From the NCBI GenBank assembly GCA_900317505.1, contig ONHB01000015.1:15831-79830 (forward strand): a stretch of 64,000 bases of DNA. Direction: 5' to 3'. Source of the stretch: an uncultured Lachnospiraceae bacterium. GTDB lineage: Bacteria > Bacillota > Clostridia > Lachnospirales > Lachnospiraceae. A model generated the notes under the pieces. It ran no database searches. It saw only the letters and a program-made list of their open reading frames with translations, and was not told the origin of the DNA. A program made the position numbers and the translations under genes. Positions within the stretch are counted from its first letter, which is position 1. Every line of letters begins with the position of its first letter. This document shows, piece by piece, positions 1-64,000 of the stretch.

Positions 1-17
1 ATGGGAGCGTCAGTGGC

Positions 18-275
18 ATGAATTATCGTGTAAACCGCAATCCCATGGAGTTTGTAAAGTTTAGCTCTCCGGAAGAAAAAGCGAATGCTACATTGATCGC
101 ATATATCTGGCCGGGCCCGAAAAATTTTATCAAAACGGATCCCGAAAAGATTTATTCCAAGGAATTTCCATATTCAGATGAGGGAAAAGCGGAGCTGGCT
201 GCATGGATCAGCGAGCAGTATGAAAGCAGAAAAAAAGAATGGGACCGGATAGCGGAAAAGGGATTATTGGGATAA
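18..275 (+). CDS. small hypothetical protein (85 aa)
   Basis: The ORF ends 2 nt before the ABC-F gene on the same strand. The translation shows no recognisable motif. Confidence 0.4.
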   Translation: MNYRVNRNPMEFVKFSSPEEKANATLIAYIWPGPKNFIKTDPEKIYSKEFPYSDEGKAELAAWISEQYESRKKEWDRIAEKGLLG

Positions 276-276
276 T

Positions 277-2118
277 ATGAATATTTTGACAGTGGACGAG
301 ATTACAAAGGCATATGGTGAGCGCAAAATATTTGATCAGGCATCTTTTTTCCTGCATGAAGGAGAAAAGGCCGGGATTCTGGGTATCAACGGAACCGGAA
401 AAACGACACTTTTACGGATGATCGTCGGAGAAGACGAACCGGATACGGGAAATATTATCATGGCCAAAGGCAAGGTTATTTCCTACCTTCCGCAAAATCC
501 TGTTTTTGATCCGGATGAAAATATGCTTTCGGCCGTTCTGCATTTTGAAAATTATGATTCTTCCATTCAAAAAACAGATCAGCTGGCCGGATCAGAGAGT
601 GATGCCAAGGCAATGCTCAGTAAGCTGGGGGTAACTGATTTTGATAAGACCTGTGGACAGCTTTCCGGCGGAGAGAGAAAGAGACTGGCACTGGTCAAAA
701 CCCTGATGGCACCTGCAGATATCCTGATTTTGGATGAGCCGACCAACCATCTGGACCAGTCGATGGCTGACTGGCTGGAGGAGCGGTTAAAGAGCTTTAA
801 AAAGACCATTCTGATGATCACGCATGACCGTTATTTTCTGGACAGTGTATGCAACCGTATTTTGGAAGTTGATAAAGGAAAAATATATTCCTACGAGGCC
901 AATTACGAGGGCTTTTTAAAATTAAAGGCAGAACGTGAAGAAATGGCTGCTGCATCTGACAGGAAGCGTCATTCTATCCTGCGGACGGAGCTTGCATGGG
1001 TACAGAGAGGTGCCAGGGCGCGGTCGACCAAGCAGAAGGCGAGACTGCAGAGATATGAACAGATGAGCCGGATGGCAGATGCCGCAACGGACAAAAATGT
1101 AGAGCTTGGCAGTGTTACAAGCCGCCTTGGCCGGACGACTATTGAGTTGCATGATATTTCCAAAGCCTATGGAGACAAGGTGCTTTTGCAGGATTTTACC
1201 TATTCTTTTCTGAGAAATGACCGGATCGGTTTTATGGGAGCCAATGGCTGCGGCAAGACGACCCTTATGAAAATGATCATGGGTGAGGTCATGCCGGATA
1301 AAGGATATGTGGAGATCGGACAGACTGTCCGTATCGGATATTTTGCACAGGAGATCGGCGAAGATGAGATGAAGCCGGAGCAGAAGGTTATCGATTATAT
1401 CAAGGATGTTTCGGAATATGTAGAGACAAATGATGGAAAGATATCGGCTGCAAAGCTTTTGGAGAAGTTTTTATTTGAGGGTGAAGATCAGTATGGTCCG
1501 ATCGGAAAGCTTTCCGGCGGACAGCGCAGAAGGCTTTATCTTTGTAAGGTCTTGATGGGTGCTCCCAATGTTCTGATTTTGGACGAGCCAACCAATGATC
1601 TGGATGTTACGACATTGACGATTTTGGAGGATTATCTGGATCAGTTTGCCGGGATTGTGATTACAGTTTCTCATGACCGTTATTTCCTTGACCGTGTAGT
1701 AGGCCGGATGTTTATATTTGAAGGCAATGGCATATTGTTCCAGTCCGAGGGCGGATATACGGATTATGTAAACCGTAAGCGGATAAAAGAGCAGGAATCC
1801 AATGATGCTTTGATAGATGATGGTTTACATAATACTAAAGAAAAGCAGAAATGGAACACCGGCAGGGAGAAGAAATTAAAATTTTCCTATCAGGAACAAA
1901 AGGATTATGAGACCATAGAGGCAGATATTGCAAAGCTTGAGGAACAGATTACCGATCTGGAAAAATCCATGCTTGATTATGCGCATGACTTTGTCAAGCT
2001 GCGTGAAATATCCGAGCAGAAGGAATTAGCGGAGGCTAATCTGGAAGAAAAGATGCAACGGTGGATGTATCTGGAAGAGCTGGCAGAAAAAATTGCCGGA
2101 CAGAACGAGAAAGGCTGA
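277..2118 (+). CDS. ABC-F family ATPase (two ABC domains, no transmembrane domain; Uup/EttA-like translation factor or ribosomal-protection type)
   Basis: There are two Walker A motifs (GINGTGKTT, GANGCGKTT) and two ABC signatures (LSGGERKRLAL, LSGGQRRRLYL). The C-terminus is a coiled-coil tail and there are no membrane segments. Confidence 0.9.
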   Translation: MNILTVDEITKAYGERKIFDQASFFLHEGEKAGILGINGTGKTTLLRMIVGEDEPDTGNIIMAKGKVISYLPQNPVFDPDENMLSAVLHFENYDSSIQKTDQLAGSESDAKAMLSKLGVTDFDKTCGQLSGGERKRLALVKTLMAPADILILDEPTNHLDQSMADWLEERLKSFKKTILMITHDRYFLDSVCNRILEVDKGKIYSYEANYEGFLKLKAEREEMAAASDRKRHSILRTELAWVQRGARARSTKQKARLQRYEQMSRMADAATDKNVELGSVTSRLGRTTIELHDISKAYGDKVLLQDFTYSFLRNDRIGFMGANGCGKTTLMKMIMGEVMPDKGYVEIGQTVRIGYFAQEIGEDEMKPEQKVIDYIKDVSEYVETNDGKISAAKLLEKFLFEGEDQYGPIGKLSGGQRRRLYLCKVLMGAPNVLILDEPTNDLDVTTLTILEDYLDQFAGIVITVSHDRYFLDRVVGRMFIFEGNGILFQSEGGYTDYVNRKRIKEQESNDALIDDGLHNTKEKQKWNTGREKKLKFSYQEQKDYETIEADIAKLEEQITDLEKSMLDYAHDFVKLREISEQKELAEANLEEKMQRWMYLEELAEKIAGQNEKG

Positions 2119-2127
2119 TACGAGCAA

Positions 2128-2682
2128 ATGCACGAAGAACAAAAACGAGACGAACAAAAACAAAACGAACAAATGCAGGAAGAACAAAAACAAGACAAAC
2201 AAAATGACCAGGCAGTAAAAGAACTCATTTCCAAATATGCAATCAAAGGATACTTTCCGGAAGGCAAGATCCGCAAGCTGTATCTGGATGCAGAAAGTCC
2301 AAAAGAAGCGGAAAAAGAGATACAAAAACAGCACGAAGAGGCCAGTCAGAAAAGAGAAACCGCATATCAGACCCGTCTGAAAAATTTTGAAAATGCAGAA
2401 ACCGCCAAGGACTATGAAAGTGTAAAGGAAAGTCTGGAAGCTTTGGACGGATACAAGGACTGTGAAGCTCTGATAAAAGAGTGCGAAAAAAAGGCCGAGG
2501 AGCTGCGACAGAAGCAGATTGCTGCAAGAAGAGAAGAGGAAAAAGAGCTGGAGCAGGATCTTAAGGAGCATTTTGTCAAAGATAAACGCACCCTTAGGTG
2601 GAATGTGCTGGGAGCCATTATTTTTATTATTATCAATACCATTGTTTTACTCTGGATCGGTGAAAAAATTATGTGGATGTAG
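2128..2682 (+). CDS. hypothetical tail-anchored protein with a K/E/Q-rich repetitive N-terminus
   Basis: Nucleotide repeats (gaacaaaaac) encode an EQK-rich region. The protein ends in one hydrophobic helix (WNVLGAIIFIIINTIVLLWIG). It lies 9 nt downstream of the ABC-F gene. The true start is uncertain. Confidence 0.4.
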   Translation: MHEEQKRDEQKQNEQMQEEQKQDKQNDQAVKELISKYAIKGYFPEGKIRKLYLDAESPKEAEKEIQKQHEEASQKRETAYQTRLKNFENAETAKDYESVKESLEALDGYKDCEALIKECEKKAEELRQKQIAARREEEKELEQDLKEHFVKDKRTLRWNVLGAIIFIIINTIVLLWIGEKIMWM

Positions 2683-2734
2683 AGGACAACGGTTGACAAA
2701 CCGGGGCTTTTTGCATATTCTAATAATGATAAGA

Positions 2735-2992
2735 TAAAGGCGTTGAGCGGATAGAGTAGTTTTTGTGAAAGCATCAGAGATGGATTGTCACCGGCTGAAA
2801 GCAATCCTTGCAGGAACAATGATGAAGTGCATTCGTAAGCCTGCTTTCGGAAAAGTTTTTGAGTATGAAAGCACGTTTCCCGCGTTAAGGGGTCAAGGTG
2901 CCGATGCATGTGTCTTTTGGCAGATGCACGGAAGCAGAGTGGAACCGCGATATGATCGTCTCTGACAGGAATTTCTGTCAGAGATTTTTTAT
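2735..2992 (+). promoter_or_regulatory. T-box riboswitch leader (probably Cys-specific) ahead of cysE-cysS
   Basis: AGAGTGGAACCGCG at 2936-2949 matches the T-box consensus (GGGTGGNACCGCG). It is followed by a terminator hairpin, ctctgacag..ctgtcagag plus a T-run, at 2959-2990. It sits directly upstream of cysE, the same arrangement as the B. subtilis cysE-cysS T-box. A TGC specifier candidate lies in the upstream stem region (gaagtgcattcg). Confidence 0.65.
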
Positions 2993-3028
2993 TATTCATA
3001 AATGTATATGTGACAGGGAAGTATAAAA

Positions 3029-3691
3029 ATGGGTTTTATTAAAAATATTAAAGAAGAAATTGCATTGATCCGGGAAAGGGACCCCGCAATCCATTCCGAT
3101 ATGGAAGTCTTTTTGTATCCGAGCTTTAAGGTTATGATGCATTATCGTCTGGCGCACAAGCTTTACAAAAAAGGTCATTATTTCTGGGCGCGTTATATTT
3201 CGCAGCGTGGCGTCAGAAAGACCGGAATTGAGATACATCCCGGAGCAGAGATCGGTAAGGGACTTTTCATCGATCACGGCAACGGTGTTATCATCGGAGA
3301 AACGACGATCATCGGAGACAACGTGACGCTGTATCAGGGCGTGACGCTTGGTGGTACCGGCAAGGAGCAGGGAAAGCGTCATCCGACCATTGGCAACAAC
3401 GTGATGATCAGTGCCGGCGCCAAGGTGCTGGGGTCTTTCAAGATCGGGGACAACAGTAAAATCGGAGCCGGAAGTGTCGTTTTGGAAGAGGTTCCGCCCA
3501 ATTCAACCGTTGTCGGCGTACCCGGAAGAGTGGTAAAAAGAGACAATATCCATCTGCCGCAGGATGAGCTTGATCAGGTTCATATGCCCGACCCGGTACG
3601 TGAGGAATTAAACAATCTCTGGCAGATGAACCGGATGCTTTCTGAAAGATTGGAGCATATGGAAGACCAATTAAGGGAAAATACAAAATAG
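3029..3691 (+). CDS. cysE: serine O-acetyltransferase
   Basis: Hexapeptide-repeat acyltransferase signature (GNNVMISAGAKVLG, IGAGSVV). Its position ahead of cysS supports the call. Confidence 0.9.
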   Translation: MGFIKNIKEEIALIRERDPAIHSDMEVFLYPSFKVMMHYRLAHKLYKKGHYFWARYISQRGVRKTGIEIHPGAEIGKGLFIDHGNGVIIGETTIIGDNVTLYQGVTLGGTGKEQGKRHPTIGNNVMISAGAKVLGSFKIGDNSKIGAGSVVLEEVPPNSTVVGVPGRVVKRDNIHLPQDELDQVHMPDPVREELNNLWQMNRMLSERLEHMEDQLRENTK

Positions 3692-3716
3692 ATTACAATA
3701 TAAAAGGAGACTATGT

Positions 3717-5126
3717 ATGAAAATCTACAACACACTGAGCAAGAGAAAAGAAGAATTTGAACCGATAGAGGAAGGCAAAGTCAGAATGTATGTCTGCGGC
3801 CCGACTGTATACAATCTGATCCATATCGGAAACGCACGTCCGATGATCGTATTTGATACTGTCAGACGTTATATGGAGCACAAGGGCTATGATGTCAACT
3901 ATGTATCCAATTTTACAGATGTTGATGACAAGATCATCAAAGCAGCCAATGAAGAAGGCGTGGATGCATCCGTTATTTCCGAGCGTTATATTGCAGAGTG
4001 CAAAAAGGATATGCAGGGAATGAACGTAAAGCCTGCCACAACCAATCCCAAGGCAACAGAGGAAATTGACGGTATGATCGACATGATCGATACCCTGATC
4101 AAAAACGGTCATGCTTATGTGGCAGCAGACGGCACGGTTTATTACCGCACCAGAAGCTTCAAGGACTATGGCAAGCTTTCACACAAAAATATCGATGATT
4201 TACAGGGCGGTATGAGATCCCTGCTTGTCAGCGGTGAAGACCAGAAAGAAGATCCGCTTGACTTCGTATTGTGGAAACCCAAAAAAGAAGGAGAGCCTTA
4301 TTGGGAATCACCCTGGTGCGAAGGACGTCCCGGCTGGCATATTGAATGCTCTGTTATGAGTAAAAAATACCTTGGAGACCAGATCGATATTCATGCCGGT
4401 GGAGAAGACCTGATTTTCCCTCACCATGAAAATGAGATCGCACAGTCAGAGGCTGCTAACGGAAAAGAGTTTTCCAAATACTGGATGCACAATGCCTTTT
4501 TAAATATTGACAATAAAAAGATGAGTAAGTCACTGGGCAACTTCTTTACCGTACGTGATATCAGTGAAAAATACGATCTTCAGGTACTGCGTTTCTTTAT
4601 GCTGTCCGCACATTACAGAAGCCCGCTTAATTTCAGTGCAGATCTGATGATGGCTGCCAAAAACGGACTGGAGCGTATCATCACCGGCACAGAAAACGTG
4701 AAGTTTGCACTTTCGAATGCAACAAAGGAAAACATGGATGATGCAGAAAAAGCACTTTTGGCAGAAGCAAAAGAATTTGAAACCAAATTTGATGACGCCA
4801 TGGATGATGACTTCAATACGGCAGATGCCATTTCTGTTATTTTTGAGCTGATCAAATTTGCCAATATCAATGCAACAGCAGATAAGTCCAAAGAATTTTT
4901 ACAGGCAATTTTAGATGAGATCAAAGAGCTTGCCGATATCTGCGGACTGATCGTGGAAAAAGAAGATGAAATGCTGGATGCCGATATAGAGGCTCTGATC
5001 GCAGAAAGAACAGCAGCTAAAAAAGAAAAGAACTTTGCAAAAGCAGATGCCATCCGTAATGAACTGCTGGAAAAAGGTATTATTCTGGAAGATACACGTG
5101 AGGGCGTGAAATGGAAGAGAGCATAA
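3717..5126 (+). CDS. cysS: cysteine--tRNA ligase
   Basis: Class I aminoacyl-tRNA synthetase motifs HIGN (HIGNARP) and KMSKS (KMSKSLGN). It also has the zinc-binding Cys residues typical of CysRS. Confidence 0.95.
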
Positions 5127-5551
5127 GCTTACTTGATAAGATAAAAAAGACATTTGACTGTAAGGAAGTGGACGTAAGGGCATATTCGCCCCTGACACTG
5201 GCATTTATGGGAGACTGTGTGTTTGAAATCATCATACGGAGTGTTGTTGTGGAAAGAGGTAACCGCCAGGCAGGAGGTTTACATAAAACCAAAAGCGCGG
5301 TTGTCAATGCCAAGGTGCAGGCGCAGATGATAGAAGCACTGATGGACAGTCTGACAGAAGAGGAGCGTGCGGTGTACAAGCGTGGCAGAAATGCCAAGCC
5401 ACACACGGTCGCTAAAAATGCGTCCATAAATGATTACCGTAAGGCAACCGGGCTGGAAGCGCTGTATGGATATCTATATCTTTCAGGGCAGGAAGACCGG
5501 ATACTGGAGCTGACAAAGCTTGGGCTTGATCTGATTGAGGTAAAAATCTGA
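5111..5551 (+). CDS. mrnC: Mini-ribonuclease 3 (Mini-III)
   Basis: About 145 aa with the RNase III-like catalytic signature (LAFMGDCVFE). It sits between cysS and rlmB exactly as in the B. subtilis cysE-cysS-mrnC-yacO-sigH cluster. Confidence 0.85.
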   Translation: MEESISLLDKIKKTFDCKEVDVRAYSPLTLAFMGDCVFEIIIRSVVVERGNRQAGGLHKTKSAVVNAKVQAQMIEALMDSLTEEERAVYKRGRNAKPHTVAKNASINDYRKATGLEALYGYLYLSGQEDRILELTKLGLDLIEVKI

Positions 5552-5601
5552 TCAGGGTAAAAAGTATCAAATGTACAAGATAAAGGAGCGATACAAACAA
5601 C

Positions 5602-6342
5602 ATGGCATACGAAGAATCGTATATCGAAGGAAGAAATGCAGTCATAGAGGCATTTCGTTCCGGAAAGACAATAGATAAATTATATATTCTGGATGGCTGT
5701 CAGGACGGACCGATGTCCACCATCCGCAGAGAAGCTAAAAAACACGGCTCCCTGATGAAATTTGTTACCAAGGAACGTCTGGACCAGATTTCACAGACCG
5801 GCAAGCATCAGGGCGTTATTGCAGTATGTGCTGCCTACACTTATGCGGAAGTAGATGATATTCTGGAGGCTGCCAGACAAAAGGGAGAGGATCCGTTTAT
5901 TTTTATTCTGGATGGAATAGAGGACCCGCATAATCTGGGTGCTATTATCAGAACAGCCAATTTAGCCGGTGCCCATGGGGTGATCATTCCCAAAAACAGG
6001 GCTGTCGGCCTGACCGCTACGGTTGCCCGGACATCAGCCGGAGCACTCAATTATACACCGGTTGCCAAGGTAACCAATCTGGGCAAGACCATGGAAGAAC
6101 TCAAAAAAGAGGGACTTTGGTTTGTATGCGCAGATATGGATGGCACCAGAATGTATGATCTCAATCTTAAGGGACCAATCGGACTGGTGATCGGAAATGA
6201 AGGTGAGGGTGTGAGCCGCCTGGTAAAGGAAACCTGTGATATGACAGCTGCAATTCCCATGAAGGGGGATATTGATTCCTTAAATGCATCGGTTGCTGCC
6301 GGTGTGCTGGCTTATGAAATCGTGAGACAACGGATGAATTGA
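5602..6342 (+). CDS. rlmB: 23S rRNA (guanosine-2'-O)-methyltransferase, SpoU/TrmH family (RlmB/YacO)
   Basis: SpoU-type motifs (LDGIEDPHNLGAIIRTA, GNEGEGV, LNASVAAGV). Confidence 0.9.
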   Translation: MAYEESYIEGRNAVIEAFRSGKTIDKLYILDGCQDGPMSTIRREAKKHGSLMKFVTKERLDQISQTGKHQGVIAVCAAYTYAEVDDILEAARQKGEDPFIFILDGIEDPHNLGAIIRTANLAGAHGVIIPKNRAVGLTATVARTSAGALNYTPVAKVTNLGKTMEELKKEGLWFVCADMDGTRMYDLNLKGPIGLVIGNEGEGVSRLVKETCDMTAAIPMKGDIDSLNASVAAGVLAYEIVRQRMN

Positions 6343-6343
6343 T

Positions 6344-6955
6344 ATGAAGGATTTTTCGGATTTTACCGATGAGGAGCTGATCATCCGATATCGGGATGGA
6401 GACAAACAGATCGTGGATTATCTCATGGATAAATACAAGCATGTGGTACGCAGTAAAGCAGGCCGGATGTTTATTTTGGGTGCCGATAAGGATGACCTGA
6501 TCCAGGAGGGCATGATCGGTCTGTTTAAAGCGGTAAGAGACTACGACAGCGGCAGGGATGCAAGTTTCTTAACCTTTGCTGAGCTTTGTATATCCCGTCA
6601 GATGTATACTGCCATTCAGGCTGCAAACCGTAAAAAGCATCTGCCGTTAAATTCCTATATTTCCTTATATAAAAATCAGGAGGATGAAACGCTGGAGGGG
6701 CAGTTGATTGGCGCCATCCAGAATTTTTCAGAACAAAATCCGGAGGAAATTCTGATCGACCGGGAAAATGTAGAGGCATTGCAGACGATCATAGATCAGG
6801 AGCTCAGCACCTTTGAGCGTCAGGTCCTTGAGCTTTCCATGACGGGAATGGGTTATATCGATATTGCAAGGCTTTTGGGCAAGGATCCGAAGTCTACAGA
6901 TAATGCATTAAACCGAGTGAAAACAAAAATCCGAAAAGCAATCGCCAGAAACTAA
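6344..6955 (+). CDS. sigH: RNA polymerase sigma-70 family sigma factor, SigH-type
   Basis: Sigma region 2 (DLIQEGMIGLFKAVRDYD) and a region 4 HTH (MGYIDIARLLGKDPKSTDNALNR). The conserved position after rlmB supports SigH. Confidence 0.85.
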   Translation: MKDFSDFTDEELIIRYRDGDKQIVDYLMDKYKHVVRSKAGRMFILGADKDDLIQEGMIGLFKAVRDYDSGRDASFLTFAELCISRQMYTAIQAANRKKHLPLNSYISLYKNQEDETLEGQLIGAIQNFSEQNPEEILIDRENVEALQTIIDQELSTFERQVLELSMTGMGYIDIARLLGKDPKSTDNALNRVKTKIRKAIARN

Positions 6956-6965
6956 AATATTTCAT

Positions 6966-6994
6966 TGACAAAAAATTTCCACCATGCTACAATG
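6966..6994 (+). promoter_or_regulatory. sigma-A-type promoter for tRNA-Thr
   Basis: TTGACA-N17-TACAAT: ttgaca at 6966-6971 and tacaat at 6989-6994. The tRNA begins about 20 nt downstream. Confidence 0.55.
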
Positions 6995-7013
6995 AACGTC
7001 GGTGAGTTAACCG

Positions 7014-7086
7014 GCTGATATAGCTCAGGTGGTAGAGCGTCGCATTGGTAATGCGGAGGTCACGGGTCCGAGTCCCGTTATCAGCT
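7014..7086 (+). tRNA. tRNA-Thr (anticodon GGU)
   Basis: I folded the cloverleaf by hand. The acceptor stem GCTGATA pairs with TATCAGC. The D arm is GCTC-AGGTGGTA-GAGC. The anticodon loop TTGGTAA gives anticodon GGT. The T arm is ACGGG-TCCGAGT-CCCGT, followed by discriminator T. No CCA is encoded. Confidence 0.85.
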
Positions 7087-7106
7087 TTTTATTATGCTCA
7101 AAAATA

Positions 7107-7140
7107 AAAGCATGCATCCGGTTGGATACATGCTTTTTGT
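7107..7140. terminator. bidirectional rho-independent terminator
   Basis: The hairpin aaaagcatg..catgctttt has an A-run on one side and a T-run on the other. It lies between the tRNA (+) and the convergent gene at 7164-7508 (-). Confidence 0.5.
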
Positions 7141-7163
7141 TTGAAATATGTAATGGATAAGGA

Positions 7164-7508
7164 TTATTCTTCCTCTTCTTCAGCCTCTTTCTTGACAGGC
7201 ATCATTTTTTCTCTGTACTTATCTTCAAAGACTTCCAATTCAATCCTGTAAGCATCCTTTTCCACGATCAGCTCTTCGATGTGATCATCGATCAGCTTCA
7301 TTTCTGCTTTTACTTCGTCAAGGTGCTGTCTGATCAGTTTACTTCCTTTTTCAAGAAGATGATCATCCAGACACTGATTGTACAAGTCAGCTCTGAATTT
7401 TAAAAGCTTTTTTTCTTCCTTCTGGGCTTTGATCTGCTGCTCAACAGAAGTAAAGGATACTTTTAATTCTTTGTAAATTTCGTCCTGAAGTCTGGTATCT
7501 TTTTCCAT
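7164..7508 (-). CDS. hypothetical coiled-coil protein (114 aa, acidic C-terminus)
   Basis: A clean ORF with a heptad-like charged sequence. I recognise no family. Confidence 0.55.
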   Translation of the reverse strand: MEKDTRLQDEIYKELKVSFTSVEQQIKAQKEEKKLLKFRADLYNQCLDDHLLEKGSKLIRQHLDEVKAEMKLIDDHIEELIVEKDAYRIELEVFEDKYREKMMPVKKEAEEEEE

Positions 7509-7644
7509 TTGTATATCTCCTTTACACGTTTTTTTATACTATATGCCGTATACCTTAGAGATAAAATAATTATAGCAAATGTTTTACAATCTGCATAGTG
7601 GTGTGTTAAAATTATTTTGTGAATAATTCTGGGGAGAACTGCTT

Positions 7645-9261
7645 ATGACAGGCATGGAAAGTAAAGAGATTTTTACAAAAGCAAATAAAAAAATATCTTT
7701 TTTCTTATTGGGATTTTTATTGTTGATTCCATTGGTTATCGTCCTGTATCTGACGAATATTCTGACCTACGAATCCAATGAAGTGATCGCATTGTGTGTC
7801 TGTGTTTTTATTTTGTCGGTTGCCCCGTTTTTTATTAACAGATTTTCATACAATGAAAATTTTAACTGTTCCTGCAATCTCTATTGTCTGGAGCTTTTAC
7901 TTCTGGCCATTGCGTTCAATCCGCTCTGGGATCTTACCCTTGTGTATCTGGTTATGCCGGTTGTCAGCCTGATTTATTTTAACCGGGGGGTTTTGCACAA
8001 GATGTCCATTATTGCGTTTCTTGGCATGATGTTTGTAAAGGGCGTGAGACTGGGGACGATCGTCTTCTGCGGCATTGCCAGTGGCAGCGAGCTTCATCCG
8101 TATTATACCGATCTGTTGATTGCATCTATCGAATATATTATTGCAGCGATCATTTTACTAAAGGTTTTTGAAATGATGGAGGATGCGTACAGCAAGGTTT
8201 CTTATGCGTCCGTGATGCATAAAAAGGAAGCCTCAGAGCAGCCCCTATCCGGCAATGATCTGCAGTCTGCGGCATCCGGCAGACAAAAGCCGGATTATGG
8301 TGATGTTTATGATGTCCAGCACTTTTTTGCGATTCTGGCTGCCGATATGGAGACCCTTATCAAGGGCAAAAACAAGCAGTTTACGCTGGATCTGGATAAT
8401 CACATGCCTGTGGCATTATACGGCAAAAAGGCGCTTCTTCGGGACGCACTTGTCAATATCTGTTCGGATCTTCTGATGTACAAGACCGAATCGGATGTCA
8501 ATATGTACGTTACATATGAGACTGGTATCAATTTAAAAAAGAAAGAAAATATCACGATGATCATCCGGATTGACAGCAATGCGGAGTTGAACAGGAACAC
8601 AGCGGACAAAAAGGCGCTGGGATATTTTTTAAGTAAAAAGATCATTGATGAGCTGGAAGGCGATCTGATCGAGCTGGATGATGACGGCAAGACAATTTTC
8701 AAAATAAGGCTCTTACAACGCGTCGAGGATGACCAGACGATTGAGGAAAGACAGAACAAGCAAAGAGAGGCCCTTTTGGAATTGAAAGAGGCTGCCATTG
8801 CAGATAAGGCCGAGGAAACGGCCGGAAATATGTTTCACAGTGATGTGCATGTCATGGTGGTGGATGACAACAGAGAGGCCAGAAAGCTGGTTGATTCGAT
8901 CCTTACGGCTGTCGGTATCAGCGTGACATCTGCCAAAAGCGGTGTTGAGTGTCTGGAATTATTAAAAACGCAGGAATATGACCTTGTCTTTATTGATGAC
9001 ATGATGCCGGACAAGAGTGGTGTGGAAACTGTCAAAGAAATCCGTTTTCAGGACAGCGAATATTATCAGAAGCTTCCCGTTGTCATGATGTCCATCCATG
9101 GTGGCAGGGAAGATGACAAAAAGTATCTGGCACAGGGCTTTACAGACTGTATCAGAAAGCCGGTCAATGGAGAAGAAGTAAAGGCCTGTCTGAAAAAATG
9201 GGTCAAGGATGATTATCGGATGAGTTATGAAGAATATATGAGGATTCAAAATGAAGGTTGA
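7645..9261 (+). CDS. membrane-anchored hybrid signalling protein with an HATPase-like region and a C-terminal response-regulator receiver domain
   Basis: The N-terminal ~180 aa contain several hydrophobic helices. A middle region resembles a histidine-kinase ATPase fold, but I could not find an H-box. The C-terminus is a REC domain (VMVVDDNREARKLVDSIL...LVFIDDMMPDKSG...K) carrying the conserved Asp and Lys residues. Confidence 0.7.
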   Translation: MTGMESKEIFTKANKKISFFLLGFLLLIPLVIVLYLTNILTYESNEVIALCVCVFILSVAPFFINRFSYNENFNCSCNLYCLELLLLAIAFNPLWDLTLVYLVMPVVSLIYFNRGVLHKMSIIAFLGMMFVKGVRLGTIVFCGIASGSELHPYYTDLLIASIEYIIAAIILLKVFEMMEDAYSKVSYASVMHKKEASEQPLSGNDLQSAASGRQKPDYGDVYDVQHFFAILAADMETLIKGKNKQFTLDLDNHMPVALYGKKALLRDALVNICSDLLMYKTESDVNMYVTYETGINLKKKENITMIIRIDSNAELNRNTADKKALGYFLSKKIIDELEGDLIELDDDGKTIFKIRLLQRVEDDQTIEERQNKQREALLELKEAAIADKAEETAGNMFHSDVHVMVVDDNREARKLVDSILTAVGISVTSAKSGVECLELLKTQEYDLVFIDDMMPDKSGVETVKEIRFQDSEYYQKLPVVMMSIHGGREDDKKYLAQGFTDCIRKPVNGEEVKACLKKWVKDDYRMSYEEYMRIQNEG

Positions 9262-11953
9262 TCAGATGTGGCATTCCTTACAACATAAACTGACGATAAA
9301 GAATGGGGCAGAAGCGGTGGCTGCTGCCTCTTTTAGCGTCGTATTATCGGCTCTTGCGACGTTTATCGCATGCAGGGGCATATATGGAAGCTGGCCGTCA
9401 TATACCGAGTTTGTGGCCGGTGGAACCGTGTACAGCGGGTACAACAAGCAGGGGGATCTGCTTCTGTTTTATCTGCTGCTGATCGGCATACCGCTTTTCT
9501 TTGCCGCTTTTTTGTGGTGTAAGCATATCTTTTTTAAAAATCGTGTGCAGGCTTCAAAGCTTCTAAAACATGACTGTCTGTACAACCTGATCGATTATAT
9601 TGCCGTGACGGTTTTAGGCTGTTTTGCAATTATAGCAGTGGAAACTGCAGCAGGTGGTAGACTGGTCCTTTACCGGTCAAAGCTGGCCTCCCTGCGCAAT
9701 ATTGTAGTGATCCTTTATATCGTATGTATGGTGGTTGCTGTGATCTACGCGGTCTGTCGCAAAAAAAAGATCACACCTCTTATGCAATGGATCACCGATA
9801 TAGCACAGCTGTTGCTGCCGTTTAGTTTTTTAGGTTATTTCAGTTTTTATTATCAATATGAAAATGAAGATGGTCTGATCGCTCTTTTTGCATCCGGCAG
9901 ATGGAAGTGGATGTGTATCGGTCTCTTTGTCTGTCTGTTTCTGGTGCAGGTGTACCGCCTGTTAAAAAAGAAAAAAGGCATTTCCATAAGCTCTCTTGCC
10001 ATCATTGCCACGATGTTGGCTATAAGGACACCGGGAGGCATTATGAGTGTGGATTTCTTTCATAACGGAGAAATGGCACTGCCGATGCAGCAGATGATGT
10101 CTTATCACAAGCTGCCGTATTTTGATATTGACCCGATACACGGGCTGTGCGACTTTGTTTACAGTTTTTTCAATTACCTGTTTTTTGACGGAACGTATCT
10201 CTCGCAAAATGCCGGTATTGCTGTTGCAGGTATTTTTATGGCGGCATTTTTGGCAGTGGTGCTTGCATGTTGTCTGAAAAATAGGCAGGCCGCATTGCTG
10301 CTTATCTGCCTGTTTATGCCGTATCTTACAGAAAAAGCAGGAGTACGCTATGTGCTGTTTTTAGCCGCCTTTCTGATCCTGTTAAATGATAAGGTGCGTA
10401 AAAATGATCTGTGGTTTTTATGGTGTTGGGTCTTATTGTGCATCATCGCCATTGCATACAACGTATCCATCGGAGCTTCGATGGCGGTTGCCTTCCTGCC
10501 GGAAGTGTTATGGCGCCTTATAAAGGATATTCGTTATAAGAAAAATCCATTGCAGGAGATGGACCGGAAACAGAAGCGGAAGCTGCTTGTTTCGTGGATT
10601 GTTTTATGTGTGATCGGCATATGCTTTATTCCATGGTTTTTACAGATCTTACGCTTTTTACATGAAAATGCAGGGACAACACTCTGGGTAAACGGAACTG
10701 CCATCTTTGGAAGTGAGTTTAACGGAATTGCCACGTTTGCAGTATTTATACCGTATCTGTGTATCCTTGCTCTGGCACTTTCACATAATCGGAAAGCTGG
10801 ATCTGCATTTTTATCCATGGTATGCGGTCTTTTTGTGATTGCCAATTATACCTGTGTCCGTTATGATGAGGCATTACGGCTTGCGGTTGTGGCTGTCTTA
10901 TTCTGCCTGATCTTTATCGCTTGTTTTTATAAAGATTTTCTTTCAACATGGAATGGTATCCTGGCACTTTGTGCGCTTCTTTTTGTAAGCGGATATCTTG
11001 TCCGGGAGTACCTGCCACTTCGTACAGAGCCTTTGCTTGCCGTGGAAAAAGTGCCTGCCGTAAAAGAGGTAGAAATGAATGAAGAAACGGTTGAGGATCC
11101 GGTTGTCTATGTGACAGGCGAAAGTGTCAACATGCCCAATCTGGGGAATGGGTTTGTACAGGGGCTGACCTTAAACAGCCTGAAAAATATACAGTATGTG
11201 CTGGAAAGCGAGGGCGCAGAGGATTCGTATCTCGACCTTACGAATAAGATTTCCCATACGGTGATTTTTGATCTGGAGGATGATTATCCCTACACGTCCG
11301 CTTATAACATCAGCAATGACCTGATGCAGGAAAAAGCGATAGAGCTTTTATCTGATAATCCATCGAGACTGATCCTGCTTGCTCCGTATATTCGCTTTGA
11401 TGAGGCACCCGTCAGCCTGCGTTCACCGAAGCTGTACCGGAAGCTTTTGCAGATGGGATATGAGCCTTATATATATGAAGATGTTGTATATCTGCTGCAG
11501 GGTGGTTCACAGTGTGAACAGGCCGAGGACGGCAAAAGAAAGCTTGGAATGCTCAATCACAGGACGGAGCTAGGAATGTTACCTTATCTATGGGGAACGG
11601 CCCTCGTGGACGAACAACAGGGGCTTTCAGAGGTCGACTGTGCGGATGGAAGGATAAGTGGTACAGAAGTGGATTTTGTGGATCTTGAAGTGGATGCATC
11701 CAAGCTTACCGGTGATACATTTACGGTTTCTTTCCAGAGTGGGGTAGATGGTGAAAACTACAGCTTTGTCATTAGTACCGGTAAGGAAAAGCTGGAAGAA
11801 AATAATAATGATGATGATAATGATAATGATAATGATTCTGTGCATTATCTGATACCGGTCTTTTCATCACCGTTTTTCTATTATTCCAATCAGGTGGAAT
11901 TGCAGATTGATGGGGTGGAGCCGGATAAGATATATTATTATAGATATAAGTGA
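9251..11953 (+). CDS. large polytopic membrane protein (~20 predicted TM helices) with a C-terminal extracytoplasmic domain and an Asp/Asn repeat
   Basis: Its start overlaps the stop of the upstream hybrid sensor gene. The first ~600 aa are highly hydrophobic. The C-terminal ~300 aa are soluble and include NNNDDDNDNDNDS. Confidence 0.7.
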   Translation: MKVDQMWHSLQHKLTIKNGAEAVAAASFSVVLSALATFIACRGIYGSWPSYTEFVAGGTVYSGYNKQGDLLLFYLLLIGIPLFFAAFLWCKHIFFKNRVQASKLLKHDCLYNLIDYIAVTVLGCFAIIAVETAAGGRLVLYRSKLASLRNIVVILYIVCMVVAVIYAVCRKKKITPLMQWITDIAQLLLPFSFLGYFSFYYQYENEDGLIALFASGRWKWMCIGLFVCLFLVQVYRLLKKKKGISISSLAIIATMLAIRTPGGIMSVDFFHNGEMALPMQQMMSYHKLPYFDIDPIHGLCDFVYSFFNYLFFDGTYLSQNAGIAVAGIFMAAFLAVVLACCLKNRQAALLLICLFMPYLTEKAGVRYVLFLAAFLILLNDKVRKNDLWFLWCWVLLCIIAIAYNVSIGASMAVAFLPEVLWRLIKDIRYKKNPLQEMDRKQKRKLLVSWIVLCVIGICFIPWFLQILRFLHENAGTTLWVNGTAIFGSEFNGIATFAVFIPYLCILALALSHNRKAGSAFLSMVCGLFVIANYTCVRYDEALRLAVVAVLFCLIFIACFYKDFLSTWNGILALCALLFVSGYLVREYLPLRTEPLLAVEKVPAVKEVEMNEETVEDPVVYVTGESVNMPNLGNGFVQGLTLNSLKNIQYVLESEGAEDSYLDLTNKISHTVIFDLEDDYPYTSAYNISNDLMQEKAIELLSDNPSRLILLAPYIRFDEAPVSLRSPKLYRKLLQMGYEPYIYEDVVYLLQGGSQCEQAEDGKRKLGMLNHRTELGMLPYLWGTALVDEQQGLSEVDCADGRISGTEVDFVDLEVDASKLTGDTFTVSFQSGVDGENYSFVISTGKEKLEENNNDDDNDNDNDSVHYLIPVFSSPFFYYSNQVELQIDGVEPDKIYYYRYK

Positions 11954-12050
11954 GACACGGTTTTAGATAGATTCTTTGATATGGTGATCCGAGTATGAGG
12001 CAAAATATTTCGGATATTTAAAATCAATGAATCAATAAATAAAATAATAC

Positions 12051-12112
12051 CGCGTTGGAAACAAAAAGCATTGTTGCTATATGTTGTTTCCTGACGCGGT
12101 ATTTTGTTTTAA
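12051..12112 (+). terminator. rho-independent terminator
   Basis: A 14-bp stem (ccgcgtTGGAAACAA ... TTGTTTCCtgacgcgg) followed by tattttgtttt, after the 900-aa gene. Confidence 0.5.
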
Positions 12113-12333
12113 TTTTGTTATATTTAAATGACACCGTGAAATTTGGATTCTATTATTATCGCTATGAAATCGCTGTGAAATTCAAATTCTAATATCATCA
12201 TTATGAAATCATGCAAAATACAGATCTTAATATCAGTGCTACGAAATTATGGTGAAATTCTAATAGTTTAATATTGTCACTATAAAACCACTTTGAAATC
12301 ACTAAAAAATTACAAGTGCGATTACCAATAAAA

Positions 12334-15033
12334 TCACTGTGTGCCGTCTGTCGCACCTGTATCCGGTGTGGTAGTCTCGGCTTGAGCAGCATTCGCGGCA
12401 TTAGCTGCATCCTGTGCCGCCTGAGCAGCGTTCTGGGCATCCTGAGCGGCTTGGGCAGCAGCCTGTTGTTGTGCGGCTTGCGCTGCCTGACTGTCGGCTG
12501 CAAATGCCTCAGGATTGTTAGCGTAATAAGATGCATTATGAGGACATACCTGCTGGGAAGCTGGAGAACCATCAACGTTCGGTGGAATCGTAACATATCC
12601 GGGTACCTGGAATGGACACGCGGGATCGGCCGGAAGACCGGTCGCAGCACATACCGTACCGGCATAATGTGCGTCACAGGTTTCGGTAGGAACGGTTCCT
12701 TCCGCAAAGTATTCGGTATGCGGTGTACAAATTCCCGCTACCGGAAGCTTGCCGGAGTATTTACATACAGAAGCTGTGACAATTCCATCCGGTTTGGTAA
12801 ATTCTTTGTTGGGCAGATTTTCATGTATTTTACTCATAACAGCACGCCACATGGTCTTGGAAAGATTTTTCTCGGCGCTGTCATGCATGATCTCGTTGTT
12901 GTCATAGCCGGTCCAGGTTGTCGCTGTATAATAAGGTGTATAACCTGCAAACCAGACATCGCGGTAGCTTGAAGTTGTACCGGTCTTACCGGCGATGGAC
13001 ATGCCACCGAAATTGACGCTTCTACCGGTACCCTTTGTAACAACATCAACCATGGCATCTGTCAATAAGAATGCGGTTGTTTCCTGTAAAACACGTCTTG
13101 TTTCCGGATTGGTGCGGTCTAAGATGACATTGCCGTCATGATCCAAGATTGTCGTATATAAAGCCGGCTGGATATAAACACCACCGTTGGCGATCGTAGC
13201 ATAGGAAGCATTTAATTCCATATTGGTAACACCGTCTGTAATACCACCGAGCGCAAGTGCCTGCTGGATATCGGAGTAGATCTCTGTCTTTCCGGTAACG
13301 GAATTGGTAACTGCACGGCGTTCAACCAGTGTGGTAAAACCAAATTTCTGCAGATAATCAAAACCGAGCTGCGGTGTGATCTGTGTCAGTGTCTTAACAG
13401 CTACGATATTTAAGGACTGTTCGATACCGTAACGCAGTGTACAGATGCCCTTGTATGCACCACCGTACCAGTTGGATACCGGACGGCCGTTGTCATAGTT
13501 GAAAGGCGCATCGTCCTGAACGGATGCAAGTGTCAGACCAGCACTGTCAAGAGCCGGAGCATAAGTAGATACGATCTTAAAGGTAGAACCCGGCTGACGC
13601 GTCGTGGATGTGGCACGGTTTAAGGAACGGCTGGAAGCCTTGGTACCACGGCCGCCGATCATGGCTACGATATAGCCTGTATGCTGGTCCTCGATTGTGA
13701 GGGAAACCTGCGGTTGTGGCGTCAGTACGATGTTTTCGGCTTCAACCTTGTCACCGCTTCCCATAACGGCAGCTTTGTACTGCTCGATCGCTTCATAGGC
13801 TTTATCCTGGGAAGAGTAGAGCAAATCAAAGTTGGCATCGGACTGCTTGAAATAGCTTTTAAACATTTCTGTGCTGTGGTTTTCCGTGTCTCCGTTGGCC
13901 TTGTCGATGGTCAGCTCATAGTGGAGAAGCCATTTGACATTGGAAGGGTAGTTGGATTCATCATTGTAAACCTCATCACAGATTTTCTGGATTTCGGGAT
14001 CCTGGGTGGTATTGATCTGGAGACCACCGCTGTATACGAGGTTGTAAGCCTGTGTCTCATTGTAACCGAGCTGATTCATTAAATCTTCGATGACCTGATC
14101 GATCACAGCATCTACAAAGTAGGTGTTGACCGATTCAACATCCATGCTTTCATTGACAGTCTTGATACGAGAATATACATCATCATTGATTGCTGTATTG
14201 TATTCACTCTGGGTGATATATCCCTGCTCAAGCATGTTGTTTAATACCTTTTCCCGTCTTTCGGCATTTTTGTCCGGATGGGAAATGGGATTGTACTTGG
14301 AAGGATTCTGCGTAATACCCGCAATTACAGCACATTCTGATAAAGTCAGGTCAGAAACATTTTTGTCAAAGTAACGTCTGGAGGCTGCCTGCACACCCAG
14401 TGTATTCTGGCCAAGGTTGATAGAGTTCATGTAAAGCTCCAGAATATCGTCCTTGGACATTCTCTTTTCCAGCTCTAAGGCCAGGTACTGTTCCTGAAAT
14501 TTACGCTTGAATTTGTTGACAAGGTTGGTCTCTGTGACCCAGGTATCATCAAATACATTGTTTTTCAAAAGCTGCTGGGTGATCGTGGATGCACCCTGAC
14601 TAAACTTAAATTTGCTTTTGATCGCTTCCATACCGGCACGGGCAATACCTTTGATATCGATACCGTTGTGCTCATAAAAACGCTCATCTTCGATAGCGAC
14701 AAATGCATTTGCCAGATTTTTTGGAATGGAATTCATGTTTACATAACTTCTGTTGGAATTGGTAGCAACAAGCTTTGTCATCTGATTGCCTTCTGCATCG
14801 TAGACAAAGGTTGCGTATCCGGAAGGAGTAACATCCAGAGTGGAAATATCCGGAGAGGATGCCAGGATTCCGTTGAACATACCGATACCCATACAGCAGC
14901 CCACAATTCCGACTCCGATAATGCATACAAGTATTGCCTTTAAAAAATAGAGTAAAAACATTTTCTCAATCTTTACAGAGGTTGAGTTTAGCTGTTTTTG
15001 TTTTCTCTTTATGCCTTTTTTACTATAATTCAT
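12334..15033 (-). CDS. bifunctional class A penicillin-binding protein (PBP1A family: glycosyltransferase plus transpeptidase)
   Basis: An N-terminal TM anchor, then GT51 motifs (EDERFYEHNGID, TITQQLLKN) and transpeptidase motifs STFK and KTG (KTGTT). The C-terminal tail is Ala/Gln-rich and low-complexity. Confidence 0.9.
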   Translation of the reverse strand: MNYSKKGIKRKQKQLNSTSVKIEKMFLLYFLKAILVCIIGVGIVGCCMGIGMFNGILASSPDISTLDVTPSGYATFVYDAEGNQMTKLVATNSNRSYVNMNSIPKNLANAFVAIEDERFYEHNGIDIKGIARAGMEAIKSKFKFSQGASTITQQLLKNNVFDDTWVTETNLVNKFKRKFQEQYLALELEKRMSKDDILELYMNSINLGQNTLGVQAASRRYFDKNVSDLTLSECAVIAGITQNPSKYNPISHPDKNAERREKVLNNMLEQGYITQSEYNTAINDDVYSRIKTVNESMDVESVNTYFVDAVIDQVIEDLMNQLGYNETQAYNLVYSGGLQINTTQDPEIQKICDEVYNDESNYPSNVKWLLHYELTIDKANGDTENHSTEMFKSYFKQSDANFDLLYSSQDKAYEAIEQYKAAVMGSGDKVEAENIVLTPQPQVSLTIEDQHTGYIVAMIGGRGTKASSRSLNRATSTTRQPGSTFKIVSTYAPALDSAGLTLASVQDDAPFNYDNGRPVSNWYGGAYKGICTLRYGIEQSLNIVAVKTLTQITPQLGFDYLQKFGFTTLVERRAVTNSVTGKTEIYSDIQQALALGGITDGVTNMELNASYATIANGGVYIQPALYTTILDHDGNVILDRTNPETRRVLQETTAFLLTDAMVDVVTKGTGRSVNFGGMSIAGKTGTTSSYRDVWFAGYTPYYTATTWTGYDNNEIMHDSAEKNLSKTMWRAVMSKIHENLPNKEFTKPDGIVTASVCKYSGKLPVAGICTPHTEYFAEGTVPTETCDAHYAGTVCAATGLPADPACPFQVPGYVTIPPNVDGSPASQQVCPHNASYYANNPEAFAADSQAAQAAQQQAAAQAAQDAQNAAQAAQDAANAANAAQAETTTPDTGATDGTQ

Positions 15034-15333
15034 AAAAAAGCCTCCTAATTATCATATGATCCTGTCTGAACACCGAAAATTGTATCCAGAACACAAGTAA
15101 ACATATATCATTTAGTATACCAAAATATGGTACTAAAATAAAGTGCTGAGTTATTTTTCTTCCATATATTGGATTGTTGACAAATTGTTATACTTTTATT
15201 CCGTGATGTGGTAAAATAAAGATGTTGTGCGTTATCAGAGATAAAATGCGAATTAACAGCTGTTTTTCTGAGAAAAATAATCGGATTATAGCAATTTGAT
15301 AGCAGTAGATAAAAAGAAAAGAGGTGATGATGT

Positions 15334-15993
15334 ATGCCAGACACTGACCGATCGATATATAAGGGCGGAGTGGGAGAAATCGTGGAAAAGAAATCACGGT
15401 TTATTGCGACCGTTCAGCCCGTATCCACAAAGGAAGAGGCGGAAGAGATGATAGCCGCCTGCAAAAAGAAATATTGGGATGCCAGACACAATTGCAGTGC
15501 ATACATTATTGCCGATACCGTTGATATTATGCATTCTTCAGATGATGGAGAACCGCCCCAGACAGCCGGAAAGCCGATGCTCGACATTCTGGTTTCGGAG
15601 GGACTTCGCAATGTCTGCGTTGTGGTGACCCGGTATTTCGGGGGCACATTGTTGGGAACAGGAGGACTTGTCCGCGCCTATCAGGCAGCAGTCAAGGAAG
15701 GTCTCAGACAGTGTACCTATATCGAAAAGAAAAAGGGTATGAAAGCAACTGTGGCTCTTGATTACAATGACGTGGGAAAGCTTCAGTATCTGTTTGCGAC
15801 TAACAAGGTTGAGACACTGAGCTCGGATTATGGAGAAAAAGTATCCTTATCCCTGATCATTCCATCTGAAGTTTATGAAGACATCAAAGAAAAAGTGGTT
15901 GACATAACAAATGGTAAATCGTCATTGCAGGATGTTTCGGAGGCTTACTATGCTCTTGTAGAAGGAGATATTAAGCTATGGATGAAAGACTAG
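15334..15993 (+). CDS. YigZ/IMPACT family protein
   Basis: UPF0029/IMPACT-like sequence (RFIATVQPVSTKEEAEEMI...KYWDARHNCSAY). Confidence 0.8.
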   Translation: MPDTDRSIYKGGVGEIVEKKSRFIATVQPVSTKEEAEEMIAACKKKYWDARHNCSAYIIADTVDIMHSSDDGEPPQTAGKPMLDILVSEGLRNVCVVVTRYFGGTLLGTGGLVRAYQAAVKEGLRQCTYIEKKKGMKATVALDYNDVGKLQYLFATNKVETLSSDYGEKVSLSLIIPSEVYEDIKEKVVDITNGKSSLQDVSEAYYALVEGDIKLWMKD

Positions 15994-17333
15994 AAGAACT
16001 ATATACGATAATGACACAGTTTCTGGACCAGAAGCAGTATGTGAAGCTGCGTGAATGGCTGAGAGACTTAAACGTTGCCGATATCGCGGCAATGATGGAA
16101 GAGCTGGATGAAGAAGTGCAGTTGAAAATGTTCCGTATTTTACCAAAGGATATGGCTGCGGATATTTTTTCATACCTTCCAATTGAAGTAGAACAGCAGA
16201 TCATTACCTCAATTTCCGACCGTGAAGCAGGAAAGATCATCGATAACCTGATGTCGGATGATGCGACCGACCTTTTGGAGGAAATGCCCGCCAATATCGT
16301 AAAAAGACTGCTTGCCAATGCCAGTCAGGAGACCAGAAGAGACATCAATCATCTGCTCCGTTATCCGGAGGATTCGGCAGGAAGTATCATGACCGTCGAA
16401 TTTATGGACCTTAAAGAAGGACAGACCGTCCAGCAGGCGATAGACCGTATCAAAAAAGCGGCCTTCGATTCCGAGACCATCAATATCTGCTATGTCCTGG
16501 ATTACCAGCGCAGACTAAAAGGAACCGTTGCTTTACGCTACCTGCTCATGAAAGATCCCGGTGAAAAGATCGGTGACATCATGCATGAAAATGTCATCAG
16601 CCTACACACCCTGATGGATCAGGAGGAAGTAGCAAGACAGTTCCAGAAATATGACTTTACTGCCATGCCCGTTGTTGACAATGAAAACCGCCTTGTCGGT
16701 ATCATCACTGTCGATGACGTTGTCGATATCTTACAGGAAGAAGCGACAGAAGATATGGAAAAGATGGCGGCTATCGTCCCCAGTGACAAGCCCTATCTGA
16801 AAACCACCGTTTTTGAAACATGGAAAAAACGTATTCCGTGGCTTTTACTGCTGATGATCTCCGCTACCTTTACCGGAAAGATCATCGCATCCTTTGAAGA
16901 TGCACTAAGCGTTTACGTGGTCCTTACAACCTTTATCCCGATGCTCATGGACACCGGAGGAAATGCCGGCGGACAGGCCAGTGTGACCGTTATCCGTGGA
17001 CTATCCCTCAATGAAATAGAATTTTCAGATACCCTGAAAGTCCTGTGGAAAGAAATCCGCGTAGCCGTCCTGTGCGGTATCACATTAGCAGCCGCTAACT
17101 TTATAAAACTGATGATCGTCGACCGCGTCACCTTACCGGTCGCAGCCGTTGTCTGCCTGACCCTCGTCGCAGCCGTATTCTTTGCCAAGATCGTCGGAAG
17201 CATGCTCCCGATCGCAGCCAAAAAACTAGGCTTTGACCCCGCCGTCATGGCAAGCCCCTTCATCACCACAATCGTAGATGCCCTATCCCTGCTAATCTAC
17301 TTTAAAATCGCCACCCTCCTCCTAGGCATCTAA
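15978..17333 (+). CDS. mgtE: magnesium transporter MgtE
   Basis: An MgtE N-domain, tandem CBS domains and a C-terminal five-helix membrane domain (PMLMDTGGNAGGQAS). Confidence 0.9.
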   Translation: MDERLEELYTIMTQFLDQKQYVKLREWLRDLNVADIAAMMEELDEEVQLKMFRILPKDMAADIFSYLPIEVEQQIITSISDREAGKIIDNLMSDDATDLLEEMPANIVKRLLANASQETRRDINHLLRYPEDSAGSIMTVEFMDLKEGQTVQQAIDRIKKAAFDSETINICYVLDYQRRLKGTVALRYLLMKDPGEKIGDIMHENVISLHTLMDQEEVARQFQKYDFTAMPVVDNENRLVGIITVDDVVDILQEEATEDMEKMAAIVPSDKPYLKTTVFETWKKRIPWLLLLMISATFTGKIIASFEDALSVYVVLTTFIPMLMDTGGNAGGQASVTVIRGLSLNEIEFSDTLKVLWKEIRVAVLCGITLAAANFIKLMIVDRVTLPVAAVVCLTLVAAVFFAKIVGSMLPIAAKKLGFDPAVMASPFITTIVDALSLLIYFKIATLLLGI

Positions 17334-17838
17334 CATAATCAGGCAAAAAATGCCACATCAGCAACCAAAATGAAGCTGATGTGGCATTCCCCATTTTTTA
17401 TCATTTCCAAAGCCATGAAAAATCGCGCAGCCAATTTTTCATGCTGCCCGTCCCCAAAACACTCCCGGGCAAACCTAAATCCCCTCCTAAAAAATCAAAA
17501 GAACAAAACAAAGCCTCAATCATCAAGAAAACCACAAAAAGGAAATTCTTCTTTCATAGTTTCATTGGCGATCGAAAAGAGCTGGGTATTCTGTTTTTTC
17601 TGCATGCCCCGACGTTGTTGCTTAGTTTATCTTAATAATCCGCGCCTTCACTATCAGCCACTTCGCGACATGGATGTCGCGAAAGCACATACAGAGGCAG
17701 GATGCCGATTATGTGCTGTGTGGCGTCCGAAACCAACAAACCACACGCGGATTATTTAGATAAACTTAGCCAACAAAAGTCCATGCAGAAAAAACAGAAT
17801 ACCCAGCTCCAACCTCCCAAGAACCTATCCCACAAACA

Positions 17839-19710
17839 CTATTTTTTAAACCCCGCTCTTTTCCTCAACGTAGGATCCAAAATCTTCTTCCGAATACGCA
17901 GACTCTTCGGCGTAACCTCCAAAAGCTCATCCGTATCAATAAAATCCAAAGCCTGCTCCAAGCTTAAAATCTTCGGTGGAACCAGCTTCAAAGCCTCATC
18001 CGAGCTGGAAGTACGAGTATTGGTCAGATGCTTTGTCTTGCATACATTGATCTCAATATCTTCAGCACGACCGGTTTCCCCAACAACCATACCGGAATAA
18101 ACCTTTTCCCCAGGTCCGATAAACAGAGTACCACGTTCCTGTGCATTAAATAAGCCATAGGTAATTGCCTCACCTGCCTCAAAAGCAATCAGAGAACCGT
18201 TAGCACGATAATTCAAATCTCCCTTGTAAGGACCATAACCATCAAAAATCGTATTCAGAATACCATTACCCTTGGTATCCGTCATAAACTCGCCACGATA
18301 ACCGATCAGACCACGGGAAGGAATAGAAAACTCCAGTCTCGTATATCCGCCGGAGCCTGTGCCCATATTTAAAAGCTCACCCTTTCTGGCAGAAAGCTTC
18401 TGGATAACAGCACCGGAAAATTCATCCGGCACATCAATATAAGCAAGCTCCATAGGCTCGGTCTTTTTACCATGTTCATCTTCTTTATACAAAACTTCGG
18501 CTTTGGATACCGCAAATTCATAACCTTCACGACGCATATTTTCAATCAGGACGGAAAGATGCAGCTCACCACGCCCGGAAACCTTGAAAGAATCCATGCT
18601 TTCTGTTTCCTCCACACGGAGAGAAACATCAGTATTTAATTCGCGGAACAGACGGTCACGCAAATGACGGGAAGTAACAAATTTACCTTCGGTTCCAGCA
18701 AGAGGAGAGTCATTTACAACAAAGTGCATAGCGATCGTCGGCTCAGAAATCTTCTGGAACGGGATCGGTCTGACATCTTCGGGAGAGCAGAGCGTATCTC
18801 CGATGTGAATATCAGAAATGCCGGAGATTGCAACAATGGAACCAATACCGGCTTCCTTGACCTCAACCTTATTTAAGCCGTCAAATTCATACAGCTTGGA
18901 AACCTTAACCTTGCGCAGCTTGTCGGGCTCATGATGGTTGACCATCACAACATCCTGGTTGACCTTGATCGTACCGTTATCAACCTTGCCGACACCGATA
19001 CGGCCGACATATTCGTTGTAATCGATCGTACTGATCAGCACCTGTGTTCCGGCATCCGGATCTCCCTCGGGAGCGGGAATATAATCAAGGATCGTATCAA
19101 ACAAAGGAATCATATCGGTTCCTTCTTTATCCATATCAAGACTTGCGTAGCCGCCTCTTGCCGATGCAAATACAAACGGACAGTCAAGCTGGCTTTCATC
19201 AGCCTCCAAATCAATAAAAAGCTCCAGTACTTCATCAACAACTTCGGCACATCTGGCTTCCGGACGGTCGATCTTGTTGACACAGACAATAACCGGAAGA
19301 TTGAGCTCTAAGGCCTTGCGCAATACAAATTTGGTTTGGGGCATAGCGCCTTCAAAAGCGTCAACGACCAGAATAACACCGTTGACCATTTTTAATACAC
19401 GCTCAACCTCGCCACCGAAGTCTGCATGGCCGGGGGTATCGATGATGTTGATCTTGGTACCCTTGTAAGTGATGGCTGTATTTTTGGAAAGAATGGTAAT
19501 ACCACGCTCTCTTTCAATATCATTGGAATCCATGACACGTTCAGCGACTTCCTGATTTTCACGGAAAACACCGCTTTGCTTTAACAGTTCATCAACTAAA
19601 GTTGTCTTGCCATGATCTACATGGGCAATGATCGCTACATTTCTTACATCTTCACGTTTTGTCTTCATAACTAAAAATCCTTTCGCGCTTTTTCGCACCG
19701 CGCCCAACAT
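17839..19710 (-). CDS. typA: translational GTPase TypA/BipA
   Basis: G1 motif AHVDHGKTT, the DTPGHADF motif and NKID. It has the EF-G-like domain organisation and is ~620 aa. Confidence 0.95.
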
Positions 19711-19923
19711 TGCTTTTTACTAGTAATAATCATGTTTACAAACTATTTAAGTCTATCACATTTCATATAAAAATCAAGTAAATTCATGTCGGTTTGTGCT
19801 TTTTTTGTCGGAATAAAAGCCTAAATGTCGATTGAAAATTTACATTTTTTAGCAAAAATGCAATAAGATATTACTACATGACAGGAAAAAATTCTTTATT
19901 GTGTAAGAAGGGAGAACAAGAAA

Positions 19924-20562
19924 ATGGATAAGATGAATGAAAACAACAAGGCAACCGTCATGGGAGAAATAGTAGGAGCATTTACGTTCAGTCATGAGAT
20001 ATACGGAGAGGGTTTTTACATGATTGACCTGCTGGTACCGCGTCTGTCAGACAGTGCAGATCTGATACCGCTTATGGTTTCGGAAAGACTGATCAATGTA
20101 AATGACAACTACGAGGGCATGAAGGTACGGGTATCCGGACAGTTCCGGTCCTACAACCGTCATGAGGAACGGAAAAACAAACTGGTGTTGTCTGTGTTTG
20201 TAAGAGAGTGGGAGTTCATCGATGAGGTCGAAAGAAGTGAGATGACCAATTATATTGAGCTGGATGGGTTTATCTGCAAGGAGCCGGTTTACCGCAAGAC
20301 CCCGCTTGGAAGGGAGATCGCCGATATTCTGTTAGCAGTCAACAGACCGTATGGAAAAAGCGATTACATTCCCTGCATCAGCTGGGGGAGAAATGCCAGA
20401 TATGCCAATGATTTTGAGGTTGGCAGCCGCTGCCATATCATCGGACGCATCCAGAGCCGGGAGTATATGAAAAAAATCTCCGAGGATGAGGTCGAAAAGA
20501 GGATCGCATATGAGGTTTCAGTCAGCAAAATGGAGCTGCCGGTAGAGGATACGGTGTGCTAG
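19924..20562 (+). CDS. hypothetical protein with two internally duplicated ~100-aa modules (possibly an OB-fold, SSB-like)
   Basis: The two halves share a pattern (..GE/K..Y....G.....L.V.R..G.SD.IP......R......G..V.V.G...S). I could not assign a family confidently. Confidence 0.5.
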   Translation: MDKMNENNKATVMGEIVGAFTFSHEIYGEGFYMIDLLVPRLSDSADLIPLMVSERLINVNDNYEGMKVRVSGQFRSYNRHEERKNKLVLSVFVREWEFIDEVERSEMTNYIELDGFICKEPVYRKTPLGREIADILLAVNRPYGKSDYIPCISWGRNARYANDFEVGSRCHIIGRIQSREYMKKISEDEVEKRIAYEVSVSKMELPVEDTVC

Positions 20563-20688
20563 GAAAAATCGGTCGAAAAAGAATATAATTGCCAGAAAAA
20601 CAAATTTATGCTATGATTCAGCCGGATATGACATTTGGACAGAAAGTGACAAATGATCTGAATGAAAGAAAATGATGGTGGGTGGATC

Positions 20689-21180
20689 ATGAAAAATGGA
20701 AAGATTCATATTTATACAGGCGATGGGCACGGCAAGACGCCGGCCGCTTTAGGAGAGGCCCTGTATGCAGCTTCTGCGGGAAAGCAGGTTGTTGTGATTC
20801 AGTTTATGAAGGGAAAAGGCATTTTTGAAAACGACTATGTCAAAAGGCTGGAGCCTGAGATCAAATTTTTCTGCTTTGAAAAGACGGAAAGCGAATATGT
20901 TGATCTGAATGATGAACAGCGGGCAGAAGAAAATATCAACATCCGGAATGGTTTTAATTTTGCAAAAAAGGTCCTGTCAACAAACGGATGTGATTTACTG
21001 ATCTTAGATGAGATTTTAGGAGTGCTGGACGTCGGTGTAATTACCGTCGAGGATTTAAAAGGGCTTTTGGAAGCCAAATCCGACGAGACTACGATCATTA
21101 TGACCGGAATCCAGTTAAAGGATGAGGTCGTTTCCCTGGTGGACGAAATTTCCAAAATTGAGTCCATGCCTATTGCATAA
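20689..21180 (+). CDS. cob(I)yrinic acid a,c-diamide / cob(I)alamin adenosyltransferase (CobO/BtuR-type)
   Basis: The N-terminus MKNGKIHIYTGDGHGKTPAALGEALYA, with a P-loop-like GDGHGKT, matches the CobA/CobO family. The ORF-track start at 20662 is an N-terminal over-extension. Confidence 0.8.
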   Translation: MKNGKIHIYTGDGHGKTPAALGEALYAASAGKQVVVIQFMKGKGIFENDYVKRLEPEIKFFCFEKTESEYVDLNDEQRAEENINIRNGFNFAKKVLSTNGCDLLILDEILGVLDVGVITVEDLKGLLEAKSDETTIIMTGIQLKDEVVSLVDEISKIESMPIA

Positions 21181-21255
21181 ATAGGAAAAGAGTGATATTC
21201 TTTTAGTATCTGATGCGGATACATATATCGGTCTGCACAGATGTACCAAACATAT

Positions 21256-21470
21256 ATGAAGAGATAGAGGTTGCGTTTTTTATCAGTATTCATCCGGATG
21301 TTCAGGAGCAGAGGAAAGATGATGAAAGGGAAGGACGCCGAAAGGGGATATTTCCTGACAATATTTTCCTTGGGCATGCAGTTAAGAGCTGTATGACTGT
21401 CATCGGTTTCGATGGGGGGCTATCAAAGGTTAGAAAGATATGCCGTTTCCCGATGGAGACGGCTTTTTCG
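21256..21470 (+). promoter_or_regulatory. lysine riboswitch (L-box) with terminator, in the dapA-dapB leader
   Basis: gaagagatagaggttgcg matches the conserved L-box 5' element GAAGAUAGAGGUGCG. Further matches are ggaaagatgatg, gaaagggaaggacgccgaaagggg (compare GAAAGGGGAGCGUCGCCGAAG) and gactgtcatcgg. A terminator hairpin gccgtttcc..ggagacggc plus ttttt follows at ~21441-21470. Confidence 0.7.
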
Positions 21471-21555
21471 ATATTATAACCCGGCAATTTCTTTTTATAT
21501 GGGATACGCATGAGCCATCATGCACATACATATGATAATTTAGGAGGAAAAAAGG

Positions 21556-22443
21556 ATGGCTATTTTTACAGGCGCAGGTGTTGCTATTGTCACACCTTTT
21601 CATGAGGATGGAAGCGTTAATTATGAAGCATTTGCAGAGCAGATCGAGCTTCAGATCGCAGGAGGAACAGATGCCATTATCGTATGCGGTACGACAGGTG
21701 AATCTTCCACACTGACACACGAGGAGCATCTGGATGTGATCCGCTACTGTGTAAAACAGGTCAACAAGAGGATCCCGGTTATCGCAGGTACCGGTTCTAA
21801 TTGCACAGAGACTGCAATCTACCTTTCACAGGAAGCAGAAAAAGCCGGCGTGGATGGATTGCTGATCGTGACACCGTATTACAACAAATGTACCCAGAAG
21901 GGACTGTATGAGCATTTCAAAATGGTTGCAGAAAGCGTAAACCTTCCGATCATTCTGTACAATATCCCCGGACGTACCGGCGGTGTGCTGATCCAGCCCG
22001 AAACAGTTGTTTCACTGTGCAGAAATGTGAAAAACATTGTAGGTGTCAAGGATGCGACAGGCAATATTTCAGGAGTTGCCAAGGTATTACAGTTAGCAGA
22101 CGGTGACGTGGATCTGTATTCCGGAAATGATGATCAGATCGTGCCGATCCTTTCTTTAGGCGGCAAGGGTGTTATCTCCGTTCTTTCCAACGTAGCACCG
22201 AGACAGACACATGATATCTGCCAGCTTTATTTTGACGGAAAAGTAAAAGAGAGTGCAGCATTACAGCTCAAGGCACTTCCGGTAATCGACGGACTGTTTT
22301 GTGAAGTCAATCCGATCCCGGTTAAAAAAGCCATGAACCTGATGGGATTAAATGCCGGACCGCTTCGCCGTCCACTGACCGAGATGGAAGAAGAGCATGC
22401 AGCAAAGCTTGCTGATGCGATGAAAGCATTTGGTATTTTATAA
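21556..22443 (+). CDS. dapA: 4-hydroxy-tetrahydrodipicolinate synthase
   Basis: DapA/NAL family. The GTTGE motif (CGTTGESSTLT) and the typical length and active-site region (IVPY..YNIPGRTG) are present. Confidence 0.95.
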   Translation: MAIFTGAGVAIVTPFHEDGSVNYEAFAEQIELQIAGGTDAIIVCGTTGESSTLTHEEHLDVIRYCVKQVNKRIPVIAGTGSNCTETAIYLSQEAEKAGVDGLLIVTPYYNKCTQKGLYEHFKMVAESVNLPIILYNIPGRTGGVLIQPETVVSLCRNVKNIVGVKDATGNISGVAKVLQLADGDVDLYSGNDDQIVPILSLGGKGVISVLSNVAPRQTHDICQLYFDGKVKESAALQLKALPVIDGLFCEVNPIPVKKAMNLMGLNAGPLRRPLTEMEEEHAAKLADAMKAFGIL

Positions 22444-22611
22444 TTTCACATATTATGTAAACTAAAATAAGCCGTGGAGTTATCTGCGGCTTATACTTTA
22501 ATGACATGATATCAGGGTCAAAAGGTCAAAAAGTCGTTCGTGCTTGTACGATAAGACTTTTGAACTTGGGACCTCGTTGATATCAAGTTAGTAAAAAGAG
22601 AGGACCAGATC

Positions 22612-23370
22612 ATGACAAAAATAATTATGCATGGCTGCAACGGAGCCATGGGACAGATGATTGCCGGACTTGTTGCGGCAGATGAAGACGTAGAAATTGT
22701 TGCCGGAGTTGATATTAATACCGAGCAGAAAAATAATTTTCCGGTTTTTGCTTCCATTGAAGACTGCAATGTGGAAGCAGATGCAGTGATCGATTTTTCC
22801 CACATCAGCTGTGTGGAAAAGCTGTTAAACTGGTGTGCTGATAAAAAGATGCCGGTTGTACTGTGTACGACAGGTCTGACAGATGACATGATGGACAAGG
22901 TAAAAGAGACAGCCACAAAGACAGCGGTTTTAAAATCAGCCAATATGTCGCTGGGTATCAATATGCTTTTAAAGCTCTTAAAAGAAGCAACCGCAGTTTT
23001 GGCACCTGCCGGTTTTGATATTGAAATTGTGGAAAAGCATCACCGCAGAAAACTGGATGCTCCGAGCGGAACAGCACTGGCACTTGCCGATTCGGTCAAT
23101 GAAGAATTGAACAATGAATATGAATATGTCTTTGACAGAAGCAGCCGCCGTGAGCAGAGACCCAAAAAAGAAATCGGTATTTCTGCAGTGCGCGGAGGAA
23201 CCATTGTCGGAGATCACGATGTGATCTTTGCGGGTGAGGATGAAGTTATCACATTTTCACATACCGCATATTCGAGAGCTGTATTTGGAAAAGGAGCGAT
23301 CCAGGCTGCCAAATTTTTAAAAGGAAAAGAGCCGGGGCTTTATAATATGAGCCATGTTATCGATGGTTGA
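22612..23370 (+). CDS. dapB: 4-hydroxy-tetrahydrodipicolinate reductase
   Basis: N-terminal Rossmann motif ([10 protein letters not shown]) and the DapB C-terminal domain ([18 protein letters not shown]). Confidence 0.9.
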
Positions 23371-23384
23371 TTAAGGGGTTAATA

Positions 23385-25343
23385 ATGGACGAATTAGAAT
23401 TAAGGTACATCAAGAGTCTGGCAAAGCAGTATCCGACGATTGCCGCGGCAAGTACGGAGATTGTCAATTTATCTTCGATCCTGAACCTGCCAAAGGGCAC
23501 GGAGCATTTTTTGACAGACATTCATGGGGAATATGAGCAGTTCAATCATGTATTGAAAAACGGATCCGGTTCGGTCCGCCGCAAGATTGACGAAGAATTT
23601 GGAAATACTCTGAGCAATAAGGACAAAAAAAGTCTGGCGACGTTGATCTATTATCCCAACGAAAAGCTGGATATTGTCATGAAAGAGGAGGACAATCTGG
23701 AGGACTGGTACAAGATCACACTGTATCGTCTGGTGCAGATCACAAAGCGTGTTTCCTCCAAGTATACGCGTTCCAAGGTCCGCAAGGCGCTGCCAAAGGA
23801 TTTTGCATATGTCATAGAGGAGCTGATCACGGAAAAGGCCGAGGTGCAGGATAAAGAGGCTTATTACAATGAAATCGTGCACACGATCATCCGGATCGGA
23901 CGGGCTCCGGAATTTATTGTTGCACTTTGTGAGCTCGTACAGAGGCTTGTCATCGATCATCTGCATATCGTGGGTGACATTTATGACAGAGGTCCGGGGC
24001 CGCATATCATCATGCGGACATTGCGCTATTATCATTCGGTGGATATCCAGTGGGGCAACCATGATGTTGTCTGGATGGGAGCTGCGTGTGGACAGCCGGC
24101 CTGTATCGCTACGGTGATCCGTATGGCTGCACGGTATGGCAATCTGGATTCACTGGAAGAGGGCTATGGTATCAACTTAATCCCGCTTGCCACCTTTGCC
24201 ATGGAAAAGTACAAGGACGTTGACTGCAGCGTATTCAATATCAAATACAACACCAATTACAATACCAAGGATCTGACGCTTGACATGAAGATGCACAAGG
24301 CCATCTCCATCATACAGTTTAAGCTTGAAGGCCAGATCATCATGCGCAGACCGGAATTTGAAATGGAAGACCGCCTGCTTTTGGATAAAATTGATTTTGA
24401 TAAAAAAACAGTCTGTATCGACGGTGTGGACTATCCGATGAAGGATACGGATTTCCCGACAATTGATCCGGCCAACCCATATCAGCTAAGCCACGAGGAA
24501 GAAGAGGTTGTAGAACGTCTCGTCCAGGCCTTTAAACGCTGTGACAAGCTGCAGAAGGATATTCGTTTCCTGTTTTCAAAGGGAAGCATGTACAAGGTGT
24601 ACAATTCCAATCTGTTATTCCACGGCTGCGTGCCGTTGGATGAAGAGGGCAATTTCTTAAAGGTCAATCTGTTCGGAAAAGAGTATGCCGGAAAGGCCTT
24701 ATATGACGCTTTGGACAACTACGCGAGAAAAGGCTATTACGGCAACCGTGATTCGGATGAAAAGCTGAAAGGACAGGATATCATCTGGTATATCTGGGCA
24801 GGTCCCAAATCACCCGTATTTGGCAAGGACAAGATGGCGACCTTTGAACGTTATTTCCTGGATGATAAGGAAACCCACAAGGAAAAGAAAAATGCCTATT
24901 ACCGTCTGTATGACAGAGAAGATATCCTCAATAAGATTTTAATTGAGTTTGGTTTATCAACAGAAAAATCCCATATCGTCAATGGTCATGTGCCTGTTGA
25001 ACAAAAAAACGGCGAATCACCGATCAAGTGCGGCGGAAAGCTTTTAGTCATTGATGGCGGATTTAGCAAGGCATATCAGAGTAAAACCGGAATTGCGGGA
25101 TATACGTTGGTTGCCAATTCGCACGGCATGCGGTTAGTTTCACATGAACCATTTGAATCCGCTGAAACAGCAATCAAAAATGAATCCGATATTTTCTCCG
25201 ATTCCATTATTGTTGAGACCAGTGCTGCCAGACAGCGGGTTGCCGACACCGATATCGGCAAGGAATTAAAGGTCCAGATCCACCAGCTTGAAGAGTTGCT
25301 TGAGGCTTACCGCGAAGGTATCATAGTAGAGAAAGATGTATAA
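23385..25343 (+). CDS. fbp: fructose-1,6-bisphosphatase class 3 (Firmicutes type)
   Basis: About 650 aa. The N-terminus [29 protein letters not shown] aligns to the Bacillus Fbp N-terminus. It carries a metallophosphatase-like core. The ATG at 23385 has an AAGGGG ribosome-binding site. The ORF-track TTG at 23367 overlaps dapB. Confidence 0.9.
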
Positions 25344-25346
25344 ATA

Positions 25347-25395
25347 AAAAGAAAATACTCAAATTCAAAAGAAGATGGGTATTTTCTTTTTTTAT
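25347..25395 (+). terminator. rho-independent terminator after fbp
   Basis: The hairpin gaaaatac..gtattttc is followed by tttttttatttc. Confidence 0.5.
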
Positions 25396-25541
25396 TTCTA
25401 CATATAATATAGGAAACTGATTTAACAGGTCAAATTTGTTCGACAAAAAACACAATACATGTTATAATACAACCATATTTTGTTAAATAGTTATCGAATA
25501 GACTTGTATCAATACAAATTGTCAGATAATAATATCTGCAG

Positions 25542-25943
25542 TTACTGGTTAGCGGTGTTATTTTTTGTAGTTGTCTGGTTGGTCTGATCAGCCTGATTTG
25601 TATTATCGGTATTACCAGTCATATTATCAGATGCGTGATCTACTCCGTCGGTAACATCATCCGTTACGTCTTTTACAGCATTTCCGGCATCGTTTATGAT
25701 ATCTCCGGCAGCATTTCCGACATCATCGACGGCATCTGTTACACCATCCACAACATCATTTGCACCATCAGCTACATCGTCAGCCACATTGTTTTCAGGT
25801 TTTGTCTCATCTGCATTGTTTTCTGTTTTGTCGGCAAAATCTGTTGAATTGTTTTTATTTGATGACTGGTTGTTGCCGCAGCCGGTAAAGCACAAAATCA
25901 TAGTTGACAGCAGTACAAAAAATAATATTTTTGATTTTTTCAT
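25542..25943 (-). CDS. small lipoprotein, Asp/Asn/Thr-rich and low-complexity
   Basis: A signal peptide with a lipobox (LCFTGC-G), then repeats of the DDVxDGV type. Confidence 0.6.
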   Translation of the reverse strand: MKKSKILFFVLLSTMILCFTGCGNNQSSNKNNSTDFADKTENNADETKPENNVADDVADGANDVVDGVTDAVDDVGNAAGDIINDAGNAVKDVTDDVTDGVDHASDNMTGNTDNTNQADQTNQTTTKNNTANQ

Positions 25944-26127
25944 GAATAGTAAACTCCTTTCAAAGTGTTGTTATGGGAATACTATTTACAGATTTCCTTT
26001 TTTTATACATTTGGAACAATATTTTTTTAACATATTTATTCAAAATCCGCTGATTGGACGAAGGCTGCTTTTAAGATGCAGAGCCGGCAGATCAGGGATT
26101 GAGGATGACAAAACAAGGAGGGGAATT

Positions 26128-26901
26128 ATGCAGTTTAGACCGTGTATCGACATTCACAACGGAAAAGTAAAGCAGATTGTAGGAAGTACCTTGGGGGGAA
26201 ATGTCCAGGAAAATTTTGTTTCTGCCAAAAATGCCACGTATTATGCGCTTCTTTACAAGAAGTACAATATCAAGGGCGGGCATATCATTTTGTTAAATGG
26301 TCTGGATGATCCGTTTTATGCAGTGACCAAGATGGAGGCTGTGGATGCGCTCAATATATATCCGGGCGGCATGCAGGTCGGCGGCGGTATCAATGCCGAC
26401 AATGCGGCTGAATTTATCAATGCCGGGGCATCCCATGTGATCGTGACTTCCTATGTGTTTAAGGATGGAAAGATTGATTATGACCATTTAAAGAAACTGG
26501 TGGATGCAGTTGGAAGAAAACATATCGTGCTGGATCTGAGCGCCAAGAAATATCCGGAGGGCTATGTGATCATGACAGACCGCTGGCAGGTGAAAAGTGA
26601 TATTGTGATCAATGCGGCACTTTTAGAGGAATTATCCCTTTATTGTGATGAATTTCTGGTTCACGCGGTGGATGTGGAAGGCAAAAACCACGGCATAGAG
26701 CAAAATCTGGTCAAGACCTTAGCTGATTATCGCGGCATTCCTGTTACCTATGCGGGTGGCATCAGTTCCTATGAGGATATGAAGGTCTTAAGAAAGATCG
26801 GTAATAACCGCATCAACATGACGGTCGGAAGCGCATTGGATCTGTTTGGCGGAAGACTGGAATTTAAAAAGATCGTTGCAGAATATCACGATAAGGTATA
26901 A
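26128..26901 (+). CDS. hisA: ProFAR isomerase, eukaryotic His6-type HisA
   Basis: The N-terminus MQFRPCIDIHNGKVKQIVGSTL closely resembles yeast His6 (FxxCIDLHNGxVKQIVGGTL). The protein is 258 aa with a (beta-alpha)8-barrel length. AAGGAGGGG sits ahead of the ATG at 26128. The ORF-track start at 25696 is an artefactual upstream extension across the antisense lipoprotein gene. Confidence 0.75.
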   Translation: MQFRPCIDIHNGKVKQIVGSTLGGNVQENFVSAKNATYYALLYKKYNIKGGHIILLNGLDDPFYAVTKMEAVDALNIYPGGMQVGGGINADNAAEFINAGASHVIVTSYVFKDGKIDYDHLKKLVDAVGRKHIVLDLSAKKYPEGYVIMTDRWQVKSDIVINAALLEELSLYCDEFLVHAVDVEGKNHGIEQNLVKTLADYRGIPVTYAGGISSYEDMKVLRKIGNNRINMTVGSALDLFGGRLEFKKIVAEYHDKV

Positions 26902-27070
26902 GCATCAGGAGATAAGAAGTGTTATGATAATAAAAATAGCCATGGACATAAGCCCATGGCTATTTCTTTTTGTAATCCGTTAAAACAATATTGCAAATTT
27001 AAATCAAATCTTTTGAAAATTTATATTCAAAAAGGCACATTGAAAAACTGATTAGATGTTATAAATCGAA

Positions 27071-27307
27071 TTATAACTTGGTTACGTTTACTGCCTGAGG
27101 TCCTTTTTCACCTTCAACTACATCGAATTCTACAGCAGCGCCTTCTTCTAAGGTCTTGTAGCCTTCCATGTTAAGTCCTGAATAGTGAACGAATACGTCA
27201 TTACCTGCTTCGTCAGAGATAAATCCGTAACCTTTGGGGTTATTAAACCATTTAACTGTACCTTTCATGTTGATACCTCCGATAAATATAGTGTTGCTTA
27301 ACAACAA
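27071..27307 (-). CDS. cold-shock protein, CspA family
   Basis: [17 protein letters not shown] with the RNP1/RNP2 motifs. The protein is 78 aa. Confidence 0.9.
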
Positions 27308-27361
27308 TCAAAGAATAGCATACAGGAAATAAAAAGTAAAGAAATATTTGTGCCTGATTTA

Positions 27362-27667
27362 TTAGCTTGGATCGGATGCATCATGTGGAATACGGTTGAA
27401 TACCAGCTCATAGCCGTCGCTGCCGTAATTGAGTGAACGGTTGACACGGCTGATGGTGGCTGTGGACGCACCGGTTTTTTCCGCAATTTCCAGATATGTT
27501 TTTTTGTCGCGCAGCATACGGGCTACTTCGTAGCGCTGGGAGAGTGATAACAGCTCATTGACAGTGCATAAATCCTCAAAAAAAGCGTAGCACTCATCTT
27601 TATTTTCTAATGCTAAAATTGCCTGAAAAAGAGAATCGACAGATTCATTTTTAATTTTTTTATTCAT
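27362..27667 (-). CDS. YerC/YecD-like TrpR-family DNA-binding protein
   Basis: About 100 aa. The motif LSQRYEVARMLRDKKTYLEIAEKTGASTATISRV matches the Trp repressor-like HTH of the YerC family. Confidence 0.75.
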   Translation of the reverse strand: MNKKIKNESVDSLFQAILALENKDECYAFFEDLCTVNELLSLSQRYEVARMLRDKKTYLEIAEKTGASTATISRVNRSLNYGSDGYELVFNRIPHDASDPS

Positions 27668-27925
27668 GGAAATAACCTCTTTTACTTTAACACTGTGAAA
27701 TTTTAATGTTTTAACATGTGATATTTTAGCACAATCTTGTAAAAAGGTAAAGTCTGCGAAAGTTGATTTGTAAATTCTATTTATGGATTACAGCCATTGT
27801 ATATAGACAGGAAGACTAAAAATATTTACAAATAGTTTTCGATACTATATAATATGATATAAGTGTTGAGAATATAAATTATGTCTGCACTCATCAAAGA
27901 TACATTCATAACCGGAGGCGGAATT

Positions 27926-28525
27926 ATGACGATTGATAAAAATGATTTATTGAAGAGCATTTTAGAGAGCTTGAGCCGGATTGAGCATATAAAAAGTGAA
28001 GATATACCGGATATTGATCTGTACATGGATCAGGTGACGACCTTTATGGACCAGCATCTGAGAGCGACGACACGTTATCCGGATGAGGACAAGATCCTGA
28101 CAAAGACCATGATTAACAATTATGCCAAAAATGATCTGCTGCCGCCGCCTGTCAAAAAGAAATATTCCAAAGAGCACGTGCTGGTGCTGATCTTTATTTA
28201 TTATTTCAAGGGTGTTTTGTCGATCAGCGATATCAAGGCATTGTTAAAGCCGATTACGGAGCCGTACTTTGGCAAGGATTCGGATCTGACCCTGGAGGAT
28301 ATTTACAATGAAGTATTTTCTTTGGAAAGTGATCGTTTGGACAGCATGAAAGAGGATGTCATCAAGATGTTTCATGAGAGTGAAAAGACCTTTGCCGATG
28401 TCGAGGACAAGGATTTTCTTCAGAAGTTTTCCTTTATCTGCATGCTCAGCTATGATGTCTATGTAAAAAAACTGATGATTGAAAAGATAATCGATGAAAT
28501 GAAGTCAGATGTTTCTGAAAAATAA
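27926..28525 (+). CDS. DUF1836-like conserved hypothetical protein
   Basis: An ATG with a GGAGG ribosome-binding site sits at 27926, inside the longer ORF 27881..28525. The sequence (LPPPVKKKYSKEHVLVL) recalls the Firmicutes DUF1836 family. Confidence 0.55.
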   Translation: MTIDKNDLLKSILESLSRIEHIKSEDIPDIDLYMDQVTTFMDQHLRATTRYPDEDKILTKTMINNYAKNDLLPPPVKKKYSKEHVLVLIFIYYFKGVLSISDIKALLKPITEPYFGKDSDLTLEDIYNEVFSLESDRLDSMKEDVIKMFHESEKTFADVEDKDFLQKFSFICMLSYDVYVKKLMIEKIIDEMKSDVSEK

Positions 28526-28603
28526 TTGATTGCGGTTTGCATCCGGATATTGCCTGAAATGACAATACCGGATACAGACCGCTTTTTTGTTGTGACAAAG
28601 CTT

Positions 28604-29599
28604 TTATTTGGCGGCTTTTTCTGCATAGACCGTTGTGACTAAGTCCTCATACGGAACGGTCTTTTCGAGCTCGCCGGCATCGGTTAAAATGTCCTGTAAA
28701 AGCGTGAAGCTATCTTTTTCAAAGATCAGATTGTCTTTCCATGTATCCTGGGATTTGTAACGCTCTACGATCGTGGCAATCGTGGAAATCTCTGTTTCTT
28801 CAAACTGCGGAGCAATGGCTTTTGCAATCTCTTTGGAAGAGTGTGAGTTTACATAATCCATGCCTTTCTGCAGGGCATTGGTAAATCCCTGAATGACTTC
28901 GGGATTTTTTTCCATATAACTGCTCTTGGCACTGAAGGCGGTATAGGGCACATAGCCTGAATCGACGCCAAGGGATGCAACGATGTAGCCGTCGCCTTTT
29001 TCCTCCAAGGAAGTGGCAAATGGTTCAAATTCAACCGAAAAGTCGCCCTGACCTCCGGAAAAAGCAGCAGCTGTGGAACCAAAATCAATACTCTGGTCGA
29101 TCGATAAATCGGTTTTAGGATCGATATTATTCATTTTTAAAATATATTCAAATACCATTTCCGGCATGCCACCCTGGCGACCGCCAAGCACATTTTTACC
29201 TTTCAGATCTTCCCACTTAAACTCATCCATAGGTTCTCTTGCAACAAGGAAGTTGCCGGCACGCTGTGTCAGCTGCGCAAAGTTTACGACATAATCGTCG
29301 GTGTTGCCAAGGTAAGTGTATATGGTGGCCTCGCTTCCCATAAACCCGATGTCTGCCTCACCGGACAAAACAGCGGTCATGGTCTTGTCAGCACCAAAAC
29401 CGGTGACAAGCTCAAGATCAATGCCCTCGTCAGCAAAATAGCCTTCCTCAATAGCCACATACATTGGCGCATAAAAAATGGAGTGCGCAACTTCGTTGAG
29501 TGTGACCTTTTGCAGGGAGCTTTCTTCTTTTCCGCACCCGATCAGTATCGTGGAAAAGAGCATGCACATCATTAGTAACAGACTGATTTTCTTTTTCAT
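28604..29599 (-). CDS. ABC-transporter substrate-binding lipoprotein, NMT1/THI5-like (SsuA/TauA/ThiY class)
   Basis: A signal peptide with a lipobox (LIGCG), then an NMT1-like periplasmic binding fold. No permease or ATPase gene is adjacent. Confidence 0.8.
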   Translation of the reverse strand: MKKKISLLLMMCMLFSTILIGCGKEESSLQKVTLNEVAHSIFYAPMYVAIEEGYFADEGIDLELVTGFGADKTMTAVLSGEADIGFMGSEATIYTYLGNTDDYVVNFAQLTQRAGNFLVAREPMDEFKWEDLKGKNVLGGRQGGMPEMVFEYILKMNNIDPKTDLSIDQSIDFGSTAAAFSGGQGDFSVEFEPFATSLEEKGDGYIVASLGVDSGYVPYTAFSAKSSYMEKNPEVIQGFTNALQKGMDYVNSHSSKEIAKAIAPQFEETEISTIATIVERYKSQDTWKDNLIFEKDSFTLLQDILTDAGELEKTVPYEDLVTTVYAEKAAK

Positions 29600-29702
29600 A
29601 ATTCCTCCTGAAAAATAAGTGTTTCTACTAATAGGATATTGGAAAGATTGTAAAAAGTTCCTGCTTATGCTATTCTCTCATGGGAACAGGAGGAAAAATA
29701 AG

Positions 29703-30599
29703 ATGTGGATGTGGCTTGTTTTGGTATATGGTTTGTTGAAGGGAGCCAGAGAGATCGTAAAGAAAAAATCCCTGCAGTACAGCTCGGTAATGGAAGTGTT
29801 GTTTTTTTATACGCTGTTTGCATTTCTGATGGTGGTACCGGATTATAAAAATGCGATGCATGTGCCGGTATCCATGCTTGGGTTTATCTTTTTGAAATCG
29901 CTCATCATTTTCTGTGCATGGATCCTGAGCTTTAAGGCAATCAAAAAAATGCCGATCAGCCTGTATGGAGTGCTGGATCTGTCCAGAGTTTTGTTTGCAA
30001 CCTTGCTTGGAAGTCTGGTATTGCATGAAGTTATGTCAACCAATCAGATTATCGGACTGATATTAGTTGCTGCAGGCTTACTTTTATTAAAGGTACGGAT
30101 ACGTCCGAAAAAGCTGTTGAAAAAAGACGGAGCATCTGATACGCAGGCAGAAGAGAAAGAGGATGTCAAACCGATCATTGTTATTTTTTCCCTGCTTTCG
30201 TGTATGTTAAATGCGGTATCCGGACTGATGGACAAGCTGCTCATGCGGGATCTGAACAGTTCACAGCTACAGTTTTTCTATATGTTGTTTTTAGTTCTGT
30301 TATACGGGCTTTACCTGTGTCTTGGAAAAGGCTTCGGAAAGGAAGAGGTGCATCTAAAAAGAGCGGCGAAAAATCCGTGGATCTGGCTTTTAGCCTTTTT
30401 ATTTGTCATTGCGGACAGGGCCTTGTTTGTGGCAAATGCGGATCCGGCAAGCAAGATCACGATCATGACTTTGATCAAGCAGTCCGGCTGTATTGTGACA
30501 CTGGCGGCAGGAAAATGGATCTATCATGAAAAGCATGTTTTGCACCGGGCATTTTGTACGGTACTTGTGGTTGCGGGAATCGTTGTCGCTGTTTTGTAG
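29703..30599 (+). CDS. EamA/DMT family transporter
   Basis: Ten predicted TM helices in two EamA-like repeats. The ATG at 29703 has a GGAGG ribosome-binding site. The ORF-track start at 29619 is an over-extension. Confidence 0.75.
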   Translation: MWMWLVLVYGLLKGAREIVKKKSLQYSSVMEVLFFYTLFAFLMVVPDYKNAMHVPVSMLGFIFLKSLIIFCAWILSFKAIKKMPISLYGVLDLSRVLFATLLGSLVLHEVMSTNQIIGLILVAAGLLLLKVRIRPKKLLKKDGASDTQAEEKEDVKPIIVIFSLLSCMLNAVSGLMDKLLMRDLNSSQLQFFYMLFLVLLYGLYLCLGKGFGKEEVHLKRAAKNPWIWLLAFLFVIADRALFVANADPASKITIMTLIKQSGCIVTLAAGKWIYHEKHVLHRAFCTVLVVAGIVVAVL

Positions 30600-30738
30600 A
30601 ATTTTTTCTTAAAAATAAATGAACCATATCGACATAGATTGCTAAATATAATATAATGAATATATCTGAATGTTCGTGATTCTGATACAGACAGATCTAT
30701 AAAAATATAAGATGCCGCAAGCGGCAGAGGAGGATTCA

Positions 30739-31440
30739 ATGGGAGTTATTTCAAGATTCAAAGACATCATGGCTGCAAATTTCAATGCTTTATTAGACAA
30801 GGCTGAGGATCCGGCCAAGATGATCGATCAGTATCTGAGAGATTTAAATGATGATCTTGCCAAGGTTAAACAGGAGACAGCAGGGGTTATCGCTGATGAA
30901 AAGGCTGCAAAGAGAAAACTGGATGAGTGCGATTCCGAGATGGAAAAGATGGATCGTTATGCCAGAAAAGCAGTTGCAGCAGGCAACGATGGCGACGCAC
31001 GTCAGTTCTTAAATAAAAAATCACAGTTAGCTCAGGAGCGTACTGCTTTGGAGGCTAATTACAATATGTGTCTTGAAAATTCATACAAGATGCGTGAGAT
31101 GACCAAAAAGCTTGAGTCTGATATCACAGAGCTTAAGGGCAAACAGCAGACCTTAAAGGCTAAGCTTGCTGTTGCTGAGACCAAGAAACGTATGAATGAG
31201 GTTGGTTCTTCCGCTAAGGGTGCAGGTTCCAGACTGGATGCCTTCAAGAAGATGGAAGAAAAGGTTGACCGTATGCTGGATGAAGCAGATGCCATGGAAG
31301 AGCTCAATGCAGGTTCACAGGCTTCTGATATCAATGCATTAAAGGCTTCTTATGAAGATATGGATGCAAGCTCTGATGTTGAGGATGAGTTGGCAGCATT
31401 AAAGGCAGAGATGGGATTGTCTGCCGGTGGTCAGGCATAA
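30739..31440 (+). CDS. pspA: PspA/IM30 family protein (phage-shock protein A homologue)
   Basis: The N-terminus MGVISRFKDIMAANFNALLDKAEDPAKMIDQYLRDL is canonical PspA. The whole length is coiled-coil. The ATG at 30739 has a GAGGAGG ribosome-binding site. Confidence 0.85.
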   Translation: MGVISRFKDIMAANFNALLDKAEDPAKMIDQYLRDLNDDLAKVKQETAGVIADEKAAKRKLDECDSEMEKMDRYARKAVAAGNDGDARQFLNKKSQLAQERTALEANYNMCLENSYKMREMTKKLESDITELKGKQQTLKAKLAVAETKKRMNEVGSSAKGAGSRLDAFKKMEEKVDRMLDEADAMEELNAGSQASDINALKASYEDMDASSDVEDELAALKAEMGLSAGGQA

Positions 31441-31516
31441 TCTTTCCGCAGACTTTATTTTGCAGATATATAATGAAGCTTTTAGTTTATTTTATATGGA
31501 AAAGGGAGAATAAAAT

Positions 31517-32485
31517 ATGGGATTATTTTCAAACCAGTTATCAAATGTAGTTGAATGGGACGAAACCAAAGAAGGCGTGATCTTCTGGAAGTGGCCCAAC
31601 GATGAAATTAAAAAAGGATCCAAGCTTGTGATCCGTCCCGGTCAGGATGCCATTTTTATGTATATGGGCAAGATCGAGGGTGTATTTACGGATGACGGTA
31701 CATATGATATTGAAACGCAGATCATTCCGTTTTTATCAAGCTTAAAGGGCTTCAAATTCGGATTTAATTCCGGTATGAGAGCCGAAGTTGTATTTATCAA
31801 TACCAAAGAATTACTTTGCAAATGGGGTACCAAAAATGCCATCAACCTTCCGGCACCGGGACTTCCCGGAGGTATGCCGGTACGTGCATTCGGTACTTTC
31901 AACTGCCGTGTTGTAGATTATGGCGTTATGCTTGAAAAGCTTTCAGGCACCATGCAGACTTACTGTGTAGAGGATGTCCGCACACGTATTACTTCCTTCC
32001 TGGATCAGCTTCTGATGAGCTGGATTTCTAAAGAAGGCAAGGATATGTTCAATCTGCAGGCCAATGCACGTGAGATTTCCAAAGGTATCGAAGAAGATCT
32101 CGATATGGAGATGAGAAAGATCGGTGTCGGCATTACCGGCTTTACGATCGAAAGCTTCAATTATCCGGAAGAAATCAAAAAGATGCAGGAAAAAGCTGCT
32201 GCACAGTCTATGGTCGGCGATATGGGCAAATACAGCCAGATCGCCATGGCAGATTCCATGGGTAAAGGTGGAAATACCGGTGCCGGTGCTGCCTCACAGA
32301 TGATGGGTATGCAGATGGGCATGATGATGGGACAGCAGATGATGAACAATATGGGAAATATGGCCAATATGCAGTCTCAGCAGCCGGTTGGCAATGGTGG
32401 AGCTGCTCCGAAGTTCTGCCCCAACTGTGGAACACCGACAAATGGTGCTAAATTCTGCAGTAACTGTGGTCAGAAGCTGATCTAA
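31517..32485 (+). CDS. SPFH/band-7-like (YdjI-type) protein with a Met/Gly/Gln-rich linker and a C-terminal zinc ribbon
   Basis: It resembles the B. subtilis ydjI product that follows pspA. The C-terminus CPNCGTPTNGAKFCSNCGQ is a zinc-ribbon motif. It is preceded by a low-complexity tract (MMGMQMGMMMGQQMMNNMGNMANMQ). Confidence 0.7.
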   Translation: MGLFSNQLSNVVEWDETKEGVIFWKWPNDEIKKGSKLVIRPGQDAIFMYMGKIEGVFTDDGTYDIETQIIPFLSSLKGFKFGFNSGMRAEVVFINTKELLCKWGTKNAINLPAPGLPGGMPVRAFGTFNCRVVDYGVMLEKLSGTMQTYCVEDVRTRITSFLDQLLMSWISKEGKDMFNLQANAREISKGIEEDLDMEMRKIGVGITGFTIESFNYPEEIKKMQEKAAAQSMVGDMGKYSQIAMADSMGKGGNTGAGAASQMMGMQMGMMMGQQMMNNMGNMANMQSQQPVGNGGAAPKFCPNCGTPTNGAKFCSNCGQKLI

Positions 32486-32569
32486 TCAAGGATTAAATGA
32501 TTGTTTTATGGACCGGATAATAAACTGTCCGGTCCATTTTGTTATGGTAACGAGGAGAATAGATTTATT

Positions 32570-35089
32570 ATGAATCGTTTGGAAGGATTAAATGATAAAC
32601 AAAAAGAGGCCGTTCTGGCAACGGATGGTCCGGTATTGATCTTGGCAGGCGCAGGAAGTGGCAAGACCAGGGTGCTGACACACAGGATTGCTTATCTGAT
32701 CGAGCAATGTGGAGTAAATCCATGGAATATCATGGCGATCACATTTACCAATAAGGCAGCAGGTGAGATGAAGGAAAGAGTGCAGGATCTGGTCGGATTT
32801 GGCTCTGACACTATCTGGGTATCGACCTTCCATTCAAGCTGTGTGCGCATATTGAGAAGATATGCAGATCGGTTAGGCTATGATAACTCTTTTACAATTT
32901 ATGATACGGATGATTCCAAATCAGTCATGAAGGATATCTGCAAAAAGCTGCAGATCGATACTAAACAGTTGAAGGAGCGGACGATCTTAGGGGCCATTTC
33001 CTCAGCCAAAAATGAAGGCATTTTGCCGGATGATTATCGTATGGCAGCCATGGGTGATTACAACAAGACCAAGATTGCCAATGCCTATATCGAGTATCAG
33101 AATACCCTTTTAAAAAATAATGCAATGGATTTTGATGATCTGCTTGTCAATGCGGTGGAGCTTTTTAAGAGCAATCCGGATGTTTTGCAAAACTATCAGG
33201 AAAAATTTTTGTATATCATGGTAGACGAGTATCAGGATACCAACTCTATTCAGTTTGAGTTTATCAGACTGCTTGCCGGAAGTCGTCGCAACCTGTGTGT
33301 GGTTGGTGATGATGACCAGTCCATTTACAAGTTCCGTGGAGCCAACATCCGCAATATTCTGGATTTTGAGACGATTTATCCGGAAGCAAAGGTTGTTAAG
33401 CTGGAGCAGAATTATCGTTCGACACAGACAGTGTTAGACGCTGCTAACGCGGTTATCAGTAATAATGTCAATCGAAAGGCCAAAGCTCTCTGGACGGATA
33501 AGGGAATGGGAAACCGGATCCATTTCAGACAGTTTGATACGGCGGTTGAAGAGGCTGAGTATATTGCCTATGACATTGCCGGAAAGAAAAATCAGGGCGT
33601 GGCCGATTACAAAGATTGTGCAGTCTTGTACCGTACCAATGCGCAGGCCCGTGTATTGGAGGAACAGTTCGTCCATGCAGGCGTGCCTTATGATATCGTA
33701 GGTGGTGTAAACTTTTATGGCAGAAAAGAGATCAAGGATCTTTTAGCTTACTTAAAGACGATTGATAATGGAAATGATGATCTGGCGGTAAAGAGGATCA
33801 TCAATATTCCCAGAAGAGGAATTGGTGCAACCACGATCGTAAAGGTGCAGCAATATGCCGATGACAGAGGTATTGGTTTTTATGAGGCATTGGAAGAGTC
33901 CGGTCAGATCATGACGATTGGAAAGAGTGCTTCCAAGCTGGATTCTTTTGTAACCATGATTCAGGCCTTCCGTGCAAAAGCCAGAATTATGTCATTGAGT
34001 GATCTGGTAAGAGATATCATTGGGGTCACCGGTTATGTGGAACAGATCGAGGCCAATTCAGATGAAGATGCACAGGCGCGCATTGACAATATTGATGAAT
34101 TAATTTCCAAGGTTGTCTCTTTTGAGGAGGAGCATGAAAATGCAACTTTAACGGAATTTTTAGCAGAGGTTGCGCTGGTTGCGGATATAGATAATGTAGA
34201 TGAAAATCGCAACAAGGTCTTGCTTATGACCCTGCACAGTGCAAAGGGACTGGAATTTCCGCATGTGTACCTTGCCGGAATGGAGGATGGACTGTTTCCG
34301 AGCTATATGAGTATCATGGAGGGTTCGGAAGAGGAGATCGCAGAGGAGCGGAGACTTGCGTATGTGGGTATTACCAGAGCCAAGGATGATCTGACGGTGA
34401 CGGCTGCCAAGACACGAATGATCCGCGGAGAGACCCAGTACAATCCGGTATCACGGTTTTTACAGGAAATTCCGCAGGAGCTCATGGATAACCGGATTCC
34501 GAAAAAGAAATCCTTCCAGATGAATGAATATGTGGATGATACGTTTGCTTCTGCGAAGAAGTCCTTTGCAAAGAAGCCGTACCAGAGCGTGTTTGGCGGC
34601 AGTTCGCCACAGGAGGTTTATGCAAAGCCAAGACCGGTATTGTCGGATGATGTGTTTGATAAGCCAAAGCCGGTATCGAGCGGGAATGTGTTTGGACAGG
34701 CGGAACCGAAGCCGGTGTCGAGTGATAATGTGTTTGGACAGGCAGAGCCGAAGCCGGTATCAAGCGATAATGTATTTGGACAGACCGTGTCAAAACCGGT
34801 ATCGGGTGGCTATAAGCCGGTTGTAAAGCCCAAGGCTGTTTTGAAGAAGAAGGAGACAAAGGCTGAGGTGAAGCCTTTTATTGCAAAAGGAATCACAAAA
34901 GGTGTGGCATCTGTTCCCGGAACCAAGCCGGATTATGATATCGGAGACCGTGTAAAGCATATCAAGTTTGGCGAGGGTGTTGTTAAAGCCATGGAAAAAG
35001 GTCCAAGGGATTATCAGGTAACGGTTGAATTTGATACCTATGGACAGAAGATCTTGTTTGCCGCATTTGCCAAGCTGCAGAAGGTGTGA
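32570..35089 (+). CDS. pcrA: ATP-dependent DNA helicase PcrA (UvrD family) with an expanded repetitive linker ahead of the C-terminal Tudor-like domain
   Basis: Walker A AGAGSGKTRVLTHRIAYL, motifs II-VI (DEYQDTN, the TLHSAKGLEF region, and an RNAP-binding CTD GDRVKHIKFGEGVV...VTVEFDTYGQK). The ATG at 32570 has a GAGGAG ribosome-binding site. Confidence 0.9.
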   Translation: MNRLEGLNDKQKEAVLATDGPVLILAGAGSGKTRVLTHRIAYLIEQCGVNPWNIMAITFTNKAAGEMKERVQDLVGFGSDTIWVSTFHSSCVRILRRYADRLGYDNSFTIYDTDDSKSVMKDICKKLQIDTKQLKERTILGAISSAKNEGILPDDYRMAAMGDYNKTKIANAYIEYQNTLLKNNAMDFDDLLVNAVELFKSNPDVLQNYQEKFLYIMVDEYQDTNSIQFEFIRLLAGSRRNLCVVGDDDQSIYKFRGANIRNILDFETIYPEAKVVKLEQNYRSTQTVLDAANAVISNNVNRKAKALWTDKGMGNRIHFRQFDTAVEEAEYIAYDIAGKKNQGVADYKDCAVLYRTNAQARVLEEQFVHAGVPYDIVGGVNFYGRKEIKDLLAYLKTIDNGNDDLAVKRIINIPRRGIGATTIVKVQQYADDRGIGFYEALEESGQIMTIGKSASKLDSFVTMIQAFRAKARIMSLSDLVRDIIGVTGYVEQIEANSDEDAQARIDNIDELISKVVSFEEEHENATLTEFLAEVALVADIDNVDENRNKVLLMTLHSAKGLEFPHVYLAGMEDGLFPSYMSIMEGSEEEIAEERRLAYVGITRAKDDLTVTAAKTRMIRGETQYNPVSRFLQEIPQELMDNRIPKKKSFQMNEYVDDTFASAKKSFAKKPYQSVFGGSSPQEVYAKPRPVLSDDVFDKPKPVSSGNVFGQAEPKPVSSDNVFGQAEPKPVSSDNVFGQTVSKPVSGGYKPVVKPKAVLKKKETKAEVKPFIAKGITKGVASVPGTKPDYDIGDRVKHIKFGEGVVKAMEKGPRDYQVTVEFDTYGQKILFAAFAKLQKV

Positions 35090-35265
35090 TTTTTGTACGA
35101 TGGATACTTTATTAATCCACGAATATTTCATATTTGTTGATTTACTGTAAGAATTGTTGATTTGGAACCGCTAATTTACAAAAAACAATAGTAAAAAAAT
35201 GAAAAAGGTGGTAAACTATCTAACAAGAGTAGGCATTAAAAAGTATGTGAAGAAAGGGACTTGAT

Positions 35266-35559
35266 ATGATGAATAGAGCAAAAATTGAAGAAATTGCAGC
35301 AGCAGTTGGTGATTTATTAAAAAAACAGGAAGAAGTTAAAGAAGAGAAAAAGAGTAAAGCGGTTCTCTGGGTATTTGCAATTATCGGAGCTATTGCAGCA
35401 GCAGTAGCCATTGCATATGCTATATATTGCTATTTTACACCGGATTATTTGGAAGATTTCGAAGATGATTTTGATGATGACTTCGATGAAGATTATTTCG
35501 ACGATGATGATGAAGTTGAAGTAGCAAAAGCAAAAGATGAATCTGCAGATGCAGAATAA
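35266..35559 (+). CDS. small membrane protein with a poly-acidic C-terminus
   Basis: One TM helix (AVLWVFAIIGAIAAAVAIAYAIYCYF) and a DFDDDFDEDYFDDDDE tail. A terminator follows. Confidence 0.5.
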   Translation: MMNRAKIEEIAAAVGDLLKKQEEVKEEKKSKAVLWVFAIIGAIAAAVAIAYAIYCYFTPDYLEDFEDDFDDDFDEDYFDDDDEVEVAKAKDESADAE

Positions 35560-35576
35560 TAAAAAGTTGCAAGTCA

Positions 35577-35610
35577 GAGGCTGTTGCGTTATGCAACAGC
35601 CTTATTTTGG
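35577..35610 (+). terminator. rho-independent terminator
   Basis: The hairpin gaggctgttgcgttatgcaacagcctt is followed by attttgg. Confidence 0.5.
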
Positions 35611-35640
35611 TTAATCATGTGAAGAGTGAGAGGAAAGAAA

Positions 35641-37341
35641 ATGAAAAAAGGACAGAGCTACGAAGGCTATGTGGAAAGCGTTGCATTTCCGGCAAAAGGA
35701 ATTGTTACAGTGGAAGGTGAAGAGAATAAAGCTGTTGTAAAAAATGTACTTCCCGGTCAGAAAATACAATTCCGTGTTACCAAAAAGCGGAAGGGAAAAG
35801 CTGAGGGCATGCTGGAAACGGTACTTGAAAAACCTGCAGACGAAGTAGAGGCAAGATGTCCTCATTTTGGAACCTGTGGAGGATGCAATTATCAAAATCT
35901 TCCTTATGATAAACAACTTGATTTGAAGGCCGGTCAGGTCAGAAGCTTACTGGATGCAGTTTACATAAATAGAAACGAAGAAATAGGCTATACCTTTGAA
36001 GGTATCAAGGAAAGTCCCAGACAATACGGATATCGCAATAAAATGGAGTTTTCTTTTGGCGATGAATATAAAGAAGGGCCGCTTTCTTTAGGTTTACATA
36101 AAAGAGGAAGCTTTTATGATATTGTTCCTGTGACAGGCTGCATGATCGTGGATGACGATTACCGGCTGATTTTACAGACAGTTTTAAACTTCTTTGGAAG
36201 CCGGAATGTATCATATTTTCATCGGGTGAGACAAAATGGATATCTGCGTCATTTACTGGTAAGAAAGGCAGTCAAGACCGGACAGATCCTGTTGGCACTT
36301 GTTACCAGCAGCGATGTTGCAAATCTTCCATGTGAAGAAAAGGCCTTGTTGGCTGATTTTACAAAGGAACTTCTGGCATTGCAGACGGAGGGCAGGCTCG
36401 AAGGCAGCTTTGCCGGAATTATTCATACGGTCAACGATGCGATCGCTGATGTAGTAAAGGCGGATCGCAATGAAATTTTGTATGGGCAGGATTATTTTTA
36501 TGAAGAACTGATGGGGCTTCGGTTTAAGATTTCCCAGTTTTCATTTTTCCAGACCAACTCCCTGGGAGCAGAAGTGCTGTACGATACTGCCAGAAATTAT
36601 ATTCTGGATGGCAAAAACGGACTGGCCGATCAGGTGGTATTTGATCTTTACAGCGGAACCGGTACGATTGCGCAGATGATGGCACCTGTGTGCAAAAAAG
36701 TGATTGGTGTTGAGATTGTAGAAGAGGCTGTTGAGGCGGCCAAGAAAAACGCAGAATTAAATGGTTTACATAATTGCGAATTTATTGCAGGCGATGTTTT
36801 GAAGGTGATCGATTCGATTTCGGAAAAACCGGATTTTATCATTCTGGATCCACCCCGTGATGGCATTCATCCCAAGGCTTTGCAGAAGATTTTGGATTAT
36901 GATGTAGATAATATTGTGTATATTTCCTGCAAGCCTACCAGTCTGGCAAGGGATCTGGATGCTTTTTTAGATCGTGGGTATCAGATGAGGAAGGTGTGTT
37001 GTGTGGACATGTTTCCGGCGACGGCGAATGTAGAGACGGTATGTTTATTGTCCAAACTTCATGAGGCGAAGCATCATGTCAATGTTAAGTTAGATATGGA
37101 TGAAATTGATCTAACAAGTGCCGAAGCCAAGGCTACATACAAGGAAATTGAGGAATGGGTGCAGGAACACTACGGATTTCATGTTACAAACCTGAACATC
37201 GCTCAAGTAAAGCAAAAGCATGGAATCATAGAACGTGAAAACTATAATAAGCCAAAATCTGAGGGTAGCAGACAGCCGGGATGCCCGGAGGAAAAAGTGA
37301 AGGCTATTGAGGCTGCCATGAGACATTTTCAGATGATTTAG
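35641..37341 (+). CDS. 23S rRNA (uracil-C5)-methyltransferase, RumA/RlmD family (TRAM plus 4Fe-4S plus SAM methyltransferase) with a ~95-aa C-terminal extension
   Basis: A TRAM domain at the N-terminus, a Cys cluster CPHFGTCGGCNYQ, a SAM fold (DLYSGTGTI) and a catalytic region (ILDPPRDG, VYISCKP). The family normally ends near MFPATANVETVCLL, but this protein continues for about 95 more residues. Confidence 0.85.
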   Translation: MKKGQSYEGYVESVAFPAKGIVTVEGEENKAVVKNVLPGQKIQFRVTKKRKGKAEGMLETVLEKPADEVEARCPHFGTCGGCNYQNLPYDKQLDLKAGQVRSLLDAVYINRNEEIGYTFEGIKESPRQYGYRNKMEFSFGDEYKEGPLSLGLHKRGSFYDIVPVTGCMIVDDDYRLILQTVLNFFGSRNVSYFHRVRQNGYLRHLLVRKAVKTGQILLALVTSSDVANLPCEEKALLADFTKELLALQTEGRLEGSFAGIIHTVNDAIADVVKADRNEILYGQDYFYEELMGLRFKISQFSFFQTNSLGAEVLYDTARNYILDGKNGLADQVVFDLYSGTGTIAQMMAPVCKKVIGVEIVEEAVEAAKKNAELNGLHNCEFIAGDVLKVIDSISEKPDFIILDPPRDGIHPKALQKILDYDVDNIVYISCKPTSLARDLDAFLDRGYQMRKVCCVDMFPATANVETVCLLSKLHEAKHHVNVKLDMDEIDLTSAEAKATYKEIEEWVQEHYGFHVTNLNIAQVKQKHGIIERENYNKPKSEGSRQPGCPEEKVKAIEAAMRHFQMI

Positions 37342-37459
37342 TAAAAGATAAGATATTAATTTGATGAAAGAGATACCGGTCAAAGAAAGCACAAAATGTC
37401 GGGATTTATTTTCATGGAATGATATACTTGCATTACAGTGAGCGAAGGGAGTGAAAAAG

Positions 37460-38299
37460 ATGCAAGGAAAGATTGAGGGAATTCAGGAATCAATCGATTT
37501 CATTGAAAAGAATCTGACGAGGGAATTGGATATTGAAGATATTGCAAGTATTGCTGCTCTTTCACCATCCTATTATCAGCGCATATTTGGCGCTTTGTGC
37601 GGAATGACTGTCGGTGAATATATTCGTGCACGAAGGATGTCTTTAGCTGCGCAGGATCTTAGTAGAGAAGATGTGAAAGTAATCGATATAGCTAACAGAT
37701 ATTGTTATGATTCACCGGATAGTTTTGCAAAGACGTTCCAAAAATTTCATGGAATTACTCCATCTCAGGCACGGGAAACGGGGGCATCTCTAAAATCTTT
37801 TGCTCCACTCCATATCAAGATTACGATGGAAGGTGGAACTATGTTAGATTATCGAATTGTTGAGAAGAGCTCTTTTACTATTTTTGGCATTAAGAGACGT
37901 TTCAATTCTGATACAAGTTATCAGGATATACCAAAGTTCTGGGATGAATATAAAGAAATGGGAGCGAATCGTCCAGTTAAAGGAACATTTGGAATTTGCG
38001 TTGATGTTGGTGGAAAAGATTCAGACTATTGGATTGCTGATTTATATGAACCTGGGAATGACATTCCTGAAGGATGTGAAGCTTATCAGATTCCTGAAAG
38101 TATTTGGGCGCAATTTGTTTGCAATGGACAATCAACGGACGATTTGCAGAATCTTAATACAAGAATTTGGTCTGAATGGTTACCATCTTTAAAAGGATAT
38201 GAGCTGGCAGGGAAATATAATATTGAAGTATATGGTTCATCTACTGATAACGCCAAAGATAAGGAAACCTATATCTGGATTCCGTTAAGAAAAATTTAA
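37460..38299 (+). CDS. AraC-family regulator with a GyrI-like effector-binding domain
   Basis: N-terminal HTH_AraC (SPSYYQRIFGALCGMTVGEYIRARRM) and a C-terminal GyrI-like half. The ATG has a GAAGGGA ribosome-binding site. Confidence 0.8.
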   Translation: MQGKIEGIQESIDFIEKNLTRELDIEDIASIAALSPSYYQRIFGALCGMTVGEYIRARRMSLAAQDLSREDVKVIDIANRYCYDSPDSFAKTFQKFHGITPSQARETGASLKSFAPLHIKITMEGGTMLDYRIVEKSSFTIFGIKRRFNSDTSYQDIPKFWDEYKEMGANRPVKGTFGICVDVGGKDSDYWIADLYEPGNDIPEGCEAYQIPESIWAQFVCNGQSTDDLQNLNTRIWSEWLPSLKGYELAGKYNIEVYGSSTDNAKDKETYIWIPLRKI

Positions 38300-38319
38300 G
38301 AGAAAGGGGAATTAGTAGA

Positions 38320-39000
38320 ATGGACAGACCAATCACAACATTATTTATGCTGATGTCAGTTGATGGCAAAATTAGCACTGGGGCATCAGATGAACTGGAT
38401 GTAGACCGGGATTTTCCTGGAATTGATGGACTAAAAGAAGGGCTTCATCAATACTATGAGATAGAACAGACAACTGATTTATGGTCGCTAAACACAGGAA
38501 GGGTTCAAGCAAAGCTTGGTGTTAATCATAAACCAATGCCATCAAAAACTCCAGTATCCTTTGTTCTTATTGATAACTCACATTTGACAGAACATGGAAT
38601 AAAGTATTTTTGTGAGCTATCTAAGCAATTCGTTTTGATAACCACTAATAAGAATCATCCAGCATTTAAGGTTGAGGCTGAAAATCTGGGAATTATTTTT
38701 CAAGAGGAATTCATACTTGAAAAGGCTCTTGAAGAATTGAAGAATCAATATGGCTGTGAAAGAATTACTATTCAAAGTGGTGGAACCATGAATGGCATTT
38801 TTTTACGAAATAAGTTGTTTGATTATGTTGATATCGTTGTTGCACCAGTTCTTGTGGGAGGAAAGGATACCTCAACATTGATTGATGGGGAATCAATAAC
38901 GTCAGTTGATGAGTTAAATAAGCTCGGTGTTATGAAACTTATAGATTGTGAAAAACTGGAAGACTCATATATAAGGCTAAAATACAAAATAACTAGATGA
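38320..39000 (+). CDS. dihydrofolate reductase-like / RibD C-terminal domain family protein
   Basis: MDRPITTLFMLMSVDGKISTG is the typical RibD_C/YwjB start. Confidence 0.7.
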   Translation: MDRPITTLFMLMSVDGKISTGASDELDVDRDFPGIDGLKEGLHQYYEIEQTTDLWSLNTGRVQAKLGVNHKPMPSKTPVSFVLIDNSHLTEHGIKYFCELSKQFVLITTNKNHPAFKVEAENLGIIFQEEFILEKALEELKNQYGCERITIQSGGTMNGIFLRNKLFDYVDIVVAPVLVGGKDTSTLIDGESITSVDELNKLGVMKLIDCEKLEDSYIRLKYKITR

Positions 39001-39007
39001 TGGAGGC

Positions 39008-39598
39008 ATGATGGATAGTATTATTGAAAGGCGAAGCATTAGAAAATATAAGGCACAGGAAATATCTAAAGAACAGATAACAAAAATCATTGAAGCTGCA
39101 ATCAAAGCACCTTCGGCAAAGAATAGGCAGCCATGGAAATATCTTATATACTCTGATAAAGCAAAAAAGCAACTTTTGGATGTAATGGAGCATGGACTTG
39201 ATGAAGAATCCGAAGCACATGCATTACTTCCCAAGTCGGCTGGAGGACTTGCAGATGCGTATAACACGTTGAGAATTATGCGAGAAGCACCAGTTTTGAT
39301 AATTGTTATAAATTCAAACGGTAAATCTCCATTCGAAGATATAGAACCAGATGAGAGGATAACAGAAATATGTGACACGTTGTCATTAGGAGCATCTATT
39401 GAAAACATGTTATTGAAAGCAACAGAGATTGGACTTGGAACGTTATGGATTGCAAATACATGTTTTGCCTATAATGATTTAATTGAATACATAGGCGAAG
39501 AAGGACAGTTAGTAGGAGCGGTTTCTGTTGGTTATCCTGATGAAACGCCAAGTGAAAGACCAAGACATGATATTTCAGAGGTTATTGTATGGCAATAA
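39008..39598 (+). CDS. nitroreductase family protein
   Basis: The nitroreductase N-terminal signature RRSIRKY...PSAKNRQPW. Confidence 0.85.
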   Translation: MMDSIIERRSIRKYKAQEISKEQITKIIEAAIKAPSAKNRQPWKYLIYSDKAKKQLLDVMEHGLDEESEAHALLPKSAGGLADAYNTLRIMREAPVLIIVINSNGKSPFEDIEPDERITEICDTLSLGASIENMLLKATEIGLGTLWIANTCFAYNDLIEYIGEEGQLVGAVSVGYPDETPSERPRHDISEVIVWQ

Positions 39599-39679
39599 AA
39601 TTCTGATTATAGAGTTTCTACACATGTCTTTCCATTACTTTTTATAATAATACAATCCTAGATAATCTCTTGGATTGTA

Positions 39680-40492
39680 TTATTTTTTCTTTTTACCACG
39701 TCCATTTCCTTTTACAGGTTTACAAAGATATGAGTAACGCTGCAGAATATCGGTGAAGGTTTTAAACTCATAGGGATCCATCTTGGTAAAGTTTATTTTG
39801 AAAAGTTTGCTGTACATTATCATCTGAGCTTGCGTTGCATTATCGGCAGTCTTTAGCTCTTCAAATGAGTCGAGTATATCGTCAACAGGAGTAGTTACAT
39901 CACCGGTCTCTGAATCTTTAACATGTGAATCTCTTAAATCTTTTGCGATTTTTACGATATCATTTCCAAGAAGGTTGTTAAAGTAATTATCTTCTGAAAT
40001 AGAAGCTGTCTCTAAAGTTTTCATGTAGTGATCTTCATCAGAGACACCCTTGGTTTGGAGACGGACTCTTGTCTGCTCAATCAGTTTGTTGATGTTCCTA
40101 AATTGCATTCCGGCAAGATTATCAACATAGATTTCCATGTCTGTGAGAAAATTGGTGAACTCAGGATGCTTTATCATTTCGCAAATTAGGCGAGCATTCA
40201 GCTTGCCGCTTTTTAATATCTCTACAGTTTCATCATCTAATCCTAAGTCATCAACTGGGAATCTGTGTTGCTCGCGGTTCTCGGTTAGTCCTAACAAATA
40301 ATCAGATGTTACTCCATAATAATTTGCAAGGGTGACAATAGCCTTGTGTGTAATTTCTTTGTAATCATCAGTTTCATAATTTCCCAGAGATGCTCTGGAG
40401 ATTCCGGTCTGTTCTGCCAGTTCTTGCAGTGACAGACCTTTTTCTATTCGTAAGTCTTTTAACTTTTCCTGGATTGATAACTTGCACTTCAA
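39680..40492 (-). CDS. XRE-family HTH protein with a long C-terminal domain
   Basis: N-terminal HTH_3 (LKDLRIEKGLSLQELAEQTGISRASLGNYE). The remaining ~200 aa match nothing I know. It is divergently oriented from the island genes. Confidence 0.7.
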   Translation of the reverse strand: MKCKLSIQEKLKDLRIEKGLSLQELAEQTGISRASLGNYETDDYKEITHKAIVTLANYYGVTSDYLLGLTENREQHRFPVDDLGLDDETVEILKSGKLNARLICEMIKHPEFTNFLTDMEIYVDNLAGMQFRNINKLIEQTRVRLQTKGVSDEDHYMKTLETASISEDNYFNNLLGNDIVKIAKDLRDSHVKDSETGDVTTPVDDILDSFEELKTADNATQAQMIMYSKLFKINFTKMDPYEFKTFTDILQRYSYLCKPVKGNGRGKKKK

Positions 40493-40706
40493 TGTTCTAT
40501 TTCCCCCAATACGCTTCTTATTTTCCTTTCATATGTCAATCATAACAGAAAGTACATTTGCTATAAAAGGTGAATTCCATAATCGTAGAAATTTTTGTAT
40601 TAAGAATATTTTTCCTACCTCTTGGATATACGGAGTTTGGTTTCTAAATCTTGGATAATTAGCTCATGAACAAAGACTACAAATCACGAGAGGAGGTGAA
40701 AAGCAA

Positions 40707-41057
40707 ATGTTGTTAAATCAGGGATACGTTCCATGTGACAAACAAATTCATATCAAGATTCCGGAAGATCAATTACAGATGATTCATGACAGGATGAAGC
40801 AGATAGGAGTCAAAAACATGAGTGCCTATATCAGGAAGATGGCAGTCGATGGGTATTACATTCACATTGATTTCAGCGAGTTATTAGAAATCATCAAACT
40901 CATGAAAATTGACAGCAACAATATCAACCAGATTGCAAAAGTTGCCAATTCATGTGGCACTGTAGATAGCAAAACAATTTCTGATATGAAGGAGAATCAT
41001 GAGCGAGTTTTGAAAAAGGTAGAAAAGACTTTCAACAAATATTTAGACATTTATTGA
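40707..41057 (+). CDS. MobC-like mobilization accessory protein (RHH plus MobC motif)
   Basis: The N-terminal region is probably a ribbon-helix-helix fold (IHIKIPEDQLQMIHDRMKQ). It also has the MobC-type motif NINQIAKVANSCG (compare NLNQIARALN). No relaxase gene follows. Confidence 0.55.
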   Translation: MLLNQGYVPCDKQIHIKIPEDQLQMIHDRMKQIGVKNMSAYIRKMAVDGYYIHIDFSELLEIIKLMKIDSNNINQIAKVANSCGTVDSKTISDMKENHERVLKKVEKTFNKYLDIY

Positions 41058-41371
41058 CTTCGTTTTCAGCCTGCTTTGCAGGCGTAGCTTGCCGATGCAA
41101 ATTGGCAATCAGGGGGATTGGGGAATACTCCCCAACAAGCAAAATCGCATCAGGTGTACACCGATGCACTGCTTGCCAATTTGTGAAAGGCCAAAAATCT
41201 CATTTAAGGAAGGGGATAGCTGTGAAGAATAAAGTGATAGTAAAAGACAAAGATGAATGGAGTTCTCTTGCAAACTTTATCGGAAATATGATAGCAAAAT
41301 ACGCTGATGAAATTGATTTTGATTCATTACCCAAAGGAGATATATTTATGAATCATATAAAGCATATATGA
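41054..41371 (+). CDS. hypothetical protein (105 aa)
   Basis: Its start overlaps the stop of the MobC-like gene. It has no recognisable motif and may be non-coding. Confidence 0.3.
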   Translation: MTSFSACFAGVACRCKLAIRGIGEYSPTSKIASGVHRCTACQFVKGQKSHLRKGIAVKNKVIVKDKDEWSSLANFIGNMIAKYADEIDFDSLPKGDIFMNHIKHI

Positions 41372-41605
41372 GATTACGTCACACAAAAAAAGAAGTAGGG
41401 CATTGAAGAAAATCATGAGAAATGATACCATAGGTTCATAGATGTGAATGTTATATAAGTGAATTACATGGCGAATATGACATAGGCGGATTTCGCAAAG
41501 AAGGTGGGGATACATAGATGCACATTATCTTTTTTGTGTTTTTATAATACACTTAGCAAAGATTATAGCATTCATACAGTATTACAGAAGATTGGAGGCT
41601 GGTAA

Positions 41606-42655
41606 ATGGCTCTTATAGATACATATCGACACAATGTAACCAGGAAGAGAGATGAAATCGCTAAACTTACTTCAGACAAAGCAAAAGAGAAAGATAAAAT
41701 AGCCAAAGCAAGGATGAAGATTGACAGTGCAAATTCTGCAATTGGTCACACAAAAAATACATCAACTATAAAATCAAAATTGAGAGACATTTCCAATGCA
41801 GAGAAAATTATTACAGCAGCAGAAAAGAAAATATCAGAATTGGAGAAGAAGCTTTCTAAAGCAGAAAAAGATTTAGCAGAAGAGCAAAAAAAAGTGGAGC
41901 GAGAAGAAGAGAAGGCACATAAACAGCGCATGAATGAAGAAATAAAAATGCAGAAAAAAACACAGAGACAAATTTCTGATTTGAGTAGAACTATGCAGTC
42001 GCACGCGAAAATTCAAGATGAGATACATTCACAAATACAAGAACTACAAAAACTGCCAGAAAACATAACGGTACTTTTCCTGGCAGCAAATCCTATTGAT
42101 ACACCCTCGTTGAGACTTGACGCAGAGGCAAGAGCTATTCAGGAGACGATTCGTAAATCTGAATATCGAGATACATTAAAATTCGAGACGCGCTGGGCAG
42201 TTAGAACCTCTGATATACTTCAGGCCATAAATGAAGTCAATCCTGATGTTATTCATTTCAGTGGACACGGAGCACCAAATGGAGACCTTGCATTTGAAAA
42301 CATTAACGGAGAAATGAAATTGGTGAGTAAAGAAGCAATGACTCAAACAATCATGACACTTTCAGATAAAGTGAAATTGATGTTCTTCAACGCCTGTTTC
42401 TCATCAACACAAGCTCAGAGCGTAGTTGAATACGTAGATGTAGCAATAGGAATGAATACTTCGATTGGTGACGAAGCTGCACTCGTGTTTGCGTCACAAT
42501 TCTATTCATCAATTGGCTTTGGGAAGAGTATTAAAACAGCATACGATCAGGCAAAGGCTGCCTTGATGCTTGAAGGAATACCAGAGGAAAAGACACCAGA
42601 ACTATATGTAAGAGATTCACTTAATGCAGAGGATCTTGTGTTAGTGAAAATGTAA
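41606..42655 (+). CDS. coiled-coil protein with a C-terminal CHAT/caspase-like (His-Cys dyad) domain
   Basis: The N-terminal ~150 aa are coiled-coil and K/E-rich. The C-terminal ~190 aa carry ITVLFLAANP...DVIHFSGHG...KLMFFNACFSS. This is the HxGHG and xNAC pattern of CHAT, clan-CD peptidases. Confidence 0.6.
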   Translation: MALIDTYRHNVTRKRDEIAKLTSDKAKEKDKIAKARMKIDSANSAIGHTKNTSTIKSKLRDISNAEKIITAAEKKISELEKKLSKAEKDLAEEQKKVEREEEKAHKQRMNEEIKMQKKTQRQISDLSRTMQSHAKIQDEIHSQIQELQKLPENITVLFLAANPIDTPSLRLDAEARAIQETIRKSEYRDTLKFETRWAVRTSDILQAINEVNPDVIHFSGHGAPNGDLAFENINGEMKLVSKEAMTQTIMTLSDKVKLMFFNACFSSTQAQSVVEYVDVAIGMNTSIGDEAALVFASQFYSSIGFGKSIKTAYDQAKAALMLEGIPEEKTPELYVRDSLNAEDLVLVKM

Positions 42656-42670
42656 GGCGAGGTTTTAATT

Positions 42671-43033
42671 ATGATTATCAGCGAAAGAATTATAAAGGTT
42701 ATGCAGGAACGCAATATGACACAGGCGGATTTTGCAAAGCAGGTTGGTATTTCAACCAGTACCATAAGCGAATGGAAAAAGAGAAAAACAAATCCTACTG
42801 TGGAAAAGATAATGGATATTTGTAATGTCTTACAAATTACGCCGGAGCAGCTTCTTACCGGTAAAGGAATTGAGGATGAGGAAGAAATTGCCGCTTCAAG
42901 TCCTGAGAGTAAATTTACTCCAGGAGATGTTCAGATGATTGAAGATTATCATAACCTCAGAGAAGAGCAGCAAAAGCGTCTTATGGCTTATATGGAGGCT
43001 CTGAAGAAGATAGAGAGTCTTGAAGATATATAA
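42671..43033 (+). CDS. XRE-family HTH transcriptional regulator
   Basis: HTH_3 (MTQADFAKQVGISTSTISEWKK). It lies 15 nt downstream of the CHAT-like gene. Confidence 0.8.
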   Translation: MIISERIIKVMQERNMTQADFAKQVGISTSTISEWKKRKTNPTVEKIMDICNVLQITPEQLLTGKGIEDEEEIAASSPESKFTPGDVQMIEDYHNLREEQQKRLMAYMEALKKIESLEDI

Positions 43034-43055
43034 ACAAGATGTGTAAATTAAATAT

Positions 43056-43089
43056 CATTTGAGGTTCCAATTTGGAACCTCAAATGAAA
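43056..43089. repeat. perfect 15-bp-arm palindrome (catttgaggttccaa at ttggaacctcaaatg)
   Basis: I read it directly. One arm recurs inside the downstream ORF6N gene at ~43352-43372 (attggaacctcaaatgatgaaaa). Confidence 0.7.
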
Positions 43090-43114
43090 ATGTTTTATAT
43101 AGATGAGGTGGCGT

Positions 43115-44074
43115 ATGGATGAAGTTGTAACAAATGAAGAGAATAAGACAATTGAAAGAACCGGTCAGAACATTGATATTTCTCAATTGATTTATGTTAT
43201 ACGAGGAAGACAAGTTATGATAGATAGCGATTTGGCAATTCTGTATCAGGTTGAGACCAAGAATATCAATAAAGCAATGAAAAGAAATATTAAAAGATTT
43301 CCCGATGACTTTTGCTTTCAATTATCTTCAGATGAAGAGAAGGAATTGAAGTTCCAGATTGGAACCTCAAATGATGAAAAAACTCGTGGCGGTAGAAGAT
43401 ATCCCCATTATGTTTATACAGAACAGGGAATTGCTATGCTATCTGCAGTGTTGAAAAGTGATGTTGCAATCCAAGTAAGTATCCGAATTATGAAGACTTT
43501 TGTTGAGATGAGGAAATACTTAGCAAATAATGCATTAATCATTGAAAAAATAAATTCTATAGAAAAAAGACAGATTGCAGGTGAGATAGAGCAAATAAGT
43601 TATCGTGAAGAAACTGAAAATAAATTCGAAGTGATTTTTGATTATATAGAATCGCATAAAGAGGATAATCAGAAGATTTTCTTTGATGGTCAGATATTTG
43701 ATGCGTTCAGTTTGTTAACAGATATTATTGGATACGCGAAAAAAGAAATTATATTGATTGACGGGTATGTTGATGTAATCACATTAAATATACTGGCAAA
43801 GAAAAGCATAGGGGTTAATGTTTTTGTATATACACTTCCGAGTACAAAGATATCTGCACAGGACATTACCAATTTTAATGCTCAGTATCCTACATTAACG
43901 GTAAAAAAGACAACGGCATTTCATGACCGTTTTCTAATTATAGATGGTGCTGAGGGGTATCATATCGGAGCATCTCTTAAGGATGCAGGAAAGAAATGTT
44001 TCGGAATAAATAAAATAGAAGGGACAGATGTAATTAACAATCTAATTAATAAGGCTTTACAAACGTCTAAGTAA
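43115..44074 (+). CDS. ORF6N (KilA-N/antirepressor-like) domain protein with a C-terminal PLD-like HxR(x4)D...GASLKD domain (paralog 1)
   Basis: ORF6N signature (IRGRQVMIDSDLAILYQVETKNINKAMKRNIKRFPDDFCFQL ... YVYTEQGIAMLSAVLKS). The C-terminus has FHDRFLIIDGAEGYHIGASLKDAGKK. An alternative start lies at 43103. Confidence 0.75.
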   Translation: MDEVVTNEENKTIERTGQNIDISQLIYVIRGRQVMIDSDLAILYQVETKNINKAMKRNIKRFPDDFCFQLSSDEEKELKFQIGTSNDEKTRGGRRYPHYVYTEQGIAMLSAVLKSDVAIQVSIRIMKTFVEMRKYLANNALIIEKINSIEKRQIAGEIEQISYREETENKFEVIFDYIESHKEDNQKIFFDGQIFDAFSLLTDIIGYAKKEIILIDGYVDVITLNILAKKSIGVNVFVYTLPSTKISAQDITNFNAQYPTLTVKKTTAFHDRFLIIDGAEGYHIGASLKDAGKKCFGINKIEGTDVINNLINKALQTSK

Positions 44075-44091
44075 AATAGGGGTGATTCTGA

Positions 44092-45765
44092 TTGGGTAAA
44101 GAAAAAGTAAAAGTCTATTTATACACTCGTGTTTCAACGGCCATGCAGATAGATGGATATTCTTTGGATGCGCAGAAGTCTCGGATGAAGGCATTTTGTG
44201 AATTCAATGAATATGAGATAGTTGGCGAGTATGAAGATGCAGGCAAGTCCGGTAAATCGATTGAGGGGCGTGTTGCATTTAACAACATGATGGAGGACAT
44301 CAAATCCGGAAAAGATGAGGTATCTTTTGTTCTTGTATTTAAACTTTCCAGATTTGGTAGAAATGCGGCTGATGTTCTCAATTCACTTCAGATTATGCAG
44401 GACTTTGGCGTAAACCTGATTTGTGTCGAGGACGGTATTGATTCGTCAAAAGAAGCAGGAAGACTAATGATTTCTGTATTGTCTGCTGTTGCAGAGATTG
44501 AGCGTGAAAACATACGTGTGCAGACTATGGAAGGTCGTATGCAGAAGGCAAGAGAAGGAAAGTGGAATGGTGGGTTTGCTCCATATGGATATGCACTAGT
44601 CGATGGTAAACTTGAAGTAAATGAAGAGGAAGCTGTTGCTATCAGAACTATTTTTGAACAATATGTTAATACGGACATGGGATCAAACGGTATTGCAAAA
44701 TATTTGGAAAATCATGGGATACACAAGATAGCAAGACAAAATGGAAAAAATCCACTTTTTGATGCTTCGCTCATTCGCCGTATCATTCAGAATCCTGTTT
44801 ATTGTGGAAAGATAGCTTATGGCAGAAGAAGAACGGAAAAAGTTCACGGAACAAGGAATGATTACAGGCAGGTTTATAAAGATGATTATCTGCTTGTAGA
44901 TGGGCTTCATGAAGCTTTGGTTTCTGAAGAAGTTTGGGAACAGGCACAGATAAAAGTAGCAGCTCAGGCTAAAAAATATGAAAAAGTCAATTCTCCTAAA
45001 GGTGAGAAAATACATCTTTTATCAGGTGTATTAAGGTGCCCTGTCTGTGGTGCAGGCATGTATGGGAATAAAAGTATTAAGCATAGAAAAGATGGCACAA
45101 AGTACAGTGATTATTTTTACTATGGCTGTAAGCACCGCAATATGACCAGAGGGCATAAATGTGATTATAGAAAACAGGTATCTGAAATAAAGCTCGATGG
45201 AGCTGTAGTTGAAGTCCTGCGAAAGCTAGTGAGCAATAAGAAATTTGCTGGGATGATGCGTGAGAAAATCAATATGGAAGTTGATACCATAGCACTTGAT
45301 CAGGAAATATCTGCTCAGGAAAAGACGCTACGCCAGAGTTACTTGAATAAAGATGCCATACTTTCAGATTTGGACAACTTGGATTATGAAGATAAGCATT
45401 ACAAGAGAAGGAAAGCAGATTTAGAGGATCGCCTTAGTAAGACTTATGATAAAATCGAAGAGACAGAAAACGCTTTAGTAGAAGCTAAAGCTAAGAAGAG
45501 GTCGATACTTGCTGAAAAGGTTTGTGGAGATAATATCTATAAAGCGCTAATCTTTTTCGATAAAATGTATGAACCAATGAATGAAGCGGAACGCAGAGAG
45601 TTCCTGACACAATTCATTGAAAAGGTTGAGATTTACGAAGAAGAACAAGAGAACGGTCAATGGCTTAAATCCATAGAATTCAAGCTTCCTATCATTTCAA
45701 AGGATATGAAGATTAGTTTGGACAATGGTTCGCATGTTGAGACGGTGGCGCTGTTGACTAAATGA
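44092..45765 (+). CDS. large serine recombinase (serine integrase/resolvase family)
   Basis: An N-terminal resolvase catalytic domain (VYLYTRVSTAMQ, with the catalytic Ser), a recombinase domain, a zinc ribbon CPVCGAGMYG...YYGC and a C-terminal coiled coil. A TTG start with an AGGGGTGA ribosome-binding site is likely. Confidence 0.85.
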   Translation: MGKEKVKVYLYTRVSTAMQIDGYSLDAQKSRMKAFCEFNEYEIVGEYEDAGKSGKSIEGRVAFNNMMEDIKSGKDEVSFVLVFKLSRFGRNAADVLNSLQIMQDFGVNLICVEDGIDSSKEAGRLMISVLSAVAEIERENIRVQTMEGRMQKAREGKWNGGFAPYGYALVDGKLEVNEEEAVAIRTIFEQYVNTDMGSNGIAKYLENHGIHKIARQNGKNPLFDASLIRRIIQNPVYCGKIAYGRRRTEKVHGTRNDYRQVYKDDYLLVDGLHEALVSEEVWEQAQIKVAAQAKKYEKVNSPKGEKIHLLSGVLRCPVCGAGMYGNKSIKHRKDGTKYSDYFYYGCKHRNMTRGHKCDYRKQVSEIKLDGAVVEVLRKLVSNKKFAGMMREKINMEVDTIALDQEISAQEKTLRQSYLNKDAILSDLDNLDYEDKHYKRRKADLEDRLSKTYDKIEETENALVEAKAKKRSILAEKVCGDNIYKALIFFDKMYEPMNEAERREFLTQFIEKVEIYEEEQENGQWLKSIEFKLPIISKDMKISLDNGSHVETVALLTK

Positions 45766-45817
45766 TCGGTGGCAGATAATAATGGTTGATATGTTAAAAA
45801 TATAGTGAAGTATGAAA

Positions 45818-45868
45818 AAAAGGACATCCAGAGCTGTAGATTTTACAGGTCATGAGATGTCCTTTTTG
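45818..45868. terminator. bidirectional terminator between the recombinase and fic
   Basis: The hairpin aaaaaggacatc..gatgtccttttt. Confidence 0.45.
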
Positions 45869-45918
45869 CAGATATGGGAGCAATCAATAGACAAGTAAAG
45901 AAGAATATTTTAAAGGAA

Positions 45919-46965
45919 TTACTTTAATCTGTAATAGCAAGTCCCTTTACCTTTGCCTTCTTTTTTTAGTTCACCTAATGAAATAAGATCTCTAAACGCT
46001 TTTTCTATTGAGCTATCGCTAAGTGTTGGGCAGAGTTCGCGAGTATCCTGTTTATTGAAACGACCTATTTTATTCATGCTTGCCCGTCTGACCATTTCAA
46101 GAGCAGAAAGCTTGGTTTCAACAAGGGAAAAACGATCTCCAAAATCTTTGTAGGCTGCAAGAATGGTTCCAAGCAGATATTTAATAAAAGGCACTACATT
46201 TTCGGTTCCCTCGTGCCATCCGAGTTGCGATTCTGAAAGTGCACCGTAATACAGATCTTTATTCTTAGCAATTTTTGCTTCTAGGGAAATATACTTTCCG
46301 ACATAAAAGCCATTTCTATATAGAAGTAACGTAGTGAGCAGACGACTCATTCTACCGTTACCATCATTAAACGGATGAATACACAAAAAATCATGGATGA
46401 AGGTAGGAATAATAATTAGTGGCTCTACTTCCATATTTCCGATTACGCGGTTATATTCCTCACAGATTTTATTCAAGGCCTCTGGTGTTTCAAATGGGGA
46501 TAAGGGAGTGAATAGCGTTTCAACGTGTCCATCCGGATAGGTTTCACTTATATAATTTTGTACATTTTTGGTTTTGCCACCCATAGGATTATTCATATGG
46601 CTATATAAGATCTTGTGAAGCTGCAAGATATAATTTTGAGTAATAGGTATGGCATCAAAATTTTCGTGAATAATGTTAAGTGCGTCACGATAGCCGGCAA
46701 TTTCTTGTTCATCTCTATTTTTAGGTGTTGTCTTTTCTTCCACGAGCTGTTTGATGCGGGTGTTTGTAGTGATAATACCCTCAATAGCATTAGATGCCTC
46801 GGTGCTTTGTATCTTTGCTATTTCAACCAATTTTTCTAATTCCTGAGGTTTTTGTTTAAGATACAACTCTTGTTTTCCTGCTTCTTTGTATATAGCAGCA
46901 ATCAATCCCAGAATACCTGAGTCCCATTTTTGGTTTTTAATTTCGGAGTAATTAAATGTTCTCAT
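45919..46965 (-). CDS. Fic family protein (Fic/Doc AMPylase-type) with a C-terminal winged HTH
   Basis: The Fic motif HPFNDGNGRMSRLL, which is HPFx(D/E)GNGR. Confidence 0.85.
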   Translation of the reverse strand: MRTFNYSEIKNQKWDSGILGLIAAIYKEAGKQELYLKQKPQELEKLVEIAKIQSTEASNAIEGIITTNTRIKQLVEEKTTPKNRDEQEIAGYRDALNIIHENFDAIPITQNYILQLHKILYSHMNNPMGGKTKNVQNYISETYPDGHVETLFTPLSPFETPEALNKICEEYNRVIGNMEVEPLIIIPTFIHDFLCIHPFNDGNGRMSRLLTTLLLYRNGFYVGKYISLEAKIAKNKDLYYGALSESQLGWHEGTENVVPFIKYLLGTILAAYKDFGDRFSLVETKLSALEMVRRASMNKIGRFNKQDTRELCPTLSDSSIEKAFRDLISLGELKKEGKGKGTCYYRLK

Positions 46966-47210
46966 TACCTTATCTCACTTTCTTTCCCTTAAAATATAAC
47001 TTAAAATAAGGGAAAATGCAATGTTATAAGGGAAAAATACCTTAATATTATCTTTAATTAAAGGTAAAATATGCAGAAATCGGAACCACGGGCTTGGTAT
47101 GAAGATCATTATAAAAATTGACACGACATGACATAATCAGATTGACAAAAGAAATGCGAGTTTTTATAATATAGACAAAATGAAAATGACATGATTGGAG
47201 AGATAGAGAG

Positions 47211-47489
47211 ATGAAGAAAGTTGTAACATTTGAAGAGGCATTAAAAAGAATTGAGGAATTGGAAAAAGAGAACGAAGAACTTCAAGAGGAATTGGAGTAT
47301 TACAAAAATCGGAAATTGAGTGGTCGGCAGAAACATAATGCCAAGTGGATGGCGATTTATAATGATTTTGTCAGTGGATATGAGAGTGGTATGACGATGG
47401 TAGAAATTGCAAAGCGAAACAATGTCAGTGAGAGGACGATTTATAGGTATAAAACGTATTATGACAAAATGAAGGAAAAAGAGGAATAG
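47211..47489 (+). CDS. small coiled-coil plus HTH protein (IS3/sigma-70 region-4-like HTH)
   Basis: MTMVEIAKRNNVSERTIYRYK. Confidence 0.55.
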   Translation: MKKVVTFEEALKRIEELEKENEELQEELEYYKNRKLSGRQKHNAKWMAIYNDFVSGYESGMTMVEIAKRNNVSERTIYRYKTYYDKMKEKEE

Positions 47490-47569
47490 AGCATTTTACT
47501 GGCGGCAGCAAAATGTTATATGAGAATTGCGGTCAATTTTTTTGACCGCAAAATGGATGGAGGAGTTCT

Positions 47570-48619
47570 GTGGCAGAAGATAAAAGGAAAGAAATTGATG
47601 TTACAGTAATAGAAGTAACAGAAGAATATCTAAAAGAAAAACTGTATAAAATTAGGGGTAAAAGGGTATTGCTTGATGCTGATTTAGCAGAGATATATGG
47701 CTATGACACGAAAGGATTTAATAGGCAGGTAAAAAATAATATTGAGAAATTTGATGAAGATTTTATGTTTGAATTAACAGATGAGGAATTAGAAGATTTG
47801 CGGTACAAAAATTGTACCGCAAATATAAGTTCAAAAAGTCGTTATAATCCTCATGTATTTACAGAGCAAGGATTATATATGCTGATGACTGTCTTGAAAG
47901 GACCGTTGGCTGTTAAGCAGAGCAAGGCATTAATAAGAACCTTTAAGAAAATGAAAGATTACATATTAGAAAATCGTGATTTAATAGGTCAGCGGGAAGT
48001 ACTTCAGTTAAGCATGGAGACCGCTAACAACAGAATAGAAATTAACAAAATCAACTCAGATATGATATCTCTTGAAAAGCAGATTTCAGATGTTGCAGAA
48101 GGCTTGAAGGATGTTGTAACAAAATCTGAGTTGGCTGATATGATGAACGGCTTTGTTTCAGATGATGATGACAAGTGGCTCATGTTTAATGCAAAATTCA
48201 GTAGTGCAGATGAGGTATATGCGTCCATTTATAAGCAGGCAAAATCGTCAATATATGTCGTTGATAATTATATTGGATTAAGAACGCTGGTACACCTTAA
48301 GAATTCTCCAACCGGAGTAGATATTATTTTATTCAGCGATAATGTTGGAAATAATAAACTTCACAATATAGAATTTACGGATTTTTGCAAAGAATATCCA
48401 TCCGTAAAAATATCAATGAAAAAGACTGGAGGTATATTCCATGATCGATTTATAGTGTTGGATTATGGAACTGCTGATGAAAGAGTTTTCTTATGTGGTG
48501 CTTCATCCAAGGATGCAGGTGCTAGAATAACCAGTATTGTTGAAGATTATGGAATATCTAAATATGCTCCGGTTATTGCCACACTGTTGAAAAATCCAAC
48601 CTTGATTTTGCCACAATAG
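47570..48619 (+). CDS. ORF6N domain protein with a PLD-like HxR(x4)D...GASSKD domain (paralog 2)
   Basis: IRGKRVLLDADLAEIYGYDTKGFNRQVKNNIEKFDEDFMFEL ... HVFTEQGLYMLMTVLKG, with a C-terminus FHDRFIVLDYGTADERVFLCGASSKDAG. GTG start with a GGAGG ribosome-binding site. Confidence 0.75.
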   Translation: MAEDKRKEIDVTVIEVTEEYLKEKLYKIRGKRVLLDADLAEIYGYDTKGFNRQVKNNIEKFDEDFMFELTDEELEDLRYKNCTANISSKSRYNPHVFTEQGLYMLMTVLKGPLAVKQSKALIRTFKKMKDYILENRDLIGQREVLQLSMETANNRIEINKINSDMISLEKQISDVAEGLKDVVTKSELADMMNGFVSDDDDKWLMFNAKFSSADEVYASIYKQAKSSIYVVDNYIGLRTLVHLKNSPTGVDIILFSDNVGNNKLHNIEFTDFCKEYPSVKISMKKTGGIFHDRFIVLDYGTADERVFLCGASSKDAGARITSIVEDYGISKYAPVIATLLKNPTLILPQ

Positions 48620-48689
48620 AAGAGAGTGAAAGTATTGGAAAAGAAAACTGGATGTTACATGTTATTGCGCAATTTGTAGGAGAAATGCC

Positions 48690-51600
48690 ATGGCAGAAAG
48701 TACAGAATTAATGACGATAGATAATATTAGTAATCGAGTTTATGTCATAAGAGGCCAGCAAGTGATGCTGGATTATGATTTGGCTGGACTCTATGGCTAT
48801 GAAGTGAAGGCACTAAATCAGCAGGTAAAAAGAAATATTGATAGATTTCCAGAAGATTTTATGTTTCAACTAAAAAAAGAAGAAGTGCCAACGGAGTTTT
48901 CAAAGTCACAATTTGTGACTTTGAATGAAAATGGAGATAAAAGGGGCACTAATATAAAGAAAATGCCTTACGCATTCACGGAGCAAGGAATCTATATGCT
49001 CGCCACTGTTCTAAGAGGAAAACTTGCGGAACAACAAAGTATATTCATTATGCGTGCATTTCGTGAGATGCGTCATTATATAAAACAGAATCAACAGTTT
49101 GTTACACAGTCGGAGATGCGGCTTGTTACTGCAAAAGTATCGGAGATATCAGCACAGGTTGCCGGTGTTGTAGATTGGAAGAATAAAGCAGAAGAAAAAT
49201 TTGATGGTATTCAGAGAAGTATAGATTTACTGAATGAAAACTTTGTTTCAGAGAAGGATTTCAAAAATTTTGTAATCTATAAAGGGCAGAAATTTGAAGC
49301 GGATGCTGCATACATAGATATATATCAGCAGGCAGAAAAGAGCATTTATGTAATAGATGATTATGTGAATACAAAGACTTTACAACTTTTATCACAGAAG
49401 CAAGTTGGTGTAGAAGTCGTTTTATTTACAGAAAACGGTCATGGAAAAAGAGGTTTTTTGACAACAGCGGTGGTAAATGACTTTATGCAAGAATATCCTT
49501 CGTTGCGGATTAAGCCCAATGCAGATTGTCATGACAGGTTGATCGTTCTTGATTATGGTTTGTCTACAGAGCAGGTATATCATTGTGGTGCATCCAGTAA
49601 GGACGCAGGAAAGAAACTTTGTGCTATAAATATAATACTAGAAACAAGTATGATTCATCCGGTAATGCATGATTATGCAATTACAGCCATTGAGGATCTG
49701 GATAAAGACGTGAAATATCAGGTGCTGTCTTATAAAGCCTTGGAAAGCGATGTCATATTCCCGGACAGTCTGGAAGTGACGGCAGAGTATACCACTTATG
49801 AGCAGGTATCTGAAAATGGATTCACAGAAAATACCGTATCTGATAATACCAAAATAAAAACAGAAACAAAAAATATTACTATAAATGATATTACATGGAA
49901 ACTGGATAAGGATCAGAGCGATTTTGACGTTTTTACCAGCAGTGAAGAAGAGCTGGAGGATTGCGGCGGTGCATATTTTGTCTATACAGCCGATATTCCC
50001 AAAAAGGATAAAGACGGCAATACCTATACGCTGGCAGAAGGAATTGCACTGCCTGAAATTGAAGTAATGGTAGGTGATGCCACTGCCGGAATCATGACCC
50101 TGTCAAGTGGTGAAATGCTGGATGTTTCCGATTTGGAAACCCGTAGCATCTCCTTTGGTTTTGGCTATTCTGACTATATTGTCATTGATTCGGAAAATGT
50201 CAGTGATTTTGACGGAAAGACTCTGACAGGAACCACCACAAATGGTATTTTCATCAGCGATGGTGTGACTGTTAATCTGACAATTGAGGACTTGAATATC
50301 ACGAAGTCTGAGGACATCAGCTCCTGCATCAGTGTCGGCTATGATGCTACGCTGAATCTTACTGTAAAGGGAAATAATACTCTGACGGCTACCGGTTGGG
50401 GCGGAGCAGGCATTGAGGTTATGGGACAGCATAAAGCGACTCTGCGGATTACCTCAGATAGTACAGGCACACTTACCGCTAATGGCGGTTATGGAAGTAA
50501 ACAATATGGCAACTTTGGTGGTGCCGGAATCGGTGGTATGGCCAGAATCGCCACTGATATTAATCAGATATATGTTGGTAATATCATCATCGAGGGAGGT
50601 ACGATCAATGCTACCGGTGGTTATCAGGCAGCCGGTATTGGTGGAACGATAGGTGCAAGTGGAGGAAATATTACAATCACCGGAGGTACAGTCACTGCTA
50701 CGGGCGATTCGGGTGGTGCCGGAATCGGTGGAGGCTTCAATGGTAATGTAGATTCCATTACCATAAGTGGTGGTATTGTTACGGCCAATGCAGGCGATCA
50801 TGCTGCTGCGATTGGTGCAGGCAAGGATACATCATTGGATCAGGCTTATGTACTTCCTTTTAATACCATCAGGATAACCGGTGGTACTGTAACCGCCAAC
50901 GGGAATATCGGCTATGGAAAAATTGTATATAGAGATACTCCTGCCGATCCGGGTACGATTGAGATTTCAGAAGATGTTAATTTTACGCTGAACGGTGAGA
51001 TTACATTAGGAAGCAGTGATACCACCAGTTCCGGAAAGTATACGCTTCATTTCACAATCCATGATGGCAGATTAACGAAGGACACGACTGCAAAAATCAC
51101 ATATAGCGATGATAACAAGATAATAACGGATAATGCCCGTGTTTCACTTTTGCAAAATGGTAAGGCAGAGGGAAGTGCCAGCTTTATTACCACGAGCAGT
51201 CTGGCAGGGGAACAGACCTTTATCTTTACGATAGATGGCCGGACCTATACAAAGACAGTAACTATTGATAACAGCTCATCAAAGATCGATATGGAGATTG
51301 GTACACCGCTTTATCCGGTGACGCTGGAGTTTTATGGTGCAGCAATCAGTGAGGATTTGGACATTTCTTCTATTACTGTAAAGCAGGACGGAAAAGAGCT
51401 TTCAGCAGATAATGGGGAGTTTTATGCTCCTTTGGCTATCAGTTATAACCGGTATGGCTATGGTATAATGCTCTGTTATCTTCCCCAAAACAGTGACAGT
51501 ACTGAGATTTCTGTGACAGCTGTCGGTTTAAATGATGGGAATGCTATGACTGTGTCCGATCAGACTGTTTCTGCAGACAGTGATAATACCATTACCATGT

Positions 51601-54600
51601 TTACAACAACGGATATTCTGCTTGCAGTCACGGCAGAGGTGTATGGCGATTCTGCGATTATTCACGCGGAGACAAATAAGAAAGATAAAAGTCTTTGTCT
51701 TCATTATACATCTAGTGATGTTCCGATTACTACCGTAGAAGAATTTAAAAATATAAAAGCATCCGATAGAAAAAATGCAGATATCAGCAATGGTTCGGTG
51801 GATATCACGATTGACAATTTAGAGGAAAACAAAACCTACGAGTATTACTTTATGGTGAGCCCGATAACTTTTCTTAATGATAAGTCATCCAACATCGTCC
51901 ACCTGACTCTTACAACGTCGGCGGTAGCAGAAGTGATAAAGACAGATGGAACAAGTGAAAAATACACGACCTTTGATGCTGCAGTCGAGGCAGCAGCAAA
52001 TGAGACAGGTTGTACCGTGAAGCTTATAAAGGATGCAAAAACATCCGGCGGTGTGGTTTTAAATGGAGATTTTACACTTGATTTAAATGGGAAGACCCTT
52101 AAAACAACATCAGAATATCAGTATTATACCCTTGAAATAAAAGGAAAAATAACAATCAAGGATAGTGCCGGTGGAGGCAAAATTACAGGTTTTACGATTG
52201 ATGGTCTGATACATGGCTCAGAAGGCGCAAGCCTTACAATCCTTAGTGGAATCTTTGAATATACAGGTACTGTTACTTCGGCACCGGCCCCATTGTGCTG
52301 GGGCGATAAGGCTGATTTATCTGTGCAGGGAGGGATGTTTAAAAGCACTAAGTATTCCATGGAAATATTGGATCTGTCACAGGATGAGTTAAGTGCCAGC
52401 AGGATTGGACTATCTGGAGGACGTTTTTGCAATGGTATATTACAAAGCACCAATGGCTATGCAACCGCAGGCCAGCTTTTATCCCCCGGTTATGCTTATC
52501 AATATATGTCCGGTGACAATGCTGGAAAGCTGACAACCGGAGATATAAGTAAGACAGATGATGTAGAGATTGTACCGGCCAGCCTGCAGGGAAGCCTGAT
52601 TGCTACAGCAGATACTGTTTCTGTCGGAGACACAATAACTGCCACATTTGCAGTTGATACCGGTAAATGGGTAAACAGCAGTGCAATCGGAAATTATACC
52701 TATACATGGTATCGCGTAGGTGAAAATGAGGATACTGTCATTCAGACAAAAGCTGCTACCACTGATACAACCGATACTTACAAGCTTACGGAGGATGACA
52801 TTCACAGTCAGATTTACTGTGTCGTCACAGCAGAAAAATGTGGCGGTAATGTAACATCCAATGAGATAACAGTGCCCGGACTGTCTATCAGTGAGGCGAA
52901 GGTTACACTTTCTGAGGAGAACCTTTCTTATAATGGAAAGGAACAGACTCCGACCGTCAATGTGGAGTTAAACGGAAAAACATTGACGGAAGATAATGAT
53001 TATAAGGTTACCTATATCAATAACAAAAATATCGGTACCGCGACCGTATATATTACAGGAAATGGCAAGTATGAGGGAGCAGTTTCCAAAGAATTTACCA
53101 TTACAAAGAGAAGTGTGACGGTATCCGGTATCACAGCGCGGGAGAAAATCTACGATGGCACATCCAAAGCTAAACTGAATTTTGACCAGATGAAGCTTGA
53201 TGGTGTGTTAGCCGGTGATAACCTGACTGTGAGCGCCGAAGGAACATTTTCCGATGCGGATGCAGGAGAGAATAAGACGGTTACAATTACCGGTCTGACT
53301 CTTAGTGGTACAGATATGGAAAATTATATGCTGGCGGAGAGCGGACAGCAGACTACTACCAGCGCTACGATCAGGCAAAAGTCTGTCATATTGGAATGGA
53401 GCGACAATACTGCCTTTACTTATAATGGCAGCAAGCAGAGTGTGACCGCTACGGTAAGCAATGCAGTTGGAAACGATAGCTTTGCACTTTTATATGAGAA
53501 TAATGGCACGATCAAAAATACGGCAACAGAAGTTGGCAACTACACGGCAAAGGTCATTTCGCTCGGCAATGACAACTATATTCTTGATGGAGCAACCGAC
53601 ATTTCGAAGGAATGGTCTATCAGTTATGTGACAGCAGACGATGCCACACTTTCCGGAACAAAGGGAGATAATGGCTGGTATACAGGAGCAGTTACCCTGA
53701 CAGCTCCGGCTGGTTATACCATTTCAAATGATAAAAACACCTGGCAGGATACCTTAACGATAAATGTGGAGGGAACGTCGACTGTCAGATATTACCTGAA
53801 AGATAAAAATGGCGGCATTACGGATGCAAAGATGGTGGAAATAAGGATTGATTCGGTTAATCCGACCGGAGAGATCAAGATAAAAGATAACAGCTTTAGA
53901 AGCTTATTAAATACCATCACCTTTGGATATTTCTTCAAGGAAACAGTCAGTGTGAGCATCACGGGAGCAGACAAGACCAGTGGTGTGGGTACCATCGAAT
54001 ATCAAAAGACAGCTGGAACAGATAGCTATGATGCAAATGGAACATGGATCGATGGCAGTAGCTTTACTGTAGCACCAAGCGAAAAATTCACTGTTTATGC
54101 CCGGATCACGGACAATGCCGGCAATCGGACGATCATCAATTCCGAGGGCGTTGTGGTATATGAGGATGTGGCAGCTGCTTCAAGTACAAGCTTTACCAAA
54201 ACCTCTACAAAAGATCTGGATGCAGGTCTTACCCTGAATGGAAATACAGTAGCCGATATCATAAAAGATGGAGCCAGTCTTGCAGCAGGCAGTTATACCG
54301 TAGCGGATGACAGACTGATATTTAAGGCTGACTATCTGAATACGCTTGCGGCAGGAACCTATACAATGACTGTCTCTTACAATCCGCTTGGAGAGATTTA
54401 TGAAAACGGTACCAGCGCAGGTGATGCACCGCAGACGAGTGTCATTACGCTGACCGTAAAAAAAGCAGATCTGACAGTTTCCGCTGTCCCGGTAACAACA
54501 TCTGCCACATACAGCCCTTCTGCATCATTGGATAATAACTTTACCCTGACGGGAGGAAGTGTGAAAGCAGCTGTAGACGGTGTGGAAAAAACGGTGGAAG

Positions 54601-56126
54601 GAATCTGGAGCTGGCAGGATGGTGATCTTACTCCGACAGTACGAAATGATGGCTATACGGCAGTATTTACCCCGGCAGACAGTGCAAACTTTAATAGCGT
54701 GACAGCAACCGTTTCTGTGACCATTACAAAGGCTGTTCCGGTTATTATAGAAGTGCCGAAAGCTTCGGAGATCACCTATGGACAGCCCCTTTCCGACAGT
54801 ATATTATCCGGAGGAAGAGCTGATATAGAAGGAAGATTTCAATGGCAGGACGAAAATAAGAGACCAACTTATTTATATGATAGTGAAAGAACAGAATTTA
54901 TCATTGTTTTTTATCCCACGGATCTGATAAATTATGAAACAGCTACCTGTAAGACGGTGGTAAAAGTAAATCAGGCCGAGAATGCACCTCTCATGCCGGC
55001 AAATAGTATGATCGCAGATCATAATGCAACGACCGTAGGAGAGGTTACGCTACCGGAGTGCTGGATCTGGAGCAGTGAGGATGCCGGAAAAACTCTGAAT
55101 GCCGGAGAAACTGTGACGGCGACAGCTATCTTTAATCTGTATAATAAGGGAAATTATAAAAATGAGACTGTACAGGTCAGCATTACAAGGCCTGCACATA
55201 TTCTGATGGCAATAACCAAAAAAGATGCAATCTGTACGGAAAATGGAAATACCGCATACTGGACATGTGCATTGTGTGGCAGATATTTCTCAGATGAAAA
55301 CGGAACGACAGAGACTCCAACTGGTAGCTGGATCATTCCTGCTACCGGTCATACTCTTTACAAGGAACCGGTTGCTTATATACAGCCGGATGCCCAAAAG
55401 AATGGGTCCGTTACCTATCAATGTCAGGTATGTGATGAAACCATATCCATTGAGATTCCGGCCACTACAATCATTGTTCCTGACACCTTGGAACAGCTGA
55501 CCGATGTAGGCTTGTCCGTTTCTGGCTGGACTTGGGAGACACAGGAAAAATTGCTTCCGGGAACCATTGTTACAGCAATCGCTACTTATAAGGTAACAGA
55601 GGATCTTACCATTACAGATACGATTCAGATCAAGGTGTCCTGCTCTGCAACAAATGGCAGCTATCAGCTTGGTTCAAATGATGCAGCCACTATCCGTTGC
55701 ACCGGTGTATTAAGTGCATTCCATGGTCTTTTGGTAGATGGAAAACCTTTGACACAGGGACAGGAATATACAGCAGCTTCCGGTTCCACGATCATTACGT
55801 TTACTGCGGATTATCTCAATACGTTGTCAGCCGGAAAGCATACAGTGGTTATGACCTATGCTTCCGGTGATGTGGAGGCAGAGCTTCTGATCACGAAAGC
55901 AGGTGATGTGCCAAAGAATGATGAAACAAAGAACGATGAAACAAAGATAGAGCCACAGCCTGATAACACGGGATCGGCCAGTGCAACAGGGGAAACGACA
56001 TCTTCTGGTAACGGAGCATTACCGGCAACGGGAGATGATACCCCGGTACTTTTATGGCTCTTGCTGTTTACAGCTTCGGTGGGAATGTTGATCGTAGTAA
56101 TCAGAAAATATAAAAATATAAAATAG
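48690..56126 (+). CDS. 2478-aa ORF in which an N-terminal ORF6N/PLD-like module (paralog 3, ~330 aa) is fused in frame to a giant cell-surface protein with GGAGIGG repeats, MBG/YDG-type repeat domains, a Cys-containing module and a C-terminal LPATG sortase anchor
   Basis: The N-terminus IRGQQVMLDYDLAGLYGYEVKALNQQVKRNIDRFPEDFMFQL...CHDRLIVLDYG...CGASSKDAGKK matches the other two paralogs. The remaining ~2100 aa are typical of Gram-positive surface proteins (YNGKEQTPTV..., KIYDGTSKA...) and end with LPATG, a hydrophobic stretch and KYKNIK. I found no signal peptide at the N-terminus or at the junction. Confidence 0.75.
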   Translation: MAESTELMTIDNISNRVYVIRGQQVMLDYDLAGLYGYEVKALNQQVKRNIDRFPEDFMFQLKKEEVPTEFSKSQFVTLNENGDKRGTNIKKMPYAFTEQGIYMLATVLRGKLAEQQSIFIMRAFREMRHYIKQNQQFVTQSEMRLVTAKVSEISAQVAGVVDWKNKAEEKFDGIQRSIDLLNENFVSEKDFKNFVIYKGQKFEADAAYIDIYQQAEKSIYVIDDYVNTKTLQLLSQKQVGVEVVLFTENGHGKRGFLTTAVVNDFMQEYPSLRIKPNADCHDRLIVLDYGLSTEQVYHCGASSKDAGKKLCAINIILETSMIHPVMHDYAITAIEDLDKDVKYQVLSYKALESDVIFPDSLEVTAEYTTYEQVSENGFTENTVSDNTKIKTETKNITINDITWKLDKDQSDFDVFTSSEEELEDCGGAYFVYTADIPKKDKDGNTYTLAEGIALPEIEVMVGDATAGIMTLSSGEMLDVSDLETRSISFGFGYSDYIVIDSENVSDFDGKTLTGTTTNGIFISDGVTVNLTIEDLNITKSEDISSCISVGYDATLNLTVKGNNTLTATGWGGAGIEVMGQHKATLRITSDSTGTLTANGGYGSKQYGNFGGAGIGGMARIATDINQIYVGNIIIEGGTINATGGYQAAGIGGTIGASGGNITITGGTVTATGDSGGAGIGGGFNGNVDSITISGGIVTANAGDHAAAIGAGKDTSLDQAYVLPFNTIRITGGTVTANGNIGYGKIVYRDTPADPGTIEISEDVNFTLNGEITLGSSDTTSSGKYTLHFTIHDGRLTKDTTAKITYSDDNKIITDNARVSLLQNGKAEGSASFITTSSLAGEQTFIFTIDGRTYTKTVTIDNSSSKIDMEIGTPLYPVTLEFYGAAISEDLDISSITVKQDGKELSADNGEFYAPLAISYNRYGYGIMLCYLPQNSDSTEISVTAVGLNDGNAMTVSDQTVSADSDNTITMFTTTDILLAVTAEVYGDSAIIHAETNKKDKSLCLHYTSSDVPITTVEEFKNIKASDRKNADISNGSVDITIDNLEENKTYEYYFMVSPITFLNDKSSNIVHLTLTTSAVAEVIKTDGTSEKYTTFDAAVEAAANETGCTVKLIKDAKTSGGVVLNGDFTLDLNGKTLKTTSEYQYYTLEIKGKITIKDSAGGGKITGFTIDGLIHGSEGASLTILSGIFEYTGTVTSAPAPLCWGDKADLSVQGGMFKSTKYSMEILDLSQDELSASRIGLSGGRFCNGILQSTNGYATAGQLLSPGYAYQYMSGDNAGKLTTGDISKTDDVEIVPASLQGSLIATADTVSVGDTITATFAVDTGKWVNSSAIGNYTYTWYRVGENEDTVIQTKAATTDTTDTYKLTEDDIHSQIYCVVTAEKCGGNVTSNEITVPGLSISEAKVTLSEENLSYNGKEQTPTVNVELNGKTLTEDNDYKVTYINNKNIGTATVYITGNGKYEGAVSKEFTITKRSVTVSGITAREKIYDGTSKAKLNFDQMKLDGVLAGDNLTVSAEGTFSDADAGENKTVTITGLTLSGTDMENYMLAESGQQTTTSATIRQKSVILEWSDNTAFTYNGSKQSVTATVSNAVGNDSFALLYENNGTIKNTATEVGNYTAKVISLGNDNYILDGATDISKEWSISYVTADDATLSGTKGDNGWYTGAVTLTAPAGYTISNDKNTWQDTLTINVEGTSTVRYYLKDKNGGITDAKMVEIRIDSVNPTGEIKIKDNSFRSLLNTITFGYFFKETVSVSITGADKTSGVGTIEYQKTAGTDSYDANGTWIDGSSFTVAPSEKFTVYARITDNAGNRTIINSEGVVVYEDVAAASSTSFTKTSTKDLDAGLTLNGNTVADIIKDGASLAAGSYTVADDRLIFKADYLNTLAAGTYTMTVSYNPLGEIYENGTSAGDAPQTSVITLTVKKADLTVSAVPVTTSATYSPSASLDNNFTLTGGSVKAAVDGVEKTVEGIWSWQDGDLTPTVRNDGYTAVFTPADSANFNSVTATVSVTITKAVPVIIEVPKASEITYGQPLSDSILSGGRADIEGRFQWQDENKRPTYLYDSERTEFIIVFYPTDLINYETATCKTVVKVNQAENAPLMPANSMIADHNATTVGEVTLPECWIWSSEDAGKTLNAGETVTATAIFNLYNKGNYKNETVQVSITRPAHILMAITKKDAICTENGNTAYWTCALCGRYFSDENGTTETPTGSWIIPATGHTLYKEPVAYIQPDAQKNGSVTYQCQVCDETISIEIPATTIIVPDTLEQLTDVGLSVSGWTWETQEKLLPGTIVTAIATYKVTEDLTITDTIQIKVSCSATNGSYQLGSNDAATIRCTGVLSAFHGLLVDGKPLTQGQEYTAASGSTIITFTADYLNTLSAGKHTVVMTYASGDVEAELLITKAGDVPKNDETKNDETKIEPQPDNTGSASATGETTSSGNGALPATGDDTPVLLWLLLFTASVGMLIVVIRKYKNIK
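56019..56033 (+). other. LPXTG sortase recognition motif (LPATG), followed by a TM segment and a basic tail
   Basis: Read in frame: tta ccg gca acg gga. Confidence 0.8.
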
Positions 56127-56146
56127 ACATAAATCAGAAACCAATC

Positions 56147-56190
56147 AGTAGTAAAAGGAGCCGTTCTCTTATGGAATGGCTCTTTTTTAT
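56147..56190 (+). terminator. rho-independent terminator after the giant gene
   Basis: The hairpin ggagccgttc..gaatggctc followed by ttttttatg. Confidence 0.5.
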
Positions 56191-56305
56191 GTCCAAATGG
56201 ATTACCGATGTCTATTTGGGGATGGATAAAGACGAAATCACATGATATGATATCACATAGTTAGATAAATCTAACATAAATTAGCATAGGCGGAAAGGAT
56301 TGACT

Positions 56306-57298
56306 ATGGATTTAAATGTAAATGATATTGCAAGTCTCGGAAGCAATGTAAAGACAATGATAAAAAGCGAGAATTGCTCTGCCCTCATGCTGAATGACGC
56401 CACGGGAGAGGGCGTCATGACCATATACAGCGTCATGCCGGGAGTTATGATCTGTTTTTCGGATATGCACATGGAAAAATGTGCCTCGGAATTTGAACTG
56501 AAAAATGATAAAAAGGTTTTCTGTATCGATCACTGCCGGGAAGGGCGCATCGAAATGGAAGTGCAGCCCGGAGTATTCAGTGTCATGCAGGAAAATGAAT
56601 TGCGGCTGGATAACCGGGAAAATCATAAAGGAAAAACCTATTATCCGTTAAAACACTACCATGGGGTGAGTGTTTTTATGGAAGTTGAAGAGGTTCAGCA
56701 GGCTCTTGATGAGATGTTCCGTGGATTTTCCGTATCGGTAGATGAGCTCAGGAGCCGGTATTGTACACAGGATAAGCCCTATGTGATCCGTGGTGATGAA
56801 GGACTTAGCCAGATCCTCTCCAGTTTTTATCAGAAAAATATGGGACGGCCGGAGCTGACAGAAGCAAAGGAATATTATCAGATAAAGGTCGTGGAATTAC
56901 TTCTTTATTTAAAGATGATAACGGTGGAGAGCAGCAAAGAGGTCAGGCCCTATTATTACAAGACCCAGATGGAAAAGATCAAAGCAATCCATGCACAGAT
57001 TACGGGTGATCTGCAGAAGCGGTTTACGATAGAAGAACTGGCAGCCATGTATGAGATTTCGCCTACCACGATGAAGAACTGCTTCAAGGATGTATATGGG
57101 GATTCGATTTATTCCTATCAGAAAAGATATCGGATCAATCTGGCGGCCAATATGCTTTTGCAGGATAAAAACAGGGAAATACAGGAGATCGCGATCAGTG
57201 TCGGATATGAAAATCCGGGAAAGTTTTCGGCAGCCTTCCGAAGCGTGATGAGCGTGTCTCCGGCAGAATATAGAATCAGGAAAGAAGGAATCAGGTAA
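56306..57298 (+). CDS. AraC-family transcriptional regulator (C-terminal HTH)
   Basis: C-terminal HTH_AraC (ELAAMYEISPTTMKNCFKDVYGDSIYSYQKRYRINLAANML). Its stop overlaps the start of the downstream ABC gene (TAATG). Confidence 0.8.
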   Translation: MDLNVNDIASLGSNVKTMIKSENCSALMLNDATGEGVMTIYSVMPGVMICFSDMHMEKCASEFELKNDKKVFCIDHCREGRIEMEVQPGVFSVMQENELRLDNRENHKGKTYYPLKHYHGVSVFMEVEEVQQALDEMFRGFSVSVDELRSRYCTQDKPYVIRGDEGLSQILSSFYQKNMGRPELTEAKEYYQIKVVELLLYLKMITVESSKEVRPYYYKTQMEKIKAIHAQITGDLQKRFTIEELAAMYEISPTTMKNCFKDVYGDSIYSYQKRYRINLAANMLLQDKNREIQEIAISVGYENPGKFSAAFRSVMSVSPAEYRIRKEGIR

Positions 57299-59109
57299 TG
57301 GAAAACAGTAAAGCAGCGAAAAAAAAGGATAGCTGGCTGAAGGTATTGCTCAGCTATACCGATGGAAGCGGACGAAGACTTGGCACATCCATCGTCTTAT
57401 CCATCATAAGCATTGTCAGCGGACTTATGCCGTATTACTGCATTTACCGGGGAATTGATCTGTACATAAGAAATATGGATCAGGTTCCGGTACAGGACAT
57501 CGTCAAATGGTGTCTGCTCGCATTATTATTTTATGTAATTAAGGTCATAAGCTTTTCGGCTTCGACATGGATCTCGCACATAGCCGCATATCACATTCTG
57601 GAGGGCTTGAGACTGCGTCTTACCGACCGCTTTTTAAAAGCACCCCTGGGTGAGGTTGAAGGACATAGTATCGGTGAGATCAAGAGCATTATGGTAGAAA
57701 AGATTGAAAATATGGAGCCGCCGATCGCCCACATGATCCCGGAAGGAAGCGGACATATTTTACTTCCTGTCATCAGCTTTCTGGCACTGCTTACCATAGA
57801 CTGGAGGATCGCGCTGGCATCGCTTGTGACCGTTCCGGTGTCTCTGGTATTTATGGCACTTACTATGGTGATCAGTGGAAAAAGCTTTACCCAGTACGAC
57901 GAATCCAATGCCCAGATGAACAGCACGATCGTTGAATATATAGAAGGTATTGAAGTTATCAAGGCATTTGGCAGGGCCGGAACTTCATATGAAAAATATG
58001 CAAAGGCAATCCTGGATTACAAAAAATTTGTTGTCAAATGGCTGTCATCCACATGGATCACCATGAAAATGACTTTTGCGCTGTTTCCGTCCACCCTCCT
58101 TGGAACATTGCCGGTGGGTCTGTATCTGACCATGAACGGACATATGACAATATCCGAGCTTGTGTTGGCAGTTATGTTGTCCATGTCCATGGTGACATCA
58201 TTTGCAAAGATAGAGGTATTTTCAGAAAATATCCGCGAAATGCAATATAACATAGAAAGCATTCAGGACTTCCTCACCATGCAGGAGCTGCCTGAGCCTT
58301 CTGAACGCGCAAAGATTACAAACCATGATATCCAGATGAAAAATGTTCATTTTTCCTATACAGGAGAGGACAAGGACGAAATCCTTCATGGAATTGACCT
58401 GAAGATGCCGGAAGGAAGCTTTACCGCACTGGTTGGTCCGAGTGGCGGCGGTAAATCAACCGTTGCAAAGCTGCTTTCCCGTTTCTGGGATGTAACCGAC
58501 GGAAGCATTACCATTGGCGGCGTCAATATCAAAGAAATGCCGTTGGAGCAGCTTTCTGAAATGGTCAGCTTTGTTACACAGGATAATTTCTTATTCCGGT
58601 GCTCTATCATGGAAAACATTCGTCTCGGCAACCCGGCAGCAAGTGATGAAGAGGTCAAAGAGGCTGCTAGAAAGGCATGCTGTGAGGAATTTATAGAAAA
58701 ACTGCCGCAGGGCTATGATACACCGGCAGGTGAAGCCGGTAAACGCTTATCCGGCGGAGAGAAGCAGAGAATTGCCATTGCAAGGATCATGTTAAAAAAT
58801 GCTCCGATCGTCATTCTGGATGAGGCAACCGCTTTCACGGATCCGGAAAATGAAAACAAGCTGCAAAAGAGTATTGAAGAGCTGACAAAGGGCAAGACCC
58901 TTCTTGTAATTGCACACAGACTGTCTACGATTACGTCAGCAGACAGGATCGTGGTGTTAAAGAATGGAAATATAGAAGCGGAAGGAACGCAGGAAGAGCT
59001 GCTTGCAAGCTGTCCGCTTTATGAAAGAATGTGGCAGGCTCATGTGGGTGCAAAACACTGGGCAGTCGGAGTACAGAAAGAAGGTGTAGATTCATGTTTG
59101 GCACAGTAA
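57298..59109 (+). CDS. ABC exporter subunit (fused transmembrane and ATPase domains; first half of a heterodimer)
   Basis: Six TM helices, then Walker A GPSGGGKST, the signature LSGGEKQRIAIAR and Walker B ILDEAT. Confidence 0.9.
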   Translation: MENSKAAKKKDSWLKVLLSYTDGSGRRLGTSIVLSIISIVSGLMPYYCIYRGIDLYIRNMDQVPVQDIVKWCLLALLFYVIKVISFSASTWISHIAAYHILEGLRLRLTDRFLKAPLGEVEGHSIGEIKSIMVEKIENMEPPIAHMIPEGSGHILLPVISFLALLTIDWRIALASLVTVPVSLVFMALTMVISGKSFTQYDESNAQMNSTIVEYIEGIEVIKAFGRAGTSYEKYAKAILDYKKFVVKWLSSTWITMKMTFALFPSTLLGTLPVGLYLTMNGHMTISELVLAVMLSMSMVTSFAKIEVFSENIREMQYNIESIQDFLTMQELPEPSERAKITNHDIQMKNVHFSYTGEDKDEILHGIDLKMPEGSFTALVGPSGGGKSTVAKLLSRFWDVTDGSITIGGVNIKEMPLEQLSEMVSFVTQDNFLFRCSIMENIRLGNPAASDEEVKEAARKACCEEFIEKLPQGYDTPAGEAGKRLSGGEKQRIAIARIMLKNAPIVILDEATAFTDPENENKLQKSIEELTKGKTLLVIAHRLSTITSADRIVVLKNGNIEAEGTQEELLASCPLYERMWQAHVGAKHWAVGVQKEGVDSCLAQ

Positions 59110-60854
59110 AAAGGATTATTGACTGGTGTGGCAGCTTCAGAAAGAACTTATATATCGGTTTTGTATTTTCGTTTTTTTCAGGCTGGTTTGCTGCAATGCC
59201 GGTGATCTGGGCGGCATATATGATAGGAAAGCTCGTTGAGTATGCAGGAGACGGAATAACACCTGACAGAGCATGGATAGGTAAAAGTGTAGGAATTTTA
59301 TTACTGTTTATTTTTCTTAGATTTTTGTTTGATTATCTGCGTGCCAGATTTCAGGAATCAATCAGCTATGAGCTGATCGCAAGAGACAGACTTGCAGTCG
59401 GAGATGCCTTAAAACGTGTATCCCTTGGATATTTCCAAAATATGAATACCGGTACGATCCTCAATTCCATTACAACCGGTCTTCATACACTGGAAGGCAT
59501 GGGGATCCGTATGATCGATAATTTTGTAGGTGGCTATCTGAACTTTATCTGTATTCTTTTATGGCTGATCTATATCAACTGGAGAGTCGGACTGATCGCG
59601 ATTGCGGGAGTAGCGGCATCTCTGATATTTTTACTGATTATCTCCAAATACAGTACAAGAAACGCACCGGTGTTAGCAGCTGCTAACAGAGATCTGACCG
59701 GAGCTACATTGGAATATGCCAGAGGTCTTGCGGTTGTCAAATCTTTTGGAAAAGCAGGTTCCTCCATGGATGCCATGAAAAAAGCCTGCAGAGACAGCCG
59801 TGACATCAACTTAAAGATTGAATGGGGATACATTCCCTATAATGCACTGCATCTGATCGCTTTAAAAATAGCAAGCGTATGTATCGTGATCGCAGCATTT
59901 TATCTGGGTGTTTCCGGACAGCTTGATTTTACATATATGGTCATTGTGGTATTATTATCATTCCATATTTTCAGTTCGGTAGAGCCAATCTCAGACTGTG
60001 CGCATGTACTTGCAGTCATTGATGATGCACTGGATCATCTGGATGAACTGAAAGGCAAATCCTTTATCGATGCAGATGGCAAACAGATATCGATCGATCA
60101 TTATGATATCGAATTTAAAGATGTTGATTTTTCTTATGGCGAAGGACAGGGCAGAAGACAGGTACTTCACAATGTCAGTCTGAAAATCCCGGAAAATACA
60201 GTAACCGCGGTCGTAGGTCCTTCCGGAAGCGGTAAGTCTACGATCTGCAATCTGATCGCGAGATTTTATGACGTGGATGGCGGAAGTGTCAGCGTTGGCG
60301 GACATGATGTCAGGGAGTTTACATGTGACAGCCTGTTATCCAACATTTCCATGGTATTTCAGAATGTATACCTGTTTCATGATACGATAAGAAAAAATAT
60401 CTGCTTTGGTAAGCCGGATGCAACAGAGAAAGAAATGATCGAAGCTGCTAAAAAGGCACGCTGCCACGACTTTATCATGGCACTGCCGGATGGCTATGAT
60501 ACTGTAGTCGGCGAAGGCGGCGGCAGTCTGTCAGGTGGAGAAAAACAGCGTATCTCCATTGCAAGAGCCATCTTAAAAGATGCCCCGATTATTATTTTAG
60601 ATGAAGCGACAGCCAGCGTGGATCCCGAAAATGAACACCTGATACAGGCTGCATTGTCCGAGCTTACAAAAGGCAAGACGATCGTAACGATCGCACACCG
60701 TCTGGCTACGATCGAACAGGCAGATCAGATACTTGTTGTGGATGATGGACAGATCGTTCAGAGAGGAACTCACAAGGAGCTTGTGGAAGTGCCCGGAAAA
60801 TACCAGGATTTTGTAAATATCAGAAGCCAGTCAGAAGGCTGGAAGATCGGATAG
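59094..60854 (+). CDS. ABC exporter subunit (second half of the heterodimer)
   Basis: GPSGSGKST, LSGGEKQRISIAR and ILDEAT. The ATG at 59094 overlaps the upstream stop by 16 nt. The ORF-track start at 59031 is an over-extension. Confidence 0.9.
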   Translation: MFGTVKRIIDWCGSFRKNLYIGFVFSFFSGWFAAMPVIWAAYMIGKLVEYAGDGITPDRAWIGKSVGILLLFIFLRFLFDYLRARFQESISYELIARDRLAVGDALKRVSLGYFQNMNTGTILNSITTGLHTLEGMGIRMIDNFVGGYLNFICILLWLIYINWRVGLIAIAGVAASLIFLLIISKYSTRNAPVLAAANRDLTGATLEYARGLAVVKSFGKAGSSMDAMKKACRDSRDINLKIEWGYIPYNALHLIALKIASVCIVIAAFYLGVSGQLDFTYMVIVVLLSFHIFSSVEPISDCAHVLAVIDDALDHLDELKGKSFIDADGKQISIDHYDIEFKDVDFSYGEGQGRRQVLHNVSLKIPENTVTAVVGPSGSGKSTICNLIARFYDVDGGSVSVGGHDVREFTCDSLLSNISMVFQNVYLFHDTIRKNICFGKPDATEKEMIEAAKKARCHDFIMALPDGYDTVVGEGGGSLSGGEKQRISIARAILKDAPIIILDEATASVDPENEHLIQAALSELTKGKTIVTIAHRLATIEQADQILVVDDGQIVQRGTHKELVEVPGKYQDFVNIRSQSEGWKIG

Positions 60855-60867
60855 GAGGAGATACGAA

Positions 60868-61464
60868 ATGGAAGAATCAAAGAAATTGACAGGCAGGGAT
60901 TTTATTACGATAGGAATCTTTTCCGCGATATATTTTGTGCTGAATCTGGCTGCCATGATCACAGGAATTGTGCCGGTTTTATGGCTGTTACTGCCCGGAG
61001 TGGCTGGAATTGTGACAGGAATACCGTTTATGCTGATGGAAGCCAAGGTAAGAAAGCCCGGAGCCGTGCTTATCATGGGCGCCATTACCGCATTACTTTA
61101 TTATGTGACAGGACAGTTTACCGTGCTTTTACTGATCACATTTGCCGTTGCATGTGTTTTGTCCGAGGTGTACAGGGCCATTACAAAGTATGACAGCAAT
61201 TTTGTACATATGACGATATCATTTATCCTCTTCTGTTATGGAATGCTCGGCTCTCCGTTGGCAATCTGGGTATACAGAGACAGCTTCTTAGCGCAGATCC
61301 AGCAAAACGGTATGACCGCGGAATATGTGAAGACATTATCAGGACTGATTTCCACACCTATGCTGATCGTATTATGTATCTCTCCGATCATAGGCGGACT
61401 GATCGGCGCGCTGATTGCGAAGGGATTATTCCGCAAGCATTTTAAGAAAGCAGGAGTTGTATAA
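60868..61464 (+). CDS. small integral membrane protein, probably an ECF-transporter substrate-capture (S) component (Trep_Strep/MptS-like)
   Basis: Six hydrophobic helices in ~200 aa. It lies immediately upstream of the EcfT-like and EcfA-A' genes. Confidence 0.55.
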   Translation: MEESKKLTGRDFITIGIFSAIYFVLNLAAMITGIVPVLWLLLPGVAGIVTGIPFMLMEAKVRKPGAVLIMGAITALLYYVTGQFTVLLLITFAVACVLSEVYRAITKYDSNFVHMTISFILFCYGMLGSPLAIWVYRDSFLAQIQQNGMTAEYVKTLSGLISTPMLIVLCISPIIGGLIGALIAKGLFRKHFKKAGVV

Positions 61465-62150
61465 TGGATAAGAAAGCGTTGATAAACCATCTTGATCCAA
61501 GAGCCGGATTATGGCTGCTTTTCATTGCAAATATAGGAATGTTCTGTGAAAAAAATACAGAGCAGGGGAGTATGCTTTCGGGCATATTTCTCCTGCTTCT
61601 GTTGATGTATGGGCAATATAGGGCTGCAGCTAAGGGCGCCGTTATGCTCGTTGTGTTTCGGATTCTGCTTCGCTATGTGTTTCCATGGTGTCCGGGATGG
61701 GTAAATATGGTATTCCCGGTTTTTATCAATTATACACTGCGTATGCTTCCGTGTATTTTAGCCGGACTTTTAATTGTCCGTACATCATCCATGCAGAAGA
61801 TGATCGCAGCGATGCACGCGCTTCATCTTCCGCAGGGCTTTACCATAGCAATGTCCACGACTCTGCGGTATTTTCCGGCTATCAAAGAGGAGTTTCTTCA
61901 TATAAGGGCTGCAATGAAGCTGCAGAATATCCCGGTATCCAGCAGACTGGAATGTACCGTTGTGCCGCTTATGATGTCTGCGGTCAATACCTCTGATGAA
62001 ATAGCGACAGCGGCCGTAGCAAGAGGAATTGATAATCCCGGTAAAAAGACCAGCATTATTACACTGCATATGTCTGTAACGGACTGGCTGGTAATGATTC
62101 TGGTGACGGTCCTGACCGTAATAATGATGCTGACAGGAGAAAGATTGTAG
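61464..62150 (+). CDS. energy-coupling factor transporter transmembrane (T) component (CbiQ/EcfT family)
   Basis: TM topology plus the EcfT-type motif region RYFPAIKEEFLHIRAAMKLQ. Confidence 0.75.
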   Translation: MDKKALINHLDPRAGLWLLFIANIGMFCEKNTEQGSMLSGIFLLLLLMYGQYRAAAKGAVMLVVFRILLRYVFPWCPGWVNMVFPVFINYTLRMLPCILAGLLIVRTSSMQKMIAAMHALHLPQGFTIAMSTTLRYFPAIKEEFLHIRAAMKLQNIPVSSRLECTVVPLMMSAVNTSDEIATAAVARGIDNPGKKTSIITLHMSVTDWLVMILVTVLTVIMMLTGERL

Positions 62151-62175
62151 CTGGAAAATCTGACAGCTATAGATA

Positions 62176-63579
62176 ATGATCATGATAAAATTTGAAAATG
62201 TAAGTGTAACCATACAGGGAAAGAAAATATTATCCGATATCAATCTGGAAATTCAGGATGGGGAATTTGTACTGATCTGTGGTGACAGCGGTTGTGGCAA
62301 AACCACCATGACAAGACTGATCAATGGACTGATCCCGCATTTTATAAAAGATGTCACTTTAGAAGGATGCGTTACAGTAGCGGATAAGGAAATGTCAAAG
62401 ACACCCATGTATGAGATTGCGGAGCTTGTCGGTTCGGTCTTTCAAAATCCGAAAACCCAGTTTTTTCACACCAATTCCAATGCTGAAATGGCATTCGGTA
62501 TGGAAAACAGGGGCATCGAACCGGAATATATAAAAAAGAGGATAAAGAGTACCATTACGGAACTGAACATGGAGAAGCTTGCGGACCGCAATGTGTTTTC
62601 GATGTCCGGCGGTGAAAAGCAGCTGCTTGCGTTTGCATCCGTGTATGCAATGGAGCCACAGGTTTACGTGCTGGATGAGCCATCAGCCAATCTGGATATG
62701 GAAGCTATCCATAAGCTTTGTGAGAGACTTGAGGTTATCCGGAAAAAAGGACACACTGTGGTTGTAGCCGAGCACAGGCTGGCATATCTTCAGCCTTTTG
62801 TAGACAGGATCATCTATGTTAAAGAGGGGCGGATAGAGCGGGAATTTACACCTTCGGAATTTAGAGCACTGTCAAATGATGACCATGAGCGTATGGGACT
62901 TCGCAGTATTTGTCAGGAGCAGATTCAGATTCCAAAGCTTGAGCCTTCGTCCGAGACGGCGGATCTTATGGTAAGAGAGCTTTCCTGTCGGAGAAAAAAA
63001 CAGGTGATCTTTCAGAATATCAGCCTTTCTGCAAATGAGGGCGATATCATAGGGATTGTAGGAAAAAATGGAGCCGGAAAATCCACTTTTTGTAATTGCC
63101 TGTGCGGACTTCTTTCAGAAAGCGGGGGACAGATTGTATACAAAGGAAAGAGACTGTCCCAAAAATCCAGGACCAAGCTTTTTGGCATGGTTATGCAGGA
63201 GGTAAACCACCAGCTTTTTTCAGACAGTGTCAAAAATGAATGTCTGCTGGCAAAAGAGGATGCAACAGATGAGGAAATCCGGGCTCTTTTAGCAAAATTT
63301 GATCTGGAAGAATATGAGGACAGTCATCCGATGACCCTGTCTGGAGGACAGAGACAGAGGCTTGCCATATGTCAGGCGGTCATGGGCGGAAAAAAGCTGC
63401 TTATTTTTGATGAGCCGACAAGCGGACTGGATTTCAGGCATATGTGTCAGGTAGAAGAGCTCATGAAGGGACTGGCAAAGGAAAACTATGTTATATTGGT
63501 TGTGACACATGACTATGAATTTTTAAACCGGACCTGTGATGGATATATTATGATTGATGACAGCTCGTCCAAAAATTAA
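62176..63579 (+). CDS. ECF-type ABC ATPase with two fused ATP-binding domains (EcfA-A' fusion)
   Basis: Two Walker A motifs (GDSGCGKTT, GKNGAGKST) and two signatures (MSGGEKQLLAFA, LSGGQRQRLAIC). Confidence 0.85.
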   Translation: MIMIKFENVSVTIQGKKILSDINLEIQDGEFVLICGDSGCGKTTMTRLINGLIPHFIKDVTLEGCVTVADKEMSKTPMYEIAELVGSVFQNPKTQFFHTNSNAEMAFGMENRGIEPEYIKKRIKSTITELNMEKLADRNVFSMSGGEKQLLAFASVYAMEPQVYVLDEPSANLDMEAIHKLCERLEVIRKKGHTVVVAEHRLAYLQPFVDRIIYVKEGRIEREFTPSEFRALSNDDHERMGLRSICQEQIQIPKLEPSSETADLMVRELSCRRKKQVIFQNISLSANEGDIIGIVGKNGAGKSTFCNCLCGLLSESGGQIVYKGKRLSQKSRTKLFGMVMQEVNHQLFSDSVKNECLLAKEDATDEEIRALLAKFDLEEYEDSHPMTLSGGQRQRLAICQAVMGGKKLLIFDEPTSGLDFRHMCQVEELMKGLAKENYVILVVTHDYEFLNRTCDGYIMIDDSSSKN

Positions 63580-63688
63580 TATATCTGTGTTGTGGATTAG
63601 CTGCTGCTAATGTTACAATATTAAGACAGAAAAACAAATTTGGTTTAAATGGTATTTTCGGGGAATGAAAGGGAGAGCGGAAGAAATC

Positions 63689-64000
63689 ATGACCGATGAA
63701 TTACAGTTTTTGACAAATGAAGATCATGCACCGGTTGTTTTATATATCACCAATGAAAATTTTGAATTTCAGGGTGATGCTGTCTATGCAAAGGTAAAAC
63801 AGATGACAGACATCCCGTTTGATTTCTGCGAGTTACCTGTTGCTAACTGGGATGACTGCCTGACACCGTGGGCGACAGATCCGCAAATGAAAGGCAGGAG
63901 CTTTACAGGAGGCGGAAAACAGCTTCTTGAAAAGATTGGAGAAAATGTGCTTCCGCTCATAGATGAAAAGCTTCCAAATCATCGGGAAATTTACATTGCC
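63689..64000 (+). CDS. partial CDS (3' end truncated by the window): putative alpha/beta-hydrolase or esterase-like protein
   Basis: The ORF starts MTDELQFLTNEDHAPVVLYITNENFEFQGDAV... and is still open at the window end. The family assignment is weak. Confidence 0.4.
   Translation, partial: MTDELQFLTNEDHAPVVLYITNENFEFQGDAVYAKVKQMTDIPFDFCELPVANWDDCLTPWATDPQMKGRSFTGGGKQLLEKIGENVLPLIDEKLPNHREIYIA

Follow-up and report, generated by a model that had tools for sequence, protein, structure and literature searches.

The stretch of DNA that we analysed (the window; 64,000 nucleotides) contains three genes whose products join an ORF6N head, through one long helix, to a C-terminal domain with the fold of the phospholipase D (PLD) superfamily, and on balance we consider it probable that they are single-chain defence-type proteins of the PDC-S05 kind, in which head, pairing helix and a PLD phosphodiesterase with a variant active site act together on DNA. 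A palindrome embedded in the head-coding region may matter even more than the PLD assignment, as a cis element that the whole family carries within its coding sequence.

All three open reading frames claimed in an earlier, sequence-only reading of the window are present on the plus strand (Table 1), and the shared architecture that it described (ORF6N domain, linker, C-terminal domain) is borne out, each copy consisting of an ORF6N head, a single long helix and a C-terminal domain. The proposed Pfam check placed ORF6N (PF10543) in every copy, with 107.8, 115.6 and 116.7 bits (E 3e-31 to 6e-34) against a gathering threshold of 27.8 bits. Pairwise identity, put at roughly 30-40% by eye, measures 30% between copies 1 and 2, 39% between copies 1 and 3 and 38% between copies 2 and 3. 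The mechanical open reading frame of copy 1 begins at 43103; its start is most likely at 43115, as the reading had it, given the GAGGTGG ribosome-binding site upstream and the 319 aa that gene callers assign on identical contigs. In the structure model of copy 1, the low-confidence loop of the head spans aa 80-94.

Table 1. Positions of the features discussed, in window coordinates.
Feature	Positions	Strand	Description
Integrative mobilisable element	37041..45746	+	8.7 kb, carries copy 1; delimited by empty-site comparison
CHAT protein	41606..42655	+	coiled coil and CHAT protease domain; PADLOC PDC-S66 and chat models; element cargo
Xre-type HTH protein	42671..43033	+	directly 5' of copy 1; from domain search
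Upstream palindrome	43055..43087		perfect, 33 nt, between Xre-type HTH gene and copy 1 start; z -7.8
Copy 1	43115..44074	+	319 aa; ORF6N head about aa 12-113, helix aa 116-180, PLD-fold domain aa 187-317
Copy 1 intragenic palindrome	43346..43370		TTGAAGTTCCAGATTGGAACCTCAA; encodes L78-S85, at start of low-confidence loop
Copy 1 motifs	43922-43945; 43967-43990	+	HDRFLIID; GASLKDAG; read from the sequence
Large serine recombinase	44092..45765	+	Resolvase, Recombinase and Zn_ribbon_recom (Pfam); last codons cross right junction into host sequence
Fic-domain gene	45919..46965	-	SoFic-like (SoFic E 9.5e-38); resident island; in all strain variants
HTH_7 protein	47211..47489	+	92 aa; perfect TTGACA-17-TATAAT promoter match at 47142-47170
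Copy 2	47570..48619	+	349 aa; architecture as copy 1
Copy 2 intragenic palindrome	47796..47824		ATTTGCGGTACAAAAATTGTACCGCAAAT; 13-bp arms; z -8.4
Copy 2 motifs	48440-48463; 48497-48520	+	HDRFIVLD; GASSKDAG; read from the sequence
Copy 3	48690..49667 (end approximate)	+	architecture of copy 1 type, lacking last 11 codons and stop, fused in frame downstream
Copy 3 intragenic palindrome	48899..48925		TTCAAAGTCACAATTTGTGACTTTGAA; perfect, 12-bp arms; z -4.7
Copy 3 motifs	49530-49553; 49587-49610	+	HDRLIVLD; GASSKDAG; read from the sequence
Surface-protein part of 2478-aa ORF	49668..56126	+	beta-helix, YDG and CBM_X2 repeats; C-terminal LPATG sorting signal and hydrophobic anchor

The family is one that has been named before. 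All three copies match the PADLOC model PDLC04869 (ORF6N-PLD) end to end, over about positions 7-302 of 306 (E 1.5e-120, 2.3e-103 and 7.5e-106), and judged by this profile match the architecture is already catalogued as the candidate defence gene PDC-S05, a single-gene system, in agreement with the conflict- or defence-type family that the reading had suggested. PDC-S05 was defined via co-localisation and head-domain similarity, not mechanism, and its model set is heterogeneous, with many different C-terminal domains. One tested member, reported only as RhuM-domain-bearing, protected E. coli (PMC12881386). The candidate is frequent in gut and rumen genomes, with 3,275 loci in one rumen survey (PMC13356809), and the family to which ORF6N-PLD proteins belong ranks with the most abundant among the uncharacterised defence candidates of these genomes.

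The C-terminal domain is marked by a fixed signature. The motifs HDR(F/L)(I/L)(V/I)(L/I)D and GAS(S/L)KDAG occur in all copies as had been noticed; the 11-residue spacer between them holds for copies 2 and 3, whereas in copy 1 it is 7 residues long, and across the family the signature reads H-D-R-x4-D-x7-11-G-A-S-x-K-D-x-G. HDR is found in 130 of 137 cluster representatives (clustered at 50% identity), and an alignment of 49 diverse full-length members shows no variation at H, D, R, D, S, K, D and G, so the motif is not a product of chance. Variation at H, R and D across the wider family would have spoken against the original proposal, and this alignment shows none.

Monomer models give this domain the PLD alpha/beta fold. 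The sequence-only reading had seen in it an HKD-like site with Arg in place of Lys; the fold and the substitution stand, whereas the canonical signature HxK(x)4D(x)6G(S/T)xN is absent, with Lys at the expected Asn position, and the anticipated PLDc_2 assignment failed. No copy in the window is matched by the Pfam PLDc_2 model, and among relatives weak matches occur in 26 of 123, the best reaching 19.9 bits (E 7e-4) against a threshold of 27. Searching solved structures by sequence, with a single protein and with the 49-sequence profile, returned chance coiled-coil matches only. Because canonical HKD proteins, sought across all fetched loci for a local profile-profile alignment, were not found there, the residue-level equivalence of HDR with HKD that we infer rests on the fold, the strand position and the boundaries of the PLDc_2 matches. 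It may be that a PLD active site tolerates a Lys-to-Arg change where a second Lys lies nearby. In the literature we found no description of a PLD fold for the PDC-S05 C-terminus, nor of an HxR/SxK signature. With the PLD fold and the constant H-D-R / S-x-K-D signature, the ORF6N-PLD family gains a concrete candidate mechanism that can be tested by point mutants, and a connection with BfiI-, SauUSI- and Nuc-type nucleases.

The second conserved element lies in the DNA itself. An intragenic palindrome with arms of 9-18 bp is present in all ORF6N genes, a related one in RhuM-type heads, and its consensus is TTGAGGT(C/T)NCAA-W-TTGN(G/A)ACCTCAA; the palindrome upstream of copy 1 is 90% identical to the one inside that gene, 287 nt downstream. 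Subfamilies differ in the frame in which it is translated, all three frames being used, and compensatory changes together with codon choice preserve it in bacteria, archaea and phages. We reject the possibility that the peptide forces it, since 10.9 of 12 pairs are observed versus 5.8 of 12 under synonymous recoding, and for 86% of genes the observed pairing is matched by fewer than 1% of recodings. Nor do we favour a sense or antisense RNA hairpin: next to 919 Watson-Crick pairs, G.U-type and A.C-type pairs are equally rare (17 and 18), and Rfam covariance models returned only a chance-level snR63 (E 0.031), below the gathering score. A recombination breakpoint at the palindrome was likewise rejected, because similarity correlates across it at 0.40, at least as strongly as inside either flank, and of 28 close pairs just 1 is discordant across it when segments are anchored on the motif, as this test requires if variable loop length and tandem palindromes are not to produce a registration artefact. 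The palindrome is selected at the nucleic-acid level, strongly enough to shape the encoded loop peptide.

What it serves for we can suggest only tentatively. Our leading guess, possible although we would not call it probable, is that the palindrome is the cognate site of the head itself, a self-contained operator or a "self" mark travelling with the gene to any place of insertion. Were this so, the gene could regulate itself independently of its promoter, or a toxic effector could be sequestered, and the ORF6N and RhuM domains, which are widespread but functionally opaque, would have their first candidate DNA target. If the palindrome acts otherwise, for example as a hairpin signal, it would still be a new class of intragenic element. 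The parS site inside parB/spo0J is a palindromic protein-binding site conserved within the coding sequence for the very protein that recognises it; it is a precedent only and has no sequence relation to the ORF6N palindrome, whose binding by the head is putative. Looking in the literature for a palindrome or inverted repeat in connection with ORF6N or RhuM, we found nothing relevant.

The model that we favour can be put as follows. The ORF6N head, a predicted nucleic-acid-binding module, would position the phosphodiesterase on DNA, while the helix of about 65 residues would most likely pair two chains as a coiled coil; a dimer is plausible given the length of this helix in the models. By analogy with single-HKD enzymes, the dimer would build one catalytic centre from two PLD domains, with Arg standing for the HKD Lys and Lys for the Asn of GSxN, and cleavage of invader or host DNA could then stop phage spread. 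Alternatively, the proteins could be regulators or anti-repressors of the TrmB/TrmBL2 type, dimers or tetramers that bind the palindrome inside, and in some cases upstream of, their own gene to control transcription, and whose non-cutting PLD-like domain binds a phosphate-bearing ligand or serves oligomerisation. Foldseek aligns the whole chain to 5box, 5bpd and 3qph over about 300 columns. We nevertheless regard such a regulator as rather unlikely, since even very divergent members keep H, R, D, S, K and D without exception, residues that to our knowledge no non-catalytic PLD-like domain preserves. Further, the head is ORF6N rather than a TrmB winged helix (a TrmB match in Pfam was absent), and relatives combine the PLD domain with RhuM-N, KilA-N or Xre HTH heads as well, as would be expected of an effector module that is shuffled among heads. 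ORF6N genes that lack a PLD domain contain the palindrome too, which is for this reason uninformative on the role of that domain.

The genomic setting of copy 1 raises the question of whom such a protein would serve. This copy is cargo of an integrative mobilisable element, together with AraC/GyrI-like, RibD_C, nitroreductase, HTH, NikA/MobC, CHAT and Xre HTH proteins and a large serine recombinase. The element is inserted into a U5-methyltransferase (rumA-like) gene, within its 3' end, and has the features of a large-serine-recombinase integrative element: a recombinase with the characteristic domains at one end, a site seen both with and without the element, and a 16-nt imperfect repeat at the junctions (cgaatgtagagacggt at 37025-37040 and cgcatgttgagacggt at 45731-45746). 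In seven empty-site contigs (L091, L095, L096, L098, L101, L103, L104) window position 37040 is joined to 45731, these sister strains lacking copy 1 along with its element, and an eighth contig (L099) has a different element at the same methyltransferase site. That the ORF6N genes are the target of the recombinase was rejected, the attachment site being within the methyltransferase gene. In one relative (P0176, locus L008) the N-terminal part of the Xre HTH protein is fused to a PLD domain of the copy 2 type.

The genes might accordingly be accessories of mobile elements or phages, serving their carriers as anti-repressors, anti-defence proteins or addiction modules. The ORF6N head is a usual part of phage regulatory proteins and shows a weak Phage_pRha overlap in Pfam, copy 1 is itself element cargo, some relatives lie on Bacteroides plasmids and in conjugative-transposon-like regions, and the full architecture is present in about 20 of 80 retained viral-contig loci. 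On the other side, many relatives reside in chromosomal type I restriction-modification loci; among 50,697 deposited phage genomes only 4, each an uncultivated fragment, contain the PLD C-domain, and any relative at all is encoded by only 128 of 2.9 million viral contigs, mostly as the head. We therefore hold an accessory role to be improbable.

Copies 2 and 3 belong to a resident island. The serine recombinase and the Fic gene that had been placed near the copies both exist, the former in the mobilisable element and the latter in the resident island, and the HTH_7 gene probably heads an operon that continues with copies 2 and 3. Copy 3 had been taken as the first ~330 aa of the open reading frame at 48690; this holds from the head to residue 326, up to which a free-standing 337-aa relative (P0242) is 83% identical (~nt 49667), whereas the last 11 codons and the stop have been replaced by the reading frame of a surface protein. 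No signal peptide is visible from the copy 3 junction to the surface-protein part, and GC climbs from 0.36 to 0.435 near 50000. The fusion is not an assembly artefact, because the identical 2478-aa product occurs on 22 contigs examined (38 index blocks) from independent samples; it is frameshift-split in L098 and shortened in L101. A local tandem duplication was rejected as the source of the three copies, which fall into different subfamilies and have their closer relatives elsewhere; moreover, the empty-site strains lack copy 1. Their clustering is an accretion of horizontally acquired DNA, in which copy 1 would have arrived on the serine-recombinase element, and copies 2 and 3 would lie in an older low-GC island whose right end became fused to a truncated surface-protein gene.

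Such a history invites the view that the copies, and copy 3 above all, are functionless pseudogenes left by successive insertions. Copy 3 lacks its 3' end and runs into a surface protein devoid of a signal peptide, copy 2 commonly has frameshifted relatives (P0127, 273 members, is split into ORFs of 195 and 159 aa), and metagenomes hold many truncated or chimeric family products, including S18-, ABC- and DUF1016-PLD chimeras whose junctions may be real or due to assembly. Copies 1 and 2 are nevertheless intact and have kept every invariant residue and their palindromes, copy 3 retains all motif residues and a perfect palindrome, and identical copies are found across many samples, the copy 2 protein on at least 23 contigs; decay thus seems very improbable to us.

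Set beside known systems, the defence-type phosphodiesterase that we favour has several partial counterparts. The NCBIfam model of the VPA1262 N-terminal domain is locally similar over HDR..GASxKD (model positions 414-452; copy 1 E 1.3e-7), a lead and not a membership, the scores for NF040699 and NF040700 being 30.7 bits against a cut-off of 80 and 15.6 against 325. Juno, of the VPA1262 family, is an experimentally supported anti-phage protein (bioRxiv 10.64898/2026.08.01.741415). Juno proteins are about 1000 aa long and have no ORF6N head. RhuM-N-PLD proteins (PDC-S05 model PDLC04879) share the HDR/GASxKD domain and their genes adjoin ORF6N-PLD genes in three loci (L032, L047, L056); they match only the first 87 of 252 RhuM profile positions, and canonical RhuM (PF13310; PADLOC PDC-S23) differs from them in its C-terminal domain. 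TrmB and TrmBL2 (3qph, 5bpd, 5box) place a long helix between a DNA-binding head and a PLD-like domain, as our copies do, but their head is a winged helix, and the TrmB PLD-like domain, which serves sugar binding or oligomerisation, is not known to carry the HKD-type residue set that is invariant, as H/R/D/S/K/D, in the ORF6N-PLD family. The remaining comparators are single-HKD PLD nucleases, namely Nuc (1bys), NucT (6ehi), Zucchini/PLD6 (4ggj), BfiI (2c1l), NgoAVII (4rct) and the SauUSI PLD domain (7clg). In Nuc, NucT, BfiI and Zucchini two domains and two histidines form one catalytic centre. These nucleases carry H-x-K..D..G-S-x-N where the motif here is H-D-R..D..G-A-S-x-K-D; the copies in the window, for which catalysis is predicted, have their domain joined to an ORF6N head via a 65-residue helix.

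An ORF scan of the window bore out the central observation of the sequence-only reading, namely that three ORFs share one architecture, each with an ORF6N head matched by Pfam far above threshold and each carrying HDRxxxxD and GASxKDAG in its C-terminal domain. Their pairwise identities (30%, 39% and 38%) agree with the 30-40% estimated by eye, and the 11-residue spacer proposed between D and G holds for copies 2 and 3, whereas copy 1 has a spacer of 7. For copy 1, start 43115 is favoured over the mechanical ORF start 43103 by a GAGGTGG ribosome-binding site and by gene calls on identical contigs. The family comprises 4,266 cluster representatives (E up to 0.001), with HDR carried by 130 of the 137 listed, and the H, R, D, S, K and D columns of the motif are indeed invariant in 49 diverse full-length members, the complete set being D220, H274, D275, R276, D281, S291, K293, D294 and G296 (copy 1 numbering, counted from 43103).

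Features of the three-copy region and of its relatives (window positions unless stated otherwise)
Feature	Position	Strand	Details
Copy 1	43115-44074	+	319 aa
Copy 2	47570-48619	+	349 aa
Copy 3	48690 to ~49667	+	first 326 codons of the 2478-codon ORF (48690-56126)
Palindrome upstream of copy 1	43055-43087		perfect 33 nt; 90% identical to copy 1 internal site
Palindrome, copy 1	43346-43370		one mismatch
Palindrome, copy 2	47796-47824		13-bp arms
Palindrome, copy 3	48899-48925		12-bp arms
Insertion	37041-45746		8.7 kb
Flanking repeats of the insertion	37025-37040, 45731-45746
CHAT candidate defence gene	41606-42655		coiled-coil + CHAT protease; PADLOC PDC-S66 and chat models
SoFic-like Fic candidate defence gene	45919-46965		E 9.5e-38
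Sigma-70 promoter match	47142-47170		TTGACA-17-TATAAT
VPA1262 sub-threshold match	copy 1 aa 264-298, copy 2 aa 283-323
P0127-type split gene	L002 7439-8480; L003 673-1714
Chimera set			proteins P0128, P0137, P0143, P0148, P0176, P0188, P0209, P0230; loci L001-L010

The PLD-like interpretation proved largely right as regards the fold. Modelled at full length (pLDDT 81), copy 1 has its ORF6N head (aa 12-113) followed by one unbroken helix (aa 116-180) and then by a PLD domain (aa 187-317), in which H-D-R opens a strand that D closes and G-A-S-x-K-D comes after the next strand; this placement we take to be the strand-turn-strand position of HxK(x)4D(x)6GSxN in Nuc-type enzymes. Pfam PLDc_2 matches were only weak (26 of 123 family members, best 1.3e-4), and each of those inspected covers profile positions 2-95 of 132 and ends right after ...FHDRFIILDGKTAYHI, boundaries that would be consistent with HDR aligning to HxK. 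Foldseek aligned the C-terminal part to NucT, FAM83, F13 and Zucchini, and the whole chain to TrmBL2 and TrmB, which likewise have a long helix between their head and their PLD-like domain.

The PLD module is shuffled among DNA-binding heads: RhuM-N heads precede this PLD-type domain at three loci (L032, L047, L056; first 87 RhuM profile positions only), a KilA-N head does so in one of 49 members, and Xre-type HTH heads in many clusters. The full architecture occurs in Firmicutes, Bacteroidota, Desulfobacterota, Campylobacterota and Kiritimatiellia, and also in archaea (Methanosarcinales, Woesearchaeota, Methanimicrococcus; L037, L039-L041, L053; P0450), whose full-length relatives reach 66% identity to copy 1 in a Methanimicrococcus protein, thus implying recent transfer between bacteria and archaea. 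The neighbourhoods are of the restriction-modification kind, with type I HsdM the commonest neighbour family (11 of 80 genome loci), followed by HsdS and HsdR and then by genes characteristic of conjugative transposons of Bacteroidota. At 11 of these 80 loci the search gave two or more separate head or C-domain matches within ~20 kb; at least 6 of them contain another family gene, full or partial and always in the same orientation, RhuM-N-PLD beside ORF6N-PLD included. Among phage records the PLD C-domain was found in 4 of 50,697, all uncultivated fragments, and among plasmids in 60 of 72,556, mostly from Bacteroides; 128 of 2.9 million viral contigs carry any relative, in most cases head-only.

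Together with the PADLOC match described below, the fold, the invariant residues, the shuffled module and these neighbourhoods make up the observations behind the best-supported reading, which we hold to be slightly on the probable side: two chains, each of head, helix and PLD domain, would pair, and the head would direct the PLD phosphodiesterase to DNA in defence. Dimerisation, catalysis, substrate and phenotype are what we infer here. The main rival takes the protein for a DNA-binding regulator of the TrmB type, with a PLD-like domain that serves to bind a ligand or to oligomerise, because a Lys-to-Arg change kills canonical PLD1 and PLD2 and several of the closest structures are non-catalytic; we consider it rather improbable.

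The rapid local diversification by which the clustering had been explained was not borne out. The clustering of the three copies is accretion, copy 1 lying on an insertion that is missing from sister contigs. The proteins of copies 2 and 3 were looked up by exact match, and of the many same-species contigs that this yielded, seven (L091, L095, L096, L098, L101, L103, L104) pass directly from the U5-methyltransferase gene to Fic, HTH_7, copy 2 and copy 3. In BLAST alignments of two of these (L091, L098), at 99.9% identity, window position 37040 is joined to 45731 and the two sides overlap by 16 nt; the intervening 8.7 kb is therefore an insertion in the 3' end of the U5-methyltransferase (rumA-like) gene, whose C-terminus it alters. 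It is a large-serine-recombinase integrative mobilisable element, flanked by the repeats cgaatgtagagacggt and cgcatgttgagacggt, with NikA/MobC, a CHAT protein (PDC-S66), an Xre HTH and copy 1 as cargo, and with the recombinase at its right end, the last codons of which cross the junction into host sequence. In L099 this site is occupied by another recombinase element, which carries a STAND NTPase, and in two contigs (L092, L100) the left half is again another. All strain variants share copies 2 and 3, the SoFic-like Fic and the HTH_7 gene, which lie in a low-GC stretch (0.35-0.37 vs ~0.44). A perfect sigma-70 match 41 nt upstream of the 92-aa HTH_7 gene suggests, at the level of sequence, that this gene, copy 2 and copy 3 may form one strongly promoted operon.

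Copy 3 matches the free-standing 337-aa protein P0242 only as far as residue 326 (junction near 49667), past which come beta-helix, YDG and CBM_X2 repeats and then LPATG and a membrane anchor, ~2150 residues of a surface protein that has no visible signal peptide. The fusion is identical on the 22 contigs read, from independent samples, and is therefore real (it is frameshifted in L098 and shortened in L101); in our reading, a deletion or insertion cost the surface-protein gene its 5' end and left this fusion as a scar.

Separately, in many metagenome proteins a copy 2-type PLD domain (88-97% identical) is joined to unrelated N-termini, among them Xre HTH (more than 20 clusters), ribosomal protein S18, ABC ATPases, DUF1016 and a serine-recombinase fragment; altered C-termini were also seen. 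The junctions cluster at MMNSF, LMFNAKF and VDNYIG, and several contigs stop exactly at window position ~48139. This set may reflect real rearrangements or assembly chimeras: the HTH fusions, one of which (P0176) occurs in a syntenic relative, have the look of genuine deletion products or of an alternative architecture, and misassembly could account for those seen on a single contig. In a copy 2-type gene that is widespread on chromosomes (P0127, 273 member sequences), a frameshift separates a 195-aa ORF6N part from a 159-aa PLD part.

The most surprising result is a conserved palindrome inside the head-coding sequence. It came to light in a terminator scan, which picked up hairpins at homologous codons of copies 1 and 2 and, shortly before the start of copy 1, a perfect palindrome. 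The 64 kb contains only four palindromes whose arms are 11 bp or longer, and three of them are the sites of these genes. At this position the 36-nt folding energy averages -13.9 kcal/mol over 95 family genes of the 80 genome loci, vs mostly -3 to -5 elsewhere in the same genes. At least 9 of 12 Watson-Crick pairs are present in 90 of the 95 genes. In a 75-sequence alignment, pairing reaches 92.9% of cells vs 70.1% in shuffles (reached by 0/500); this figure is slightly inflated because sequences were centred on their best palindrome, but 90/95 passed the filter. Double-sided changes in that alignment number 194 against 49.6 expected, with 10 of 12 pairs covarying, and slid controls pair at 22-43%. 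Synonymous codon resampling yields 5.8 of 12 pairs vs 10.9 observed, and in 86% of genes less than 1% of recodings attain the observed pairing. The site is maintained by codon choice and by compensatory changes.

The consensus is TTGAGGT(C/T)NCAA-W-TTGN(G/A)ACCTCAA, with arms of 9-18 bp and a centre of 1-3 nt, and the site is present in almost all members of the family (L011-L090, L105-L184); T at -6 and C-A-A at -3 to -1 are near-invariant and the other positions vary in step. Pure mutational drift is argued against by persistence across phyla. G.U-type and A.C-type mismatches are equally rare (17 and 18), a pattern that favours symmetry at the DNA level over an RNA hairpin specific to one strand and that speaks against a role at the RNA level, itself a possible reading. 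The site is read in different frames: its centre nucleotide is codon position 1 in 79 genes (peptide L-R/K-x-Q-x-x-T-S), position 2 in ~10 genes with the same GGTCACAAATTGTGACC (E-L-V-T-N-C-D-R-L) and position 3 in RhuM-type heads, which carry ACTGTCGCAAATTTTGCGACAGT (A-T-V-A-N-F-A-T-V-Q). In copy 1 the peptide (L78-N86) lies in the head's only low-confidence loop (aa 80-94, pLDDT <50), a modelled position that would fit weak protein-level constraint there.

Palindromes centred on CAA-W-TTG with arms of at least 8 bp number 104 in 1.2 Mb and are almost confined to these genes; 12 lie 200-500 nt upstream, near the start codon, and 13 are tandem duplicates. Some 13% of genes, copy 1 among them, have an extra palindrome near the start codon, and head-only ORF6N genes of viral contigs carry the site as well. 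Our leading guess, a tentative one, is that the head domain binds this site itself, which would then serve as an operator or mark of self carried along with the gene. Another factor might instead recognise it as a hairpin or cruciform, or template switching might have made the two arms evolve in concert. Forty-three viral contigs (L185-L227) contain an exact copy of the commonest ORF6N palindrome core, the 19-mer AGGTCACAAWTTGTGACCT; it lies inside ORF6N genes 14 times and outside them 29 times, 27 of the latter with no ORF6N gene in the fetched stretch; by their sequence, most of the 29 look like bidirectional intrinsic terminators. Intergenic copies were seen in ~20 distinct phage contexts, between A-runs and T-runs. 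A recombination breakpoint at the palindrome was also considered, and the test was negative once registration was fixed. An Rfam search with the palindrome gave no match, and a literature search for such a site in ORF6N or RhuM genes gave no relevant paper.

The ORF6N-PLD family is a catalogued defence candidate that is mechanistically unstudied, a literature search for its PLD fold or mechanism having found no paper. RefSeq labels relatives 'ORF6N domain-containing protein' or 'RhuM family protein'. In PADLOC, each of the three copies matches model PDLC04869 end to end (E 1e-103 to 1e-120). This model belongs to the candidate defence set PDC-S05, whose ~40 models have RhuM-type or ORF6N-type heads in common and various C-termini; the RhuM-N-PLD form is represented by PDLC04879, and canonical RhuM is catalogued as PDC-S23. 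In E. coli, a PDC-S05 gene picked at random is reported to have lowered plating of T7 and T5 ~1000-fold and of T4 ~10-fold (2026 paper, PMC12881386); that paper describes the gene solely by its Virulence_RhuM domain. The HDR..GASxKD stretch also gives a weak local match, well under cut-off (E 1.3e-7), to the N-terminal-domain model of VPA1262, a family recently named Juno that protects against several coliphages (bioRxiv 10.64898/2026.08.01.741415), and Juno may contain this variant PLD module too.
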